From assembly GCA_964541595.1 (NCBI GenBank), contig CAZIRO010000001.1, forward strand, positions 1 through 46,189: a stretch of DNA of 46,189 nt, written 5' to 3'. This document shows, piece after piece, positions 1 through 46,189 of this stretch. Every line of letters begins with the position of its first letter. Position 1 is the first letter of the stretch. The stretch is from an uncultured Acidobacteriota bacterium (GTDB taxonomy: Bacteria > Acidobacteriota > HRBIN11). The notes under the pieces are model-generated. The model was not told where the DNA came from. It saw only the letters and a program-made list of their open reading frames with translations, and did not search any database. A program made the translations under genes and the position numbers.

Positions 1-2
1 AA

Positions 3-2843
3 CGTCCGCCGAATGGGAAAGGTTTTGCACTAAAACATTGCCCTCTGCGTGAGAACCACCGGCACGGGGATCGCAATCCTTCTTTGTCGGTGCTATATAA
101 GGATGACCAGATTGTTGCCGTGCGGTGTTTCGCGGGATGCGATCGTGACGAGGTTCGGAAGGCGTTGGGGTTAGAGAAAAAATGCAGAAAAAAATTTACG
201 ACCGAGATTGCCCAACAGTCGGTTCCCACAGACCCTGTTTCCTGGATTGCTTTCTACTGCGATCTCGATCCGGCCTGGGTGGCCAGGGAAGCAATCGAAT
301 ATGGCCTCCAACTCATTGAAGATGAAAATGTGCCAGCGGTCGCCTTCACATGGCACGGTGTTGATGCCCGCAAAATCCGTCGGTGGCCTAAAAACTTTCG
401 ATGGGAAGGCTCTTTGCGTCCAGCGGTCTGGCCGCATCCTGAGGTTATTCGCGCAAGATTCCCCGACCACGATTGGCTTGTGATCACCGAAGGCGAATTT
501 GACACCTTAATTTTGCTTTATATGGGTGTGCCCGCAATCAGTACCACCAAGGGCGCTAACAGTAGCGTTTCGGGTCTCGGCTTGGAATTGAAACGCCTGG
601 GATTTAATAGGACTTTGATCGTTCCAGACAATGACGACGCTGGGCGTCGGTTTGCGAAACAAGCGGCAAAAGCGTTACAGGGCGAAAATTTAAAAGTTGT
701 AGTCGGCGACGTATGCCAACTGGGTCTTGGAAGTGCTATCACCGGGGAGAACGATCTCAGAGACGTTTGGATTGGACGTACAGACGTCGATGAGGATGAT
801 ATCCACCTGGCCTGTATTAGCGCGTTAAATGAGAGTGAGGAAAGCGCCGAAGACGTTGAAGTCGTTGATCTTGCTGACCTGCTGAAACAACCATCTACGC
901 CTATTCAGTGGTTGTTTAAAGATTTACTGCCCCTGGGCGGTTGCTACCTCCTCTTTGGACGGGCGAAGTCCGGGAAGTCATTCCTCACCCTCGACCTTCT
1001 TGAGTCTTTCCTGACAGGTTCCGCTGCCCTGGGCGTCTTTCCCAAGAAAGCAAACGGTCGAATGCTTATGCTGCCGCTCGAGGATGGCACAGAGAGGTTC
1101 AAGCGCCGCGTTCACGCCAGAAACCTGAATGTTGAAAGTGGTAAAGTATTGGTGCGCTTCGTGCCTCCGCAAGATATATTGCATTTCATTGAAACGACAG
1201 TTCACCGCTTCCCGGATATCAAATGCATCGTTATTGACACGCTCCCTGCGTTAATGCGGGAAGTCAAGTCTCTAAGGGACGTCTTCCAGCAGGACTATGA
1301 TCGCCTAAAAGGTCTGAACGACATGGCGCAGCGGTTGAGCATCACTATATTAATTATTGCTCACAAAAGGAAATCTTCCGCCGCTGATCCAGCGGATGAG
1401 ATCGCTGGTTCGGGGGGACTTCTGGCTGCGGTCGATGGGATTCTCATTCTCGACAGGAAGCGCGGGGAGGATTTTGCCGTACTGCACCGCTACATTCGGG
1501 ATGCAAAAGATGCGAAATTCGGCCTTCTTTTTAGGAGTCTCAAATGGCGATGTATTGGAGATGACGAAGTGGTTAAGAGCGAATACACAAAAGACAAAGT
1601 TGTGCGGATACTGATCAGGGAGGCGCCAGATGCCCTAACGCCCGATAATATTTTCAAAGAGTTGCGCAATGAAGGGGTAAAAATATCAGAGCGCCAATTG
1701 TATCGAGTCCTGAAAGACTTGGTTGATGAAGGGCGCATCGAAAGGCCCAAAAAAGGCCTTTACAGAATTAAGATAGAAATCCCCGGACCTGGCGGTGATG
1801 ACGATGACAATGACGGTGGCGGTGACGGCAGCGGGGGTACCCACGAGAACCCGGAAAATGATGGCCAAGATGTCAGTTTCGTACACCGGGATCACATTTC
1901 TTCTTACGTAGATAAGGACCTCCGTAGTGACGTAGAAACTGACATCACCCCCCCTAAAAAGGTGACATCGGCACTGACATCGGAAAACCGGGAAATGTCA
2001 GTTTCTGAGTTTTGCTTACGGGGATGGGAAACTCCGGGCAACTCTAAACTGACATCACCGCAAAAAGCAAGCACTGATGCGGAACAACGGGGTAGTGTCA
2101 CCGCGAACTCCCGCATCAGTACTGAAAAAGTTGGAGAAAGTGACATTTCCCAGAATTCCATGTCACCTTCGACGTCAGTACGAATGTCAGTTCGAATGTC
2201 AGTTCGAAATTCCTCATCAGGTAAGGAAAAAACTGTTGTTACTGACATTCTGACATCAAACGACGGGGACGACGATCCGGAATACGATCGAAATCGTAAA
2301 GGCGGACGGATAATCAGATTCCGGAACAATGCCACCATCGGTCCGGATGGTGAGGTGGTACCCATTGACCCACCCGATGACCTATCGGATCAGGCCCGGT
2401 CCGATCCGGACGTTCAACCGGAACCACCAGACCCCGAACCAACCGAACCCCGGTCCGAAAGTTGTCCGAGATGCGGAAGCGTTAACACGCGGAAATTCGG
2501 TCGTAGCAGGGGCAAGCAAAGATACCAGTGTCGAGACTGCAAACGCACGTGGACGTCAACACGTACTGATCAACACGGATCAACACACGCGGATCAACAC
2601 ACGTGTGTTGATCCCCCGAATGATCAACACGCGGGGATCAACACCAACGATCAACACACGGGGATCAACACCGATCAACACAAGGTCGATCAACACGACG
2701 ACGGTCTGTGTGATAACTTGAAACGCTCTACCCCGGACGGTCGCTGTCCGGAGTGTGGTCATCTGGTCGAGTCCTTTTTCGGTACATCAATGGTCGTGTG
2801 TAGAAACTGTGGCTGGGTGGGGGTTGCCAATAAAAAACCGTGA
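3..2843 (+). CDS. Primase/helicase-type replicase (CHC2 Zn finger - Toprim - RepA-like P-loop NTPase - wHTH - long low-complexity tail with two Zn ribbons), 5' partial
   Basis: The frame is open from base 3. RPPNGKGFALKHCPLRENHRHGDRNPSLSV...VRCFAGC is a CHC2-type primase zinc finger that starts upstream of the TTG at 84, so the gene is cut by the window edge. Toprim motifs are ITEGEFD and VPDNDDAGRRF. P-loop motifs are GRAKSGKSF (Walker A), CIVIDTL (Walker B-like) and LIIAHKRK. The wHTH reads ERQLYRVLKDLVDEGRIERPKKGLYRI. The C-terminal ~350 aa are acidic and repetitive, with ribbons CPRCG..QRYQCRDCKRTW (IS1 InsA-like) and CPECG..CRNCG. Confidence 0.85.
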   Translation, partial: RPPNGKGFALKHCPLRENHRHGDRNPSLSVLYKDDQIVAVRCFAGCDRDEVRKALGLEKKCRKKFTTEIAQQSVPTDPVSWIAFYCDLDPAWVAREAIEYGLQLIEDENVPAVAFTWHGVDARKIRRWPKNFRWEGSLRPAVWPHPEVIRARFPDHDWLVITEGEFDTLILLYMGVPAISTTKGANSSVSGLGLELKRLGFNRTLIVPDNDDAGRRFAKQAAKALQGENLKVVVGDVCQLGLGSAITGENDLRDVWIGRTDVDEDDIHLACISALNESEESAEDVEVVDLADLLKQPSTPIQWLFKDLLPLGGCYLLFGRAKSGKSFLTLDLLESFLTGSAALGVFPKKANGRMLMLPLEDGTERFKRRVHARNLNVESGKVLVRFVPPQDILHFIETTVHRFPDIKCIVIDTLPALMREVKSLRDVFQQDYDRLKGLNDMAQRLSITILIIAHKRKSSAADPADEIAGSGGLLAAVDGILILDRKRGEDFAVLHRYIRDAKDAKFGLLFRSLKWRCIGDDEVVKSEYTKDKVVRILIREAPDALTPDNIFKELRNEGVKISERQLYRVLKDLVDEGRIERPKKGLYRIKIEIPGPGGDDDDNDGGGDGSGGTHENPENDGQDVSFVHRDHISSYVDKDLRSDVETDITPPKKVTSALTSENREMSVSEFCLRGWETPGNSKLTSPQKASTDAEQRGSVTANSRISTEKVGESDISQNSMSPSTSVRMSVRMSVRNSSSGKEKTVVTDILTSNDGDDDPEYDRNRKGGRIIRFRNNATIGPDGEVVPIDPPDDLSDQARSDPDVQPEPPDPEPTEPRSESCPRCGSVNTRKFGRSRGKQRYQCRDCKRTWTSTRTDQHGSTHADQHTCVDPPNDQHAGINTNDQHTGINTDQHKVDQHDDGLCDNLKRSTPDGRCPECGHLVESFFGTSMVVCRNCGWVGVANKKP
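1870..2256. repeat. Iteron-like cluster of ~13 TGACAT / ATGTCA(GT) octamers in both orientations, embedded in the replicase ORF
   Basis: ACTGACAT starts at 1938, 1973, 2048 and 2241; TCTGACAT at 2249; GTGACAT at 1962 and 2140. The inverse ATGTCAGT starts at 1870, 1995, 2184 and 2196; ATGTCAC at 2160; ACGTCAGT at 2172. Confidence 0.8.
2552..2696. repeat. Array of GATCAACAC nonamers (9 direct, 1 inverted, 1 degenerate) embedded in the replicase ORF between its two Zn ribbons
   Basis: GATCAACAC starts at 2568, 2578, 2592, 2622, 2636, 2649, 2663, 2673 and 2688. Inverted GTGTTGATC is at 2605-2613 and degenerate GTCAACAC at 2555-2562. Spacing is 10-30 nt (mostly 10-15). Every unit carries a GATC. 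Confidence 0.85.
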
Positions 2844-2856
2844 TGGAGGTCGGACC

Positions 2857-3162
2857 ATGCCCAGATTGAGAACTTTTAGCACTTCCTGTCGAAAACTGGG
2901 TATAGATTGCCCCGCCGGTCAGGCGAGATTGCTGGCGCAGTTAGTAACAGAAAAACCCATCGGAACAAACTTGTTGTGCGGTTTTTGCGGACAACCGATA
3001 GGGTGGCGGTGGATTGATGCGGATGGTGAAAGGCTGACGATAGCGTGTCCGTTCTGTGAGTTAATCGTTTCCGGATACTTTTTCGTTCTGACGAGGTATG
3101 TGGCTGCATCAAAATCGGTAGAAAACTGGCTAAAAAGAACGGTGAAAGGCGACCAACCATGA
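2857..3162 (+). CDS. Small Zn-ribbon protein (101 aa), island ORFan
   Basis: ATG at 2857 is preceded by GGAGGT (2845-2850), 6 nt upstream. CGFCG...CPFC is a CxxC-x19-CxxC motif. Its stop overlaps the next start (ATGA at 3159-3162). Confidence 0.6.
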   Translation: MPRLRTFSTSCRKLGIDCPAGQARLLAQLVTEKPIGTNLLCGFCGQPIGWRWIDADGERLTIACPFCELIVSGYFFVLTRYVAASKSVENWLKRTVKGDQP

Positions 3163-3593
3163 AACCCAGAGGACCTACTTTCATGGATTTGTTCCAAAAA
3201 ATATTTGACATGCAGGATTCACCCAGGTGGATGAATGCATCCAGACTGCTACTGAATCTTGTTATCCGGAGTTTTCTCGTGTCTGCTGCGGATGAATTGT
3301 TCCGATGTTACTGTCCAGTATGTCCCAAACGGTTACACCGCACGATGGTGATTCGGGAAATCTCCATCCGCAGGATGGCAGTTACGCTGGAATGTGTGAC
3401 CTGCGGAACAAGGATTAATTTGCAGGCGTATTATCTGGTTCATATGCCATTGACCGAGACCAGTGTGTCGGCTATCGAAAAATGGTTGTTAACCTTCCGT
3501 GATAAGTACTACATTGCACTGCAGAAACAATTCAGTCAACTTCAGGATTTAGAAACTGATGATGGAATAAAATCTCTGATGATGGAGGGATGA
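3159..3593 (+). CDS. Small Zn-ribbon protein (144 aa), island ORFan
   Basis: CPVC...CVTC ribbon. ATGA overlaps link it to both neighbours (3159-3162 and 3590-3593). AT-rich codon usage is typical of the island. Confidence 0.6.
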   Translation: MKPRGPTFMDLFQKIFDMQDSPRWMNASRLLLNLVIRSFLVSAADELFRCYCPVCPKRLHRTMVIREISIRRMAVTLECVTCGTRINLQAYYLVHMPLTETSVSAIEKWLLTFRDKYYIALQKQFSQLQDLETDDGIKSLMMEG

Positions 3594-3943
3594 CGATGGC
3601 GGTAAAAGAAACCCACAATGTGATTTGTGATCACGTCCCGCAACTGCTGAATCAGGTTGGGGACATCGTGACCAGAATTAACACCCGGTTGCAGGGGATG
3701 GAGATTGCTCCACTTCACAAACTCCCTTCCAGTCTCAAGATCATCGTAATGTGGAACTACCGCACCGGCGGACTTGGGATTCGGGTGGCGGATAGAAGTG
3801 AACCCGTCAGCGTACGTCTCGTTCCGGACGTTGTGGCGATTTCCCTGACGCGAAAGGAACTCGATGGTCGTGACCCAGCCGTGGTGGTGAAAGAGAAACT
3901 CCGCCGAGCACTGGAGGGGATATGCCGGGTGGAGACGTTTTGA
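3590..3943 (+). CDS. Hypothetical protein (117 aa), island ORFan
   Basis: ATGA overlap with the upstream gene. An alternative ATG at 3596 lies 6 nt after GGAGGG. A hairpin terminator follows. Confidence 0.55.
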   Translation: MTMAVKETHNVICDHVPQLLNQVGDIVTRINTRLQGMEIAPLHKLPSSLKIIVMWNYRTGGLGIRVADRSEPVSVRLVPDVVAISLTRKELDGRDPAVVVKEKLRRALEGICRVETF

Positions 3944-3953
3944 GTCCGTAAAC

Positions 3954-3996
3954 GGGGAACATCATCACGGTGGTGTTCCCCATGTATCCATATTTT
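3954..3996 (+). terminator. Candidate intrinsic terminator of the island operon
   Basis: GGGGAACA (3954-3961) pairs with TGTTCCCC (3974-3981) around a 12-nt loop. It is followed by CATGTATCCATATTTTAG. Confidence 0.5.
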
Positions 3997-4078
3997 AGTT
4001 GAAATTTCGTTGCACTGGTTGTAATTTATAACCGTCCGGATCCATCGCAGGAAGCCCACTAACGGACAGAACGAACGG

Positions 4079-4120
4079 GTGAAGGGTCAGGGTACGTACC
4101 CCCTGACCTTCACCTTTTCC
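4079..4120 (+). terminator. Second hairpin plus T-run (tandem terminator, or 3' end of a short transcript)
   Basis: GTGAAGG-G-TCAGGG / CCCTGA-CCTTCAC forms a ~13-bp stem with one bulge and a TACGTAC loop. It is followed by CTTTTCC. Confidence 0.4.
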
Positions 4121-5169
4121 CGCTGTCAAAAATCCCCAAAATCCCGCTGAAATCCCGGCAAAAACACCGATAACCCCCTGCGGATACCCGTTAACGTCTG
4201 GTAAAATCACCGGAAACCGGGTAATCCCCGGCGTAACGGGTTATCGGTTTCCGCCGTGTGGGTCCATACCCATATAGGATATCTGTACTTCTACCCGATG
4301 TACCGGAAATCCGCTTCTATCTTAGTGATTCATGAAAGTGGAATTCCCTGGCGTAATAGGTGGATAAAATAAATGGTACCAGTTCCCTGTTCCCATCATG
4401 TTATCATACACCAAAAAGTGGTCATTTTATGAGACATACCGAATGCACCGAAATCCTTCATTATTCCGTGTGTTCCTGCCGTGTGGAATCAGTGTTGTTT
4501 GGATAAAACGGGTCGGTTTATGAGACGCCGGGGGATTCAGTATGGGATAGCGAATAGAAATGCTTTTTTACTAAAGAATTAGTTGTATCGAAACCGTTTA
4601 CCGGGGATGGCTGTTTAAAACTTTCCGGATGTTCAAAATTTGTGGACTGCACGGTATAAGGGGGGTACCAGCGCACGGGATGGTGATCCCGGTAGCCGGT
4701 ATGAAAATCTAAGGTTCCAGCGGCATACGGAAAGAAACTTCCGCAGGGTGGTGACGTGGAAAGTAGACAACGGGTGACCGGATGGATAGGTGAATGGATA
4801 CATGGGGACACTACCGGTACATCACGATCCGGATGTATCCCTTCCCCGGTACTTACCATCCGGACACCACCATCCGGACACCCGTGGTCCGGTCACTGTG
4901 TCATCGAAAACGTGCACAGAGAGCGCGTCAGAGAGCGTTTCAGGGTTCCGGATGGGTAAAGATACGTTTTTGTCCGGAACCCGTTCCGTGGGCGCGTGTT
5001 ATGCAACGTTTTGTCCGGAAACCAGTCTAAAGTACGAAAACAAACGCGCACAACGGATCTGACGACAGATAGGATACGGGGATAGGACCATCACCGGGTA
5101 TATCTCGTAGTGATAAATGGAAGAATCCTCCTAAGCCATATGTGCTACATCAACTGTACGGTTGTCTCG

Positions 5170-5529
5170 TTACTTCTTCTCTTTACTCTGAGTTTCAATT
5201 AATCGTTGGATAAACGCACGCGTCACATCTTCACTCTCATAGTTACGAATTACCTGAAGATCTGCACCGCAAAACCGACACCGGATTGCTTCCGCACGGA
5301 TCAGTTCCGCACAATAGGGACATTTCTTCATCGTCCCGGAACGAATTGCCTGAAGTTCTTTTGCCTCTTTTGTCGCTGGTGTTAAGAGAGCAGCCAGAAA
5401 TCCTAAAGGACCAAAGAGTAGGCCGATCACAAACCACGCACCGTACTCCCTCCCCTTTTCACGAGCGATATTCGCTGAAAGCCATCCAAAGAATAGACCC
5501 CCAAATAGAATACAGAGAAAGGCTTCCAT
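5170..5529 (-). CDS. Small membrane protein with C-terminal zinc ribbon (119 aa)
   Basis: Two N-terminal TM helices (FLCILFGGLFFGWL, WFVIGLLFGPLGFLAALL). The ribbon is CPYC..CRFC. SD GGAGAA lies ~7 nt upstream of the ATG at 5529. Confidence 0.7.
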   Translation of the reverse strand: MEAFLCILFGGLFFGWLSANIAREKGREYGAWFVIGLLFGPLGFLAALLTPATKEAKELQAIRSGTMKKCPYCAELIRAEAIRCRFCGADLQVIRNYESEDVTRAFIQRLIETQSKEKK

Positions 5530-5643
5530 GAATTTTCTCCTCTGTTAACAGAAAAACATACCAATCACCCAGAATACTGTCAAGCGAATTTCGGTTTACA
5601 CCCATATGGAACCCACACAGAAACACACATCACCCGTATCCAA

Positions 5644-5726
5644 CTCTGCCAATTCTGCCAAATTCCGGGTACATATCGCAGACATACGATAGACATTACT
5701 CTGCCAAGTCTGCCAAAATTTTCCGG
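5644..5726. repeat. Two ~25-nt direct repeats, each holding a doublet of TCTGCCAA, 55 nt apart
   Basis: CTCTGCCAATTCTGCCAAATTCCGG is at 5644-5668 and CTCTGCCAAGTCTGCCAAAATTTTCCGG at 5699-5726. TCTGCCAA starts at 5645, 5654, 5700 and 5709. Confidence 0.6.
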
Positions 5727-5831
5727 TTTTAGAGACAGAATTATCCAATTATCACATTTTAGTTTGAGTTGATTACCACATTTGAATGCATGGAATTGCG
5801 TGATTTGACGCAGGTTTCTGGTGGGTTGCGG

Positions 5832-5908
5832 TGGTGCGCCTGGGGGGACTCGAACCCCCGACCCCGAGATTAGGAATCTCGTGCTCTATCCTGCTGAGCT
5901 ACAGGCGC
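5832..5908 (-). tRNA. tRNA-Arg (anticodon CCT)
   Basis: The reverse complement folds as a canonical cloverleaf. Acceptor stem GCGCCTG/CAGGCGC; D stem GCTC/GAGC; anticodon stem CGAGA/TCTCG with loop TTCCTAA; T stem GGGGG/CCCCC with loop TTCGAGT. CCA is encoded. Confidence 0.95.
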
Positions 5909-5961
5909 ATCGTATCGTCCGTTTGGTGGCCCTCCATTTTGGGCACGGCAGCGGTGGGCCC

Positions 5962-6507
5962 CTACTCATCCTCCCGGAACGTGATGACCGAATACACCGG
6001 CGCGACGGTCAAACGATGCCGTCCGTTCAGATCCACCAGTTCGATCAAAAACAAAAACGCAGTCACTTTCGCACCCGCACGCTGCACCAGTTCGGCAGCG
6101 GCCAGCGCCGTTCCGCCCGTGGCCAGGAGATCGTCCACGATGAGGACCTTCTGACCTGGGTCCAGTGCATCCTTATGCATCTCCAGGACGGCACTGCCGT
6201 ATTCCAGAGAATACGTCGTTTCGATCGTGTCCGCGGGCAGTTTGCCCTTCTTGCGCACGATGACGAGACCCGCTCCCTTTCGGTATGCGATCACGGCACC
6301 GAAAATGTATCCACGCGCTTCCACCGCCAGCACATGGTCAAAATCCAGTTCAGCCACCCTCGCCCACATCGCCTCCACGGCCTGACGGAACGCGGCACCG
6401 TCTTTCAGCAGGGTCGTGATATCGCGAAACCGAATGCCCTGCACCGGAAAATCCGGAATCGTCCGGATATAGCGTTTCAATTCTTCAGCAACGGTTTCCG
6501 TCTGCAT
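5962..6507 (-). CDS. apt: Adenine phosphoribosyltransferase
   Basis: IPDFPVQGIRFRDITTLL and the PRPP-binding loop VLIVDDLLATGGTA. The start is set at the internal ATG (6505-6507) because the upstream 67 codons overlap rpmE and have no APRT-like sequence. Confidence 0.93.
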   Translation of the reverse strand: MQTETVAEELKRYIRTIPDFPVQGIRFRDITTLLKDGAAFRQAVEAMWARVAELDFDHVLAVEARGYIFGAVIAYRKGAGLVIVRKKGKLPADTIETTYSLEYGSAVLEMHKDALDPGQKVLIVDDLLATGGTALAAAELVQRAGAKVTAFLFLIELVDLNGRHRLTVAPVYSVITFREDE

Positions 6508-6526
6508 CGGCCTTGCCCTCTTCCAC

Positions 6527-6754
6527 TTATTCGGCACCCTCCTTGTTTTCTCCCAGGTAATCTCCGTACTTTCTGCGGAACCGTTCGATCCGGCCTTCCG
6601 TATCGACGTACTTCTGCTGACCGGTAAAGAACGGATGGCACTGTGAACAGATCTCCACCCGCAAAACGGGTTTGGTCGCGCGTGTGGTAAACGTATTCCC
6701 GCACGCACAAATCACCTGGGCGATCACATACTCCGGATGAATTCCCTCTTTCAT
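6527..6754 (-). CDS. rpmE: 50S ribosomal protein L31 (Zn-ribbon type)
   Basis: MKEGIHPEY...[10 protein letters not shown]...RFRRKY. Confidence 0.95.
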
Positions 6755-6794
6755 CGGACCTCAACTCCTCAAAACGGATTGTGGGGTATATATC

Positions 6795-7505
6795 TTAACC
6801 CCGAACGGCAGTTGTGACAAAGAAAGACCCCCCTGAAATTTCGGATTGTGGATTGCGAATTTCGGATGTAGAAACCACAGAGGCACGGAGTTCACGGAGA
6901 GAATTCCCTATTCTCCCTTTCCCCGTCTTTCCCTTTCCCCCTTGTCCCCTGTGCCTCCGTGGTTTGTACCTTTGAATGACCACGCCCCAGAAATGCGCAC
7001 CGGCCCAGCGGGACCACAACCACCGGGCGGATACCACACGATACGGTGTTCTGCCGTCGTGAATTTGCCAGGCGTGAATTCGGCCCCTGCGGACAACGGC
7101 CCCTACGAGTACAACATAGTGGTACCGCTGCCAGGGACCTCGCGACAGGTTCAACAGCAGGAGCACCGGTTGACCCCGATACAGGACATTCAGCAAAGCA
7201 TCCGGTCGCGCGGCAGTGTGGGTAAACGGGATACCGTGATCCTGCAGGTATTGCTCGATCTCAAAAGGCAGTACACCTTCCGGCCGGCCGAGGTCTTCAG
7301 GATCGAGTGCAATCCCCGCATAGCGCAGCACAATACGCAGCGACGTCCGTCCGCAGTCGCGATCGGTCTGCTGTGCGATGAACGGTACCTCCAGGCGGAC
7401 GATCGTTGCACCCGGAGGCATTCCCGATCGGCACGCCGACCATCCCGCCATGAGGACGCCGACAGCGATGCGCCACCACGGGGAAAGGAATCGATACCGT
7501 TTCAT
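6795..7505 (-). CDS. Peptidase C39-like (papain-fold) domain protein with signal/anchor helix; C-terminal ~55 aa encoded by repeat DNA
   Basis: VPFIAQQTDRDCGRTSL (Q...C catalytic region) and a YHYVVLVG His region. The start is taken at MKRYRF (ATG 7503-7505). The tail KPRRHRGQGGKGKTGKG...SEIRNPQSEI lies in the heptamer/hairpin repeat at 6834-6965. Confidence 0.7.
   Translation of the reverse strand: MKRYRFLSPWWRIAVGVLMAGWSACRSGMPPGATIVRLEVPFIAQQTDRDCGRTSLRIVLRYAGIALDPEDLGRPEGVLPFEIEQYLQDHGIPFTHTAARPDALLNVLYRGQPVLLLLNLSRGPWQRYHYVVLVGAVVRRGRIHAWQIHDGRTPYRVVSARWLWSRWAGAHFWGVVIQRYKPRRHRGQGGKGKTGKGRIGNSLRELRASVVSTSEIRNPQSEISGGSFFVTTAVRG
6834..6965. repeat. ATTTCGG-type heptamer array plus an adjacent 17-bp-stem hairpin, inside the 3' end of the C39-like ORF
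   Basis: Heptamers ATTTCGG ATTGTGG ATTGCGA ATTTCGG lie at 6837-6864. AAACCACAGAGGCACGG (6872-6888) pairs with CTGTGCCTCCGTGGTTT (6949-6965) with two mismatches, around a pyrimidine-rich 60-nt loop. Confidence 0.65.
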
Positions 7506-7613
7506 CAGGGGTGCACATGACGTTCCCACGGTCAATGGGGGACGACACATGCGTCATTTCCGGAGGCGCCCGTTGCGGACGGCCTCCGGAACACGCGTAT
7601 GGGGGTCAAAACA

Positions 7614-7928
7614 TCAGGTTCCCTCTTCCAGCGGCTGGACCTCCGTGACCTCGTACCCGATATCGGCCAGCGTCTTTTTCACCTGATCGAGCGAAGCCTT
7701 CTCTTCATTGATTTTCAGTTTTACCGTTTTCTTTTCGAGATCAGCGGCGAGGACCTCCACACCGTCAATCGTGCGCAGCGCCTTTTCGACGTTCTTTGCG
7801 CACTTGTCACAGACCATGTTTTTGATCTTCAACTGATATCCCTTGGTGGCCGCCAGCACGGCGCCAGCACCCAACAGGCCGATTACGGCGAGTGCCATCC
7901 AAGCCAGGGCGACTTTCCGCATGGTCAT
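7614..7928 (-). CDS. Exported heavy-metal-associated (HMA) domain protein / metallochaperone
   Basis: Signal peptide MTMRKVALAWMALAVIGLLGAGAVLA. HMA motif NMVCDKC. Strong SD AAGGAGGA upstream. Confidence 0.85.
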   Translation of the reverse strand: MTMRKVALAWMALAVIGLLGAGAVLAATKGYQLKIKNMVCDKCAKNVEKALRTIDGVEVLAADLEKKTVKLKINEEKASLDQVKKTLADIGYEVTEVQPLEEGT

Positions 7929-7964
7929 TCCTCCTTACACACAGAAATTGCCATTCAATATAAT

Positions 7965-7998
7965 GATGTACATCCCACACGAAATGTGATATATATCA
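7965..7998. promoter_or_regulatory. Two perfect palindromes upstream of the HMA gene (candidate metalloregulator operator overlapping an AT-rich -10-like tract)
   Basis: GATGTACATC (7965-7974) and TGATATATATCA (7987-7998) lie 37-70 nt upstream of the start codon. Confidence 0.3.
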
Positions 7999-8074
7999 TG
8001 GCTCTTGACCCGTATCCGACGTGACCGCACGCACCGGCACCTTTCATCATAATACGCCCCTGACTTTCGGATTG

Positions 8075-9439
8075 TCACTCCTGCAAGGACTGGAACCATT
8101 CCTGCATATCTACCAGGGTCCAGTTAACGATCCATTCCACCGTTTCAAGCACATGCACATCGACAGGCTGCGGATCGCTTAAAAGATAGGCCTTCGCGAA
8201 TGCCCGGCGCAATGCGTCATCCAGTGCCGGCGGGGACGGGGCCACGACCTGTCCCCGATGCATGTCCAGCCAGGAATCCAGAATGGGATCTTTCTTTTGA
8301 TCACGCGTAATATCTGCCACCCAATCCACGAACCGTTCCGCGTCGACTGCCGACCGGTACGCGGTCATCAGTGCGTACAGATGTTGCAGGAATATCCATA
8401 CGGCCTTGTGGGACGTGAATGCAAGACGCGGCGTATGCAGGGGGACCGTTTGCCGTTCCAGGACGGACCGAACTTTTTGTATCTCCGGGGACGCTGCACG
8501 CTCCAGTTCAGGTTGCAACAACCGTTCGTAATACGCTCGTAACCGTACGGGCCACTGTTCCTGCGGCGTTTGCTGTACAGCATTTTGAATCCACATGTAC
8601 GCCCGTTCCCGTGCAACCGCCGCATAATAGAGAAAAACCGGCGCATCCCCCAGCCAGAGTTCAACCGGGAAAAACCACTGGTTCTCACGCGCACCGAATA
8701 TCGACAAAGCGATCAGTGCATCTTTCAGGGTTCCGTGTTTCTCGACACCGGTCAGGACGATATGGCGTGCGCCCTCTGGAATCGTTATGGTTAATGCACG
8801 TTCCACCCGCAGATCGGCGAGAGTTTCGATGCAGAACACCATCCAGTCCTGGCGAAACGGCAATGTATAGAACAGAAACCAGTAGTATTTCCCAGTAAAA
8901 GGATAAACCGCATATACGGCGGTATCACTCACCGGCCGGACGTCTTCCGGGGTTTCCGGTAATTCCGGGAGTTCCTGCACCAGTTGCGCGAGTTTTCGCT
9001 GCAACCGATGTTCCGGCATGTGATCGAGATATTGATGCGTCCATACCCGCCATTCTGACGACGTCTGCGCCCACTGGTACAACCATCGCAACACTTCCTC
9101 ATGCTGAAATAGCGATTTCCAGAACGACGCAGGTCGGTCCGTGCGACTCCACTGCCAGAGGATCCACTGCCGCAATCCGGACGGCAACCCCCGCAGGCGA
9201 CGGATCACCTCCCGGTCGATCGTCTGCACGTCTAACAGTGCCCGTGTGGTGCGGTACCACCCGCCGAGTTTCCTGTGCTGTTGCACTACGGGCGTCACCC
9301 GTGCGTCTTCCAGTGCCCAGATGACCGCTGCCACGTGTTTTCCCGTATCCGCGAGCCATTCTTTCAATCGGGCATCGGGGTCCGCGATAGCCCGCCACTG
9401 TTCGATATCCCGCGCCAGTTGAACCATGGACAGCGTCAT
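8075..9439 (-). CDS. Hypothetical Trp-rich protein (454 aa)
   Basis: Long ORF with host-like codon usage. The start is placed at MTLSM because its ATG forms an ATGA overlap (9436-9439) with the stop of the upstream DUF2007 gene. Confidence 0.7.
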   Translation of the reverse strand: MTLSMVQLARDIEQWRAIADPDARLKEWLADTGKHVAAVIWALEDARVTPVVQQHRKLGGWYRTTRALLDVQTIDREVIRRLRGLPSGLRQWILWQWSRTDRPASFWKSLFQHEEVLRWLYQWAQTSSEWRVWTHQYLDHMPEHRLQRKLAQLVQELPELPETPEDVRPVSDTAVYAVYPFTGKYYWFLFYTLPFRQDWMVFCIETLADLRVERALTITIPEGARHIVLTGVEKHGTLKDALIALSIFGARENQWFFPVELWLGDAPVFLYYAAVARERAYMWIQNAVQQTPQEQWPVRLRAYYERLLQPELERAASPEIQKVRSVLERQTVPLHTPRLAFTSHKAVWIFLQHLYALMTAYRSAVDAERFVDWVADITRDQKKDPILDSWLDMHRGQVVAPSPPALDDALRRAFAKAYLLSDPQPVDVHVLETVEWIVNWTLVDMQEWFQSLQE

Positions 9440-9702
9440 GACGACTGCTCCGAGGACCATACGATTTCCAACCACGGACGGCGGTTGCGGTGGGCTTCCA
9501 GGAGGCTCCTGGCTTCCGCCCATTCGTGGTCCATGACTTCTACCCGGTACCAGTCACTGCCGTCCATCCGAAACGGAAACACCCGATACGGTGTGGGCGC
9601 GTCCACGCGACAGGTAAATCCGTATTGTTGCAGGAGTTGACACACGATCATGGCTTCGATCCAGGATCCGGTGGACAATACCCGTTTCCACCGCATGGCC
9701 AT
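9436..9702 (-). CDS. DUF2007-like small protein (putative signal-transducing fold)
   Basis: W..V...SWIEAMIVCQLLQQYGF pattern. Its ATG (9700-9702) shares one base with the pheT TGA stop (9702-9704). An alternative GTG start is at 9705. Confidence 0.55.
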   Translation of the reverse strand: MAMRWKRVLSTGSWIEAMIVCQLLQQYGFTCRVDAPTPYRVFPFRMDGSDWYRVEVMDHEWAEARSLLEAHRNRRPWLEIVWSSEQSS

Positions 9703-11771
9703 CACCCGGTAGTCGATTCAGTACGCAGCCGCGCGCCCACTGTACGTTCCAGATGGGCAACGACACGCGCGACGCGTTGCTCGATTTCTTCAGCGGACCG
9801 ATGGGCGGTCGGCGCGAAGATCAGCCGAAGAGTATAACTCCACATGTCAGCCGGAATCTGCGGACCGCCATAGCGATCCACCAGTTGCCAATCCGTGAGT
9901 TCCTCCACCTGAAGTGCAGCCATCGCCTGCGCCATTGCATGAAACGGAACGTCTTTCCGAACCAGTACCGCAATGTCACGTACGATGACGGGCAGCGGCG
10001 ACCACGGTCGGAACTCGGGCCATGGTAGTGTCAGGGTGATCAGGCGGGACCAGTCGATCTCGGCGAGAAATACGGGCGCCCGCAGTTCATAAACTTCTGT
10101 CCATTTCGGATGAAACCGTCCGATCCATCCGACGGGCGTATCATTACAACGAATCTCTGCCTGCTGGTGGGGATGCAAAAACGGAAACGCACTCGGATGG
10201 AACTCCGGCACAGGCCATCCCATTTGAACGAAAAACGTTGCAACGAGTCCTTTGATATCGTAAAAATCGACCGGTCGCGATTTCCGGGACCAATCCGGCA
10301 TTCCCGGTATGTCACCACTGCATGCCATTCCCAGATGCCGCGCTTCCCGGGGACCCTCTTCGGCTGGCATGAACACCTGGCCGATCTCCCACAACCGTAC
10401 GTGAATATTCCCATGCCGATGGTTCCACTGCACCGCTTCGATCAGACCCATCGCGATCCACCGCCGCAGATCCGTGCGTCGGTCGGACAGCGGATTGGCC
10501 AGTTGTACGGGGTCGGTAACATGGAACACTTCCCGGACGGATTCCGGATAAAACGATGTGGACACGGTTTCCATCAATCCCAGTCCCTGCAATACCGACC
10601 GTGCGAGCCGTTCCAGATGAAACCCGGGATAATCCGCCTGCACCCGATGCGTCACTGGCGGGAGGGTCAACGGTACTGACTCATACCCGACGTGACGGGC
10701 GACCTCTTCGATGAGATCCATTTCTTCCCGGACATCTCCACGGAACGTCGGGGGTGTGACGTCCCATACGGGGGTATCCGTTTCTGGACGGCGCATCACA
10801 GAAAACCCCAGCGCGTTCAGCCTCCGTTCCACCCATTCGGGATCGACCGTATGTCCGAGCACATGCTGAATACGTTTCCAGCGCAGCCGGATCGTTGTAC
10901 GCGTATCCTTCCAGTAGTTCACGTCCAGACGGCCAGCAAGTACCGTACCGCCGGCAATCACCTGCATGAGATGCGCCGCATGGTCGGCCGCGCGGTCAAC
11001 CATCCCCGGATCGACCCCGCGTTCGAATCGGTAACTCGATTCCGTCTGCACACCCAGTTGCCGACGAGACCGCCGCACCGCGCGCGGCACGAAATACGCA
11101 CTCTCGATCAGGACATTGCGCGTATCCGGATGGATCGACGCGTCGACACCGCCGATGACCCCCGCTATTGCAATCGGTCGGTCTCGATCCGCAATCACCA
11201 GGACCGATTCATCCAGTGAATACGTGACATCGTCCAGTGCACATATGGACTCCCCCGGACGCGCACGACGCACAATGATTTCCCGACCGCGCAACCGGTC
11301 GAGATCAAACGCATGTAACGGCTGGCCGTACGCCAGCATGACATAGTTCGTGATATCCACGAGATTATTCACGGGATGAATGCCGACGGATTCCAGTCGG
11401 TCCTTCATCCAGTCCGGCGATTCTCCCACCCGCACGCCCATGACGATACGCGCGATATACCGCAGACAACCGTCCGTGGCCTCAATCGTGATACGCACCC
11501 CGGAGGAAGTCGCTTCTTCTGTGGACTCTTCCGGTCGGTGCAATCGGTCCTGCACTGGACGACCGAGCCAGGCGGCGAGTTCCCGGGCCACGCCCAGATG
11601 GCTCAAACAATCCGGTCGGTTGACTGTCACCTCGAGGTCCAGGACGTGGTCGGTACCCCACGGTTCGATGTCCTCAACACCGAGCCCGAGATAGGTCAAT
11701 ATGTCCACAAGTGTGTCCAGATCTTCAGCCACGGACACATAGTCGCGTAACCAGGACAGCCGTACCCGCAT
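9702..11771 (-). CDS. pheT: Phenylalanine--tRNA ligase beta subunit, short form lacking the B2 tRNA-binding OB domain (689 aa)
   Basis: MRVRLSWLRDYV N-terminus, a B3_4 region (ITNYVMLAYGQPLHAFD), B5 and a C-terminal FDX-ACB-like region. The start is at ATG 11769-11771, not at the 838-aa ORF start. Confidence 0.93.
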   Translation of the reverse strand: MRVRLSWLRDYVSVAEDLDTLVDILTYLGLGVEDIEPWGTDHVLDLEVTVNRPDCLSHLGVARELAAWLGRPVQDRLHRPEESTEEATSSGVRITIEATDGCLRYIARIVMGVRVGESPDWMKDRLESVGIHPVNNLVDITNYVMLAYGQPLHAFDLDRLRGREIIVRRARPGESICALDDVTYSLDESVLVIADRDRPIAIAGVIGGVDASIHPDTRNVLIESAYFVPRAVRRSRRQLGVQTESSYRFERGVDPGMVDRAADHAAHLMQVIAGGTVLAGRLDVNYWKDTRTTIRLRWKRIQHVLGHTVDPEWVERRLNALGFSVMRRPETDTPVWDVTPPTFRGDVREEMDLIEEVARHVGYESVPLTLPPVTHRVQADYPGFHLERLARSVLQGLGLMETVSTSFYPESVREVFHVTDPVQLANPLSDRRTDLRRWIAMGLIEAVQWNHRHGNIHVRLWEIGQVFMPAEEGPREARHLGMACSGDIPGMPDWSRKSRPVDFYDIKGLVATFFVQMGWPVPEFHPSAFPFLHPHQQAEIRCNDTPVGWIGRFHPKWTEVYELRAPVFLAEIDWSRLITLTLPWPEFRPWSPLPVIVRDIAVLVRKDVPFHAMAQAMAALQVEELTDWQLVDRYGGPQIPADMWSYTLRLIFAPTAHRSAEEIEQRVARVVAHLERTVGARLRTESTTG

Positions 11772-11836
11772 CGGTATATCGTTCTCCCCCCATGCATTGT
11801 GACACTTATTCTGGTGATATCCAGGGGATTTGCAAG

Positions 11837-11864
11837 TTGAATGAATCCCGTACACGATTAAAAT
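11837..11864 (+). promoter_or_regulatory. Candidate sigma70-type promoter for the 11901 gene
   Basis: TTGAAT (11837-11842), a 16-nt spacer, then TAAAAT (11859-11864), about 37 nt upstream of the ATG. Confidence 0.35.
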
Positions 11865-11900
11865 AGGTGGAGAACTCCCCAAACATGCGAGGCAACCCGT

Positions 11901-12629
11901 ATGCTCACCGGATTCAATACGGATGTGAAATATAACGGTAAAGTTTACCACGTACAGACGGAAGATAAGGGAACCGCGAATCCGGTGATCGAAACCCTCA
12001 TTTATCTTGGTGGCGAGATCATCGAAGCCCGCCGTACGAGTTATCGCGATCTTCTGGAAAAAGAAGGGTTCCGTCCCCAGATGGTACAGAAACTGATGGA
12101 AAAACAGCACCGTACGGCCATCGCGGATATCCGCAACGGCCGCTTTGAGCACCTGCACGCGGCACTGGAAAAACGCGAAACCCATCCCGGCGTGGACCAG
12201 GCGTCGACCCTGATGCATACGGATCCCGGACGGTCACTGGACGAAATCATCCTGGAATACCTCAAAGCCCAGGCACAAAAAGACGCGCTTCAGATCGTAA
12301 TACCCAAAGATATTGTCTTTCAGGAAGGGATGAATATCGATTTTTCCATTCGGGTCCAGCGGGAACAGTCCGGCCAACCGGTCGCGGGTGCAACCATAGA
12401 GATATACATCATCAGTACGGTACGTCCGAAGACGCGCATCTGGAAAGGTACCACGGACAAGTCCGGTATCGCGCACGTGAAACGTCTGCAATTGCCCGTA
12501 TTTATCGACGGTATGGGTGCCATGGTGATCCAGGCGTTCTACGAAGATCTCTCGGCGGAGGATCGACATTTGTTACTGAAACCGCCAAAAAAGGGCAAAC
12601 GGACGAACACGTCATCCACGCGGGAATAA
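11901..12629 (+). CDS. Conserved hypothetical protein (N-terminal TDV.Y.G..YHVQTEDKG motif; C-terminal prealbumin/CarboxypepD_reg-like beta domain)
   Basis: MLTGFNTDVKYNGKVYHVQTEDKGTANPVIETLIYLGG resembles a conserved uncharacterised N-terminal domain I recall from deltaproteobacterial genomes. GATIEIYIIS...KGTTDKSGIAHV resembles Ig-like regulatory domains. Confidence 0.7.
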   Translation: MLTGFNTDVKYNGKVYHVQTEDKGTANPVIETLIYLGGEIIEARRTSYRDLLEKEGFRPQMVQKLMEKQHRTAIADIRNGRFEHLHAALEKRETHPGVDQASTLMHTDPGRSLDEIILEYLKAQAQKDALQIVIPKDIVFQEGMNIDFSIRVQREQSGQPVAGATIEIYIISTVRPKTRIWKGTTDKSGIAHVKRLQLPVFIDGMGAMVIQAFYEDLSAEDRHLLLKPPKKGKRTNTSSTRE

Positions 12630-12645
12630 TACCCGGGATATCGAT

Positions 12646-12813
12646 GATTTCGGACTTCGGATTTCGAATTTCGGATTGAATCAAGGGCCATGAAAACGGT
12701 GGTATGGGTCATTTATTTCCCTGGTGCCACACGCGTATGACGGCCATCGCCGTTCCTCCGAGATCCCGTACTATACTATTTAAAATCCGAAATTCGAAAT
12801 CCAAAATCCAAAA
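12646..12813. repeat. Inverted pair of TTTCGGA-type heptamer arrays flanking a ~100-nt spacer
   Basis: The left arm is ATTTCGG ACTTCGG ATTTCGA ATTTCGG ATTG (12647-12678). The right arm is AATCCGA AATTCGA AATCCAA AATCCAA AAT (12784-12814). GGATTTCGAATTTCGGATT pairs perfectly over 19 nt. The right arm ends on the HEAT gene start codon. Confidence 0.75.
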
Positions 12814-13907
12814 TGACTTCACGTCCCACGGACCCTTTCAGTAGGAGCGCCTCCGTGACCGGTCAGGATCTGACGAACCGCATTCGGGCGTTTCACCGTG
12901 CATCGAGTATAACTACCCGTGTGCGGATATTACGTTCCCTTGCCGTTGAACCGGCACCGGAGGTCGATCAATTGCTCATTCAGGCGTTGCGGGATCCCTC
13001 CGCCAAGGTTCGACACACCGCGTTGCAACTCCTGGACCGCCGCGGGTTTCGGGATCGTCAGATCACGCTGGCCATGCTCGGCGACGGTTCCAAGGTCGTA
13101 CGTCGACTGGCACTGCGGATGCTACGCGCGTGGCCGGAACCCGAACTGATCCCGAAAGTATTACCCTTCCTGGAGGACGAAGATCTCAGCCTGCGTCTGC
13201 TGGCCATCGACTGGTTGTATTCGCTGGGGCCGCGTGCGCTGCCGTATCTACGGCCACTCGCGCGCGATGCCATGTACAGTGTACGCTCCAAGGTGCAGCA
13301 CTGTATCCGCGATCTGGAAAAACAACAGGCCATTCAGGACGCACTGGTGCAGCCTGCCTCTCCCGAACAGGCGCCATCCGCTGAAAGAGAAACCGCGCCG
13401 ATACCTGCCACTGCATTGTCCTATGACACCGATACCCGATGGCGAGAACCGATACCCCATGTTCGGCGACGGGCGGATACCCTGTGGCAGGAACTGGAAC
13501 AACTCCGCATGACGCAGCCCGATGCCCTGGCGGATCGGTTACAAACACTGCTGGAAGATCCCCGCTGGCCCAACCGCGAACGCGTGATCCGATGGGTCCA
13601 GCAACAACCGGATTTTCCTACACGGGTGATGTACGAATTGCTCGCGCACCCGATCTGGTATGTACGCGCTGCCGTGATCGAAATTCTGGGCCACTTTCAG
13701 GATCCGGTCCTGCTGGAGTATGCATTCGATCTGGCCCGGGACCGTAACGTTGAGGTACGCAGAGCACTTACCGATGCCATGTTGCGTTACGGAGAATCCG
13801 AAGACGCCCGTATGGTCCTGGAAAAACTCGCGCGGGACCCGCATTTCATGATCCGCCGACGCGCCCGGGAACACCTGAGTCAACTGCGGAACCGGAAAGA
13901 AGAATGA
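12813..13907 (+). CDS. HEAT-repeat protein
   Basis: Repeated ...D.S..VR..A...L... units (DPSAKVRHTALQLL, DGSKVVRRLALRML, DEDLSLRLLAIDWL, HPIWYVRAAVIEIL, DRNVEVRRALTDAM). Confidence 0.8.
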   Translation: MTSRPTDPFSRSASVTGQDLTNRIRAFHRASSITTRVRILRSLAVEPAPEVDQLLIQALRDPSAKVRHTALQLLDRRGFRDRQITLAMLGDGSKVVRRLALRMLRAWPEPELIPKVLPFLEDEDLSLRLLAIDWLYSLGPRALPYLRPLARDAMYSVRSKVQHCIRDLEKQQAIQDALVQPASPEQAPSAERETAPIPATALSYDTDTRWREPIPHVRRRADTLWQELEQLRMTQPDALADRLQTLLEDPRWPNRERVIRWVQQQPDFPTRVMYELLAHPIWYVRAAVIEILGHFQDPVLLEYAFDLARDRNVEVRRALTDAMLRYGESEDARMVLEKLARDPHFMIRRRAREHLSQLRNRKEE

Positions 13908-13952
13908 TCACCCCGGAAACACGGGGCGAATCCCACCAATTCGTCAATTCCT

Positions 13953-15161
13953 TCATACGCCGGACAACATGTGTCCGAGTTTGCGTTTCTTGGCCTGCAA
14001 GTATCGACGGTTCACCGCATTCGGCTGGATCTCAATGGGCACCCGTTCCACGATCTCCAGTCCGTATCCGTCCAGGGCGATGAACTTCGTGGGGTTGTTC
14101 GTCATCAACCGCATTTTCTTCACACCGAGACAACGCAAAATCTGCGCGCCGATACCGTAATCGCGGTGATCCGGTTTGAATCCCAGCGATCGGTTCGCTT
14201 CGACGGTATCCAGTCCCTGTCGGTCCTGTAATTCGTACGCGCGCAACTTGTTGAGCAAACCGATACCCCGGCCTTCATGGTTCATAATGTATAACAGCAC
14301 ACCCTCATCGGCCTCGGCGATCATTTCCAACGCGCGGTGCAACTGCTGTCCGCAATCGCACCGCATGGAATGGAACACGTCGCCGGTCAAACATTCTGAA
14401 TGGACCCGAACGAGTACCGGTCGTTCCGGAGCGATCTCCCCGCGCACAAGGGCGACGTGATGAGAATGATCGATGATATTTTCAAACGCATACAATCGAA
14501 ACGTCCCGTATGGTGTCGGCAGATCGACCTCAGCGACGACACGGACCAGACATTCCCGCTGCATCCGGTAGCGAATGAGATCGGCGACCGTGATCATCAG
14601 CAACCCGTGTTGTCGCGCGAACTCTTCCAGATCCGGTACCCGTGCCATGGTACCGTCTTCGTTCATGATCTCACAGATCACGCCGGCCGGATACAGCCCG
14701 GCGAGTCGACACAGGTCCACGGCGGCTTCCGTCTGACCCGCACGCTGGAGCACACCCCCCTCGCGTGCACGCAACGGGAATACATGTCCCGGACGTGCGA
14801 GGTCTTCCGGTTTCGTCCGCGGGTCGATCGCCGTCAGGATCGTCGTGGCACGGTCATACGCGGAAATGCCCGTCGTGACCTTATTCTTGGCCTCGATCGA
14901 CACACAGAACGCGGTGCCATACTGTGACGTGTTGTCCTGCACCATCAGGGGGATTTTCAGTTCATCCAATCGTTTCGGTTCCATTGCCAGACAGATCAGT
15001 CCACGCCCGTATTTGGCCATGAAGTTAATCGCTTCCGGCGTCACCTTTTCCGCTGCGATCATCAGATCGCCTTCATTTTCACGGTCCGCATCATCGACGA
15101 TGATGATCATTCGACCCGCACGCAGGGCTTCAATCGCTGCCTCGATGGTCGCGAAGGGCAT
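13953..15161 (-). CDS. ribBA: Bifunctional 3,4-dihydroxy-2-butanone-4-phosphate synthase / GTP cyclohydrolase II
   Basis: DRENEGDL and [26 protein letters not shown] (DHBPS). [21 protein letters not shown] and NHEGRGIGL (GCH II). Confidence 0.95.
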
Positions 15162-15777
15162 GTGCCACTCCTTGGAGAAACTCCAGGTAGGGTTGAACTA
15201 AAACATAGATGTATTTCCCGAGGATATCAAGTTCCACATTCACGGTATCGCCGACGTCCAGGTCACCGAGATTCGTATGCGCGAGTGTAAACGGAATCAG
15301 GCTGACGCGAAACGTATCCCTCGAGACACCCGCAACCGTCAGGGACACGCCGTTGATGGCGATACTGCCCTTCTCGACCACGAGCGGACGCCATTCCGCC
15401 GGTAACCGGTACACATGGTCCACATTTGCAGGACCCGTATACTTTTCCAGCAGTACCGTGGTCCCATCGACGTGTCCCTGCACCCAGTGTCCGCCCAGGG
15501 GCTGACTCGCCCGCAATGGCAGTTCGATGTTCACACGCCGACCGGGATACCAGGTTCCCACCGTGGTCCGCCGTTGCGTTTCCGGAACGACGTCCACCGT
15601 AATCATGCGGCCACGTCGTTGCGTAACGGTGAGACAGATCCCATCGAGGGCAATGGAATCGCCTTTCCGCAGCGATCGAGCAACCGTCTGCGGTAATGCT
15701 ATCCGCAACCGCAGGTTGCCTTCAGTATCCCTGCGTTCAACGACCGTACCACAACCGATCACGATGCCGGTGAACAT
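15130..15777 (-). CDS. ribE: Riboflavin synthase (alpha chain)
   Basis: MFTGIV..G.V start and duplicated lumazine-binding repeats ([11 protein letters not shown] / [11 protein letters not shown]). It overlaps ribBA by 32 nt. Confidence 0.92.
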
Positions 15778-15782
15778 ATGGC

Positions 15783-16631
15783 CTACCGGGTGCGCTGATA
15801 TATGGCGAGAATTTTCGGAGATACGAGATTGCGCAGCATCGGTTCAGTAAACCAGTCGGGTAACCGGCGGACCTTGCGGAAGTACGCCCGTGCCCGTTGA
15901 ATCAGCGCCGGATCGCGTTCCCTGCCGGCATAAAACTCCGCTGCCAGACTGCATCCCATCAAAAAGTATGCCGTATCATCGAGGCGGTAACGGCCTTCAA
16001 GATCCGCAAGCAGTTGAAACGCTTGACGATACTTCCCGGTGGCATAGTACTGGATCGCCTGAACGAGAAACGCGCGCGGAACGAGTGGTGGGGGCGGTGG
16101 TTCCGGGGCGGGTTTCGGGGGTGCGGATGCCGACGGCGGAGACTCCGGTTGTTCCGGTTGCGCCGGCGGTGGCGGTGCGGTGTGTTCCGGTTCGGCGGGC
16201 GGTTGCGGTTCCGGAGTCTCCCCTTCCGCAGGCGCGGGTTGCGTGGCACACGCCTGCACGATCTCCTGACGTAACTGTTGCCGCTGTTCATACATGCGGT
16301 GCCCGCTCGGGATCCCGTCCTTCTGGTAGGACAGCGTGAGATACCGTCTGGCCTCTTCGCACTGATGCAACATCAAATACGCCCTGGCCAGATAGAAGTA
16401 CGGGAAAAACTCCCGGAAAAACATCCCATACGTCCGCCGTTTGGGACCGGGCGCCGGTCCCTTTTCGATCGCCTGTTGCAGTTGCACAATGGCCTCTTCC
16501 GCATTGCCCTCATTCAGGCGGTCGATCCCCAGTTTATAGTGCTGGTACCACTCCATATCCGCCCATACGGGCAGTGCACTCAGGACAACCATCAGTCCGA
16601 TTCCCAGCACACCGATCGACCATCGGTTCAT
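15783..16631 (-). CDS. Secreted TPR-like protein with Pro/Glu-rich central linker
   Basis: Signal peptide MNRWSIGVLGIGLMVVLSALPVWA. TPR-like helices flank the PAPAEGETPEPQPPAEPE... linker. ATGA overlap (16628-16631) with the kinase gene. Confidence 0.7.
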   Translation of the reverse strand: MNRWSIGVLGIGLMVVLSALPVWADMEWYQHYKLGIDRLNEGNAEEAIVQLQQAIEKGPAPGPKRRTYGMFFREFFPYFYLARAYLMLHQCEEARRYLTLSYQKDGIPSGHRMYEQRQQLRQEIVQACATQPAPAEGETPEPQPPAEPEHTAPPPPAQPEQPESPPSASAPPKPAPEPPPPPLVPRAFLVQAIQYYATGKYRQAFQLLADLEGRYRLDDTAYFLMGCSLAAEFYAGRERDPALIQRARAYFRKVRRLPDWFTEPMLRNLVSPKILAIYQRTR

Positions 16632-18496
16632 GGACCCGACTCCGAAAGACGCTGAATGATGCTCTGGAGTTGTTTCTCAACGGTGGCGACACGTCCAGAT
16701 GCAACGGTCACTTCGATCGTCTCGCTGCGTCCGAGTGCCGGATGGGAGTACCGGATCCGATACCGTCCCGGAGGCACTTTCGGAATCCACAACGGCGTAT
16801 ACGGCGGTTGCGGCACATTCACAAGGGTCCCGTCCGACACGCGACGAATCTCCTCAATCCTGGCCCACGGCAGGATATTGATATACATCTGTCCCGGTGG
16901 TAGCGGAGGCGCGACCGGCGGAGAGGTCTCCTGCGGCTCAACAGGCGGTGGCGCAGTCGATGTTTCCGTTTCCTTTGCGGGGGGTTCCGGTTTCGGCGGC
17001 TCGGGAGACCGGGGTTCCGGCGATGGTTCGGCCGTTTCGGATTCGGTACCCGTACCGGGAGACACCGGGGTGGATTCCGGCGCAGATTCGGTGGGACTGG
17101 CGGGTTCAACGTTCACCGGAGCCGATTCCGGGGTCTTCACGGACGGCCGATCCGGTATCTGCGGTTGCTGTTCCGATTTCGGGGAACCCGTGGACGCCGT
17201 CTGCACCGTAGTTTCCTGCGGCCAGTAGCGGTATACGAGTACGGCGGTCACCACGCCGGCAAACAGCAGGGCCAGAAAAATGGCCATTCCCGTCCAGTTG
17301 AACCACACGGCGGACGCACGGGCGGTGGTTGCACGCGGTCGTGCATAGATCTCCGACGGCGTTGGTACGGAACGTGATGGACCCGTCGTCGCGATCCGTG
17401 TGGGTTGCGCGGATACGGACGGCTGCGCACCCTGCGGTCGTTGCGGTGCCGGCGGGGATTCCGGAGCGGCCGGCACGGTCGGAGACGCGGGTGCGGATGG
17501 GGACGCGGCCGTCGGGGGTTCCAACGGAGAGGACGGTTCCGGCGGGTGCTGCGTTTTCGTCGGCGTCACGGACGGTTCCGGCGGGAGGATCACCGTCGGG
17601 GGCAGTTCCGGTTCGGGACGGGTCTCCGTTAAGAGGGTTTCCCGTTCGGAACGCAATACATCCAGGATGTGCTGAATGGCCTGCGCCATCTCCTGAGCGG
17701 ATGCATACCGGTCCTCGATCCGTTTCGCAATGGCTTTCTCAACGATGGCCCGGATTTCGTCCAGATGCGGAATGGCCAGGGACTCGTCCAGCGGTTCCGG
17801 CGGTTCATGGACGATCTTGTAAAACACCGTGGTGTAATGTTCCCCCTGGAAGGGACGTTTATACGCCAGTAACTCGTACAGAACCACACCCAGCGAAAAA
17901 ATGTCCGTATGCGGTCCGATCTTGTCCCGTTCACCCCGGATCTGTTCAGGCGCCATGTAATGCGGCGTGCCCATGATGATTCCGGTCTGCGTGAAATGAG
18001 TCGCCCCCATTTTGGCAATACCGAAATCCATAATCTTGACCACACCGTCGTCCAGCACGCGAATATTCGCCGGTTTGATGTCCCGATGCACGATACCGTG
18101 CGCATGCGCATATGCCAGGGCTTCACACGCCTGCCGAATAATATCCAGTTTCTCTTCCAGACTGATGGGCAACCGTTTCCGAATGATCTCATCCAGATCC
18201 CGGCCCTCGAGATATTCCATAGCAATATACGGCACGCCGTTTTCTTCACCGAGATCGTAGATCGTCACGATATTCGGGTGCCGCAACCGACCGGCGGATT
18301 GCGCCTCGCGAATGAACCGTTCTTTGAGGACCCGGTCTTCAGCAAGATCGGGGAGCATGACTTTCAGGGCAACGTCGCGTCCGATGAACGGATCATACGC
18401 GTGGTAGACGCGTCCCATCCCACCTTTTCCGAGCAGTCGTTTGATGACATATTTTCCGATACGTTCCGGAAGTTTTCCCTGCTGCGCATTGGCCAT
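16628..18496 (-). CDS. Hanks-type Ser/Thr protein kinase with one TM helix and a C-terminal extracytoplasmic PEGA-like beta domain
   Basis: GKGGMGRVY, VALKVM, HRDIKPANI, DFGIAK and GTPHYMAPE. TM helix MAIFLALLFAGVVTAVLVY. The C-terminus reads INILPWARI...GRYRIRYSHPALG..ETIEVTV. Confidence 0.92.
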   Translation of the reverse strand: MANAQQGKLPERIGKYVIKRLLGKGGMGRVYHAYDPFIGRDVALKVMLPDLAEDRVLKERFIREAQSAGRLRHPNIVTIYDLGEENGVPYIAMEYLEGRDLDEIIRKRLPISLEEKLDIIRQACEALAYAHAHGIVHRDIKPANIRVLDDGVVKIMDFGIAKMGATHFTQTGIIMGTPHYMAPEQIRGERDKIGPHTDIFSLGVVLYELLAYKRPFQGEHYTTVFYKIVHEPPEPLDESLAIPHLDEIRAIVEKAIAKRIEDRYASAQEMAQAIQHILDVLRSERETLLTETRPEPELPPTVILPPEPSVTPTKTQHPPEPSSPLEPPTAASPSAPASPTVPAAPESPPAPQRPQGAQPSVSAQPTRIATTGPSRSVPTPSEIYARPRATTARASAVWFNWTGMAIFLALLFAGVVTAVLVYRYWPQETTVQTASTGSPKSEQQPQIPDRPSVKTPESAPVNVEPASPTESAPESTPVSPGTGTESETAEPSPEPRSPEPPKPEPPAKETETSTAPPPVEPQETSPPVAPPLPPGQMYINILPWARIEEIRRVSDGTLVNVPQPPYTPLWIPKVPPGRYRIRYSHPALGRSETIEVTVASGRVATVEKQLQSIIQRLSESGP

Positions 18497-18538
18497 GATG
18501 CCCTCTTCTATACCGGGTCAATACTTTTCCACCATGAA

Positions 18539-18704
18539 ATCGGGACAGGGAATGGGACATCGTGGGTGCCCATTCGGCCATGCGACGTCCCTATCCCGGA
18601 GATGCCGGTTTTTCTGAGACCTGACAACCGATACCTGAGACCGGTGGCCACCGGCGCACACCTGTGGATCCGGTGGTTCCCCTGTCCCATTGCCTGTCCC
18701 GATC
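18539..18704. repeat. MITE-like intergenic element, copy A, with 21-nt terminal inverted repeats
   Basis: ATCGGGACAGGGAATGGGACA is at 18539-18559. The reverse complement of 18684-18704 is ATCGGGACAGGCAATGGGACA, a 20/21 match. The interior has a conserved core plus a CTGAGACCTGACA heptamer-like segment. Confidence 0.75.
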
Positions 18705-18776
18705 TCAGTTTTCCACACCCATCCGGCAGAACCGGATACGTTCCGCTCCGATCCGGACGCCGTGCATCCCCCCGGA

Positions 18777-19565
18777 TCACCCGGTATCCGCGTTCCGTTC
18801 GATCTGGATCAGGACCACGGTAATATTGTCCGGTCCCCCGCGATCGTTCGCCGTCTGGATCAGATTGGCCACGGCTGCCTGAAGATCCGGCATATGCCGA
18901 TGGATCACATCGGCGATCTCCACATCGTCCAGTACCCCACTGAGGCCGTCCGTACAGAGCAACAGCAGATCTCCGGGTTCGAGGGGCTCCTCACCGATAT
19001 CCACCACGGGTTCCTGCGGTCCACCCAGGGCACGGGTCACGACATTGCGGAACGGATGGCTGCGGGCTTCTTCGGCGGAAATCAATCCCACCCGAATCTG
19101 TTCATTGACCCAGGAATGGTCCTGTGTCAACTGGATGATCCGTCCGCGCCGGATCAGATACCCGCGACTGTCGCCCACGTGTGCGATGATCGCCGATTCC
19201 ATTTCCGGATCGATCTTGGCCACCACGGCTGTCGTGGCCATTCCCTGCCATTCCGGATTTTCCCGGGTGGCTTCCAGGATCCTCTGATGCGCCATCAGCA
19301 TCGCGGCACGCAACATGTCTTCCGTACGTGCGGACGGATCCGTGATCCCTCCCGGCCAGGTGATGTCCAGATCTTCGTCAGCAGACCGCATGAACGCCAG
19401 GATCGTATCGACGGCAATCCGGGAAGCCTGTTCACCGGCAGCATGTCCCCCCATCCCATCCGCCACAATAAAAATCCCGCGTTTATCGTCAAAACCCCAG
19501 TAGTCCTCATTCTTGGAACGACGCCGACCGACGTCCGTCGCTCCACAAAACCGCCAGCGAATCAT
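18777..19565 (-). CDS. PP2C-family Ser/Thr protein phosphatase
   Basis: GATDVGRRRSKNEDY, VADGMGGHAAGE, LLLCTDGLSG and GGPDNITVVLI. Confidence 0.92.
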   Translation of the reverse strand: MIRWRFCGATDVGRRRSKNEDYWGFDDKRGIFIVADGMGGHAAGEQASRIAVDTILAFMRSADEDLDITWPGGITDPSARTEDMLRAAMLMAHQRILEATRENPEWQGMATTAVVAKIDPEMESAIIAHVGDSRGYLIRRGRIIQLTQDHSWVNEQIRVGLISAEEARSHPFRNVVTRALGGPQEPVVDIGEEPLEPGDLLLLCTDGLSGVLDDVEIADVIHRHMPDLQAAVANLIQTANDRGGPDNITVVLIQIERNADTG

Positions 19566-19571
19566 CCGTCT

Positions 19572-20639
19572 CTAACCTCGAATACCCATAATGCTCTTTA
19601 ACCGTTGCCGCGCCATTTGCCGGATCGGTGCTGCCACATCCCGGCTGCGCGCCACGTCCCGCAGTTGCAACGTCGTTAAACTGCTCAACAACCGCGACGC
19701 GACCGGGATCGGCGTTTTCGGATTTGTCACAATACGATATAAAAAATTACGATTCCTGTGAAACTCCCTGCGCTCGGCGAGGATACGCAGAATCTCCGAC
19801 GGCAAATGGCGCATGGAGGCGATGGCTTCGGCTTCGGCTTCCGTCAACTTTGGGCTTTTGACCACCGCTTCCAGAACGACGCGGTTCGTGTCTCGCACGA
19901 GATTCATCCGCATCTCCCGATTGCCCAACAGCGCGGCCATAATCTTCTCGGCGACACTCATACGCGTCAGGCGGCGGATTCCGCTGTCCCGATCTCGCAC
20001 GATCTCCTGTGCGATTTCTTCCACTTCCGGTGGGACCTCTGGAACCGTTTCTGCGGGTGGCACCGGTGGTGGCGCTTCCCGGGGTGCAATGACCGGTTCC
20101 GGAACGGGTTCCGGGACCTTCTTTAACTCGTACTTTACACCTTTGCGCAGGAACTCCTCTTCAAACTCCATCAACCGCCGGCGCTGGTTTGCGGACAGAT
20201 GTGGGTTCTCCTGCAATACCCGTACCAGGTGCGGAGACTGTAACAGGCGGTTTTGATTGGTAACGATGATCTCCAGCACCTGCGCATCGCTATGGCGTGC
20301 AAGGATCTCCAGAGCGTCGTCTGGAATCGCACGGTTGCGTACCAGTTGCAATGCGATGTCCGGGTTCGTGGCGAAACGTTCGGCCAGATACACAAACGTC
20401 TCCGGCGCGAACTCCGCCTGGTCCAGCATCGCACGCAGTTCATCCACCGAAAGCGCTTCCAGTGCCTGGGCCGCCTGTTCCCGGATCTCTGCGGAACTGC
20501 CATGGGTCCGAAGATAGACCCAGACGTCCAGAAACTCACGACGTGGAATGGGTAACAGCCCGCGTGCTGCAAATTCCTGAACCGCCGGCGGTGCCTGACC
20601 CTGCAGGATCTGTTGGGTCACCACATGACGAGATCCCAT
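19572..20639 (-). CDS. Alpha-helical repeat protein (LRV/HEAT-like; NP.TP...L..L units)
   Basis: Repeats TNPDIALQLVRN, ENPHLSANQRRRL, KSPKLTEAEAEAI and TNPKTPIPVASRLL. A Pro-rich linker splits two repeat blocks. There are 6 nt to the PP2C start. Confidence 0.65.
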   Translation of the reverse strand: MGSRHVVTQQILQGQAPPAVQEFAARGLLPIPRREFLDVWVYLRTHGSSAEIREQAAQALEALSVDELRAMLDQAEFAPETFVYLAERFATNPDIALQLVRNRAIPDDALEILARHSDAQVLEIIVTNQNRLLQSPHLVRVLQENPHLSANQRRRLMEFEEEFLRKGVKYELKKVPEPVPEPVIAPREAPPPVPPAETVPEVPPEVEEIAQEIVRDRDSGIRRLTRMSVAEKIMAALLGNREMRMNLVRDTNRVVLEAVVKSPKLTEAEAEAIASMRHLPSEILRILAERREFHRNRNFLYRIVTNPKTPIPVASRLLSSLTTLQLRDVARSRDVAAPIRQMARQRLKSIMGIRG

Positions 20640-20714
20640 CTATCGTCTCCTGCATCCCCCCATACCGATTATAAATCGGTTGCAAAACCGATTCAATACC
20701 CCCTATTTTCTGAA

Positions 20715-20891
20715 ATCAGGACGGGAAATGGGACACCGTGGGTCCCCATGCGGTCATGCGCTATCCCCAGCCCATGCGATGCCCCGTCTCCTGTCTTCCG
20801 TCTCCCGTCCCGGACACCCGGGACCTGACACCTGGGACCCGACACCCGATGTCGACCGGTCCATTCGATATCCCACTTCATGTCCCCGATC
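20715..20891. repeat. MITE-like intergenic element, copy B (degenerate termini)
   Basis: ATCAGGACGGGAAATGGGACA is at 20715-20735. Over the 58 nt from GAAATGGGACACC to CCATGCGATGC the core differs from copy C (28278-28335) at one position. A GGACCTGACACCTGGGACCCGACACC heptamer segment follows. The right end TCCCACTTCATGTCCCCGATC (20871-20891) is a degenerate inverted terminus. Confidence 0.65.
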
Positions 20892-20903
20892 TCCCAGCCC
20901 CGA

Positions 20904-21617
20904 TCATTCGTTCTTCTGTGCCCGGAAGACCACGTCCCTGCGGACTTCCCCCGGCGCACCCAGACGGTGCAATTTTCCGTTCACATACACGTCGATCCCC
21001 CCGGCATTGCCGACCGTCGCCAGCCGCACCACACGCGTGGCTTCCACCGTATAGACATCCCCGGCGCGCAGCGTACCCAGAAAGATACGCACATCATCCG
21101 CATAGATGTCCAGCCAGCAATTCTCCCGCGCGACGATCCGCACCCGTAACGGTGCGGCCGGCTCCGTTGCGGGGGCACGCGCAGCCGCATCCGTTTCACC
21201 GGATCGGACGGCAGGGGCTACCGGGGATTCTTCCCGTACAGTGGAGACAGAACCCGACTGCGGCGCACGGAACCATACGAATAATGCCCAGATGATGAAC
21301 AACCCCAATATGATGCCACCGGCGTATATCCACCGGTGGGCAAACGTCCGCGGAGGACGGGAAGGCGCCGGAATGGCGTCCAGCGCAGCCCATTTGTGTT
21401 CCAGATCGCGCCAGTCTTCTTCCGACAGTTCCAGACCGAGTAACTGCGCATACTGTCGGACAAACCCGCGCCGGTAAAACCCGCCCGGAAGACGGTGCCA
21501 CGCCTCTTCTTCCATCGCCCGGATGGTATACTCGGACAGTTTGAGCATCCCGGCAACCTGTCGCCGCGTCCAGCCGCGGGCTTCCCGTTGCTGTCGTAAC
21601 CGGGCACCGATACGCAT
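20904..21617 (-). CDS. rodZ: RodZ-like cytoskeleton protein (XRE-type HTH - TM - DUF4115)
   Basis: IGARLRQQREARGWTRRQVAGMLKLSEYTIRAMEEE (HTH). TM helix WIYAGGIILGLFIIWALFVWF. The C-terminal region reads CWLDIYADD...VYVNGKL. Confidence 0.8.
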   Translation of the reverse strand: MRIGARLRQQREARGWTRRQVAGMLKLSEYTIRAMEEEAWHRLPGGFYRRGFVRQYAQLLGLELSEEDWRDLEHKWAALDAIPAPSRPPRTFAHRWIYAGGIILGLFIIWALFVWFRAPQSGSVSTVREESPVAPAVRSGETDAAARAPATEPAAPLRVRIVARENCWLDIYADDVRIFLGTLRAGDVYTVEATRVVRLATVGNAGGIDVYVNGKLHRLGAPGEVRRDVVFRAQKNE

Positions 21618-21627
21618 ACGGATACCC

Positions 21628-22221
21628 CTATCCGGGTCGATCTACCGATGGCGGGTTTTCTTGCACGGACGGTGCAACGATATCGACCCACTGGGGTTTT
21701 GCACATCGCGGGCAGTTAACGTGTTTCCGCGTTCCCATATTCATGGACAGCATCCACGTCATCTGGCTTCCCTGAAATACGAGTCCACATTCCGGACATC
21801 GAAACGCCAGATGTTTCGCCATCCAGTGAAGATAAAGGTACGTACCGTACAATATAACCCCCACATACAGTACCAGCCAGAGACCCACCAGAGAAGGCCA
21901 TACGTGCAAACTCAGCATCAGGATACCCGTGATCAGACCGGTTCCTCCCAGGAGCACGATGGTGGGTTTCCACACCGGACTGGGCATGTTCAGGTACCCG
22001 CGCCTTCGCAACATCCGCATCAGTCCGAAAAGCGCGAGGAAAACGGTACCCACATACAGTGCCGTCACCCAGCCGATATACTGCGGAAACTGCCCCTTTA
22101 CCACGATGAAGAGACCCGGACCCAGACTACCGAGCACGATCACGGCTGCGACCGTGATGCACACCGGATACAGGTCCTGATCGAGATTCCGCGCGTGTTT
22201 CATCCGTTCGACGTTTCGCAC
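21628..22221 (-). CDS. Polytopic membrane protein with C-terminal zinc ribbon
   Basis: 4-5 TM helices followed by CPECG...CPRC. GTG start at 22221; an alternative ATG is at 22203. Confidence 0.6.
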   Translation of the reverse strand: MRNVERMKHARNLDQDLYPVCITVAAVIVLGSLGPGLFIVVKGQFPQYIGWVTALYVGTVFLALFGLMRMLRRRGYLNMPSPVWKPTIVLLGGTGLITGILMLSLHVWPSLVGLWLVLYVGVILYGTYLYLHWMAKHLAFRCPECGLVFQGSQMTWMLSMNMGTRKHVNCPRCAKPQWVDIVAPSVQENPPSVDRPG

Positions 22222-22262
22222 AACGGTTTATCTCCCTTTTCAATATACCCGCCGGGCACGGT

Positions 22263-23024
22263 TCATGCAAAATCCCGCCGATTGAAAATGATACTCGCCA
22301 GAATGAGCATCACGATCGTGTACAACACCGCGCTGAGCGTCACTGCCACGAGGTATCCCTGCGGTAGCGGTGTGCCGTGGACCGCATACGTCTGCAGGTT
22401 CAATCGCCCGAGATCCGGAAGCAGGTAATACAACCACTCAAACACGTGCGCGAGGGCAGCACTCTTTTTCCGTACGATCTCCGCCAGTGCCAGTAAACTG
22501 CGGGCTCCCCGGCCGATCACCCAGACACTCAGCGTGAACAGCCCGCTGATGATCGGGGTGGTCCAGGTGGAAAACATGGTCGCAATCCCGGTAACGACCA
22601 GCACTTCCAGCATGACCGTATACAGTGCAACGAACAATCGCGGGTTCCAGTGCCCCAGCGCGGCGATATATGCGACCATAATGCCGGACATCAGCACGTG
22701 GACGACCAGAATCGTGCCGTACAGGCCAATAAACTTTCCGAAGAGAAACTGGTTCCGGGTGATGGGTTTCGTCAGGATCAGAAACAGTGTCCGCCGTTCA
22801 ATTTCTTTATACACGAGTTCGATCCCCACGAACACCGCCAGCAGGATATCGATCATGGTTACCACAGTCAGACTCAGATCCTGAATGACCTTCATCGGAT
22901 CACCCACGGTCAACAAACCGGCAATCCGGGACAGCAACACGATCACCACTCCGAAGAACAGCAACAGATACAGGACCCGATTGCGAATCGCCTCGCGAAA
23001 CGTCGTCAGAACAACGGGGATCAT
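22263..23024 (-). CDS. ABC-2 type transporter permease
   Basis: Six predicted TM helices. The N-terminus MIPVVLTTFREAIRNRVLYLLL is typical of ABC-2/NosY-like permeases. ATGA overlap with the ATPase gene (23021-23024). Confidence 0.85.
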   Translation of the reverse strand: MIPVVLTTFREAIRNRVLYLLLFFGVVIVLLSRIAGLLTVGDPMKVIQDLSLTVVTMIDILLAVFVGIELVYKEIERRTLFLILTKPITRNQFLFGKFIGLYGTILVVHVLMSGIMVAYIAALGHWNPRLFVALYTVMLEVLVVTGIATMFSTWTTPIISGLFTLSVWVIGRGARSLLALAEIVRKKSAALAHVFEWLYYLLPDLGRLNLQTYAVHGTPLPQGYLVAVTLSAVLYTIVMLILASIIFNRRDFA

Positions 23025-23962
23025 GACGATTCCTCACGCACAAGGGTGACGAACAGGTCTTCCAGGGTACGTTTTTGCGGTACAACCGCCAGGAGCTTCC
23101 AGTGGTGCGTACGTGCCTGATCGATCACGGTTTCCAGGTATTCCGGCATGACCCACAGATGCACCTGCGCATCCTGACGCGACAACACCTGCGCCTGTTC
23201 CGGCTGGAATCCATCCGGAACGCCCTCCAGGGTGACCTCATACCCCTCGATACTGGCGCCCACGAGTTCGGCGACCGTACCCTCGCGAATGATCCGGCCG
23301 TTGAATATGATGATCACACGGTCGCAGAGGATCTCCGCATCGTGCAGAATATGGGAACTGAAGAAGATCGTCTTCTTGCGCCGCAGACTCAACAGCAACT
23401 CGCGCATTTCCCACCGTCCCACGGGATCCAGGCCGACCATCGGTTCGTCCAGAATGAGCAGATCGGGATCGGCGATCAGCGCCTGCGCGAGACCGATACG
23501 TTGCAACATCCCGCGCGAGAGTTGCCGTACACGTTTGTCCGCGTGCTCCCGCATATGTGTGAGTTCCAGGTAATGGTCAATCCGCTGACGTCGCTCGGCG
23601 CGGGCGATACCGTACAACCACGCATGAAAGTCCAGAAACTCCCGGACCGTTAAATAGTCATAAAAATATGGGTTCTCCGGCATGAACCCGATCCGCCGGC
23701 GCACTGCGGGATCCATCGGAGGACGACCGAATACGGTGACACGTCCCCGATCTGGACGGATCAGGCCCACCATCGCTTTGATCGTCGTTGTCTTGCCCGC
23801 ACCGTTTGGACCGATGAAACCGACGATTTCACCGGGATTCACGCGCAGGGCAACGTCCTGGACGACGGTGACCTTCCTGCGGAAAAACCCCTTGCGGTAA
23901 CTCTTGACAAGACCCTCGATTTCGACCACGGGTAGCACATTCCCCCCGGACTGCACAGGCAT
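23021..23962 (-). CDS. ABC transporter ATP-binding protein
   Basis: Walker A GPNGAGKTT, signature LSRGMLQRIGLAQAL, Walker B LLILDEP. Confidence 0.93.
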   Translation of the reverse strand: MPVQSGGNVLPVVEIEGLVKSYRKGFFRRKVTVVQDVALRVNPGEIVGFIGPNGAGKTTTIKAMVGLIRPDRGRVTVFGRPPMDPAVRRRIGFMPENPYFYDYLTVREFLDFHAWLYGIARAERRQRIDHYLELTHMREHADKRVRQLSRGMLQRIGLAQALIADPDLLILDEPMVGLDPVGRWEMRELLLSLRRKKTIFFSSHILHDAEILCDRVIIIFNGRIIREGTVAELVGASIEGYEVTLEGVPDGFQPEQAQVLSRQDAQVHLWVMPEYLETVIDQARTHHWKLLAVVPQKRTLEDLFVTLVREESS

Positions 23963-24867
23963 TACAGGTCCTCCAGCCGAACGATATCCCGAAAGGTGAG
24001 ATACCGTTTCCAGACCTCTTCAGCAGAAAGACGAATCAATCGACGAACGGAAAAGTCCTCCACGGTAAACGACGCCACGATATTTCCCATAATGAGGGCT
24101 TTCCGCATCCGGGTGGGTTCCCGCACGAGAGAACCGAGCAGACCGCCGGCGAACGAGTCCCCGGCGCCGGTTGTATCCACAACGTCTTCCAGGGGATACG
24201 CCGGAATGGCAAAAACCTCTTCATTCCGGAACAGCAGTGCCCCATACCCACCGCGTTTGATCACGAGATCGAACGTTCCCCACCGCCGTATCGTCTGTGC
24301 CGCACGCACGATGTTGTGGTCTTCGGCCAGTAAATAGGCCTCGCCCTCGTTCATGAGCACGAGATCGACACGTTCAAACACCTTCAGGAGATCGGAACGC
24401 GCATGTTCGATCCAGTAATTCATCGTATCACACGTGATCCATTTCGGTCGGCGCCGTATCTGGTCCAGCGTGATGCGTTGCAGCCGGGGGTCCAGATTGG
24501 CCAGGAACAGGATTTCCGGCGTTCGATACGATTCCGGCAGTTCCGGACGGAACTGTTCCAGGACGTTCAACTGTGTCTCGATGGTACGCGCTTCGTCCAG
24601 AGTGCCGTGGTATTCTCCCACCCAGCGGAAACACCGTCCCGGATAGCGGTGCAACCCTGTCAGGTCGACACCGTGCGACCGAAGCATGGTCTCATCTTCG
24701 GGTCGAAAATCCTCGCCAACGGCTGCCACGAGTCCCACACGGGCGAACAACCGCGCCGCCAGTGCGAAGTATGTGGCCGAACCGCCCAGGACGTTTTCCG
24801 CATGTCCGCGCGGTGTGCGGATGGTATCGTACGCCACCGTGCCAACGACCACAACATCGACGGCCAT
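23962..24867 (-). CDS. PfkB-family carbohydrate/nucleoside kinase
   Basis: GGSATYFALAA and the PfkB signature DTTGAGDSFAGGLLG. It overlaps the ABC ATPase start by 1 nt. Confidence 0.88.
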   Translation of the reverse strand: MAVDVVVVGTVAYDTIRTPRGHAENVLGGSATYFALAARLFARVGLVAAVGEDFRPEDETMLRSHGVDLTGLHRYPGRCFRWVGEYHGTLDEARTIETQLNVLEQFRPELPESYRTPEILFLANLDPRLQRITLDQIRRRPKWITCDTMNYWIEHARSDLLKVFERVDLVLMNEGEAYLLAEDHNIVRAAQTIRRWGTFDLVIKRGGYGALLFRNEEVFAIPAYPLEDVVDTTGAGDSFAGGLLGSLVREPTRMRKALIMGNIVASFTVEDFSVRRLIRLSAEEVWKRYLTFRDIVRLEDL

Positions 24868-24870
24868 GGT

Positions 24871-25788
24871 TCACGCTCCCCCGGTCGGACTGACAAGGAG
24901 TTCCGCAAACGGACGGGCCTGGAACGGGATGAGATCTTCCGGTGTTTCCCCCACACCGAGATAGCGGACCGGCAGTTGCAGTTCCGTAACGATCGAGAGG
25001 ACCGATCCCCCCTTGGCGGTTCCGTCCAGTTTGGTCAGGATGATACCCGTCAGCGGGATGGCTTCCCGAAAAATGCGCGCCTGTTGAATGGCATTCTGCC
25101 CGGTGGTGGCATCCAGCACGAGAAATACTTCATGGGGCGCCGATGGAATCGCGCGTCGCGCAATCCGGCCGAGTTTTTCCAACTCGCGCATGAGGTTCGT
25201 CTTCGTATGCAATCGACCGGCAGTATCGACGAGTAACACGTCGTAATGCCGGGCCTGCAGGGCGGCAAGCGCATCGTACAGGACGGCGCCGGGGTCCCCG
25301 CCCGGCTGATGCGCGATCATGGGGACGCCGACACGTTCCGCCCAGATACGCAATTGATCGATGGCCGCCGCACGGAACGTGTCCGCCGCACAGAGCATGA
25401 CCCTGCGGTCCTGCGATTTCAATGCGTACGCCACTTTGGCGATCGTGGTGGTCTTGCCAACCCCGTTCACGCCGACAAAAAAATACACATGCGGTAACGG
25501 TGCGGTGACCGGTTGCACCGGAATATCGAGGTATTCTGTCATGACATCGATAAGTACAGGAACGATCTCCTCAGACTGTTTACGCAGTTCACGTTCGGCG
25601 CGGCGGCGTGTTTCGGCGGCGATACGTTCGGCGAGTTCGTAATGGACATCGGCGCTGATCAGCAGATCGGTGAGTTCCTCCCAGAACGCGGGATCGACGA
25701 GCCGGCCCGTGAACAGCAAAATGAGTTGATCCCGCAACCGTTCCTGTGTTTTCCGCAATCCCCGGCGTAATCGCTGTATCCACTGCAT
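24871..25788 (-). CDS. ftsY: Signal recognition particle receptor FtsY (short, NG-domain form)
   Basis: GVNGVGKTTTIAKVA, DTAGRLH and TKLDGTAKGG. Confidence 0.95.
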   Translation of the reverse strand: MQWIQRLRRGLRKTQERLRDQLILLFTGRLVDPAFWEELTDLLISADVHYELAERIAAETRRRAERELRKQSEEIVPVLIDVMTEYLDIPVQPVTAPLPHVYFFVGVNGVGKTTTIAKVAYALKSQDRRVMLCAADTFRAAAIDQLRIWAERVGVPMIAHQPGGDPGAVLYDALAALQARHYDVLLVDTAGRLHTKTNLMRELEKLGRIARRAIPSAPHEVFLVLDATTGQNAIQQARIFREAIPLTGIILTKLDGTAKGGSVLSIVTELQLPVRYLGVGETPEDLIPFQARPFAELLVSPTGGA

Positions 25789-25800
25789 GGATCACTCCAC

Positions 25801-26089
25801 AGGTGTCCGGTCCCAGGTGGCAGGTGTCGGGTCTCAGGTGGCAGGTCTCAGGTGTCAGGTCTCGTGTGTCCGGTGTTGAGTGCCCGGGCTCTGGTGGAGC
25901 GTTAACCGGTCATTCAACAGGTCATACCATGCCATGGATCGGGCTACGACCATTGGCAAGCACGGTCCTCCGGATGGTCGCAATTTGTCGCCCCCTACAA
26001 GGACCTGAGACCTGAGACCTGAGACCTGACACCTGGGACCTGCCACCTGAGACCTGCCACCTGAGACCCGACACCTGCCACCTGCCACC
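25801..26089. repeat. Giant inverted repeat built from heptanucleotide tandem arrays (AGGTNNC x11 / NACCTGN x12.5) around a ~125-nt spacer; fills the thrS-ftsY intergenic region
   Basis: The left arm (25801-25877) reads AGGTGTC CGGTCCC AGGTGGC AGGTGTC GGGTCTC AGGTGGC AGGTCTC AGGTGTC AGGTCTC... The right arm (26002-26089) reads GACCTGA x4 CACCTGG GACCTGC CACCTGA GACCTGC CACCTGA GACCCGA CACCTGC CACCTGC. GGCAGGTGTCGGGTCTCAGGTGGCAGGTCTCAGGTG is perfectly complementary between arms (36 nt). Confidence 0.85.
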
Positions 26090-28042
26090 TTACTGCACAT
26101 CCCACAGTTCCAGACGCCGATGCGTCACGAGATCACGAAAATGCGCAATGAGTTCATCCACCGATCGGGCACCCTGGTCCCCGATTCCGCGTACCCGTAC
26201 GGCAACCGTGTTGGACTGGACTTCCCGATCGCCGACCACCAGAATGAACGGTACCTTGAGCAGTTCCGCATCGCGAATCTTCGCGGAAACACGTTCATTG
26301 CGCAGATCGGCCTCGACCCGGAACCCTGCCGTAAACAGTTGCTGCCGGACCCGTTCCACATACTCCGCATGGCGATCGGCGATGGGAATAATGCGGATCT
26401 GGATCGGCGCGATCCAGAACGGAAACGCGCCCGCAAAGTGTTCGATGAGCACACCCATAAACCGTTCCACGGAACCGAAAATCGCCCGGTGAATCATTGT
26501 TACCCGATGAAACCGCCCGTCGCGTCCGACGTACTGGAGGTCAAACCGTTCCGGAAGATTGAAATCCACCTGGATGGTGGAACACTGCCACCATCGGCCG
26601 ATCGCGTCCCGGATTTTGAGATCGATCTTGGGACCGTAAAACACACCCTCGCCGGGATCGATCTCGTAGGGAATCCCCGCACGTTCCAGTGCGTTGCGCA
26701 GTGCCGCTTCGGCGATATCCCACATCTCGAGCGTTCCGACGAATTTTTCCGGTCGGGTCGACAGATATACGCTGTACTCATAAAACCCGAACGTCTGCAG
26801 GACATCACGCACGAAATCCAGCACCCCGAGGATCTCGTCCTCGATCTGGTCCTGCGTGCAGAAAATGTGAGAATCGTCCTGCGTAAACCCCCGAACCCGC
26901 AGCAACCCGTGCAGAACGCCCGACCGCTCGTACCGGTATACGGTACCGAACTCGAACAGCCGCATCGGCAGTTCGCGATAACTCCGGCGATGCGCCCTGT
27001 AGATCACGATATGAAACGGACAGTTCATCGGTTTCAGCTGGTACCGGGCCTTTTCCTGAAGTTCCATCGGGGGAAACATGTTTTCGCGGTAAAACTCCAG
27101 ATGGCCGCTCACCTGCCAGTGTTCAATGCGGGCGATATGCGGCGTGTACACAAACTGGTATCCCCGCCGGAAGTGTTCCGCATAGAGAAACTCCTCCAGT
27201 TGACGTCGGACGATTGCGCCGCGCGGGTGCCAGAGGATCAAACCGGGACCGATGGACTCCTGAATGGAAAACAGATCGAGTTCCCGTCCGAGTTTGCGAT
27301 GGTCCCGTCGCTGTGCTTCCTCCAGTTGATGTAAAAACGCTGCCAGCCGCGACTGCGTGGGGAAACAGGTACCATAAATGCGCTGTAACTGGGGATTCCG
27401 TTCATCCCCGCGCCAGTATGCACCGGACGTGGACAGCAGTTTGAACGCTTTCAGGTATCCCGTGGACGGGACATGCGGTCCCTTACAGAAATCGAGAAAC
27501 TCCGCCTGTTCGTAGCAACTTACCGGGTCGCCGCCTCGCTCCAGAATGAGTTCCACTTTAAACCGCTCGCCGCGCGATTCGAAATAACGCAGTGCCTGGT
27601 CCCGCGGCAGCCATCGATGCACGATCGGAATGTCCCGCTCGGCGAGTTCGCGCATGCGCTGTTCGATCTTCTGCAGGTCCTCCTCCGTAAACGGACGATC
27701 CCGCAGGAAATCATAGTAAAATCCCGTTTCAATGGGCGGACCGATCGCGAGTTTGGTCTCCGGATACAGCTGCTGCACCGCCTGCGCCAGCAGGTGCGCA
27801 CAACTGTGTCGATAAACTTCGAGTGCTTTCGGATGGTCCGGTGTGATGAGTTCATCTACCCGCAGGTCACGGTCCACACGTCGATGATGGTCCCAGTACT
27901 CTTCACCGGCACGCAGAAGGATGATCTCACGCGACCGTTCCGGATCGTACCTGCGCAGGACTTCCGCAATTTCCGTACCGGCGTCGACCTCGATCACGCG
28001 ACCATCCGGAAACTCCACCCGCACGGTGGACGCTGTACCCAT
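26090..28042 (-). CDS. thrS: Threonine--tRNA ligase
   Basis: N-terminal TGS domain, editing-domain HSCAHLL, class II core (FRRGYQFVYTPHI, RVRGFTQDDSHIF) and a C-terminal anticodon-binding domain. Confidence 0.96.
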   Translation of the reverse strand: MGTASTVRVEFPDGRVIEVDAGTEIAEVLRRYDPERSREIILLRAGEEYWDHHRRVDRDLRVDELITPDHPKALEVYRHSCAHLLAQAVQQLYPETKLAIGPPIETGFYYDFLRDRPFTEEDLQKIEQRMRELAERDIPIVHRWLPRDQALRYFESRGERFKVELILERGGDPVSCYEQAEFLDFCKGPHVPSTGYLKAFKLLSTSGAYWRGDERNPQLQRIYGTCFPTQSRLAAFLHQLEEAQRRDHRKLGRELDLFSIQESIGPGLILWHPRGAIVRRQLEEFLYAEHFRRGYQFVYTPHIARIEHWQVSGHLEFYRENMFPPMELQEKARYQLKPMNCPFHIVIYRAHRRSYRELPMRLFEFGTVYRYERSGVLHGLLRVRGFTQDDSHIFCTQDQIEDEILGVLDFVRDVLQTFGFYEYSVYLSTRPEKFVGTLEMWDIAEAALRNALERAGIPYEIDPGEGVFYGPKIDLKIRDAIGRWWQCSTIQVDFNLPERFDLQYVGRDGRFHRVTMIHRAIFGSVERFMGVLIEHFAGAFPFWIAPIQIRIIPIADRHAEYVERVRQQLFTAGFRVEADLRNERVSAKIRDAELLKVPFILVVGDREVQSNTVAVRVRGIGDQGARSVDELIAHFRDLVTHRRLELWDVQ

Positions 28043-28121
28043 AGATATCCCTCAAACCCGGAGTTTCAGGCGATCCGTGTATGGCATTGTAGAAATCCGA
28101 CGGGCAGTTCGCAAGTGGAGA

Positions 28122-28256
28122 GATCTGGTCTCAGGTCCCGGGTGTCGGGTGTCAGGGATTGGGGGGCCATTTCCCGGATGCAGGGACGTGGTCCGGGCAC
28201 AGCGCCGCCGTGCCCCTACACCCCGCCACCTGGAACCTGCCACCCGGGACCAGATC
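28122..28256. repeat. Smaller heptamer-array hairpin element
   Basis: GATCTGGTC (28122-28130) pairs with GACCAGATC (28248-28256), and GTCCCGGGTG (28135-28144) with CACCCGGGAC (28241-28250). GGTCTCA GGTCCCG GGTGTCG GGTGTCA opposes CACCTGG AACCTGC CACCCGG. Confidence 0.6.
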
Positions 28257-28265
28257 CCCCCCTTA

Positions 28266-28392
28266 GGATCGGGACAGGAAATGGGACACCGTGGGTACCC
28301 ATGCGGTCATGCGCTATCCCCAGCCCATGCGATGCTGGTCTTTCTAAGACCCGAACACCTGAGACCCGAGACCTGACACCTGATACCTGATC
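28266..28392. repeat. MITE-like intergenic element, copy C (left terminus, core and heptamer tail; no right terminus)
   Basis: ATCGGGACAGGAAATGGGACA is at 28268-28288. The core is nearly identical to copy B. The tail reads AGACCCGAACACCTGAGACCCGAGACCTGACACCTGATACCTGATC. Confidence 0.7.
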
Positions 28393-28400
28393 TTCCAATC

Positions 28401-29690
28401 CTAAAACCGATACAACAACAGGGTATCCAGCAGCGGTTTGAACGATTCGTCCCCGATCTGGCGGAAGATCACGCCGCCCCGGATGCGCATAAACAACCGG
28501 GGTGAAACGGGCCATTCGATTTCGATATGTGTGAAATTGTCCGCATACCGGAATCCCGAACGGCTCGGCAACCACTGATAAACCCGTGCCTGGGTGTGTA
28601 CACGCACCTGCACGCTACGGACGATCGTTATCAGCGCCGCATCCACGGTATAGAAATTCGTGTAATCGCTCCGGATGGCCTGTCCCCCGAGTTCAAGCCG
28701 AAACCATTTCCATTTCGGGGAACGCACCCATCCCGTGGCGATCCATCCGGAACGCACACCGCGCATATACCCGAACGACCCCCGCACGGCCCATTGACGT
28801 GTCCGAATCCCGACGACCGCCCGCAGATCACGAAACGTCGACGGTGGCGTTTCTGCGAACCGTCCGAAATAGGTCAATGTACGTACCTCGTCATAGACCC
28901 GCAACTGTTCCCAGGGATTTCGCCATTCCGACGCCATGAGACTGACGTAAACACGAGCACCGCGTACGGACACCTGCGCGGTGACACGTGTGCGGTCACG
29001 AATTTCCAGATCGTAGGCACCACCGACAAACACCCAGACGCGTCCCCGGGGGTTCCAGTGGATCTGCATCCCGATCTCCCGGGTTGTCCGCTGTTCCGTC
29101 GCGAGATGGACAAACCCGACCGACCACTGTAACCGGGAGGACGTCCAGCCCACGTTCCCGCACAACTGCACGCCGCCGCTGAGCGGTGCCCCGTGCCAGA
29201 TATCGATCGGACGACCCCCGGCGGCCCGTACCTGCCAGTGACCGACACGGACTTCCGTCCAGGCACCGTCCATCGGGTGGATCAATACACCGGCGACGTC
29301 TGGATACTGGCGTCCCAATCGCACGTTGACGTGATGGTTCGCAAGGCCGGCGATCTCAAGGTACGCGGTATGAAAGATGTGGCGGTTGCGGTAGGCCTCT
29401 GTGTAGATGAACTCTTCCGGTCGGCTCAGCTGGATATAGTGATGACTCCGATAGACCACCCGGATCCGATCGTTCCAGAATCCCAGTCGCAGGCGTCCCG
29501 TCAGGTGAAATCCGTTGTACTGTGTCGCCTGCACTGCAGATCCGATGAACCGGTAGTGCAGGTTGATGTACCCCTGCGCGATGACCCCCGACGGTGCGAT
29601 ATTCCCCTGCGCAACTGCCGTCGCGATCGGTATGGTCCATACGAGCCAGGCAATACCGATCAGACGCATCCATTCGCGCGCGGTCATCAT
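28401..29690 (-). CDS. Outer-membrane beta-barrel protein (429 aa), candidate porin partner of the adjacent multihaem cytochrome
   Basis: Signal peptide MMTAREWMRLIGIAWLVWTIPIATAVA-QG. Alternating-hydrophobicity strands throughout. The C-terminus ...LLLYRF ends in an aromatic residue. Its ATG (29688-29690) overlaps the TGA (29687-29689) of the cytochrome gene. Confidence 0.65.
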   Translation of the reverse strand: MMTAREWMRLIGIAWLVWTIPIATAVAQGNIAPSGVIAQGYINLHYRFIGSAVQATQYNGFHLTGRLRLGFWNDRIRVVYRSHHYIQLSRPEEFIYTEAYRNRHIFHTAYLEIAGLANHHVNVRLGRQYPDVAGVLIHPMDGAWTEVRVGHWQVRAAGGRPIDIWHGAPLSGGVQLCGNVGWTSSRLQWSVGFVHLATEQRTTREIGMQIHWNPRGRVWVFVGGAYDLEIRDRTRVTAQVSVRGARVYVSLMASEWRNPWEQLRVYDEVRTLTYFGRFAETPPSTFRDLRAVVGIRTRQWAVRGSFGYMRGVRSGWIATGWVRSPKWKWFRLELGGQAIRSDYTNFYTVDAALITIVRSVQVRVHTQARVYQWLPSRSGFRYADNFTHIEIEWPVSPRLFMRIRGGVIFRQIGDESFKPLLDTLLLYRF

Positions 29691-31990
29691 CCGCCCTCCT
29701 CTCCTTCGATTTCGAATCCACCGATATGACAATCCAGGCACCGGCCGCCACGGTCACCGGCATGGCCCCTGTGACAGTCGTGACAGGTATACTGAAACAT
29801 GTCTCCGGCGACCTTATGGCATACCGCACAGGCAATTCCCGCGTGAGTTCCGGTTTGCAGATTGAACCAGAACGGACTGTGCGCACCCTGCCACTTGTCC
29901 TGCAGGTGGCACTCCTGACAGTTCAAGCCGGCACCGTAGCGTGCATGCGGAAACGTTGCCGTGCGATAGTGTTTCTCATGACAGTCCGCACACTGCATGG
30001 GACGCGGGATGATCCGAAACGTCTGAACGTCGCGATGGCAATCGCCGCATTCCAGTGCCAGATGCGCGCCGACGAGCGGGAATCCCGTTTCCGCGTGGTC
30101 GAATGATACGACTCTCCATGCCGGCCAGCGGTGACACCGGTAACAGTCTGCCCCCATCGCGCCTTCATGGTAGTCCGTATGACAACTCGTGCAGTTCGTG
30201 GAAGCAGCGGTAAACCGGTGCTGCAAATGACACTGATTGCACCGAATGAGCGTGTGGAACACGAACAGGTCTTTCCGTTCATGGGTGTACTTCAACTGAT
30301 CCCAGGGCCCCGTGGGATCGTGGCAATCCGTACAGGCCATACGCAATGTCGGTTCGTGCGGACTCGTATGGCAACTATCGCATGCCGGTCGCAACTTCGT
30401 TTGCCAGTCCGTATGACAGGCGCGGCACGCGATCTCGGCGTGTCTGCCGGTCAGCGGAAACCCCGTCCGCGTATGGTCAAACGCCGTCGGCGGCCATCCC
30501 TCTGTGGAATGGCACCGCGCGCAGTTCTGACCGAACTGACCGTGATGCGGATCGCTGTGACAGTCCCGACACCGGATGCCCCGTACTCGGTATCCCGGCG
30601 GCATATGACACTGCGTGCACTGCACCTGCAGATGTCTGCCGGTCAGCGGGAATTTCGTCTGCGCGTGATCGAATGTGACCGCCGTCCACACGGTTTCCGC
30701 ATGACACCGGGTACAGTCCTGACCGAACGCACCCCGGTGCGGATCGGCATGACAGAGTTGACAATCACGCCCCGGCAGGTGCAACCCACCGCGTTCCTCC
30801 GTATGACACTGGCGACACTGTAGATCGAGGTGTGCACCCCGCAGGACAAACCCGGACACCCGGTGGTCGTATGTCGGAACGGACCACGCATCGAACATGT
30901 GACACGCGGTGCAGTCGCGGTATGCGACAACACGGCGGGGGTGCGGGGAACGGTGACAGCCGTCACAGGTGGTCGCGAGTTTCCGGCGGATTCCCATCCT
31001 GTGACACTCCTGACAGGCGATCATTGCGTGTTTCCCCAGTAACGGAAACCCCGTACGCGCGTGGTCGAACTGCTGCACGGTCCAGGTGCGTGTCGTGTGA
31101 CAGCGGGTACAGTCGGGGATCCGGATCCGCCGATGCGGATTCGTATGGCACCCCTGACACTGCAACGGTGTCCCCCGAAACCGATGCCCCGCATGACACC
31201 GCATACAGGTCAGCCGCCGATGCGCGCCCGTCAGTGGAAACCGGGTCCGATCGTGGTCAAACCCGGGGATCTCCACGAACGACGTCTCCACATGACAGTC
31301 CCGGCATCGCTGAGGCCGGAACTGACCCCGATGCGGATCCCGATGGCAACCGATACAGTCATCAAACCGTACGGACGCTTTGAACTGCGTGAGCGTCTGG
31401 CGATGACATTTTGCACAATCCACACGCACATGCGCACCACGCAGCGGGAACCGGGTTTGCCCGTGGTCGAACGATACGGGGGACCACGCCACTGTTGTAT
31501 GACAACCCGTACAGTCCGCGCCGAACCGCATGCCGTGTTTCGGCGCGTGACACGCATGACAGTCCGTGGGTGTGCCGAGGTATCGTGCCTTGCGGTGGCA
31601 CCGTGCACACGCGACATCAACGTGCGCCCCCGTCAGCGGGAAATCCGTTTGACGGTGATCGAAGGTCTCCGCATCCAGACGAACGAGTTGATAGTCCCGT
31701 CCCCGATGCTCGCTATGGCATTCCCAGCAGACCTGGTCTTTCGGGAGTCGACCGTGAAAACCGGTTCGATTGCGGACATCCTGTGCAACGGGTTCGTGAC
31801 AGGCCAGACACTTTTCGACCGCAGGACCGCGGCCGAATTCATGACATTTCGTGCAGTTGGTCACGCCGCGCAGTTTTTCATGGGGACGGGCCAGTTCACC
31901 CGGGGCGATCCACTGCGTCCACGCGATACGGGATATACCCAGACTCCATACAATGATCATCCAGCAGGTGCCACGCCACCTGGCGGCCAT
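29687..31990 (-). CDS. 33-haem c-type cytochrome built from ~11 tandem trihaem (c7/c3-like) modules
   Basis: I counted 33 CxxCH motifs in 767 aa. The unit FDH..T.FPL.G.H....C..CH-x11-C..CH..PH.G.F...C..CH....W recurs 8-9 times. The N-terminus is a hydrophobic signal-like segment. Confidence 0.92.
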   Translation of the reverse strand: MAARWRGTCWMIIVWSLGISRIAWTQWIAPGELARPHEKLRGVTNCTKCHEFGRGPAVEKCLACHEPVAQDVRNRTGFHGRLPKDQVCWECHSEHRGRDYQLVRLDAETFDHRQTDFPLTGAHVDVACARCHRKARYLGTPTDCHACHAPKHGMRFGADCTGCHTTVAWSPVSFDHGQTRFPLRGAHVRVDCAKCHRQTLTQFKASVRFDDCIGCHRDPHRGQFRPQRCRDCHVETSFVEIPGFDHDRTRFPLTGAHRRLTCMRCHAGHRFRGTPLQCQGCHTNPHRRIRIPDCTRCHTTRTWTVQQFDHARTGFPLLGKHAMIACQECHRMGIRRKLATTCDGCHRSPHPRRVVAYRDCTACHMFDAWSVPTYDHRVSGFVLRGAHLDLQCRQCHTEERGGLHLPGRDCQLCHADPHRGAFGQDCTRCHAETVWTAVTFDHAQTKFPLTGRHLQVQCTQCHMPPGYRVRGIRCRDCHSDPHHGQFGQNCARCHSTEGWPPTAFDHTRTGFPLTGRHAEIACRACHTDWQTKLRPACDSCHTSPHEPTLRMACTDCHDPTGPWDQLKYTHERKDLFVFHTLIRCNQCHLQHRFTAASTNCTSCHTDYHEGAMGADCYRCHRWPAWRVVSFDHAETGFPLVGAHLALECGDCHRDVQTFRIIPRPMQCADCHEKHYRTATFPHARYGAGLNCQECHLQDKWQGAHSPFWFNLQTGTHAGIACAVCHKVAGDMFQYTCHDCHRGHAGDRGGRCLDCHIGGFEIEGEEGG

Positions 31991-31993
31991 GGT

Positions 31994-34063
31994 TCATACT
32001 CCCGGCAGTGCGATACGCATGAGTTCAACGAACACGTCTCGACCGACGAAGAGGTATACCAGTCCCATATGCACAAAAAAGAGAGCAACCAGTGTCCACG
32101 CCAGCGTGCGATGAACGACTCGCCAGCGGCCCATCAGGTTCTGTACCGCCTTGATGATGGCGATCCAGTACGCGCGTTTGGCCATCTGACGGGTCAGTTG
32201 CTGGACCATATGCACGCGTTGCGCGTCTTCCGGCCGGTAGTTCGTCCGCAGGAATTCACGGACCGTATACAGCACGATCGCATATTTCAGATCGACCAAC
32301 ACCAACCGTGGCAGGACCCGCAACCCCTGTTTACCTTTGATCACACCGGTGTACTGGCGCGAGTCGATGATCGCGAGGATACCGTCCAGCGGGGCCTGCA
32401 ATTCGCGCAACCGACGTGCGATCGCATCGAACTCACTGTTCAATTCCCGCAGGCTTTTAATATGGCTTCCCATACTTTTTGGAATATGCGCATAAATATA
32501 CCTTCCGATCAATCCGGTGGCCACGACGACCAGGAGTCCGTAATAGGCCACCGCCAGGATGCGACTGACGTGAAACGCTGAATGGAACGTCAGTACCAGC
32601 CAGGCCGTGATGCCGGTCATCATGTGGAAGTCCAGCCAGCGATCCAGTGGTCCGGAACGGAAAATGCGTTTCTGTTTGCGCAGCAGGTATGAGAAATTGA
32701 AAAAGATCATGATCGCGCCGATCAACCCGAGGGTATGGCCGATCGTGCCACGCGACCGCAGGATGTCGTCGTACGGATGCGTGGGACGGTCGTGGAACGG
32801 CAGGGAGTAATAGTCATACCCGATCGCCATCAACCAGCCGACGCCGATAATGAGACAGAGTCCCCACAGGAAGATCAACGCCGACCACCAGTGTGTCTTC
32901 CAGTACCGGAGCGAAAAGACTTCCGGTCGCAACCAATCCGGTACGCGCACAACCCGTTCAGCCATGGCATCCTCCGATTGCCGGGATGATTCCACCGATG
33001 CGGTCGATGGCTCCACCGTTGAGGGGGCCGCGGGAGGCGCTGTCGGGGTCGCCACATCCAGTGATACGGACCCGGTGTGCACATCGTCCGACGCAGTGGT
33101 CTCCTGCAGGATCGGAGGAGTCTGGATCGTTTTCTGACGTGCCACTTCATTCAACGGTCGTTCGCCGATCCCGTGCAACAGCATCTGTTCACGCAGTTCG
33201 GGATGCTGCTGCCGAAACCGTGCGGCGACGACCTCGAGATCGCGTAATACCGCACGGGCACTGCCGTACCGCGTCTCCGGATCCTTGGCCAGTGCACGCA
33301 TCACGATCCGTTCAAGGTCCTCCACAAACGGCAGATCCGGCGCAACCGTCGATAGCCGCGGCGGATCTTCATGCACGATCTTGTACGCCACCGCCGTCGG
33401 GTGTTCGCCCTCAAACGGCCGGTGATACGTCATGAGTTCAAAGAGCACCACACCGAGCGCAAAAATGTCCGTACGGTGGTCGATGCGTTCTTTTTCGTCC
33501 CGAACCTGTTCTGGACTCATGTAATGCGGGGTCCCCATGAGCACCTGTGTCTGTGTGAACCGCTCACTGACGAGTTTGGCTACACCGAAATCCATGACTT
33601 TGACCCGACCATCCGGAAGGATCCGGATGTTCGAGGGTTTGATATCACGGTGAATGACTCCATGCGCATGGGCATACGCCAGCGCATCGCACACCTGCAT
33701 GAGGATGTGCATTTTCTGTAAAAACGGTATCGACACCCGCTGCTCGATCAGTTCCGAAAGGTTGTGTCCCGGTAGATACTCCATTGCGATAAACGGCTGG
33801 CCCTCATGTTCCCCCACGTCATAAATGGCCACAATATTCGGATGGTGTAACCGGCCGGCGGCACGTGCTTCGCGAATAAACCGGGCACGAATTTTGTCAT
33901 CAAACGCAAGTTCCGGACGGATGATCTTGATGGCGATCGTGCGGTCGATCGCCGGATCGTACGCAGCCAGGACGATTCCCATCCCCCCATAGCCGATGAC
34001 CGTTTCTACACGATACCGCCCGATCCGTGTGGGAATGGCCGTTTGCGACCGGGAATCGGTCAT
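31994..34063 (-). CDS. Hanks-type Ser/Thr kinase fused to a C-terminal polytopic membrane module with two H-x13-H helices
   Basis: Kinase motifs are GYGGMGIV, IAIKII, HRDIKPSNI, DFGVAK and GTPHYMSPE. After a Pro/Ala/Ser linker come ~5 TM helices. His480/His494 sit in DFHMMTGITAWLVLTFH and His651/His665 in VVHRTLAWTLVALFFVH. The stop lies 3 nt before the 33-haem gene start. Confidence 0.9.
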   Translation of the reverse strand: MTDSRSQTAIPTRIGRYRVETVIGYGGMGIVLAAYDPAIDRTIAIKIIRPELAFDDKIRARFIREARAAGRLHHPNIVAIYDVGEHEGQPFIAMEYLPGHNLSELIEQRVSIPFLQKMHILMQVCDALAYAHAHGVIHRDIKPSNIRILPDGRVKVMDFGVAKLVSERFTQTQVLMGTPHYMSPEQVRDEKERIDHRTDIFALGVVLFELMTYHRPFEGEHPTAVAYKIVHEDPPRLSTVAPDLPFVEDLERIVMRALAKDPETRYGSARAVLRDLEVVAARFRQQHPELREQMLLHGIGERPLNEVARQKTIQTPPILQETTASDDVHTGSVSLDVATPTAPPAAPSTVEPSTASVESSRQSEDAMAERVVRVPDWLRPEVFSLRYWKTHWWSALIFLWGLCLIIGVGWLMAIGYDYYSLPFHDRPTHPYDDILRSRGTIGHTLGLIGAIMIFFNFSYLLRKQKRIFRSGPLDRWLDFHMMTGITAWLVLTFHSAFHVSRILAVAYYGLLVVVATGLIGRYIYAHIPKSMGSHIKSLRELNSEFDAIARRLRELQAPLDGILAIIDSRQYTGVIKGKQGLRVLPRLVLVDLKYAIVLYTVREFLRTNYRPEDAQRVHMVQQLTRQMAKRAYWIAIIKAVQNLMGRWRVVHRTLAWTLVALFFVHMGLVYLFVGRDVFVELMRIALPGV

Positions 34064-34231
34064 GGATACGTTTCCCCCTTCACGTGTGCAGCATGGCCCA
34101 TGCGCAGAGGCCGCGCGGGAACGGTGGTACCGCCCGTCCCCACGCGGCCGGGTCTGTGACCGTGCGCGTCCCGGACACGCCCGCCATGGGTATCCTATCG
34201 AACGGGGGTCCAGGCACGCAACGGGACGGGA

Positions 34232-35149
34232 TCAGAAACGGTGGATGGTGTCCAGGAGATACCGATGATACCAGTCTCGTGCCGGTGGAAATCCCGTGCG
34301 TCCGGATGCCCGGGTGGTCAACGATTCGTCTTCCGCGTCGTCATCGTCGTCACCACCACCCTTGCACTCCTTCCCGGACCACTTGTCGCCGTGACACCTG
34401 TAACAGGACGGTTCCCCGTTCGGTCCGCCCCGCAAGTCCGCACCATGACACGGGGCACAGTCACGCTGGGGTTTACACCAGTCCTGCGCATGCGCCACAT
34501 TGTCTTCAATCTTGTTATGCTGCGTCTTCCCGCAGTTCATCCACTTCCGTTGATCGTGACACTGCAAACAGGACGGTTCCCCGTTCACACCGCCGCGCAG
34601 GTCGTCCCCATGACAACGGCCGCAGTTCTCATACGGCGAGCAGTACCCGGAAGCATGCATCGCGCCACCGAGATTCACATCGTGGGATGCATTCTGTCCG
34701 CAGGTGTTCCACAGGGCGCCGTGACACTGGAAACAGGACGGTTCCCCGTTCGCGCCACCTTTCAGATCCGCGCCGTGACAGGATGCACAGTTTTGCTGCG
34801 GGGAACAGTATCCGGCTGCATGCATCACGCCGTTGATGTTGACATCGTGGACCGCATTCTGTCCGCAGGTGTTCCATAGAGCGCCGTGACACTGCAAACA
34901 GGACGGTTCCCCGTTCGCGCCACCTTTCAGATCCGTACCATGGCAGGCCGCACAGTTCGCCTGGGGTTGACAGTACCCCTGCGCGTGATTAAACCCGCCG
35001 ATAACCACATCGTGCGGTGTCGGTTGTGCGCGGCCGGTCCCACCGGTACCGGCCTGCATCGGGTTGTCGACCTGAAAACACCCGACAAGCGTGATCAACC
35101 CGAACCCGCAACACATCCCCACAACGATCCACCGCAACATGCGTACCAT
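34232..35149 (-). CDS. Octahaem c-type cytochrome lipoprotein (4 x 54-aa dihaem tandem repeats)
   Basis: Lipobox LITLVG-C. There are 8 CxxCH motifs. The repeat unit is H.....G..HA.GYC.P..NC..CHG.DL.GG.NGEPSC.QCHG. SD GGAGAGGG lies upstream of the ATG at 35149. Confidence 0.88.
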   Translation of the reverse strand: MVRMLRWIVVGMCCGFGLITLVGCFQVDNPMQAGTGGTGRAQPTPHDVVIGGFNHAQGYCQPQANCAACHGTDLKGGANGEPSCLQCHGALWNTCGQNAVHDVNINGVMHAAGYCSPQQNCASCHGADLKGGANGEPSCFQCHGALWNTCGQNASHDVNLGGAMHASGYCSPYENCGRCHGDDLRGGVNGEPSCLQCHDQRKWMNCGKTQHNKIEDNVAHAQDWCKPQRDCAPCHGADLRGGPNGEPSCYRCHGDKWSGKECKGGGDDDDDAEDESLTTRASGRTGFPPARDWYHRYLLDTIHRF

Positions 35150-35411
35150 CTGTCATCCCTCTCCTGCCGATGAATGGCATCCACGTGTTCCGAACTGTGT
35201 GATAATCATACATATGTAAAATCTTCATACACACTGGCACAGGGGGTTACCGGTTTGTGCGTCGCGCATTCTGTCGCGTTGCCGCACGCACGGGGTGCCC
35301 CTCTCATGAATGGTCGGCCAGGCATGAATGCAACTCCTGTGCCAGAGAGAGCCCGGATACGATGTATGCGCTGTGGTTGGGTATATGGCCGTGCCGATGT
35401 GAACGCACCCA

Positions 35412-35996
35412 TCATTCAGGCATCCATTCCCCGATACGTACCACACGGATCGTCCCATCGGGCAGACGCACGGTCGCCATCTGCGGATACAGGGCGATAC
35501 ACACCGTTCCCGGAGACACCGCTTCACCGACCGACCGCCAGACCGTCTGCGCACCGTTCGTCCACACACTGACGAGGACACCGCCGCTATCGACGATCCC
35601 GATCAATCGCCATCTCCCGTGCGGTGTCCTCCGCTGTTCCCGTGCGGGGGATACAGACGGTGTCGTACGGTCGGATCCACGTTTCCGGGGGGAGGACGCG
35701 TGCATGCGCACGGACGGAGACTGCTGCGCGGGCGCATTTTGCATGCCGAACCGGAACAGATCCCGGGCAACGGTCTCATTCGGATTGTTGTCCGGTTGAT
35801 CGTCGTGTCGTGTAGTGACCGGCATCCGGATACCGCAATTCGCCCGATCGGGCATCGGGACATCCGCACCGATCGTGCGGGGAGGATACATCTGTCCGGA
35901 CGGTACCGGCAACCGTGTTCCCAGGAACAGAAACACCCCGACGTAGATCCCGATCAGCACTCCGGCAACGGCCAGTGAAGGCCGCGCACGCATCAT
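35412..35996 (-). CDS. Membrane-anchored protein with PilP/GspC-like C-terminal beta domain (194 aa)
   Basis: TM helix LAVAGVLIGIYVGVFLFLG. The C-terminus RWRLIGIVDSGGVLVSVWTNGAQTVWRSVGEAVSPGTVCIALYPQMATVRL resembles PilP/GspC HR domains. ATGA overlap (35993-35996) with the upstream gene. Confidence 0.45.
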   Translation of the reverse strand: MMRARPSLAVAGVLIGIYVGVFLFLGTRLPVPSGQMYPPRTIGADVPMPDRANCGIRMPVTTRHDDQPDNNPNETVARDLFRFGMQNAPAQQSPSVRMHASSPRKRGSDRTTPSVSPAREQRRTPHGRWRLIGIVDSGGVLVSVWTNGAQTVWRSVGEAVSPGTVCIALYPQMATVRLPDGTIRVVRIGEWMPE

Positions 35997-37057
35997 ACGT
36001 CGCCGCCTTGGATACCCTGGATCTGTTCGAGCCATCGGCGCACCACATTGCGATACATGCGGAGTCGGTGCACCACCCGGTTCAGATCTTCCGGTGATCC
36101 GATCCGGGCAGTCAATTCCAGTTGTTGTCCCTCCCACATCCGCGGCGGTCGGAGTATGATCCCCGCATCCGCCAGCGGCCGCATATCACGGGCAAACGCC
36201 GCATCCAGTGCGGCCAGTTCCGGGTACCGTGCCGCATACGCGGCCCTTTGCAGGGTCGTCCGATCCCATCTCTTCATCTGAGCCGTCCATCCCATTCTAT
36301 CAAAGAGCGCATCCAGATGGGTAATTCCTTCTCGATGCATACAATCCGACCAGTACTCCCAGACGGTCTGCCATTCACTGTGACTCAATCGCAATCGTTG
36401 CACCACCTCGGTCCACAGTTGCCGGCGAAACGATTCCGTACGGCAGTGGGCGAGCACGACACCGACAACCGGCGACAGGCGGTGGTGATGGATCCGTTCC
36501 AGCCATTCCGGATCCAGCCGTGCACAGACGACAGTCGTCCGAAATACGGACGAACGGGGATGTAATGTCCAGATCTGAAGGAACCATTGTGCAACTTCCG
36601 GCATCCGTTGCAGAAACGCTGCGCCGGGGCATCCCGGCAGTCCCTGACCTGCGCGCTGAACGATGCGTGCGAGCTCAATCGGCGAAAACGTTCGATGGAT
36701 GTTTTCCGCACGGTATATCCACAGCGCGAACATCCAGTCGATGGTCCCACCTTCCGGCGGACGACCGTGCGCCGGATACATCATCGATGTGTATGCCTGC
36801 ACGGCGGACGCGGTCCATACGAATGCGGGAATTGCGGACATGCGCTGTTGACGTGCATACCACCAGCGACGAAACCCGTGGACCAGCCCGTACCGTTTCG
36901 GACGCAGGTACAATACGGCGATCGGCCAACCGGTCGGTAACGAATGGGATACAGGGGCAAAATCCACGACCGGACTGACAAATCCCGACGGGTCTTCCAG
37001 CACGATCTGCGATACGGGGATGCGTCGCAGCGTGATTCGAACCGAACGTGTCGTCAT
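35993..37057 (-). CDS. Hypothetical protein with ParB/Srx-like N-terminal domain (354 aa)
   Basis: IPVSQIVLED...PIAVLYLRPKRYGLVHGFRRWWYARQQRMSAIPAFVW resembles the ParB N-terminal fold (G.RR..A motif). The start is placed at ATG 37055-37057, 10 nt after the ThiD-like stop. Confidence 0.4.
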   Translation of the reverse strand: MTTRSVRITLRRIPVSQIVLEDPSGFVSPVVDFAPVSHSLPTGWPIAVLYLRPKRYGLVHGFRRWWYARQQRMSAIPAFVWTASAVQAYTSMMYPAHGRPPEGGTIDWMFALWIYRAENIHRTFSPIELARIVQRAGQGLPGCPGAAFLQRMPEVAQWFLQIWTLHPRSSVFRTTVVCARLDPEWLERIHHHRLSPVVGVVLAHCRTESFRRQLWTEVVQRLRLSHSEWQTVWEYWSDCMHREGITHLDALFDRMGWTAQMKRWDRTTLQRAAYAARYPELAALDAAFARDMRPLADAGIILRPPRMWEGQQLELTARIGSPEDLNRVVHRLRMYRNVVRRWLEQIQGIQGGDV

Positions 37058-37067
37058 TCCGGACGAT

Positions 37068-37874
37068 TCACACACGGGGGATATACAGATTGAGCGGGTG
37101 GTACTCTCCCCGACCGATCTCAAACGCATGCTGCATGGCGCGACCGATAAACCGTTTGGCCGTTTCCACCGCCTGTTCAATGGAAATCCCCTGTGCGCTG
37201 AGGATCGCGATCAGTGTGGCAAACACCGTACCCACACCGAGTCGATTCGGTCGGGGGACCCACGGGTGTTCGGCCACCCGATGCCGTCGACCATCGAAAA
37301 TCACGTCGCTTGCACGGATCAGTGCCCGCAGTCGACCGCCGGTGACGATGACCGTGGGGAATCCGTACTGCTCGTGAATGCGTTCCGCAGCGGAGCGCAT
37401 ATCCGCCAGGGAGGCAACCTCGTCCATTTCTGCGAGGATGGCCGCCTCTTCGACGTTCGGTGTGATGATATTTGCGGCATCCCGGAAGACCGCGACCCAT
37501 TCACGGTACACGCTCACGTCGGGGAACACCGGATATCCGCGTGTGGTCCGATAGACCGGATCCAGCACGATGGGAATCCGCAAATCGCGTACGGTATCCG
37601 CGATCAGGCGCGCCGTGGACAGGTCCGGGACAATCCCGATTTTGACGGACGTCAGATCAAAATCCTGCCGCAGGGCCTCCAGTTGGGCACCGACGTGTTC
37701 AATCGGTACGTGATAAATTCCCTCAATGGTCTGTGTGTTTTGTGCGATCACGGCCGACACGACGGCGACCCCGAACACGCGATACACCTGCATGGTGCGG
37801 ATATCCACCAGGATGCCCTCGCATCCCGACGGGTCAAAGGCATCCACGATCAAACCGATGCGTTGCACCTGCAC
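37068..37874 (-). CDS. ThiD-like (hydroxymethylpyrimidine/phosphomethylpyrimidine kinase family) ribokinase-fold protein, divergent
   Basis: VKIGIVP, IVLDPV, ITPNVEEAAIL and VIVTGG...GVGTVFATLIAILSAQG match the ThiD/PdxK layout. The N-terminal glycine-rich motif is diverged (DPSGCEGILVDIRT). GTG start. Confidence 0.65.
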   Translation of the reverse strand: MQVQRIGLIVDAFDPSGCEGILVDIRTMQVYRVFGVAVVSAVIAQNTQTIEGIYHVPIEHVGAQLEALRQDFDLTSVKIGIVPDLSTARLIADTVRDLRIPIVLDPVYRTTRGYPVFPDVSVYREWVAVFRDAANIITPNVEEAAILAEMDEVASLADMRSAAERIHEQYGFPTVIVTGGRLRALIRASDVIFDGRRHRVAEHPWVPRPNRLGVGTVFATLIAILSAQGISIEQAVETAKRFIGRAMQHAFEIGRGEYHPLNLYIPRV

Positions 37875-37960
37875 CTCCCGATGTGCATGCTACGCCCACC
37901 CGGACCGTGACCTCCATCGTAGCACGGTCGGTGTCATTCTGCACACCCGGCTATGAGATC

Positions 37961-39616
37961 TTACGGGACACGTACCTGTCGACCGGGTTTCCATGTGGGA
38001 CGTTCTCCGGATTCAGCCACGCGCCATGCCGTGCGAAACATGAACTCCACCGTCTGTGCCATACCGGTCAATTCCCATGAGGGATCGTATGCATCGCCCG
38101 GCTGATGGTACCGTTTGGCGATGTATTCATCCTGCAGCCGTTTTCCCCAATCCGGGGGCTTACCGATAAACCGGATACCCGATTCAATGAACACGGCCGG
38201 TACGCCCTTCCGGGCGAAACTGAAATGGTCCGAACGGAAATAGTACCCCTTTTCCGGAAACGGATCGGGTTCCAGGGTGACCCGCATCGCCCGGGCGACT
38301 TCCTGCAATACTTGTCGCAACGTGGTACGTTCCATTCCCCGCGGGACGAAATCCTCTGTCGGTCCCCAGACGTTGACACTGTCCAGGTTCAGATTCGCCA
38401 CGGTATCCCGCAGCGGCCACAGGGGACGATGGACGTAATACAGGGACCCCAGCAGTCCGGACTCTTCCGCCGTGACCGCAAGAAAGATGATGGAACGGGC
38501 CGGACGTATCCCGGCGCGCGCGAGCCCGGCGAACACTTCCGCGACACCCAGCATGGCGGCCACGCCGGAGGCGTTGTCATACGCGCCGTTATAAATGCGG
38601 TCCCCGTTCACGGCAGGACCCATACCGAGATGGTCATAATGGGCCGTAATGACAATGGCCTCCCGTTTGCGCTGTGGATCGCGCCCGTACAGAATACCGG
38701 CGACGTTCTGGGAACGGAATTTCCGAATCCGATTGTGCATCACGGCGCGGACGCGAATACCGAGGTCCACGGGGCGAAAATCGCGGCGCTGTGCCTGCCG
38801 CATGAGGTCATCGAGATCGTATCCGGCCGCACGCAAAATCCGACGGGCGACCCCGTCGCGGATCCATGCCTTCAGCGGCAGAGCGGGATCCACGCCGGTG
38901 GTATCCAGATGCACCTGCTCGCCAGTCCACGAACTGCGCACGACCTGCCAGGGGTATCCGGCCATTTCGGTCACGTGAATGAGAATGGCCCCACGTGCGC
39001 CTTTGCGATAGGCTTCTTCATACTTGTATGTCCATCGTCCGTAGTACGTCATCGCTTTACCTTCAAACAGATCCGGTTCCCGATCGGTCGCCGGCGGGTC
39101 GTTCACCAGCATGAGCAGGATTTTCCCACGGACGTCCACATCTTTATAATCATCCCACCGGTACTCGGGCGCCTCGATACCGTAGCCCACGAAGACGAGC
39201 GGCGCATCTTCAACAGCGACGTATCGTTCATAGACACCCGGCCAGGCCACGTAGTCCGCTTCCGGCGTGAGGGTCCATGTGTGGTCACCCGCACGCATTT
39301 GCAACTCCGACCGTTCCGTGGTGACCCCGATAAGCGGTACCGGCTGGTCATAACTCCCGTGCTGACCCAGCGGTGCAAGGCCGATCATGCGCATCCGTGT
39401 GGCAATGTACAGTGCCGCAAGTCGGCCCCCACGCGTCCCGGGCGCCCGCCCTTCCAGGAGGTCATGGGCGAGAAACTGCAGGTCGGCCCGCAACTGTTCG
39501 ATGCGAATATACTGACGAAACCCCTCCGGCCAGGGGGACGCTGCAAACGGCACGTGGACCACCATGACGGTCACTCCCAATGCGTACAGTAGCATCCAAC
39601 CCTGCTGTCGGCGCAT
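37961..39616 (-). CDS. M28-family aminopeptidase with PA domain, secreted
   Basis: Signal/anchor segment MRRQQGWMLLYALGVTVMVV. Motifs ITAHYDHLG, YDNASGVAAML and AVTAEESGLLGS. Confidence 0.9.
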   Translation of the reverse strand: MRRQQGWMLLYALGVTVMVVHVPFAASPWPEGFRQYIRIEQLRADLQFLAHDLLEGRAPGTRGGRLAALYIATRMRMIGLAPLGQHGSYDQPVPLIGVTTERSELQMRAGDHTWTLTPEADYVAWPGVYERYVAVEDAPLVFVGYGIEAPEYRWDDYKDVDVRGKILLMLVNDPPATDREPDLFEGKAMTYYGRWTYKYEEAYRKGARGAILIHVTEMAGYPWQVVRSSWTGEQVHLDTTGVDPALPLKAWIRDGVARRILRAAGYDLDDLMRQAQRRDFRPVDLGIRVRAVMHNRIRKFRSQNVAGILYGRDPQRKREAIVITAHYDHLGMGPAVNGDRIYNGAYDNASGVAAMLGVAEVFAGLARAGIRPARSIIFLAVTAEESGLLGSLYYVHRPLWPLRDTVANLNLDSVNVWGPTEDFVPRGMERTTLRQVLQEVARAMRVTLEPDPFPEKGYYFRSDHFSFARKGVPAVFIESGIRFIGKPPDWGKRLQDEYIAKRYHQPGDAYDPSWELTGMAQTVEFMFRTAWRVAESGERPTWKPGRQVRVP

Positions 39617-39645
39617 GCTCCCCTCCCGTTTTGAGCACCGTGGTC

Positions 39646-39669
39646 AACACCGCGCCGGGGCGCGGTGTT
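39646..39669 (-). terminator. GC-rich 11-bp hairpin downstream of hppA (no U-tract; terminator or RNA-stabilising element)
   Basis: AACACCGCGCC-GG-GGCGCGGTGTT is a perfect stem lying between the hppA stop and the M28 peptidase SD. Confidence 0.35.
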
Positions 39670-39713
39670 CAGACATGCCAGTAGTTGCGGTTCCGGCCGG
39701 GTACGACCGGATT

Positions 39714-41768
<2,055 letters not shown>

Positions 41769-41904
41769 CACCGGCCTCCACAGGCGAGAGATGCAAATGC
41801 GTGTGCGGTATGGATCCAGCGGTACACAGCGCGGTGATATTCACCCGTACGTCCCATATGGTACACGATCCCATTCGGGTTGTCACGTGCACAATCCACC
41901 GCGG

Positions 41905-41930
41905 TCGGGACAGGGAATGGGACAGGGAAC
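41905..41930. repeat. Solitary copy of the MITE terminus motif
   Basis: TCGGGACAGGGAATGGGACAGGGAAC matches the left terminus of copies A and C. No core or partner terminus is nearby. Confidence 0.5.
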
Positions 41931-42023
41931 ACATCGGATCCGCAGGCACACCCGGGTGCCGTCACCCGCGCCGTACCCGCGGGGAACGCCGTCGGCCAAA
42001 CACGTGGCGCGGCACTTGCGTGG

Positions 42024-42623
42024 TTACAGTAAATAGAAAAGCGTAAAAATGAAGACCCACACGAGGTCCACGAAGTGCCAGTACAGGCCCACGAGTTCGA
42101 TGCCCTCGGCCGTGGATTTCTGTTTCAGCGTGCGAATGAGCGCGATCGTGAGAATGATCACCCCGGAAAGCACGTGGGACCCGTGAAATCCGGTCAGCAC
42201 GAAAAACGATGCCGCAAACTGGGGCGGTCCCCAGGGATTCCACCACAACCGTGCACCCTCATGGATCAGGTGCGACCACTCATACGCCTGACAGCTGAGA
42301 AAGGCGAGTCCACCCAGAATGGTCAACCCGAGAAACAGCGCCGTCTTCTGCCGATCGCCCATACGCGCGGCCGCCACGGCCGATCCCATCGTGGCGCTGC
42401 TCGTAATCAGAATGAACGTCATCAGCGCGATAAACGGAATCGCAAAGACCTCGGATAGTTCCGGCCATGTGGGTGCGGCGATACGCAGGTAGCCATATCC
42501 GGCGAGCAGTCCCGCAAAGAGCAGACCATCCGTAATGATGAACACCCACATCATGACTTTTCGCCAACTCGGCGCCAGGGGGGACGGTTCATGCACATCC
42601 AGCGTGTGGGTTTCAGCCGCCAT
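42024..42623 (-). CDS. Cytochrome c oxidase subunit III-family protein (second copy, CoxP-like)
   Basis: FFVLTGFHGSHVLSG and LYWHFVDLVWVFIF. SD GGAGGGG upstream. Confidence 0.88.
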   Translation of the reverse strand: MAAETHTLDVHEPSPLAPSWRKVMMWVFIITDGLLFAGLLAGYGYLRIAAPTWPELSEVFAIPFIALMTFILITSSATMGSAVAAARMGDRQKTALFLGLTILGGLAFLSCQAYEWSHLIHEGARLWWNPWGPPQFAASFFVLTGFHGSHVLSGVIILTIALIRTLKQKSTAEGIELVGLYWHFVDLVWVFIFTLFYLL

Positions 42624-42734
42624 GGTACCCCTCCGTTCGACTAAGAGTCGATACAGCCGGACCTGGCCATGGGCCTGTACCGTTCGGACCCGACGTGATT
42701 CGGACCCCTCCTCCAGCAGACCATCCGCTCATTA

Positions 42735-43382
42735 TCAGCCCAAATAAAATAGCAAACCGAACAGGTAGATCCAAACAATGTCCACAAAATGCCAGTACGT
42801 CGCCGCGAGTCCCACACCGGGGTGGTACGGCGTGTAGACCCCCCGACGCGCCCGCAGGAAAACGACGATCAGGGCCACAAGTCCGCCGAACAGGTGCAAT
42901 GCGTGGACCGCCGTCAACAGATAGAAAAACGAACTGTGCGGGTTCGTGGGCAGGTAAATGCCCTGTGCCTGCAATTGTCGCCAGGCGATATACTGCCCGA
43001 TGAGAAACACCAGCCCGAGTCCCGCGGTAATGAGCAACCACCGTTGCAGTGCTTCCGTCGCCCATCGTTTCAGTTGCCGCCGGGCTATCTCCATCGTCAC
43101 ACTGCTGGCGATGAGGATTACCGTATTGAACCACAGGATCGGAGGCATCCGGATCGGCTGCCAGTCAGCGCCGGCCCGGCGGGCGATATACGCACTGCTG
43201 AACCCCGCAAAGAGCATGGTCGCCGTCGCCAGAAAGGCCCACAACCCGATCTGTTTCGTATGAATGGGCAGTGCACCCTCGTTTTCGGGATAGGGCCCCT
43301 CACCGCCGTTACCGTTACCGTTCGTATCTACGGGCACGTCGAGACCGGATTCGCCGGTTCCCGAATGCACCCATCGGGTCAT
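42735..43382 (-). CDS. ctaE: Cytochrome c oxidase subunit III
   Basis: FYLLTAVHALHLFGG and TYWHFVDIVWIYLF. ATGA overlap with ctaD (43379-43382). Confidence 0.9.
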   Translation of the reverse strand: MTRWVHSGTGESGLDVPVDTNGNGNGGEGPYPENEGALPIHTKQIGLWAFLATATMLFAGFSSAYIARRAGADWQPIRMPPILWFNTVILIASSVTMEIARRQLKRWATEALQRWLLITAGLGLVFLIGQYIAWRQLQAQGIYLPTNPHSSFFYLLTAVHALHLFGGLVALIVVFLRARRGVYTPYHPGVGLAATYWHFVDIVWIYLFGLLFYLG

Positions 43383-45172
43383 GCGTGCACCTCGACACCG
43401 ACTTTTTCGGGTTCCAGATGCTGCGGAATGTGGTCGTCCGGTGCGCCGGGAACGCTGTATTCATACGGGCCACGGTACACCGCCGGTACCGGACCGTCCC
43501 AGTTGCCATGCGGCGCCGGAGATTCCGTGGTCCACTCGAGCGTGTTCGCCCGCCACGGATTCCGGTCCGCTTTCTTGCCCCTGAACATGCTCCAGAAGAA
43601 GTTGAACAGGAAGATGAACTGCGCCGCACCGAGGACAAACGCGCTGATACTGATCCAGACGTTCAGCGGTTGCAGGGGTTTGAGGAAATCGTACTGCGTG
43701 GGATCGTAGATCCGGCGCATCATACCGCCCATGCCGAGGTAGTACATCGGGAAGAACGTCGAATAGTACGTGATGAACGTCAACCAGAAGTGAATCTTGC
43801 CGAGCGTTTCGTTCATCATTCGCCCGAACATCTTGGGAAACCAGTAATACGTTCCAGCAAACACACCGAACAACGCCGCGCCGGCCATAATGAGATGGAA
43901 ATGACCGACCACAAAATACGTATCGTGCATCTGAATATCGATCGGCGGCTGTCCCAGCCAGAGACCGCTCAGGCCACCGCTGATGAACAGTGACACGATA
44001 CCCAGCGCAAACAGCATGGGCGTTGTAAACCGGATCCGCGCCCGCCACAGGGTCGTCAACCAGTTGAACACCTTGATCGCCGACGGGACGGCGATCAACA
44101 GGGTGAACGTGGCAAACGCCATACCGAGATAGGGACTCATCCCGCTGACGAACATGTGGTGGCCCCAGACGAGAAAACTGAGCACCGATATCGCCCAGAT
44201 CGCATAGACCATTGACTTATAACTGAAGATCGGTTTCCGGCTGAAGACGGTAATGATATCCGAGGTGATCCCCATGGCCGGGAGCATCAGGATGTACACT
44301 TCCGGATGTCCGAGAAACCAGAACAGATGCTGCCATAACAGCGGGGACCCGCCCTGTGTGGTCAAACCCTGCTGGATCTCCACCACGTGTCCACCGATGT
44401 ACAGTCCCTGCGGGAGGAAGAAACTCGTGCCCAGATGCCGGTCAAAGAGTAACATGATCGCACCTGCCGTCAGTGCGGGAAACGAAAGCAGTCCCAGAAT
44501 GGCGACACAGAACAGCGCCCAGGTCGTCAACGGCAACCGCATCATCGACATGCCCCGCGTGCGCAGGTTGAGCACCGTCGTGACAAAATTGAGTCCCCCC
44601 ATGGTAAACGATGCGATGAAAAAGACCATCCCGATGATCCATAGCGTCTGTCCCAACCCCGATCCGGGGATGGCTTCCCGCAAAGCACTCAACGGTGGAT
44701 ACGCCGTCCATCCGGCAGCGGCTGCTCCGCCCTCCACAAAGAAGGACGAGAGAATGACAATGCAGCCGATAAAGAAGGTCCAGTACGACAGCATGTTCAG
44801 GAAGGGAAACGCCATGTCGCGCGCACCGATCTGCAACGGGATCAGGAAGTTGCCGAACCCGCTCACCGGTGCGGTCGACAGTACAAAGAACACCATCAGG
44901 GTCCCATGCATGGTAAACAGCATGGGATAAAACTCGGGTTTCATCAATCCCGTCTGCAGATCAAACCCGGCCGGAAGCAACTTGGCAAGCCAGGTCTGTC
45001 CCAGTTGCGGCCACGCGAGTTGAATACGGATCAGCATCGCAAGCAAACCGGCGACGATGGCCATAAAGATCGCCGTAATGTAATACTGTTTGGCAATGAC
45101 CTTATGGTCCATGCTGAAGACATATTTTCGAATGAAACTCTGCGGTTCCGTGTGATGGTTGTGTTGCGCCAT
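43379..45172 (-). CDS. ctaD: Cytochrome c oxidase subunit I (haem-copper oxidase, A-family)
   Basis: WFLGHPEVYILMLPAMG, GHHMF and HDTYFVVGHFH. The start is placed at the ATG (45170-45172) 4 nt after GGAGGG; longer in-frame starts are at 45184 and 45208. Confidence 0.95.
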   Translation of the reverse strand: MAQHNHHTEPQSFIRKYVFSMDHKVIAKQYYITAIFMAIVAGLLAMLIRIQLAWPQLGQTWLAKLLPAGFDLQTGLMKPEFYPMLFTMHGTLMVFFVLSTAPVSGFGNFLIPLQIGARDMAFPFLNMLSYWTFFIGCIVILSSFFVEGGAAAAGWTAYPPLSALREAIPGSGLGQTLWIIGMVFFIASFTMGGLNFVTTVLNLRTRGMSMMRLPLTTWALFCVAILGLLSFPALTAGAIMLLFDRHLGTSFFLPQGLYIGGHVVEIQQGLTTQGGSPLLWQHLFWFLGHPEVYILMLPAMGITSDIITVFSRKPIFSYKSMVYAIWAISVLSFLVWGHHMFVSGMSPYLGMAFATFTLLIAVPSAIKVFNWLTTLWRARIRFTTPMLFALGIVSLFISGGLSGLWLGQPPIDIQMHDTYFVVGHFHLIMAGAALFGVFAGTYYWFPKMFGRMMNETLGKIHFWLTFITYYSTFFPMYYLGMGGMMRRIYDPTQYDFLKPLQPLNVWISISAFVLGAAQFIFLFNFFWSMFRGKKADRNPWRANTLEWTTESPAPHGNWDGPVPAVYRGPYEYSVPGAPDDHIPQHLEPEKVGVEVHA

Positions 45173-45195
45173 GGCACCCTCCATATATGGACGGC

Positions 45196-46053
45196 CTATT
45201 CCGTGCACAGCGTCAGCGTATCGAATTGAAAGTCTTTCGGATACTGTTGCAATACCGATGCGGGGATGGTCAGTGTGGTCATCATGGAGCGAAACTCTTC
45301 TGACGGCAAAACGTATACAAACCCCCGCATCCGGTAATGGCCGAGGCCACAGTGTTCTGCACAGGCGATCTCAAACTTGCCCACCCGCGTCGGCGTGAAC
45401 CATACATGCACGGTCATCCCGGGGACGGCATCCTGTTTGAATCGGAACGGCGGAACAAAGAAACTGTGCAGTACATCCCGGGACCGGATCTGCAGATGCA
45501 CGGGACGGTTCACCTCGAGGAACAACTGGTTCTGCAAACAGATATCGTCCTCGGCCGCGGGATCGTCGAAATCGATGCCGATGAAGTTGTACTCCTGATC
45601 ACTGATGAACTTCGGATCCGTTCGACCGAACCGACCGTCGGCCCCCGGATACCGGATATTCCATTGAAACTGCTGTCCGACGATTTCCACCACGAGGGCA
45701 TCCTGCGGCGGCGGAGTATACAACCGCGCCCACAGGCGAAGTGCCCCGAAAACGAGTATGCTCAGGATCAGGGCCGTCACCGCCGTCCAGGTGATCTCCA
45801 GACGCGGATTGTCCGGAAAGTAATGCGCACGCGTCTGCGCGTCCGCACGGTATTTCCAGGCGAACCACCCGAGCAGAATGTGGGTGAAAATGAAGGCAAT
45901 CCCCGTAATGATCAGGGTGGCACGGATAAACGTGTCCAGTGTCGCCCGATCCGAGGCGAGTTCCGGAAACCACGGGTGCGTGAATGCCCAGACCACAAGG
46001 AGAATAAACAAAAACACCGTTCCGGCAAACATACCGGCCTGCACACGATTCAT
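45196..46053 (-). CDS. ctaC: Cytochrome c oxidase subunit II (CuA, no fused cytochrome c domain)
   Basis: Two N-terminal TM helices. CuA motif HSFFVP...CAEHCGLGHYRM. ATG at 46051-46053 is preceded by GGAGGGTGGGGT. Confidence 0.92.
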   Translation of the reverse strand: MNRVQAGMFAGTVFLFILLVVWAFTHPWFPELASDRATLDTFIRATLIITGIAFIFTHILLGWFAWKYRADAQTRAHYFPDNPRLEITWTAVTALILSILVFGALRLWARLYTPPPQDALVVEIVGQQFQWNIRYPGADGRFGRTDPKFISDQEYNFIGIDFDDPAAEDDICLQNQLFLEVNRPVHLQIRSRDVLHSFFVPPFRFKQDAVPGMTVHVWFTPTRVGKFEIACAEHCGLGHYRMRGFVYVLPSEEFRSMMTTLTIPASVLQQYPKDFQFDTLTLCTE

Positions 46054-46189
46054 ACCCCACCCTCCAGCAGCAAATTCGTATAGACACCGCACCGGTGATC
46101 ATGCAATCGGAAATACCACGCGAGGGGGGAACGCCAGCCGCGTTCTGTACATTCTGGACACGACACCGCGTTCTATTCTAATCGAATCC

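Follow-up and report, generated by a model that had tools for sequence, protein, structure and literature searches.

We describe here an array of the nonamer GATCAACAC that lies inside the 3' part of a primase-helicase gene, and we hold with moderate confidence that it represents cis-acting protein-binding sites (iterons) in the origin or control region of a mobile replicon, whose initiator would be the primase-helicase encoded by the surrounding gene. The window, i.e. the whole stretch of DNA that was analysed, is 46,189 nt (46 kb) long. The nonamer array (array B) shares the tail of the gene with an upstream cluster of TGACAT motifs (array A) and with two zinc ribbons. The features of the gene are the following:

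3..2843, plus strand: primase-helicase (replicase) ORF, 946 codons, 5' end cut by the contig end
1593..1772, plus strand: winged-helix DNA-binding domain, about aa 531-590, the last domain common to the family
1868..2257, no strand assigned: array A, 12 TGACAT cores with the consensus gaaaC-TGACAT-y, seven on the plus and five on the minus strand
2463..2540, plus strand: zinc ribbon 1, CPRC-x18-CRDC, InsA/Dof-like (Pfam and AF2)
2555..2696, no strand assigned: array B, nine direct and one inverted exact copy of GATCAACAC and one degenerate copy
2591..2614, no strand assigned: perfect 24-nt palindrome GGATCAACACAC/GTGTGTTGATCC
2745..2810, plus strand: zinc ribbon 2, CPEC-x14-CRNC, at the replicase C-terminus (weak Zn_ribbon_3 match, pLDDT 59-75)

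Constraint on the nonamer array

The constraint in array B acts on the DNA and not on the peptide. An exact search found ten copies of GATCAACAC in the whole window, every one within 2568-2696, whereas shuffled sequence gave 0.58 on average and never more than three, and the array is the densest 8-mer cluster of the entire 46 kb. Nine copies are direct (plus strand, starts at 2568, 2578, 2592, 2622, 2636, 2649, 2663, 2673 and 2688), the single inverted copy occupies 2605-2613, and a degenerate copy, TCAACAC, with a 7/9 match is found at 2555-2561. This is the composition given in the original prediction, and the motif enrichment that it had proposed as a check is borne out by the shuffles. Start-to-start spacings are 10, 14, 13, 17, 14, 13, 14, 10 and 15 nt, so that the range of 10-15 nt claimed for most units is left once, by the 17. 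Ten GATC sites were likewise predicted and were counted in 2552-2700, where 0.4 are expected from base composition. The copies lie 147-275 nt upstream of the replicase stop codon. Direct copy 3 and the sole inverted copy stand head to head and make up the 24-nt palindrome, which is the main hairpin in a single-strand fold.

The copies are identical over exactly 9 nt. Information content is about 2 bits in the invariant 9-mer (44% GC) and about 0.5 bit outside it, and the spacers vary in length and sequence while the cores stay perfect. Direct copies are read in frame 0 (six copies), frame 1 (one) and frame 2 (two); the predicted DQH/GINT repeat is recovered in translation as six DQH and two GINT, joined by one GST and by CVDP from the inverted copy. 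All six in-frame DQH are coded GAT-CAA-CAC (P = 8.5e-5 under the gene's own codon usage). A coding tandem repeat would be marked by a single frame and by synonymous variation between units; array B has three frames plus an inverted copy and zero synonymous variation. TRF reports a super-period of 27 nt at 83% matches; duplication of a block of two units is therefore the probable source of part of the array. The nine direct copies stand against one inverted copy, and GC is 0.50-0.55. Scans for paired GATCAACAC elsewhere gave many loci, for the most part pairs expected by chance or simple tandem repeats. About 20 loci hold at least four copies, and none lies beside a relative of this replicase.

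The replicase and the TGACAT cluster

The replicase is composed of a CHC2-like zinc finger, a Toprim domain (aa 159-237), an AAA_25 RecA-type helicase (aa 290-459, match at 2.4e-20, Walker A at aa 319), a winged helix and a tail of about 350 aa that carries both repeat arrays and the two zinc ribbons; its PHROG match is DNA primase/helicase (1.6e-26). For the winged helix there is a weak Pfam match to AbiEi_4 at aa 560-589, and AF2, which was run as a single-sequence model, predicts helices with pLDDT 64-80. The ribbons were said to bracket array B, and they do so as CPRC...CRDC upstream and CPEC...CRNC downstream. Zinc ribbon 1 has sub-threshold Pfam matches to Zn_ribbon_Dof, Zn_ribbon_PaaD and Zn_ribbon_InsA, and its beta strands are predicted at pLDDT 80-89. 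Between these folded modules, the winged helix and both ribbons, the segments coded by the arrays have pLDDT below 50 and are predicted to be disordered. The ORF stays open through both arrays and the in-frame ribbons follow. A PDB sequence search gave nothing for the N-terminal 600 aa of the replicase and generic zinc-ribbon similarity for the tail, and neither the tail nor the small downstream ORFs had homologues among the retrieved relatives.

Array A begins about 100 nt past the winged helix. Its 12 TGACAT/ATGTCA cores compare with 0.09 expected (Poisson P about 1e-21), they are found on both strands, and the array overlaps the part of the tail that is richest in A+T (2120-2270, GC 0.38-0.45). 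The two arrays lie about 300 nt apart and have no sequence in common, which agrees with the claim that the nonamer is a second motif, distinct from the upstream cluster. Judged by sequence comparison, array A and not array B occupies the position that is typical for origin repeats in the family. Array A probably serves as the core origin to which the winged helix binds, and array B could serve another function, because by position it is array A that fits the family norm.

Repeat arrays in the primase-helicase family

We scanned 80 viral-contig relatives, without a prior on position, for the densest 8-mer cluster of each locus. Among the 53 loci with at least four copies, the top cluster lay between -700 and +500 nt of the primase-helicase stop codon in 47, where 8.8 are expected, and with at least six copies this was so in 31 of 33. 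Fourteen of these 31 clusters are downstream of the stop codon, 13 run across it and four are wholly inside the ORF. Copies occur in both orientations, and most of the repeat cores in relatives are without GATC. As far as the compared sequences go, members of this primase-helicase family, which counts 14,219 representative matches at E <= 1e-3, as a rule carry a repeat array at or within the 3' end of the gene. Family matches extend to about aa 590 of the query, and the median tail of a relative after the winged helix is 47 aa. A comparison of the winged helix with those of relatives that carry TGACA-like or ATCAAxAC-like repeats showed too little similarity for a specificity to be assigned.

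The closest clade (P0009 and relatives) combines a winged helix, translated repeats in both orientations and a conserved C-terminal zinc ribbon, and is found on replicons of 4-6.6 kb. One contig of this clade, of 6.57 kb, was assembled as a circle, and another is a repeating 4.17-kb unit. A further member is encoded by pATHE01/pBAL, a native circular plasmid of Caldicellulosiruptor bescii (PMC3082886, PMC3643907). This 8.3-kb plasmid encodes a 719-aa 'AAA family ATPase' that matches aa 300-592 of the replicase with E = 1e-19, and its ORF contains seven tandem ATTCACTCT units, translated SIHSIHSIH..., then further direct and inverted copies and a zinc ribbon. The order is that of the replicase described here: first the helicase, next the winged helix, then the translated 9-nt repeats in their two orientations and last the C-terminal zinc ribbon. 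The plasmid differs in having one repeat family (ATTCACTCT), a strict tandem 9-nt register over seven units and one ribbon. In the literature we found no mapped origin for any member of this replicase family, pATHE01 included.

The element and its border

Downstream of the replicase the visible part of the element contains

2857..3943, plus strand: three small genes of 101, 144 and 115-117 aa
5832..5908, minus strand: tRNA-Arg(CCT), whose 3' end abuts the lower-GC segment

The first two small genes each bear CxxC pairs, and no database family was matched by any of the three. Because its 3' end abuts a segment with GC of about 0.50, compared with about 0.58-0.60 in the host, the tRNA gene is the probable right-hand border of the element. 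The element is probably a small mobile replicon integrated next to tRNA-Arg, and its left part extends beyond the contig. An Rfam scan returned tRNA only, and promoter and terminator scans stayed at chance level.

Discussion

Self-loading initiator-helicases such as SaPI Rep offer the model for a mechanism that would go with the reading we favour. The replicase would bind the repeats through its C-terminal DNA-binding modules, helicase rings would form and melt the adjoining A+T-richer DNA near 2120-2270, and the fused Toprim primase would then prime synthesis. Array B would be a second, distal array whose likeliest role is an auxiliary one, in initiator binding or copy control, and, more speculatively, the zinc ribbons encoded on both sides may read it. 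The DQH/GINT peptide would be a by-product, because the repeats sit where the ORF encodes only disordered linker. Array B has one inverted copy only and is not A+T-rich, unlike classical origins, which counts against the favoured reading. A more specific version, in which two origin-recognition modules are at work, the winged helix reading array A and the zinc-ribbon pair reading the array that encodes their own linker, we consider rather unlikely. If it were true, each replicase molecule would arise next to the site that it binds and would act mainly in cis, thousands of Toprim/AAA_25 primase-helicases might hide origins in their translated tails, and repeat number in the tail could drift and the stop codon move without harm to the protein.

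SaPI Reps bind 6-12 iterons directly downstream of rep via a C-terminal winged helix and are self-loading (PMC9371898). The likeness to SaPI/PICI systems (Pri-Rep, fused as PriRep5 in SaPI5) is that the helicase is the initiator, that it has a C-terminal winged helix and that iterons are found at the 3' end of the gene; the SaPI iterons also stand in both orientations around an A+T-richer stretch, and the element is chromosomally integrated (PMC9371898). The gene described here likewise has at least six short repeats at its 3' end and encodes helicase and winged helix in one chain. However, SaPI Reps are of the AAA+ SF3 or MCM type, and the replicase is a RecA-type AAA_25 (RepA/DnaB-like) helicase fused to a Toprim primase. 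With its AAA_25 ATPase and no match to the SF3 helicase family in Pfam or PHROG, it would work like a SaPI Rep, yet not be a member. SaPI iterons are furthermore non-coding, whereas arrays A and B are fully translated, are followed by zinc ribbons and belong to two unrelated motif families.

Origin repeats within the coding sequence of the very initiator that recognises them, where they code for an inter-domain linker, are known from phage lambda (ori inside gene O), SPP1 (oriL in gene 38) and repABC plasmids (oriV in repC). Array B resembles the lambda O case in that it lies inside the coding sequence of the candidate initiator and encodes an inter-domain linker; Pfam and PHROG gave no match of the replicase to lambda O or a replisome organiser. 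The lambda O, SPP1 and repABC initiators are not helicases or primases and must recruit host machinery; their iterons form one family, of 18-19 bp, whereas the replicase gene has two families of 6-9 bp. PMC3155836 deals with the replication origin of a repABC plasmid. The original prediction had been reminded by the two families of a bipartite ori/crr-type organisation; the two DNA-level iteron-like families within the replicase gene stand, but the comparison with P4 does not. In satellite phage P4 the alpha protein unites primase, helicase and a C-terminal winged-helix origin binder in one polypeptide, and two repeat clusters are needed in cis. In P4, ori and crr are built from one octamer iteron, both are outside the alpha gene with kilobases between them, and the helicase is SF3. 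The analogy fails because P4 reuses one iteron in its two clusters, whereas arrays A and B are unrelated, close together and inside the gene.

Several other explanations of array B have to be weighed. It might be bound by another of the element's proteins, such as a small zinc-ribbon protein encoded downstream, and act in partition (as a centromere-like site), packaging or transcriptional control and not in initiation. The unrelated motifs of the two arrays suggest two readers, and plasmid centromeres, among them parC and the omega-protein sites, consist of short-repeat arrays. The relative L107 carries, apart from its tail repeats, an 11-nt tandem array 475 nt beyond the stop codon, and six copies of GATCAACAC itself occur in phages of another, unrelated group (L240, L242 and others), where they separate a Prim-Pol/VapE helicase module from the terminase genes, an interval that can also hold packaging sites. 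We nevertheless regard a different reader as unlikely, since array B is inside the replicase ORF, in the zone where repeats are usual in the family, and the visible part of the element (1-5831) contains no ParA/ParB-, ParM/ParR-type or terminase gene by Pfam and PHROG. The array could also be seen chiefly as a cluster of GATC, where Dam-type methylation and sequestration of hemimethylated sites would time or license initiation, as in E. coli oriC or the P1 oriR heptamers, which share the high local GATC density of a putative origin region. Ten GATC in 129 nt, one per unit, are in line with this, as is the host frequency: GATC is not avoided (observed/expected 1.10 in a trinucleotide model), indicating no evident GATC-cutting restriction pressure. 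However, the host excess of 2.8 over base composition falls to this 1.10 once trinucleotide usage is allowed for, and is thus accounted for by codon-driven trinucleotides. At oriC and oriR the GATC are part of A+T-rich unwinding repeats that have only GATC in common, whereas in array B the entire 9-mer is invariant, and most repeat cores of relatives lack GATC. No ORF with a (D/N/S)PP(Y/F/W) methyltransferase signature was found in the window, nor a cyanobacterial HIP1 signal; to our knowledge neither Dam nor SeqA is known for this host, and we know of no SeqA-like function outside Gammaproteobacteria. A role mainly as methylation target is therefore very unlikely, though methylation could still modulate the array if its main role is protein binding.

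Two further alternatives concern the peptide and the host initiator. Array B might matter as a His/Asp-rich DQH linker, for instance in metal binding, or be the neutral trace of recent replication slippage without function in cis. The six DQH units and the 27-nt super-period, with its probable two-unit block duplication, speak for it. Against it, the three frames and the inverted copy yield four different peptides, the synonymous codons are frozen, the spacers have diverged around perfect cores, and the inverted copy and the 24-nt palindrome are beyond what slippage can make; equivalent arrays in relatives lie past the stop codon. A role of the peptide or an origin by slippage is thus hardly probable, and a shade less so than the methylation account. 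Finally, since many plasmid and phage origins contain DnaA boxes, the units might be weak DnaA-box-like sites that recruit host DnaA to the origin of the element. Beside this general background, the sole support is a partial likeness read by eye, nGATCAACA agreeing with TTATCCACA at 6-7/9 positions. Such a match is easily reached by chance, and a replicase that brings its own helicase and primase would not obviously need DnaA. We rejected the identity of the units with DnaA boxes as too weakly backed by this resemblance and find DnaA recruitment most improbable.

If the favoured reading is correct, a likely origin would be located for a widespread and uncharacterised family of primase-helicase replicons that spans small metagenomic replicons, phage-like contigs and the native plasmid of a biotechnologically used thermophile. 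Comparison of relatives indicates that a layout with translated repeats at the 3' end is common in this poorly studied family. The odd low-complexity peptide repeats in replicase tails would then be translated DNA-binding sites and not protein features, so that origins might be predicted from protein sequence alone, which would aid annotation, and vector design for phyla that have been little studied would benefit. A further gain would be insight into how initiator specificity and origin co-evolve when both share one stretch of DNA.

Searches for an independent copy of the element, by word-indexed protein searches and a genome-contig scan, returned distant relatives and Toprim matches only, and a protein scan of metagenome contigs for its relatives gave no match. 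Exact-protein look-ups led to contigs that come from the same assembly data, as pieces with 100% identity, and a 3837-nt JGI contig carries the identical 144-aa protein.

Anatomy of the replicase tail

The window replicase is a primase-helicase in which a CHC2-like zinc finger, a Toprim primase, an AAA_25 (RecA/DnaB-like) helicase domain (2.4e-20) and a winged helix precede a tail of ~350 residues. In this tail array A (a TGACAT cluster), ribbon 1, array B (the GATCAACAC nonamer array) and ribbon 2 follow one another, the ribbons being two CxxC...CxxC zinc ribbons.

Features of the replicase gene and its surroundings (window coordinates)
3-2843, + strand: replicase ORF, truncated by the contig start; holds arrays A and B
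~aa 531-590 of the protein: winged helix
2463-2540: zinc ribbon 1, CPRC...CRDC
2555-2561: degenerate array B copy, 7/9
2591-2614: perfect 24-nt palindrome, direct copy 3 plus the inverted copy of array B
2745-2810: zinc ribbon 2, CPEC...CRNC
5832-5908, - strand: tRNA-Arg(CCT), 3' end coinciding with the GC border

Array B is real and highly non-random. An exact search of the 46,189-base window finds ten copies of GATCAACAC, all inside 2568-2696, nine on the + strand and one inverted at 2605-2613, against a mean of 0.58 and a maximum of 3 in dinucleotide-preserving shuffles. Permitting one mismatch adds scattered background only, and an unbiased scan returns the array as the densest 8-mer cluster of the window. 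Units start 10 to 17 nt apart, and GATC occurs at ten sites in 2552-2700 against 0.4 expected from base composition. The original prediction of a nonamer cluster with nine direct, one inverted and one degenerate copy, carrying ten GATC sites and lying between the zinc ribbons, is hence confirmed. It had also set this array apart from the TGACAT cluster as a second motif, and the TGACAT cluster is real too: array A contains 12 cores in 1870-2257 (seven on the + strand, five on the - strand) against 0.09 expected, with the consensus gaaaC-TGACAT-y. Within the primase-coding part, 2.2 kb upstream of the array (window 356-371), a single near-copy of the array B unit and its flanks, CGGTGTTGATGCCCG, is complementary to CGGGGATCAACACCG at 14 of 15 positions, which may be chance.

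Constraint at the DNA level

The constraint on array B acts on the DNA and not on the peptide. All ten cores are identical, and information content is ~2 bits inside the 9-mer and ~0.5 bit outside, changing exactly at its edges. Six units are read in frame 0 (DQH), two in frame 2 (GINT), one in frame 1 and one inverted (CVDP). GAT-CAA-CAC encodes six of six DQH units (P = 8.5e-5 given the codon usage elsewhere in the gene, where GAT/GAC is 42:40, CAA/CAG 12:10 and CAC/CAT 12:4). A repeat that arose at the peptide level or by slippage is contradicted by the several reading frames and by the frozen synonymous codons, and slippage offers no explanation for the inverted copy. In a single-sequence AlphaFold model the winged helix and both ribbons reach pLDDT 64-89 and the array-coded segments stay below 50, which is weak evidence but fits a translated linker.

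Gene-end repeats in relatives

Nearly an orphan in word-indexed searches, the replicase protein has 14,219 relatives at E <= 1e-3 when 1.84 billion representatives are scanned in full with HMMER. Relatives usually end ~47 residues past the winged helix; in many the tail is long and contains perfect tripeptide repeats, frequently two different ones, and frequently a zinc ribbon at its end (VNSVNSVNS and VYGVYGVY; SHPSHPSHP; GNRGNRGNR, then a ribbon). The densest 8-mer cluster was taken, with no prior assumption, at each of 80 viral-contig loci encoding relatives. Clusters of at least four copies were present in 53 loci, and for 47 of these the top cluster lay -700 to +500 nt from the primase-helicase stop codon, where uniform placement predicts 8.8. 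In 33 loci the cluster had at least six copies, and 31 of these clusters mapped to the 3' end of the gene, where 14 lay entirely beyond the stop codon, 13 spanned it and 4 were confined to the ORF. The copies occur in both orientations and all frames, with recurring cores that resemble array A (CGGTGACA, CTGTGACA, AGTGACAT) or array B (ATCAATAC, ATCAACGA, GCGCAACA). A gene-end repeat array is therefore the rule in the Toprim/AAA_25 primase-helicase family, and the point where coding sequence stops shifts freely across it.

The closest clade, P0009 (36% identity to the window protein) and its relatives, is found on small contigs that also carry a serine recombinase. In a 6,714-nt contig (L106), a 141-nt overlap between the ends reveals a 6.57-kb circle, and a contig of 7,848 nt (L110) holds 1.9 tandem copies of a 4,172-nt unit with replicase, 127-aa ORF and serine recombinase; to our knowledge, this unit and this circle are among the smallest primase-helicase replicons met. 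Another member, from an Armatimonadota MAG, lies between two tyrosine integrases. Common to the clade is the order of winged helix, translated tail carrying direct and inverted repeats, and conserved C-terminal zinc ribbon.

Examples of repeats in closest-clade contigs
L104: ATTCCGTTCCCG, 4 direct and 3 inverted
L105 and L106: CGGTGATGAGAAATG pairs
L108: AGTACGGAA, ~4-5 copies

Plasmid records, when searched, yielded pATHE01/pBAL of Caldicellulosiruptor bescii, a native 8.3-kb circular plasmid (PMC3082886, PMC3643907). Its 719-aa 'AAA family ATPase' runs from winged helix through SIHSIHSIHSIHSIHSIHS to a zinc ribbon, and the repeat is encoded by seven tandem units of ATTCACTCT, accompanied by additional copies in direct and inverted orientation. 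The window layout is thus a design that recurs among small autonomous replicons.

Proposed function and alternatives

In lambda O the origin lies inside the gene, and origin repeats can therefore be translated. The nearest functional precedent for the window replicase and its arrays is the SaPI Rep/PriRep group of initiators. These helicases load themselves, and their C-terminal winged helix binds 6-12 iterons that directly follow rep and surround an A+T-rich centre in both orientations (PMC9371898). On these precedents we read arrays A and B as the cis-acting origin/control region of the element; translated repeats from the origin or control region of a primase-helicase replicon explain the feature best. 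Array A is likely the core origin, because it starts ~100 nt past the winged helix, the family-typical place, and contains the A+T-richest stretch. Array B lies ~800 nt past the winged helix, between the two ribbons and with an unrelated motif; its most likely role is auxiliary, in initiator binding or copy control. The initiator would bind the arrays, melt the DNA and prime synthesis; these steps are inferred, and the analysis itself shows the anatomy, the constraint on the DNA and the pattern among relatives.

The strongest rival is that array B is the site of another protein, acting in partition, packaging or regulation. In its favour are the differing motifs of the two arrays, a separate tandem array downstream in the relative L107, and six copies of GATCAACAC between the replication and terminase modules of an unrelated phage group. 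A Dam role, raised by the original prediction for the GATC sites, is a putative one: the window holds no methyltransferase signature, the GATC excess of the host disappears once trinucleotide usage is modelled (observed/expected 1.10), most repeat cores of relatives are devoid of GATC, and invariance covers the whole 9-mer rather than GATC alone. Resemblance of the units to a DnaA box is weak.

The element and other repeats

GC is ~0.50 from position 1 to ~5830 and 0.55-0.62 in the remaining window, which carries housekeeping genes (apt, pheT, ribBA, thrS, pyrophosphatase). Because this step in GC falls at the 3' end of tRNA-Arg(CCT), the replicase belongs to a mobile element that appears to be integrated beside the tRNA gene, known here without its left part, which lies outside the contig. 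CTAG is absent from the window (0 vs ~147 expected in the host part, 0 vs 22.6 in the element, by base composition) and AGCT is strongly avoided under a trinucleotide model (host 6 vs 30, element 0 vs 7.4), which suggests a restriction system or other pressure common to both; sharing this pattern, the element is not a recent arrival. No independent copy was found, other recovered contigs being 100% identical to window parts, so that conservation of unit number and spacing was checked at the family level only. Rfam, promoter/terminator and PDB searches added nothing. A second assembly (ENA ERZ27262647), apparently of the same data, is interrupted at window positions 36 and 3302-3322, and the window contig ends within the replicase gene; in the sample, the element may be polymorphic or present in several copies.

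Two genes 3' of the replicase (101 and 144 aa; window 2857-3593) each have CxxC...CxxC pairs, making tail and neighbours a run of four zinc-ribbon modules of no database family. A perfect 15-nt inverted repeat, TCCCCATGTATCCAT / ATGGATACATGGGGA (3977-3991 and 4794-4808; ~0.02 chance matches in 6 kb by rough calculation), encloses 832 nt that lack a long ORF, within the gene-poor 1.2 kb of the element, and may mark a small inserted element or structured site.

In the phage group with GATCAACAC (L240 6011-6090; also L242, L259, L241, L235, L233, L270; viral contigs, GC ~0.62), six exact copies fall within ~80 nt, flanked by a Prim-Pol/VapE-like primase-helicase gene and a 259-aa ORF on one side and by small genes and a terminase-like gene on the other. 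The copies may form the origin or the packaging site of those phages. The host part of the window has intergenic 7-nt tandem repeats at 25800-26090, 28139-28390 and 20783-20849 (GACCTGA/ACCTGAC, up to ~12 copies; CAGGTGT, ~11 copies; AGACCCG; GACACCC), on both sides of thrS (26090-28042) and near other genes. A 165-nt tandem repeat at 34555-35014 (2.4-2.8 copies, 76-80% identity) overlaps a minus-strand ORF of 305 aa (34232-35149).

Follow-up and report, generated by a model that had tools for sequence, protein, structure and literature searches.

The window analyzed here, 46,189 nucleotides of DNA from an uncultured Acidobacteriota bacterium (GCA_964541595.1, CAZIRO010000001.1:1-46189), contains four co-directional minus-strand ORFs between positions 28401 and 35149 that encode, in order of transcription, an 8-haem lipoprotein, a kinase fused to an inner-membrane module (IMP), a 33-haem cytochrome, and a β-barrel. 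We consider it probable that the locus represents a predicted trans-envelope electron path of the PCC3 type to which a lineage-specific kinase has been added; in our working model, the haem module would be the sensor of that kinase. An initial annotation had listed the same four minus-strand genes, and each ORF was recovered where it had been placed.

The genes for the kinase fusion, the 33-haem cytochrome, and the barrel are tightly coupled. The fusion ORF ends in TGA, which is followed by ACC and then by the ATG of the 33-haem gene, giving a 3-nt spacer, and the barrel ATG overlaps the 33-haem TGA as ATGA, with an AGGAGG sequence upstream of the barrel start. Both junctions can be read directly in the sequence, as the initial annotation had described them. 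Scanning for consensus promoters and terminators returned sites no more numerous than in shuffled sequence, and neither additional multihaem genes nor a ferredoxin-flavin reductase turned up when the window was scanned for them. An Rfam scan of the window identified one tRNA and no rRNA. COX2, COX1, and COX3 genes are located at 42735-46092, 7.6 kb from the cluster; the oxidase that had been annotated about 7 kb away is therefore present, and its aa3 type is suggested by the Pfam families to which the genes belong.

The 33-haem cytochrome (29687..31990, minus strand) is a 767-aa protein with a Sec signal peptide. The count of 33 CxxCH motifs confirmed the earlier description, and neither CxxxCH nor CxxxxCH was present, such that the protein has 23 aa per haem. 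The motifs form 11 c7-like triheme units that repeat every 62 to 82 aa (62 to 73 aa after the first interval), and Pfam Cytochrome_C7 matched the protein over eight stretches with an E value of 1e-29. The octahaem lipoprotein (34232..35149, minus strand; 305 aa) matched Pfam Cytochrom_c3_2 and Cytochrome_C7 and consists of four dihaem repeats of ~55 aa. It carries eight CxxCH motifs, again with no CxxxCH or CxxxxCH, behind a signal peptide that ends at the lipobox L-V-G-C (Cys24), in agreement with its annotation as a lipoprotein octahaem cytochrome. A 165-bp tandem repeat is found within the octahaem gene at 34555-35014. Bis-His ligation is feasible in both cytochromes because each contains enough additional His (18 His in all in the octahaem protein and 73 in the 33-haem protein). 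Pfam and NCBIfam matched both cytochromes to c7/c3-type models only, and phmmer searches of each against the PDB returned nothing significant. We conclude that the 33-haem protein is predicted to be a periplasm-spanning wire and that the octahaem lipoprotein is a candidate for the cytochrome with which the conduit ends at the outer membrane or surface, its location being assumed.

The last gene (28401..29690, minus strand) encodes a 429-aa protein with a signal peptide and a C-terminal YRF sequence. AlphaFold2 modeled the protein with 22 β-strands (mean pLDDT, 78), and Foldseek matched the model to outer-membrane barrels with a probability of 1.0, the similarity being generic (TM-score, 0.35 to 0.45; 7 to 10% identity). 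The assignment of the protein as an outer-membrane β-barrel thus stood. Membership in the MtrB/PioB family was not supported: there was no Pfam or NCBIfam match to the barrel and no specific match by Foldseek, with MtrB outside the 50 best Foldseek matches. Only two homologues of the barrel were found in 5.8 billion protein clusters (P0002 and P0003; 39 to 47% identity), and fetched contigs contained a further two copies (L005 and L007); in every case the gene just before the barrel gene is a 33-haem homologue. The reading of the barrel as a nutrient porin (Occ/OprD or OmpF type), the case that had been named as adverse to a conduit, was rejected because the Foldseek likeness was generic and because the gene is strictly linked to cytochrome genes.

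Gene order was compared at nine genome loci, which are MAGs of Acidobacteriota, Elusimicrobiota, Myxococcota, Eisenbacteria, and Planctomycetota. At eight of the nine, a gene for a c7-repeat multihaem protein lies directly 3′ of the IMP gene, and at the ninth (L014) the sequence stops ~450 nt past the IMP gene, too soon for the next gene to be judged. Homologues of the 33-haem protein hold the position directly 3′ of the IMP gene in L004 to L006. The order octahaem-IMP-33-haem-barrel was found in at least three other lineages (L004, L005, and L007), where the octahaem position is occupied by homologues with eight CxxCH motifs and the IMP is a stand-alone protein of ~320 aa. The order IMP-33-haem-barrel was found in L001 to L003, and adjacency of the barrel and 33-haem genes is kept in L001 to L005 and in L007. 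Moreover, the lipobox Cys and the F-(Q/K)-(V/I)-(D/N)-N-P sequence behind it are retained in the octahaem homologue of L005. Among the species-representative genomes searched, the nearest complete cluster belongs to an Acidobacteriota MAG and not to a proteobacterium. The recurrence of the order, and of a barrel always beside a 33-haem homologue, supports the earlier proposal of a porin-cytochrome-type cluster. The four-gene order itself was recovered elsewhere in part: the octahaem, IMP, 33-haem, and barrel genes were all in place, but the kinase was missing.

The IMP, delimited by TM segments, motifs, and alignment, occupies aa 367-689 of the fusion protein (31994..32965, minus strand). Hydrophobic segments at approximately aa 396-414, 443-461, 476-497, 502-524, and 647-673 give five TM segments, and a cytoplasmic helical insert of ~120 aa separates TM4 from TM5. 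W-x3-H-x13-H motifs were identified on the minus strand both within TM3 (aa 476-494, 32582..32638), where the ligand candidates are His480 and His494 (H121 and H135 of alignment A1), and within TM5 (aa 647-665, 32069..32125), where they are His651 and His665 (H292 and H306). Thus, as in a dihaem cytochrome b, the pairs H480/H494 and H651/H665 lie in two TM helices and are spaced for two haems across the membrane. TM4 carries TGLIG at aa 516, with SG in P0007 and P0008. All four His are invariant across the seven sequences of alignment A1 (23 to 57% identity); among 100 IMP-family sequences, three of them never vary and conservation of the fourth is 90% or higher. Both motifs are present in 97 of 104 IMP representatives, and they recur in the best representatives of the stand-alone type.

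The IMP belongs to a very large family (4,323 cluster representatives), stand-alone homologues of which are 318 to 323 aa long. AlphaFold2 predicted an all-helical structure (pLDDT, 77), and Foldseek of that model against the PDB gave no match at an E value of ≤0.001; a profile search with the IMP alignment against PDB sequences gave nothing meaningful. No Pfam model matched the IMP above its curated threshold. Sub-threshold matches of the window protein were to Ferric_reduct (E value, 0.011 to 0.046) and Ni_hydr_CYTB (E value, 0.0044), and those of 100 family members were to DUF4405 (57 members), Ferric_reduct (27 members), and Ni_hydr_CYTB (25 members), with best E values of 1e-6 to 3e-5. 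Binding of haem b has been demonstrated for one DUF4405 protein (PMC11334425). At eight of nine distant loci the IMP is either fused to or directly preceded by a protein with a 2x[4Fe-4S] ferredoxin and an FAD/NAD(P)H Pyr_redox_3 domain, and a reductase match was found in 31 of the best 150 of the 4,323 representatives. The presence of a ferredoxin-flavin reductase at the same N-terminal position in distant relatives supports an electron-transfer role for the IMP. We conclude that the IMP is predicted, from its sequence, to be a dihaem b-type cytochrome.

A module of this kind has a precedent. The predicted PCC3 clusters, which were described in Gallionellaceae, Leptothrix, and further Proteobacteria, and the predicted PCC4 clusters encode a conserved IMP of ~300 aa with five TM segments, SGXXG on TM4, and W-x3-H-x13-H on TM3 and TM5 (He et al. 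2017, Front Microbiol 8:1584; PMC5566968). The initial annotation had held that known conduits are without an inner-membrane b-type-like module; as the PCC3/PCC4 IMP carries the same signature (PMC5566968), that claim is withdrawn, and an inner-membrane di-histidine module in a porin-cytochrome operon is already known.

The fusion ORF (31994-34063) encodes a 689-aa protein in which aa 1-290 (33194..34063, minus strand) constitute a cytoplasmic Hanks-type Ser/Thr kinase domain. Pfam Pkinase (PF00069) matched aa 17-270 above its curated cut-off with an E value of 2.4e-51, and the NCBIfam PknB-type model matched the kinase region with an E value of 5e-105, below its full-length cut-off. The translation contains all of the kinase motifs, namely GYGGMG (GxGxxG), AIK with the VAIK-type Lys, HRDIKPSN, DFG, and SPE. 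A Pro/Thr/Ala/Ser-rich linker, aa 291-366 (32966..33193, minus strand), connects the kinase to the membrane module, and the ORF thereby joins a Pkinase domain to five TM segments and two W-x3-H-x13-H motifs, as the annotation of a kinase fused to a His-paired polytopic module had proposed. Within the ORF, an internal Shine-Dalgarno sequence, GGAGG (32971..32975, minus strand), lies 5 nt before the ATG at 32963-32965 (Met367), and, in an alignment with relatives (P0004 and P0005), Met367 coincides with the position at which their stand-alone IMPs begin. The kinase is 52% identical to a second, RodZ/PP2C-linked kinase of the window (16628-18496), 13.5 kb away, and is, as judged by this comparison, a paralogue of the genome's own RodZ/PP2C-linked receptor-type kinase. 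The linkers of both proteins are PTAS-rich; TM1 of the fusion starts at aa 396, and the TM segment of the paralogue lies at approximately aa 400. Kinase and reductases alike are N-terminal to TM1, with positively charged loops on the same side. A PP2C phosphatase gene is located at 18777-19565, 13 kb from the cluster.

Kinase and IMP were found in one protein in the window only, among the best 150 of the 4,323 IMP representatives and the 119 closest kinase homologues. In the other clusters examined, the IMP is either stand-alone or linked to a ferredoxin-flavin reductase, and no second fusion was confirmed when JGI metagenome contigs were scanned twice for proteins closely related to the IMP. 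A literature search for kinases inside porin-cytochrome clusters found none, nor, among the papers searched, any pairing "threonine kinase" with "porin-cytochrome." The kinase as a conserved component of the system was rejected because it is missing from all homologous clusters, and the initial annotation, which had made it part of the system, was not upheld on this point. Moreover, the nearest relatives of the kinase domain are ordinary kinases in unrelated contexts, an independent phylogenetic distribution that the annotation itself had set down as speaking against its proposal. Kinase genes occur ~5 kb upstream of the clusters of L006 and L009 and were considered as a more general kinase link, which was rejected as neither is adjacent to the IMP gene and both loci are Myxococcota-like. 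Myxococcota are rich in kinases.

In the model that we favor, the IMP would bind a pair of b-type haems at opposite faces of the inner membrane, coordinated by His480/His651 and His494/His665. The 33-haem protein would be exported and bridge the periplasm; its conserved mature N-terminus may face the IMP, and its C-terminus may reach into the 22-strand barrel. The octahaem lipoprotein would be the last cytochrome of the path, in the outer membrane or on the cell surface. Electrons could flow either way, by uptake from Fe(II)-like donors or by discharge to external acceptors. The kinase would be a lineage-specific addition, a receptor-type Hanks paralogue placed between the octahaem and IMP genes. 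Because a PTAS-rich linker joins the kinase to TM1 of the IMP, the IMP would replace the usual TM-plus-sensor part, and the most likely working model is one in which the haem-bearing IMP acts as the kinase sensor. The redox state of the conduit, or the electron flux through it, would then be translated into Ser/Thr phosphorylation, the substrates being either cytoplasmic targets or the IMP's own ~120-aa cytoplasmic loop. The internal GGAGG-ATG may also yield a kinase-free IMP from the same mRNA, and the PP2C phosphatase is a possible antagonist of the kinase.

The specific claim that the fusion is real and that the dihaem IMP of an envelope-spanning wire is the sensor of a Hanks kinase, with electron flux reported by Ser/Thr phosphorylation, is put forward tentatively. 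It includes the notion, held just as tentatively, that the N-terminus of the IMP family may be a plug-in site for cytoplasmic partner domains that is either empty or occupied by a kinase or an NAD(P)H-flavin-FeS reductase. As the kinase is not conserved and no other fusion was found, redox read-out or gating by phosphorylation is a hypothesis about one ORF on one contig.

A possible, if doubtful, alternative is that the fusion is real but neutral, with a duplicated kinase that is anchored by TM1 of the IMP and either responds to an unrelated signal or is decaying, while the conduit works as in its kinase-free relatives. Consistent with neutrality, all other clusters are without the kinase, kinases of this family are numerous and move between contexts, and a normal IMP could still be made from the internal start, which has been kept. 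Every catalytic motif has nevertheless been kept despite divergence to 52% identity from the paralogue, which argues for long-standing purifying selection. Moreover, the position before TM1 is also used by reductase domains in other members of the IMP family, which points to a functional attachment point.

The ORF could instead represent two genes, a soluble kinase of ~368 aa that ends at the TGA at 32958-32960 and a stand-alone 323-aa IMP with its own GGAGG, whose start the kinase gene would overlap. They would have been merged by a single-base indel in the low-complexity linker that was either an assembly error in the MAG contig or a very recent mutation. The spacing of the GGAGG before Met367 and the alignment of Met367 with stand-alone IMP starts both agree with a separate gene, and, because the GGAGG-ATG is intact within the fusion ORF, one indel in the linker would split the two. 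No stop interrupts frame +2 between codon 306 and the TGA, which lies 2 nt past the internal ATG (ATGGCTGA), as is typical of the junction between coupled genes. The coding signal of the linker is weak in all three frames, and the codon-usage score does not favor frame 0 in 30-codon windows starting at codons 320 to 350. The failure of the homologue comparisons and JGI contig scans to produce a second fusion also fits two genes. Frame 0, however, is open throughout in the given sequence and encodes a PTAS-rich linker like that of the paralogue, whereas the frame +2 translation is rich in Gly, Asp, Arg, and Cys, and an off-frame opening of ~60 codons at this GC content has, by rough estimate, a chance of ~0.15. 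In addition, a kinase that ended in its linker without a TM segment or sensor would be atypical, and TM1 of the IMP falls where the paralogue has its TM segment. We consider the two-gene structure unlikely.

It is quite improbable that the locus encodes no extracellular conduit and that the multihaem proteins are a periplasmic electron store or a reductase of soluble substrates, with the barrel as a dedicated pore for secretion or assembly or as a channel for substrates: PCC3-type clusters are described as "functionally unverified," the barrel has no specific match to solved porin-cytochrome barrels, and surface exposure of the octahaem protein is assumed, but the barrel gene is strictly co-inherited with multihaem genes and has a start codon that overlaps the stop codon of one of them in the window, the haem density of the 33-haem protein is that of the proposed wire-like PCC3 cytochromes, and a 22-strand barrel is wide enough for a haem chain, as barrels of that size hold a plug of ~150 aa in TonB-dependent receptors.

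PCC3-type clusters are widespread and may serve iron oxidation by microbes and the exchange of electrons with minerals, and the window locus and its relatives appear to extend this kind of cluster past the Proteobacteria, including a 33-haem periplasmic wire. Fusion of the IMP to a reductase in many lineages suggests that some of these conduits receive electrons in a NOX-like manner that does not depend on quinones, which differs from the quinone-linked model proposed in 2017. If real and functional, the kinase fusion would be an unusual case of a redox conduit wired directly to eukaryotic-like phosphosignaling and would offer a natural handle on how cells sense extracellular electron flow.

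Of the systems compared, PCC3, taken by its published signatures, combines a porin, a very haem-rich periplasmic cytochrome, a second multihaem cytochrome, and an IMP, as does the window. The IMPs share five TM segments, (S/T)GxxG on TM4, and two W-x3-H-x13-H motifs. Both periplasmic cytochromes are built from triheme repeats of ~66 aa (eight 66-aa repeats and 24 haems in Leptothrix cholodnii), with 21, 24, or 27 haems in PCC3 compared to 33 in the window, and the L. cholodnii porin has 22 TM regions, matching the 22 predicted strands of the window barrel. Most PCC3 porins are larger, however, with up to 42 TM regions, the extracellular cytochromes reported for PCC3 have 10 to 39 haems whereas the putative outer cytochrome of the window is a lipoprotein with 8, and the window IMP is fused to a Hanks kinase. 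PCC4 has the same 5-TM/HX13H IMP signature, and in its subgroup II an Fe-S gene lies just upstream of the IMP gene and is sometimes annotated as fused to it, which recalls the reductase-IMP fusions of distant relatives. PCC4 differs in that its periplasmic cytochromes are three small proteins with 4, 5, and 10 haems and an extracellular cytochrome is lacking, and the window is without an Fe-S or flavin reductase gene.

MtrCAB of Shewanella and the OmaB/OmbB/OmcB Pcc of Geobacter resemble the proposed conduit in their logic of an outside lipoprotein multihaem cytochrome, a multihaem cytochrome within the barrel, and an outer-membrane β-barrel sheath. The window proteins have no Mtr-family match in Pfam or NCBIfam and generic Foldseek matches, and neither an MtrB/PioB-family porin nor a decahaem MtrA-family cytochrome, as expected of MtrCAB/MtoAB/PioAB, was found by Pfam, NCBIfam, or the 50 best Foldseek matches. 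Moreover, the periplasmic partners in MtrCAB and Pcc are decahaem or octahaem proteins rather than a 33-haem wire, and their quinol dehydrogenases (CymA, ImcH, CbcL) are separate and encoded elsewhere, whereas the window has a dedicated membrane module in the operon. NOX, FRE, MsrQ, and DUF4405 proteins share with the IMP two His pairs with a spacing of 13 on TM3 and TM5 of a helical bundle, and NOX/FRE resemble distant IMP relatives in having a cytoplasmic NAD(P)H-flavin reductase attached. The IMP differs from this group in having five TM segments rather than six and the ~120-aa cytoplasmic insert between TM4 and TM5, and in its relatives the reductase is N-terminal, not C-terminal.

PknB-like receptor kinases consist of a kinase domain, a PTAS linker, one TM segment, and an extracytoplasmic sensor. 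The fusion protein resembles them in its kinase domain, in the composition of its linker, and in the distance to its first TM segment, and the window also encodes a PP2C phosphatase and a paralogous kinase. It differs from them in that the single TM segment and the sensor (PASTA, TPR, etc.) are replaced by a polytopic, putative haem-b module.

Four consecutive open reading frames were present on the minus strand between positions 28401 and 35149, with the contents that the initial annotation had given them. The octahaem protein (34232-35149; 305 aa) contains eight CxxCH motifs and a signal peptide that ends with the lipobox LVGC, and the kinase-membrane module protein (31994-34063; 689 aa) comprises a kinase of ~290 residues, a Pro/Thr/Ala/Ser-rich linker and a polytopic membrane part. 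The large cytochrome (29687-31990; 767 aa) contains 33 CxxCH motifs, or one haem per 23 aa, arranged in eleven triplets with a period of 62 to 82 aa (62 to 73 aa past the first interval), and the barrel protein (28401-29690; 429 aa) carries a signal peptide and ends in YRF. The last three genes are tightly coupled: the kinase gene TGA is followed by ACC and then by the ATG of the 33-haem gene, and the cytochrome TGA overlaps the barrel ATG as ATGA, with AGGAGG 5′ of the barrel start. Thus, the 3-nt spacer and the overlapping barrel start noticed earlier were both read in the sequence, and the oxidase operon placed 7 kb away was recovered as COX2, COX1 and COX3 genes at 42735-46092, 7.6 kb from the cluster. 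The octahaem gene also contains a 165-bp tandem repeat at 34555-35014 (2.4 to 2.8 copies, DNA identity of 76 to 80%), the product of a fairly recent amplification of the 55-aa dihaem unit. Its upstream region (35150-37180) holds a 260-nt noncoding stretch with an AT-rich patch and, farther upstream, two overlapping open reading frames (35412-36137 and 35993-37180) without a family match; the homologous contigs stop short of this region.

A database synteny search indicated that the order octahaem lipoprotein, inner-membrane module (IMP), 33-haem cytochrome and barrel recurs at three homologous loci: L004 (metagenome REYS20), L005 (Logan SRR11582170) and L007 (Acidobacteriota MAG, CAYREJ010000125.1). 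Genes for the IMP, the 33-haem cytochrome and the barrel were also found at L001, L002 and L003 (JOHN19). At L003, the public gene calls within 164-2446 are artefacts of the antisense (minus) strand, 382 and 352 aa long, and the true gene is a plus-strand 33-CxxCH cytochrome inside an open reading frame at 2-2476. In L004, L005 and L007 the IMP is a stand-alone protein of 318 to 323 aa that starts 51 to 130 nt past the octahaem stop codon, a gap too short for a kinase gene. We conclude that the conserved unit is four genes without a kinase, and the idea of the kinase as a conserved component of the system was not borne out.

The barrel had no model in Pfam or NCBIfam. AlphaFold2 predicted a 22-strand beta-barrel (mean pLDDT of 78), and Foldseek matched it to outer-membrane barrels with a probability of 1.0, although the matches were no more than generic (Occ/OprD, FimD and AlgE; TM-score of 0.35 to 0.45, identity of 7 to 10%), with MtrB absent among the 50 best matches. 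A search of 5.8 billion protein clusters yielded two homologues only, P0002 (47% identical) and P0003 (39% identical), and fetched contigs contained two further copies. In each case, a homologue of the 33-haem gene lies immediately upstream, and the barrel is therefore a dedicated cytochrome partner; an unrelated nutrient porin, the reading that the initial annotation had set against its own, was rejected on the same ground.

Predicted porin-cytochrome clusters of classes PCC3 and PCC4 encode a conserved IMP of ~300 aa with five transmembrane helices, SGXXG on TM4 and W-x3-H-x13-H on TM3 and TM5, which was proposed to bind two b-type haems like the ferric-reductase domain (He et al. 2017, PMC5566968). 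Judged by its motifs, the IMP of the window (aa 367 to 689 of the fusion protein) has the signature of the PCC3/PCC4 IMP, and the statement that known systems contain no inner-membrane b-type-like module in the same operon does not hold. In an alignment of seven homologues that are 23 to 57% identical to the window IMP, four histidines were invariant, as was G-x-x-G-R-Y-I-Y on the fourth helix, preceded by T or S. An exhaustive profile search returned 4,323 cluster representatives at an E value of ≤0.001 and 598 at ≤1e-30. Among the best 150 of the 4,323, two H-x13-H motifs were found in all 104 stand-alone representatives and both W-x3-H-x13-H motifs in 97 of the 104. When 100 members were scanned against Pfam, the matches were to DUF4405 (57), Ferric_reduct (27) and Ni_hydr_CYTB (25), all below threshold, and each unrelated family appeared in at most two members. 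Haem b binding has been demonstrated with a purified DUF4405 protein (PMC11334425). Since the Pfam matches were subthreshold and the Foldseek and PDB profile searches of the IMP were without a match, it is from motif conservation and weak profile similarity that we infer a dihaem protein.

Reductase fusions in distant relatives provided independent, sequence-level support for an electron transfer role of the IMP. A scan of species-representative genomes found nine IMP loci, among them MAGs labelled Acidobacteriota, Elusimicrobiota, Polyangia, Anaeromyxobacter, Eisenbacteria and Planctomycetota. In eight of the nine, a c7-repeat multihaem gene, a homologue of the 33-haem gene, came immediately after the IMP gene; at the ninth, L014, the sequence stops ~450 nt past the IMP gene. 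The reductases were counted over the distant loci, with L006 in addition to the scan loci L008 to L015 and the close relative L007 left out. In eight of these nine, the IMP was fused to, or encoded directly after, a membrane-anchored protein that combines two [4Fe-4S] ferredoxin motifs with a Pyr_redox_3 FAD/NAD(P)H domain. Fusions were found at L006 (9117-11359), L009 (8594-10882), L011 (1230-~3200), L012 (8054-10813) and L014 (1971-4319), and separate upstream reductase genes at L008 (4083-5498), L010 (8460-9893) and L015 (8335-9651). Multihaem cytochromes come after the reductase-IMP genes in these relatives, with barrel-like open reading frames behind the cytochromes in several of the nine scan loci. 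A reductase match was present in 31 of the best 150 of the 4,323 IMP representatives, where full-length fusions measure ~735 to 761 aa, and the public name of such proteins is merely "NAD(P)-binding domain-containing protein." The layout of the distant relatives appears to be NOX/FRE-like, with a cytoplasmic pyridine-nucleotide reductase, a transmembrane dihaem module and a periplasmic haem wire. Because the reductase occupies the position before TM1, the IMP N terminus there is placed in the cytoplasm, in agreement with a kinase at the same position in the window protein; the positively charged loops (aa 462 to 475 and a ~120-aa insert at aa 525 to 645) fall on the same side.

Two of the distant loci showed further features. 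On the 275-kb contig of L006, three overlapping open reading frames (9117-9986, 9529-10962 and 10001-11359) align one after another with segments of the intact L009 protein, and the ferredoxin-reductase-IMP gene appears to be broken by frameshifts. In both L006 and L009, a Hanks kinase gene lies ~5 kb upstream of the cluster (3298-5379 and 2633-5080, respectively) and a response-regulator gene lies just downstream (16165-18096 and 15527-17050). The L006 regulator has a sigma-54 activator domain, and the L009 gene opens with N-terminal sequence shared with it. The kinases may be a coincidence in kinase-rich genomes or a hint of a regulatory link.

By its motifs, the Hanks kinase in the first ~290 residues of the fusion protein is complete (GYGGMG, AIK, HRDIKPSN, DFG and SPE are all intact), and it matched Pfam Pkinase with an E value of 2.4e-51. 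Among the best 150 IMP representatives, only the window protein (P0011) combines kinase and IMP; no other protein covered more than 56% of the full-length fusion, and the IMP profile was absent from all 119 best kinase homologues. Thus, of the claim that a kinase and a membrane module were both unprecedented in such operons, the kinase half stood, for one genome. The most similar kinase domains (55 to 57% identical) lie in unrelated neighbourhoods, one of which, around P0184 at L016, reads RodZ, hypothetical protein, PP2C and kinase. The window encodes the P0184 orthologue, a 622-aa Hanks kinase (16628-18496) that is 52% identical to the fused kinase domain, in the same arrangement beside PP2C (18777-19565), a 355-aa open reading frame without known function and RodZ (20904-21617). 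Most simply, a housekeeping receptor kinase gene, likely the one at 16628-18496, would have been duplicated and the copy inserted between the octahaem gene and the IMP gene. For both kinases, the PP2C is a candidate phosphatase.

One doubt is whether a linker indel merged two genes, a ~368-aa kinase and a normal IMP translationally coupled to it. Met367 aligns with the starts of stand-alone IMPs, and its ATG has a GGAGG 5 nt upstream. Moreover, frame +2 is open back to codon 306 and ends at a TGA 2 nt past the Met367 ATG, such that one indel would suffice to yield both proteins, and codon usage scores did not tell the frames apart in windows starting at codons 320 to 350. The reading frame is nonetheless unbroken as given, and its frame-0 linker is PTAS rich like that of the paralogue, in which a single transmembrane segment lies at ~aa 400, compared to aa 396 for the start of TM1. 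A kinase that stopped in the linker with nothing attached would also be odd. We consider the fusion quite probably real, as a unique and unconfirmed variant of the cluster, and the same mRNA may also give rise to an IMP without the kinase through the internal start.

How the parts might work together can be proposed. Two b haems in the IMP would exchange electrons with a 33-haem chain that would span the periplasm and insert into the 22-strand barrel, with the octahaem lipoprotein as the putative terminal cytochrome. The 12-haem c7 polymer GSU1996 is ~12 nm long, and on that scale 33 haems could bridge a periplasmic width of 20 to 30 nm. Right after the signal peptide, the large cytochromes of the window and the distant loci share a conserved motif, Q-(W/F/I)-(I/F)-(A/S)-P-G-x-L-x-x-x-H, making the mature N terminus a candidate docking end for the IMP. 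The nearby oxidase genes would be in keeping with an uptake of electrons that feeds aerobic respiration, and the NAD(P)H-reductase fusions suggest outward flow in the lineages that have them. The kinase most likely senses, with the haem module in place of the usual external sensor; alternatively, phosphorylation of the cytoplasmic insert of the IMP could gate the conduit, or the kinase could be functionally unlinked to it.

Elsewhere in the window, short arrays of tandemly repeated 7- and 14-nt units (ACCTGAG, ACCTGAC, GACACCTG and complements) occupy intergenic gaps such as ftsY-thrS and thrS-barrel (25800-25876, 26003-26090, 28347-28390, 20813-20848 and 4855-4882). The arrays look like a genome-specific intergenic repeat family and possibly act as punctuation or in place of terminators, of which no classical examples stand out in the window. 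Positions 1-6000 have a G+C content of 0.49 to 0.51, compared to 0.56 to 0.62 elsewhere, and contain a 919-aa open reading frame (84-2843) with internal 12- to 27-nt tandem repeats, followed by ~3 kb of short open reading frames only, up to a tRNA gene (5835-5908). The region may be foreign or degenerate DNA beside the tRNA gene.

Comparison with PCC3 was made by motifs, repeats and gene content. The periplasmic cytochrome of Leptothrix cholodnii PCC3 has 24 haems in 8 repeats with 66-aa spacing and its porin has 22 transmembrane regions, whereas the values for the Riftia symbiont are 21 haems, 7 repeats of 66 aa and 40 transmembrane regions (PMC5566968 supplement); those of Gallionellaceae have 21, 24 or 27 haems (He et al. 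2017). In the window cytochrome, the same triheme unit is repeated 11 times for a total of 33 haems, and the 22 strands predicted for the barrel equal the number of transmembrane regions in the Leptothrix porin. In contrast, the second cytochrome of the window is a lipoprotein with only 8 haems, most PCC3 porins are larger than the barrel, and the relatives of the cluster bear no Proteobacteria label. Moreover, the proposed PCC3/PCC4 model has a quinone-linked input, whereas the distant IMP relatives would have a NOX-like input from NAD(P)H to the periplasm. The porin-cytochrome reading of the initial annotation is upheld by the conserved four-gene order, the IMP signature, the triheme repeats and the 22-strand barrel. 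We conclude that, on these features, the locus represents a genuine, well-conserved porin-cytochrome cluster of the predicted PCC3 kind, which it apparently extends to new lineages and a longer cytochrome.

Follow-up and report, generated by a model that had tools for sequence, protein, structure and literature searches.

A Hanks-type kinase fused to a putative di-haem membrane module within a multihaem cytochrome cassette of an uncultured Acidobacteriota bacterium

We analysed a 46,189-nucleotide stretch of DNA from an uncultured Acidobacteriota bacterium (henceforth the window) and found in it a continuous open reading frame of 689 amino acids which encodes an intact Hanks-type kinase, a linker and a five-helix membrane module (Table 1). 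Our preferred reading, to which we assign a probability of roughly 60%, is that a di-haem b module for electron export has gained a kinase domain from a paralogue, with the kinase either coupled to the electron conduit or gating it. Specifically, given the invariant histidines of the module and its gene neighbours, we consider that the module is probably an electron wire of two haems which supplies a 33-haem cytochrome, in which case direct sensing or gating of electron export by the cell may be possible.

Table 1. Positions in the window of the fusion gene, its parts and the adjoining cassette genes
Feature	Position	Strand	Basis
446-aa secreted protein with signal peptide and C-terminal YRF; probable outer-membrane beta-barrel	28401..29741	-	synteny
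Downstream gene: 767-aa cytochrome c with 33 CxxCH	29687..31990	-	motif count and profiles
Whole gene: Hanks kinase, linker and five-TM four-His module	31994..34063	-	continuous ORF
TM5 (aa 645-674), in to out; H651 on cytoplasmic side, H665 on periplasmic side	32042..32131	-	conservation
Basic cytoplasmic helical insertion (aa 526-644)	32132..32488	-	AF2 helices, 20 K/R
TM4 (aa 501-525), GRYIY motif at its end	32489..32563	-	AF2 and conservation
TM3 (aa 473-496), in to out; H480 on cytoplasmic side, H494 on periplasmic side	32576..32647	-	conservation
TM2 (aa 440-457), out to in; H443 at periplasmic start	32693..32746	-	hydropathy, AF2, conservation
TM1 (aa 391-415), in to out	32819..32893	-	hydropathy and AF2 helix
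Pro/Ala/Ser/Thr-rich juxtamembrane linker (aa 291-384, roughly 95 residues)	32912..33193	-	sequence composition
In-frame ATG of M367 (32963-32965) with GGAGG (32971-32975)	32963..32975	-	start site of a separate module, as a relic or still in use
Hanks-type Ser/Thr kinase domain (aa 17-270)	33254..34015	-	Pkinase profile and catalytic motifs
Upstream gene: 8-haem c-type cytochrome with lipoprotein signal (LVGC)	34232..35149	-	8 CxxCH, Cytochrom_c3_2/C7

The kinase domain, the linker and the membrane helices

The initial annotation had described a kinase domain followed by a linker and about five transmembrane (TM) helices, an outline that the translation, the hydropathy and an AF2 model all bear out; the range given there for the membrane part (31997-32911) corresponds to residues 385-689. 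The deposited gene product (P0007) is identical in sequence to the 689-aa protein, and the frame has its own SD sequence (AAGGGGGA) upstream of the ATG. The kinase part belongs to the Pkinase family (PF00069; 175.1 bits against a cut-off of 31.7, aa 17-270), matches a PknB-type NCBIfam model with an E-value of 5e-105 over aa 15-302, and in the translation carries the complete catalytic set (G24-Y-G-G-M-G29, K46, E65, H138-R-D140, N145, D158-F-G and S183-P-E) as well as the activation-loop residues T170 and T172. It shares 52% identity with a canonical kinase encoded elsewhere in the window (16628-18496), which lies beside a PP2C gene and reaches 77% identity with P0294; judged by sequence, the fused domain is a paralogue of this kinase, and its divergence to 52% without decay argues for maintained function. 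Third-position GC content (GC3) is alike in the kinase and module parts of the gene. In a full-length search of 5.8 billion clusters, no homologue covered the linker and no second kinase-module fusion was found, meaning that the architecture is a singleton on one metagenomic contig. The suggestion of a new kind of kinase fusion has thus withstood a search of this size, and to judge from it the fusion looks unprecedented.

Within the linker, the ATG of M367 lies 25 residues before TM1, at a position that matches the N-termini of the standalone homologues P0001 and P0002. Together with the internal SD sequence, this means that separate synthesis of the module might occur alongside that of the fusion or even in its place. 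The alternative frames of the linker contain stops, so that a single undetected indel would split the open reading frame. Promoter and terminator scans gave results at chance level only.

Hydropathy and the AF2 model of the module (pLDDT 88; helices at 386-419, 440-456, 473-495, 501-525 and 611-673) agree on five TM helices. The charge distribution fits a cytoplasmic N-terminus, with five K/R and no acidic residue in loop 458-472 and 20 K/R in the insertion between TM4 and TM5. Given this orientation and the number of helices, TM3 and TM5 would run parallel, and the two invariant histidine pairs that they carry (see below) would provide one site near each membrane face. In the GRYIY motif of TM4, G520, R521 and Y524 are invariant, while Y522 and I523 are nearly so. 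The insertion, which we propose as a docking surface for a cytoplasmic partner, is kept by most members of the module's family and shortened in a few (e.g., P0225).

Histidine conservation and the family of the module

Two histidine pairs with members 14 positions apart had been singled out at the outset, and both are present in the translation: LDF-H-MMTGITAWLVLTF-H-SAF (H480 and H494; codons 32624-32626 and 32582-32584) and RVV-H-RTLAWTLVALFFV-H-MGL (H651 and H665; codons 32111-32113 and 32069-32071). Counting a third pair (429/443), the module contains three H-x13-H pairs, compared with a mean of 0.41 in 100,000 shuffles (P(>=2) = 0.059; P(>=3) = 0.0056), and the kinase domain contains one (H86/H100), as chance would give. 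In view of these P values and of the chance-like kinase pair, the spacing alone is weak evidence, and it is the conservation of the histidines in the alignment that we regard as decisive. Among 270 family members (20-60% identical), H480 was found in 269/270 and H494 in 270/270, while H651 and H665 occurred in every ungapped sequence (264/264 and 263/263, respectively); the number of intervening residues was exactly 13 within both pairs in every case. All four histidines, whose conservation among homologues had been put forward as a check, are essentially invariant, and the only other module histidines conserved at all were H443 (82%) and H429 (63%). Two His pairs on parallel helices are the standard bis-haem arrangement, as in cytochrome b, NOX and FdnI.

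By sequence similarity, the C-terminal ~320 residues fall into a large family of inner-membrane proteins that has not been curated and for which neither Pfam nor NCBIfam has a model. With an E-value limit of 1e-10 the family comprises 2504 clusters (50% identity), and with a limit of 1e-30 it comprises 609. The typical member is a standalone protein of ~286 aa, and many members are fused to or adjoin a 2x[4Fe-4S] + FAD/NAD(P)H oxidoreductase. Specifically, when the best 150 representatives were scanned for fusions, Pyr_redox_2/3 was found in 24 of the 36 long ones, with Fer4 as well in 17. Bacteroidota members adjoin a gene for a 445-aa Fer4 + YpdA-like flavoprotein, followed by one for a multihaem cytochrome. 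In all contexts inspected (7/7), a multihaem cytochrome c with 12-33 CxxCH motifs adjoins the module.

The recurrent sub-threshold Pfam matches of these relatives were to haem-b families only (DUF4405, Ferric_reduct and Ni_hydr_CYTB). DUF4405 (PF14358) was matched weakly by 39/58 and 26/86 relatives (best E = 2.8e-6), in the last helix only, with P0215 scoring 26.2 bits against a cut-off of 26.7; the window protein had no DUF4405 match. Ferric_reduct (PF01794) was matched by 16/86 relatives (best E = 1.5e-5) and by the window protein at 14-15 bits (cut-off 28; E = 0.019-0.046; aa 447-503, i.e., TM2-TM3), and Ni_hydr_CYTB (PF01292) by 14/58 relatives and by the window module at 19.5 bits (cut-off 30.1; E = 8.8e-4 for the module alone; aa 642-669). 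The module of the window protein reached the curated cut-off of no Pfam model (15-19 bits against 28-30). Two resemblances raised in the initial annotation fared differently. The one to PepSY/FoxB proteins was not upheld, as PepSY_TM (PF03929 and relatives) gave no match at E<=1 in the window protein and was absent from the families recurring among the 58 and 86 relatives. The one to cytochrome b of bc1/b6f holds for the histidine spacing but extends neither to the Cytochrome_B profile, which had no match in the window protein, nor to any sequence or fold match in the PDB.

Foldseek comparison of the module with the PDB, also suggested at the outset, did not return a haem protein among the 50 best matches for either of two models (pLDDT 88 and 87.6; best E = 1.2), and the matches of the window module model were BAR-domain, AcrB and coiled-coil noise at E>=1.3. 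The second of these models, that of the short-insertion homologue P0225 (223 aa, pLDDT 87.6), was made in case the insertion masks the TM core, an explanation we rejected since again no haem protein was matched. Sequence and profile searches of PDB chains with the module gave nothing relevant. The two confident AlphaFold models, neither of which matched a solved haem protein, thus do not assign the module to a known haem-protein fold. The proposal of a di-haem module, as originally advanced, is therefore favoured by the invariant bis-His pairs, the parallel helices, weak Pfam matches confined to haem b and the redox partners, but not by curated Pfam cut-offs or by similarity to a solved di-haem protein in the Foldseek and PDB profile searches. 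Weighing these observations, we interpret the family as di-haem b-type cytochromes.

The cytochrome cassette and related systems

Beyond what the initial annotation had considered, we observed that the module provides the inner-membrane component of a multihaem-cytochrome cassette, which is conserved. The 33-haem cytochrome gene begins after a 3-nt gap downstream of the fusion gene, and the hydrophobic N-terminus of its product may represent a signal peptide. The window cassette is orthologous to a cassette in another Acidobacteriota locus (L004), whose module is without a kinase, with 59% identity between the 8-haem lipoproteins and 51% between the 33-haem cytochromes. The 446-aa protein has no Pfam or NCBIfam match and is 31% identical to its syntenic counterpart in L004; both end in YRF, and we consider it the probable outer-membrane barrel of the conduit. 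The cassette is conserved in L002-L004, and in all three, as in the window, the FeS-flavoprotein gene is absent from the cassette (on short contigs). Locus searches with a single window protein recovered L004 as the only genome locus, along with two distant loci from metagenomes (L008 and L009).

We also considered whether the kinase might occur as a separate cassette neighbour in relatives. This was rejected, as the closest kinases, P0294 and P0306, sit in unrelated PP2C/TPR contexts, and the upstream genes of the window bear no relation to those loci. A kinase near the module of L001 was likewise rejected as a counterpart of the fusion, having only the kinase domain in common with the window protein.

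Among known systems, the ferric-reductase-domain superfamily (NOX/DUOX, STEAP, Fre and MsrQ/YedZ) likewise has two non-adjacent, parallel TM helices, each with two His ~13 apart, that hold an inner and an outer haem; it shares with the module's relatives the fusion to an FAD/NAD(P)H dehydrogenase, and its electrons pass from NAD(P)H in the cytoplasm to the exterior. Indeed, the PF01794-type arrangement of two bis-His pairs, 12-13 residues apart and on parallel helices, is found in the module on its third and fifth helices. The two differ in that the ferric-reductase domain has six TM helices whereas the module has five, with a cytoplasmic helical insertion of ~120 aa between the fourth and the fifth. 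In addition, the dehydrogenase of the module family is N-terminal or separate and of the TrxR/YpdA type with 2x[4Fe-4S], in contrast to the C-terminal FNR-type enzyme of the superfamily, and the acceptor is a multihaem cytochrome c. Foldseek of both models gave no match to solved NOX, STEAP or MsrQ-type structures. The likeness to NOX and ferric reductases noted initially is thus partial: the histidine pairs and the parallel helices agree, but the profile match is sub-threshold, there are five TM helices and no fold match was found.

For DUF4405, haem b binding has been shown experimentally, and the four-His arrangement is common to MsrQ-like and PepSY-like proteins (PMC11334425). As in the module family, the four central histidines of DUF4405 are the most conserved residues and a role as transmembrane electron carrier is proposed, but DUF4405 proteins have six TM helices and are associated with flavinylation (ApbE), in contrast to the five helices of the window protein and the multihaem cytochromes of its family. 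The Ni_hydr_CYTB/cytochrome b561 group (FdnI, HyaC and CybB) resembles the window module in having H-x13-H on the last TM helix. Proteins of the FdnI, HyaC and CybB type have four helices with histidines distributed 1+1+2, not 2+2 on two helices.

On the kinase side, the fusion resembles PknB/PrkC-type kinases in its cytoplasmic N-terminal kinase domain, TQT activation loop and disordered Pro-rich linker followed by a membrane segment, and its closest relatives (P0291, P0294, P0306 and the kinase at 16628-18496) all have the canonical PknB/PrkC form. In the fusion, however, the single TM helix and extracellular sensor of those kinases are replaced by the five-TM four-His module, and the gene is part of a cytochrome operon rather than a neighbour of a PP2C gene. 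A cytochrome or haem partner of bacterial Ser/Thr kinases (STKs) is unmentioned in two surveys of STK architecture. The cassette as a whole would resemble the porin-cytochrome conduits for extracellular electron transfer (Pcc/Ext and Mtr) whose entry proteins in the inner membrane are CymA, ImcH or CbcL, in that a giant multihaem cytochrome of the periplasm, a multihaem lipoprotein cytochrome, a putative outer-membrane barrel and an inner-membrane redox protein occur together. The cassette proteins had no match to curated Pcc/Mtr models, and faint MtrC-domain matches were found only in Bacteroidota neighbours. The inner-membrane component differs from those of the Pcc/Mtr conduits in belonging to another, unannotated family, often with its own NAD(P)H-type dehydrogenase.

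Proposed mechanism, alternatives and implications

We propose that H480 and H651 would ligate one haem near the cytoplasmic face, and H494 and H665 a second near the periplasmic face, about 21 A from the first. In most relatives, the fused or adjacent cytoplasmic 2x[4Fe-4S] + FAD/NAD(P)H oxidoreductase would give electrons to the module, which would hand them to periplasmic multihaem cytochromes c, i.e., a NOX-like logic for extracellular electron transfer. In the window, a second copy of the catalytic domain from the PknB-like Hanks kinase of this lineage, disordered linker included, would have been grafted onto the cytoplasmic N-terminus of the module, which would then fill the place of the single TM helix and extracellular sensor of ordinary PknB-like kinases. 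Most likely, kinase activity would then respond to how reduced or occupied the conduit is, or the kinase would phosphorylate the cytoplasmic face of the conduit and so gate it.

The source of the electrons and the nature of the bound cofactor can each be explained differently. The module might be a quinol-oxidising (or quinone-reducing) cytochrome b, like the FdnI/HyaC type or the b domain of Geobacter CbcL, so that menaquinone rather than NAD(P)H would feed the cytochromes and the kinase would report the redox state of the pool or conduit. The missing FeS-flavoprotein gene in the cassettes of the window and L002-L004 and the weak Ni_hydr_CYTB match at TM5 speak for this, but fusions to a cytoplasmic FeS/FAD enzyme recur in other parts of the family, the window clade retains the conserved cytoplasmic insertion, no quinone-site motif was identified in the module, and the contigs are short enough that the partner gene could lie elsewhere; we therefore think a quinone link rather unlikely. 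Much less credible is that the four histidines bind non-haem iron, copper or zinc in a metal transporter or sensor, as might be argued from the lack of a significant sequence or fold match to a solved haem protein. Against this stand the pairs 14 apart on two parallel helices (one site per leaflet, the standard bis-haem layout), the restriction of all weak Pfam matches to haem-b families, and partners that are electron-transfer proteins and not transporters.

Other explanations concern the kinase. The di-haem module may simply tether to the membrane, close to the electron-transfer machinery, a kinase that is constitutively regulated, or the fusion may be a recent, near-neutral accident, with the module made mainly from M367. 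Consistent with this, the fusion is a singleton, GGAGG and ATG are kept at the ancestral start position, and the closest homologues lack a kinase in the same cassette; an unbroken frame with its own SD, a full set of catalytic residues and 52% identity to the paralogue without decay argue the other way and make it, in our view, unlikely. The single contig, the singleton architecture, the start signals at M367 and the stops in the alternative linker frames, where one indel would separate the genes, could also indicate an assembly or sequencing artefact in which a truncated soluble kinase gene lies beside a separate module gene. We judge this improbable, as the frame is open through the entire linker, both flanks are syntenic with L004, the composition is uniform and the kinase is apparently a paralogue of one on the same contig. 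Even if the genes were split, a kinase gene without TM helices would still lie inside a cytochrome operon, directly upstream of the module.

Our preferred reading of a di-haem b export module with an acquired kinase can be extended into a bolder one, which we offer tentatively and consider somewhat doubtful: the family would be a widespread NOX-like entry for extracellular electron transfer, from NAD(P)H through FAD/FeS and two b haems to multihaem cytochromes, bypassing quinone, and the window protein would be the first Hanks kinase with an intramembrane di-haem sensor, its signalling driven by electron flux or gating it. We found no description of the module family or of a kinase-cytochrome b fusion in the literature, an absence which is no proof of novelty. 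Nearly all haem-based sensor kinases known from bacteria are histidine kinases that carry either soluble haem domains of the PAS/GAF type or c-type haem domains.

If this picture is correct, a family currently without a Pfam or NCBIfam model would gain a testable function, namely the membrane step of quinone-independent electron export. Such a route would serve Bacteroidota and Acidobacteriota as well as further uncultured lineages, with a bearing on mineral reduction or the disposal of excess reductant. Wiring a Hanks kinase to a di-haem module within the membrane would likewise be a new type of input for Ser/Thr signalling, and would offer a natural handle on the way in which cells keep track of the electron flux in extracellular conduits.

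A five-helix module with four invariant histidines

The initial annotation had read about five transmembrane helices and two H-x13-H pairs, a di-haem spacing, in the C-terminal module of the fusion protein, whose translation equals the deposited gene product (P0007). H480, H494, H651 and H665 all occur exactly in the quoted contexts, and both hydropathy and an AlphaFold2 model (58 homologues as input, mean pLDDT 88, pTM 0.76) give five helices, with a helical segment of ~120 residues between TM4 and TM5. The N-terminal kinase requires a cytoplasmic N-terminus, and the charge distribution fits this (5 K/R and no acidic residues in the 458-472 loop; 20 K/R in the 526-644 segment), which gives TM3 and TM5 the same cytoplasm-to-periplasm direction. 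H480 and H651 lie close to the inner membrane face, H494 and H665 close to the outer one, so that the parallel helices hold histidines at two levels of the membrane.

In the single protein sequence these pairs exceed chance only modestly: shuffled modules held 0.41 H-x13-H pairs on average (P(>=2)=0.059; P(>=3)=0.0056), and the protein is rich in histidine, the kinase domain having its own, apparently fortuitous pair (H86/H100). Conservation, as read from the alignments, settles the question of chance spacing. All four residues were invariant in alignments of 7 and 58 sequences (23-60% identity), and among 270 members aligned to the family HMM (148 of them representatives of 50%-identity clusters) they were retained in 269/270 (H480), 270/270 (H494), 264/264 (H651) and 263/263 (H665) ungapped sequences; exactly 13 residues intervened within each pair in every sequence. 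The only other conserved histidines of the module were H443 (82%) and H429 (63%). These form a third H-x13-H pair, in a periplasmic loop and the start of TM2, which could be a further contact for metal or haem, or a place where a cytochrome docks.

Neither Pfam nor NCBIfam holds a family for the module. Among 1.84 billion representatives searched by profile, 4343 matched at E<=1e-3, of which 2504 reached E<=1e-10 and 609 reached E<=1e-30; most members are standalone proteins of ~286 aa annotated as hypothetical, with many from Bacteroidota MAGs. Their recurring weak Pfam matches are restricted to three haem-b families: DUF4405 (39/58 and 26/86 members, best E 2.8e-6), Ferric_reduct (16/86, best E 1.5e-5; the window protein weakly at aa 447-503, E 0.02-0.05) and Ni_hydr_CYTB (14/58; the window protein weakly at aa 642-669, E 8.8e-4). 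Purified DUF4405 binds haem b, and its four-histidine core has been described as common to MsrQ-like and PepSY-like cytochromes (PMC11334425). The PepSY likeness suggested in the initial annotation was not borne out, as PepSY_TM was unmatched by the window protein and absent from its relatives' recurrent families. Foldseek comparison with the PDB, which the same annotation had proposed, was negative (best E=1.3 for the window module; best E=1.2 for P0225, a natural member with a short insertion modelled at pLDDT 87.6), and a profile search of PDB sequences with the module family was empty. Judging from these models, the module may be a distinct five-helix arrangement, not the FRD, b561 or DUF4405 fold.

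Gene contexts of the module family

Gene context is the strongest functional evidence for the module, whose family has a conserved association with FeS-flavoproteins and multihaem cytochromes. An N-terminal Pyr_redox_2/3 flavoprotein domain is present in 24 of the 36 best-scoring module representatives above 330 aa, and 17 of these 24 also have a 2x[4Fe-4S] ferredoxin domain (typical architecture ~745 aa). At locus L001 an FeS-flavoprotein-module, fused or adjacent, precedes 17-haem and 10-haem cytochromes, and in Bacteroidota the gene right after a standalone module encodes a 445-aa Fer4 plus YpdA/TrxR-like flavoprotein, and the next one a multihaem cytochrome c. A cytochrome with 12-33 CxxCH motifs adjoins the module in all 7 contexts inspected. 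NADPH oxidases follow the same logic, joining a cytoplasmic dinucleotide-dependent flavoenzyme to a two-site bis-His membrane wire, whereas the acceptor of the module family is a periplasmic multihaem cytochrome. The Bacteroidota trio is compact at L005 (7001-10329) and L007 (7001-13465), its cytochrome shows faint MtrC-domain similarity, and at L007 genes follow for a 7-haem cytochrome and for a 530-aa protein with a KRF C-terminus; the unit seems to be a so far undescribed cassette for electron export.

The window's own four-gene cassette keeps its order in L004, an Acidobacteriota MAG, and in L002 and L003, both metagenome contigs; there the module is standalone (318-323 aa). Identities to L004 are 59% (8-haem cytochrome), 54% (module), 51% (33-CxxCH cytochrome) and 31% (YRF protein), and the cassette is orthologous to this kinase-free one. 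No FeS-flavoprotein gene was found in the cassettes of this clade; its electron donor could be either a partner encoded elsewhere or menaquinol.

Features of the window discussed in the text (positions in nucleotides unless marked aa)
Feature	Position	Strand	Description
Toprim + AAA_25 primase/helicase-like ORF	84-2843		919 aa, low-GC region
tRNA-Arg(CCT)	5832-5908	-	end of low-GC region
Riboflavin biosynthesis	13953-15777	-	ribBA 13953-15161; lumazine-binding riboflavin synthase 15130-15777
Canonical Hanks kinase	16628-18496	-	622 aa, single TM; 77% identical to P0294 (canonical kinase); downstream of PP2C gene
PP2C phosphatase gene	18777-19565	-	adjoins canonical kinase
Secreted protein, YRF C-terminus	28401-29741	-	446 aa, beyond 33-haem cytochrome
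33-CxxCH cytochrome	29687-31990	-	767 aa, c-type, c7/c3-like repeats; 3-nt gap downstream of module gene
Kinase-module fusion ORF	31994-34063	-	689 aa
Residues 385-689 of fusion	31997-32911	-	by translation
H429/H443	32735-32779	-	aa 429-443
M367 ATG	32963-32965	-	in-frame; GGAGG before it, 5-nt spacing; element 32963-32975
TM helices	~391-415, 440-457, 473-496, 501-525, 645-674 (aa)		hydropathy + AlphaFold2
8-haem lipoprotein cytochrome	34232-35149	-	upstream flank of module gene; lipobox LVGC; 59% identical to L004 orthologue
H+-translocating pyrophosphatase, haem-copper oxidase subunit I	39714-41771, 43379-45208	-	near cassette

Within the cassette, the 8-haem cytochrome repeats the unit CxxCHGxDLxGGxNGEPSCxxCHG four times, almost identically, and has an acidic poly-Asp stretch (DDDDD) ~35 residues ahead of its C-terminus. 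The 33-CxxCH cytochrome is kept in L002, L003 and L004 (51% identity, again 33 motifs); to our knowledge, 33 haems in one cytochrome is unusual and the protein is uncharacterised. We take the YRF protein to be a putative outer-membrane barrel. Riboflavin biosynthesis genes lie on the same contig, and some extracellular electron-transfer systems use flavins as electron shuttles. The nearby haem-copper oxidase and pyrophosphatase genes imply that the organism is not a strict anaerobe confined to metal respiration. Positions 1-5908 (GC 0.49-0.51 vs ~0.58-0.61) look like a mobile element that has integrated at a tRNA; within the window, no integrase turned up.

Origin and reality of the kinase fusion

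Residues 17-270 match Pkinase (175 bits) and a PknB-type model (E 5e-105), with complete catalytic motifs and an activation loop T170-Q-T172. The nearest relatives of this kinase (55-57% identity) are of the canonical type, which has a Pro-rich linker, one TM helix and an extracellular domain; they neighbour PP2C or TPR genes. Since the fused domain is 52% identical to the canonical kinase in the window, it is a diverged paralogue of the same lineage, of which that kinase is likely the parent; the adjoining PP2C is a candidate for dephosphorylating both. Along the fusion gene, GC3 differs little.

The fusion is unique within the limits of the searches run. Against 5.8 billion clusters, the full-length protein matched itself (1565 bits) and otherwise only kinases at <=56% query coverage; no kinase domain was found in the individually scanned long module representatives or among the census's 25 most frequent families, and two surveys of bacterial STK architecture mention no cytochrome or haem partner. 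The linker is the junction of kinase and module, as marked by M367, which stands 25 residues ahead of TM1, where standalone homologues begin, and is apparently the module gene's ancestral start; the locus may make both the fusion and a free module. A single undetected indel in the linker would split the ORF, because its other frames contain stops. Against such an artefact, the frame is open throughout, synteny with L004 holds on both flanks, and the kinase is one native to this contig. We regard the fusion as very probably real.

A proposed electron path and its significance

Cytochrome b, NOX and FdnI show the same arrangement: fourteen residues of helix span ~21 A and return to nearly one helix face. 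H480/H651 and H494/H665 would each ligate one b haem, and we give a probability of about 0.75 to the module being a di-haem cytochrome. A donor would dock on the basic cytoplasmic insertion, and electrons would move to the outside, first to the 33-haem cytochrome and then to an outer-membrane conduit. The tethered kinase might sense the module's redox or occupancy state, or might instead phosphorylate the module's cytoplasmic face or partners and so gate the flow; that it is genuinely redox-coupled is a tentative and somewhat doubtful proposal.

Bis-His di-haem membrane wires are already known in principle, as are haem-based sensor kinases in general. What is new is an uncurated family that seems to provide multihaem-cytochrome cassettes with their inner-membrane entry, the NOX-like way in which it is paired with an FeS-flavoprotein, and an apparently unique Hanks kinase whose sensor has been replaced by that four-His module.
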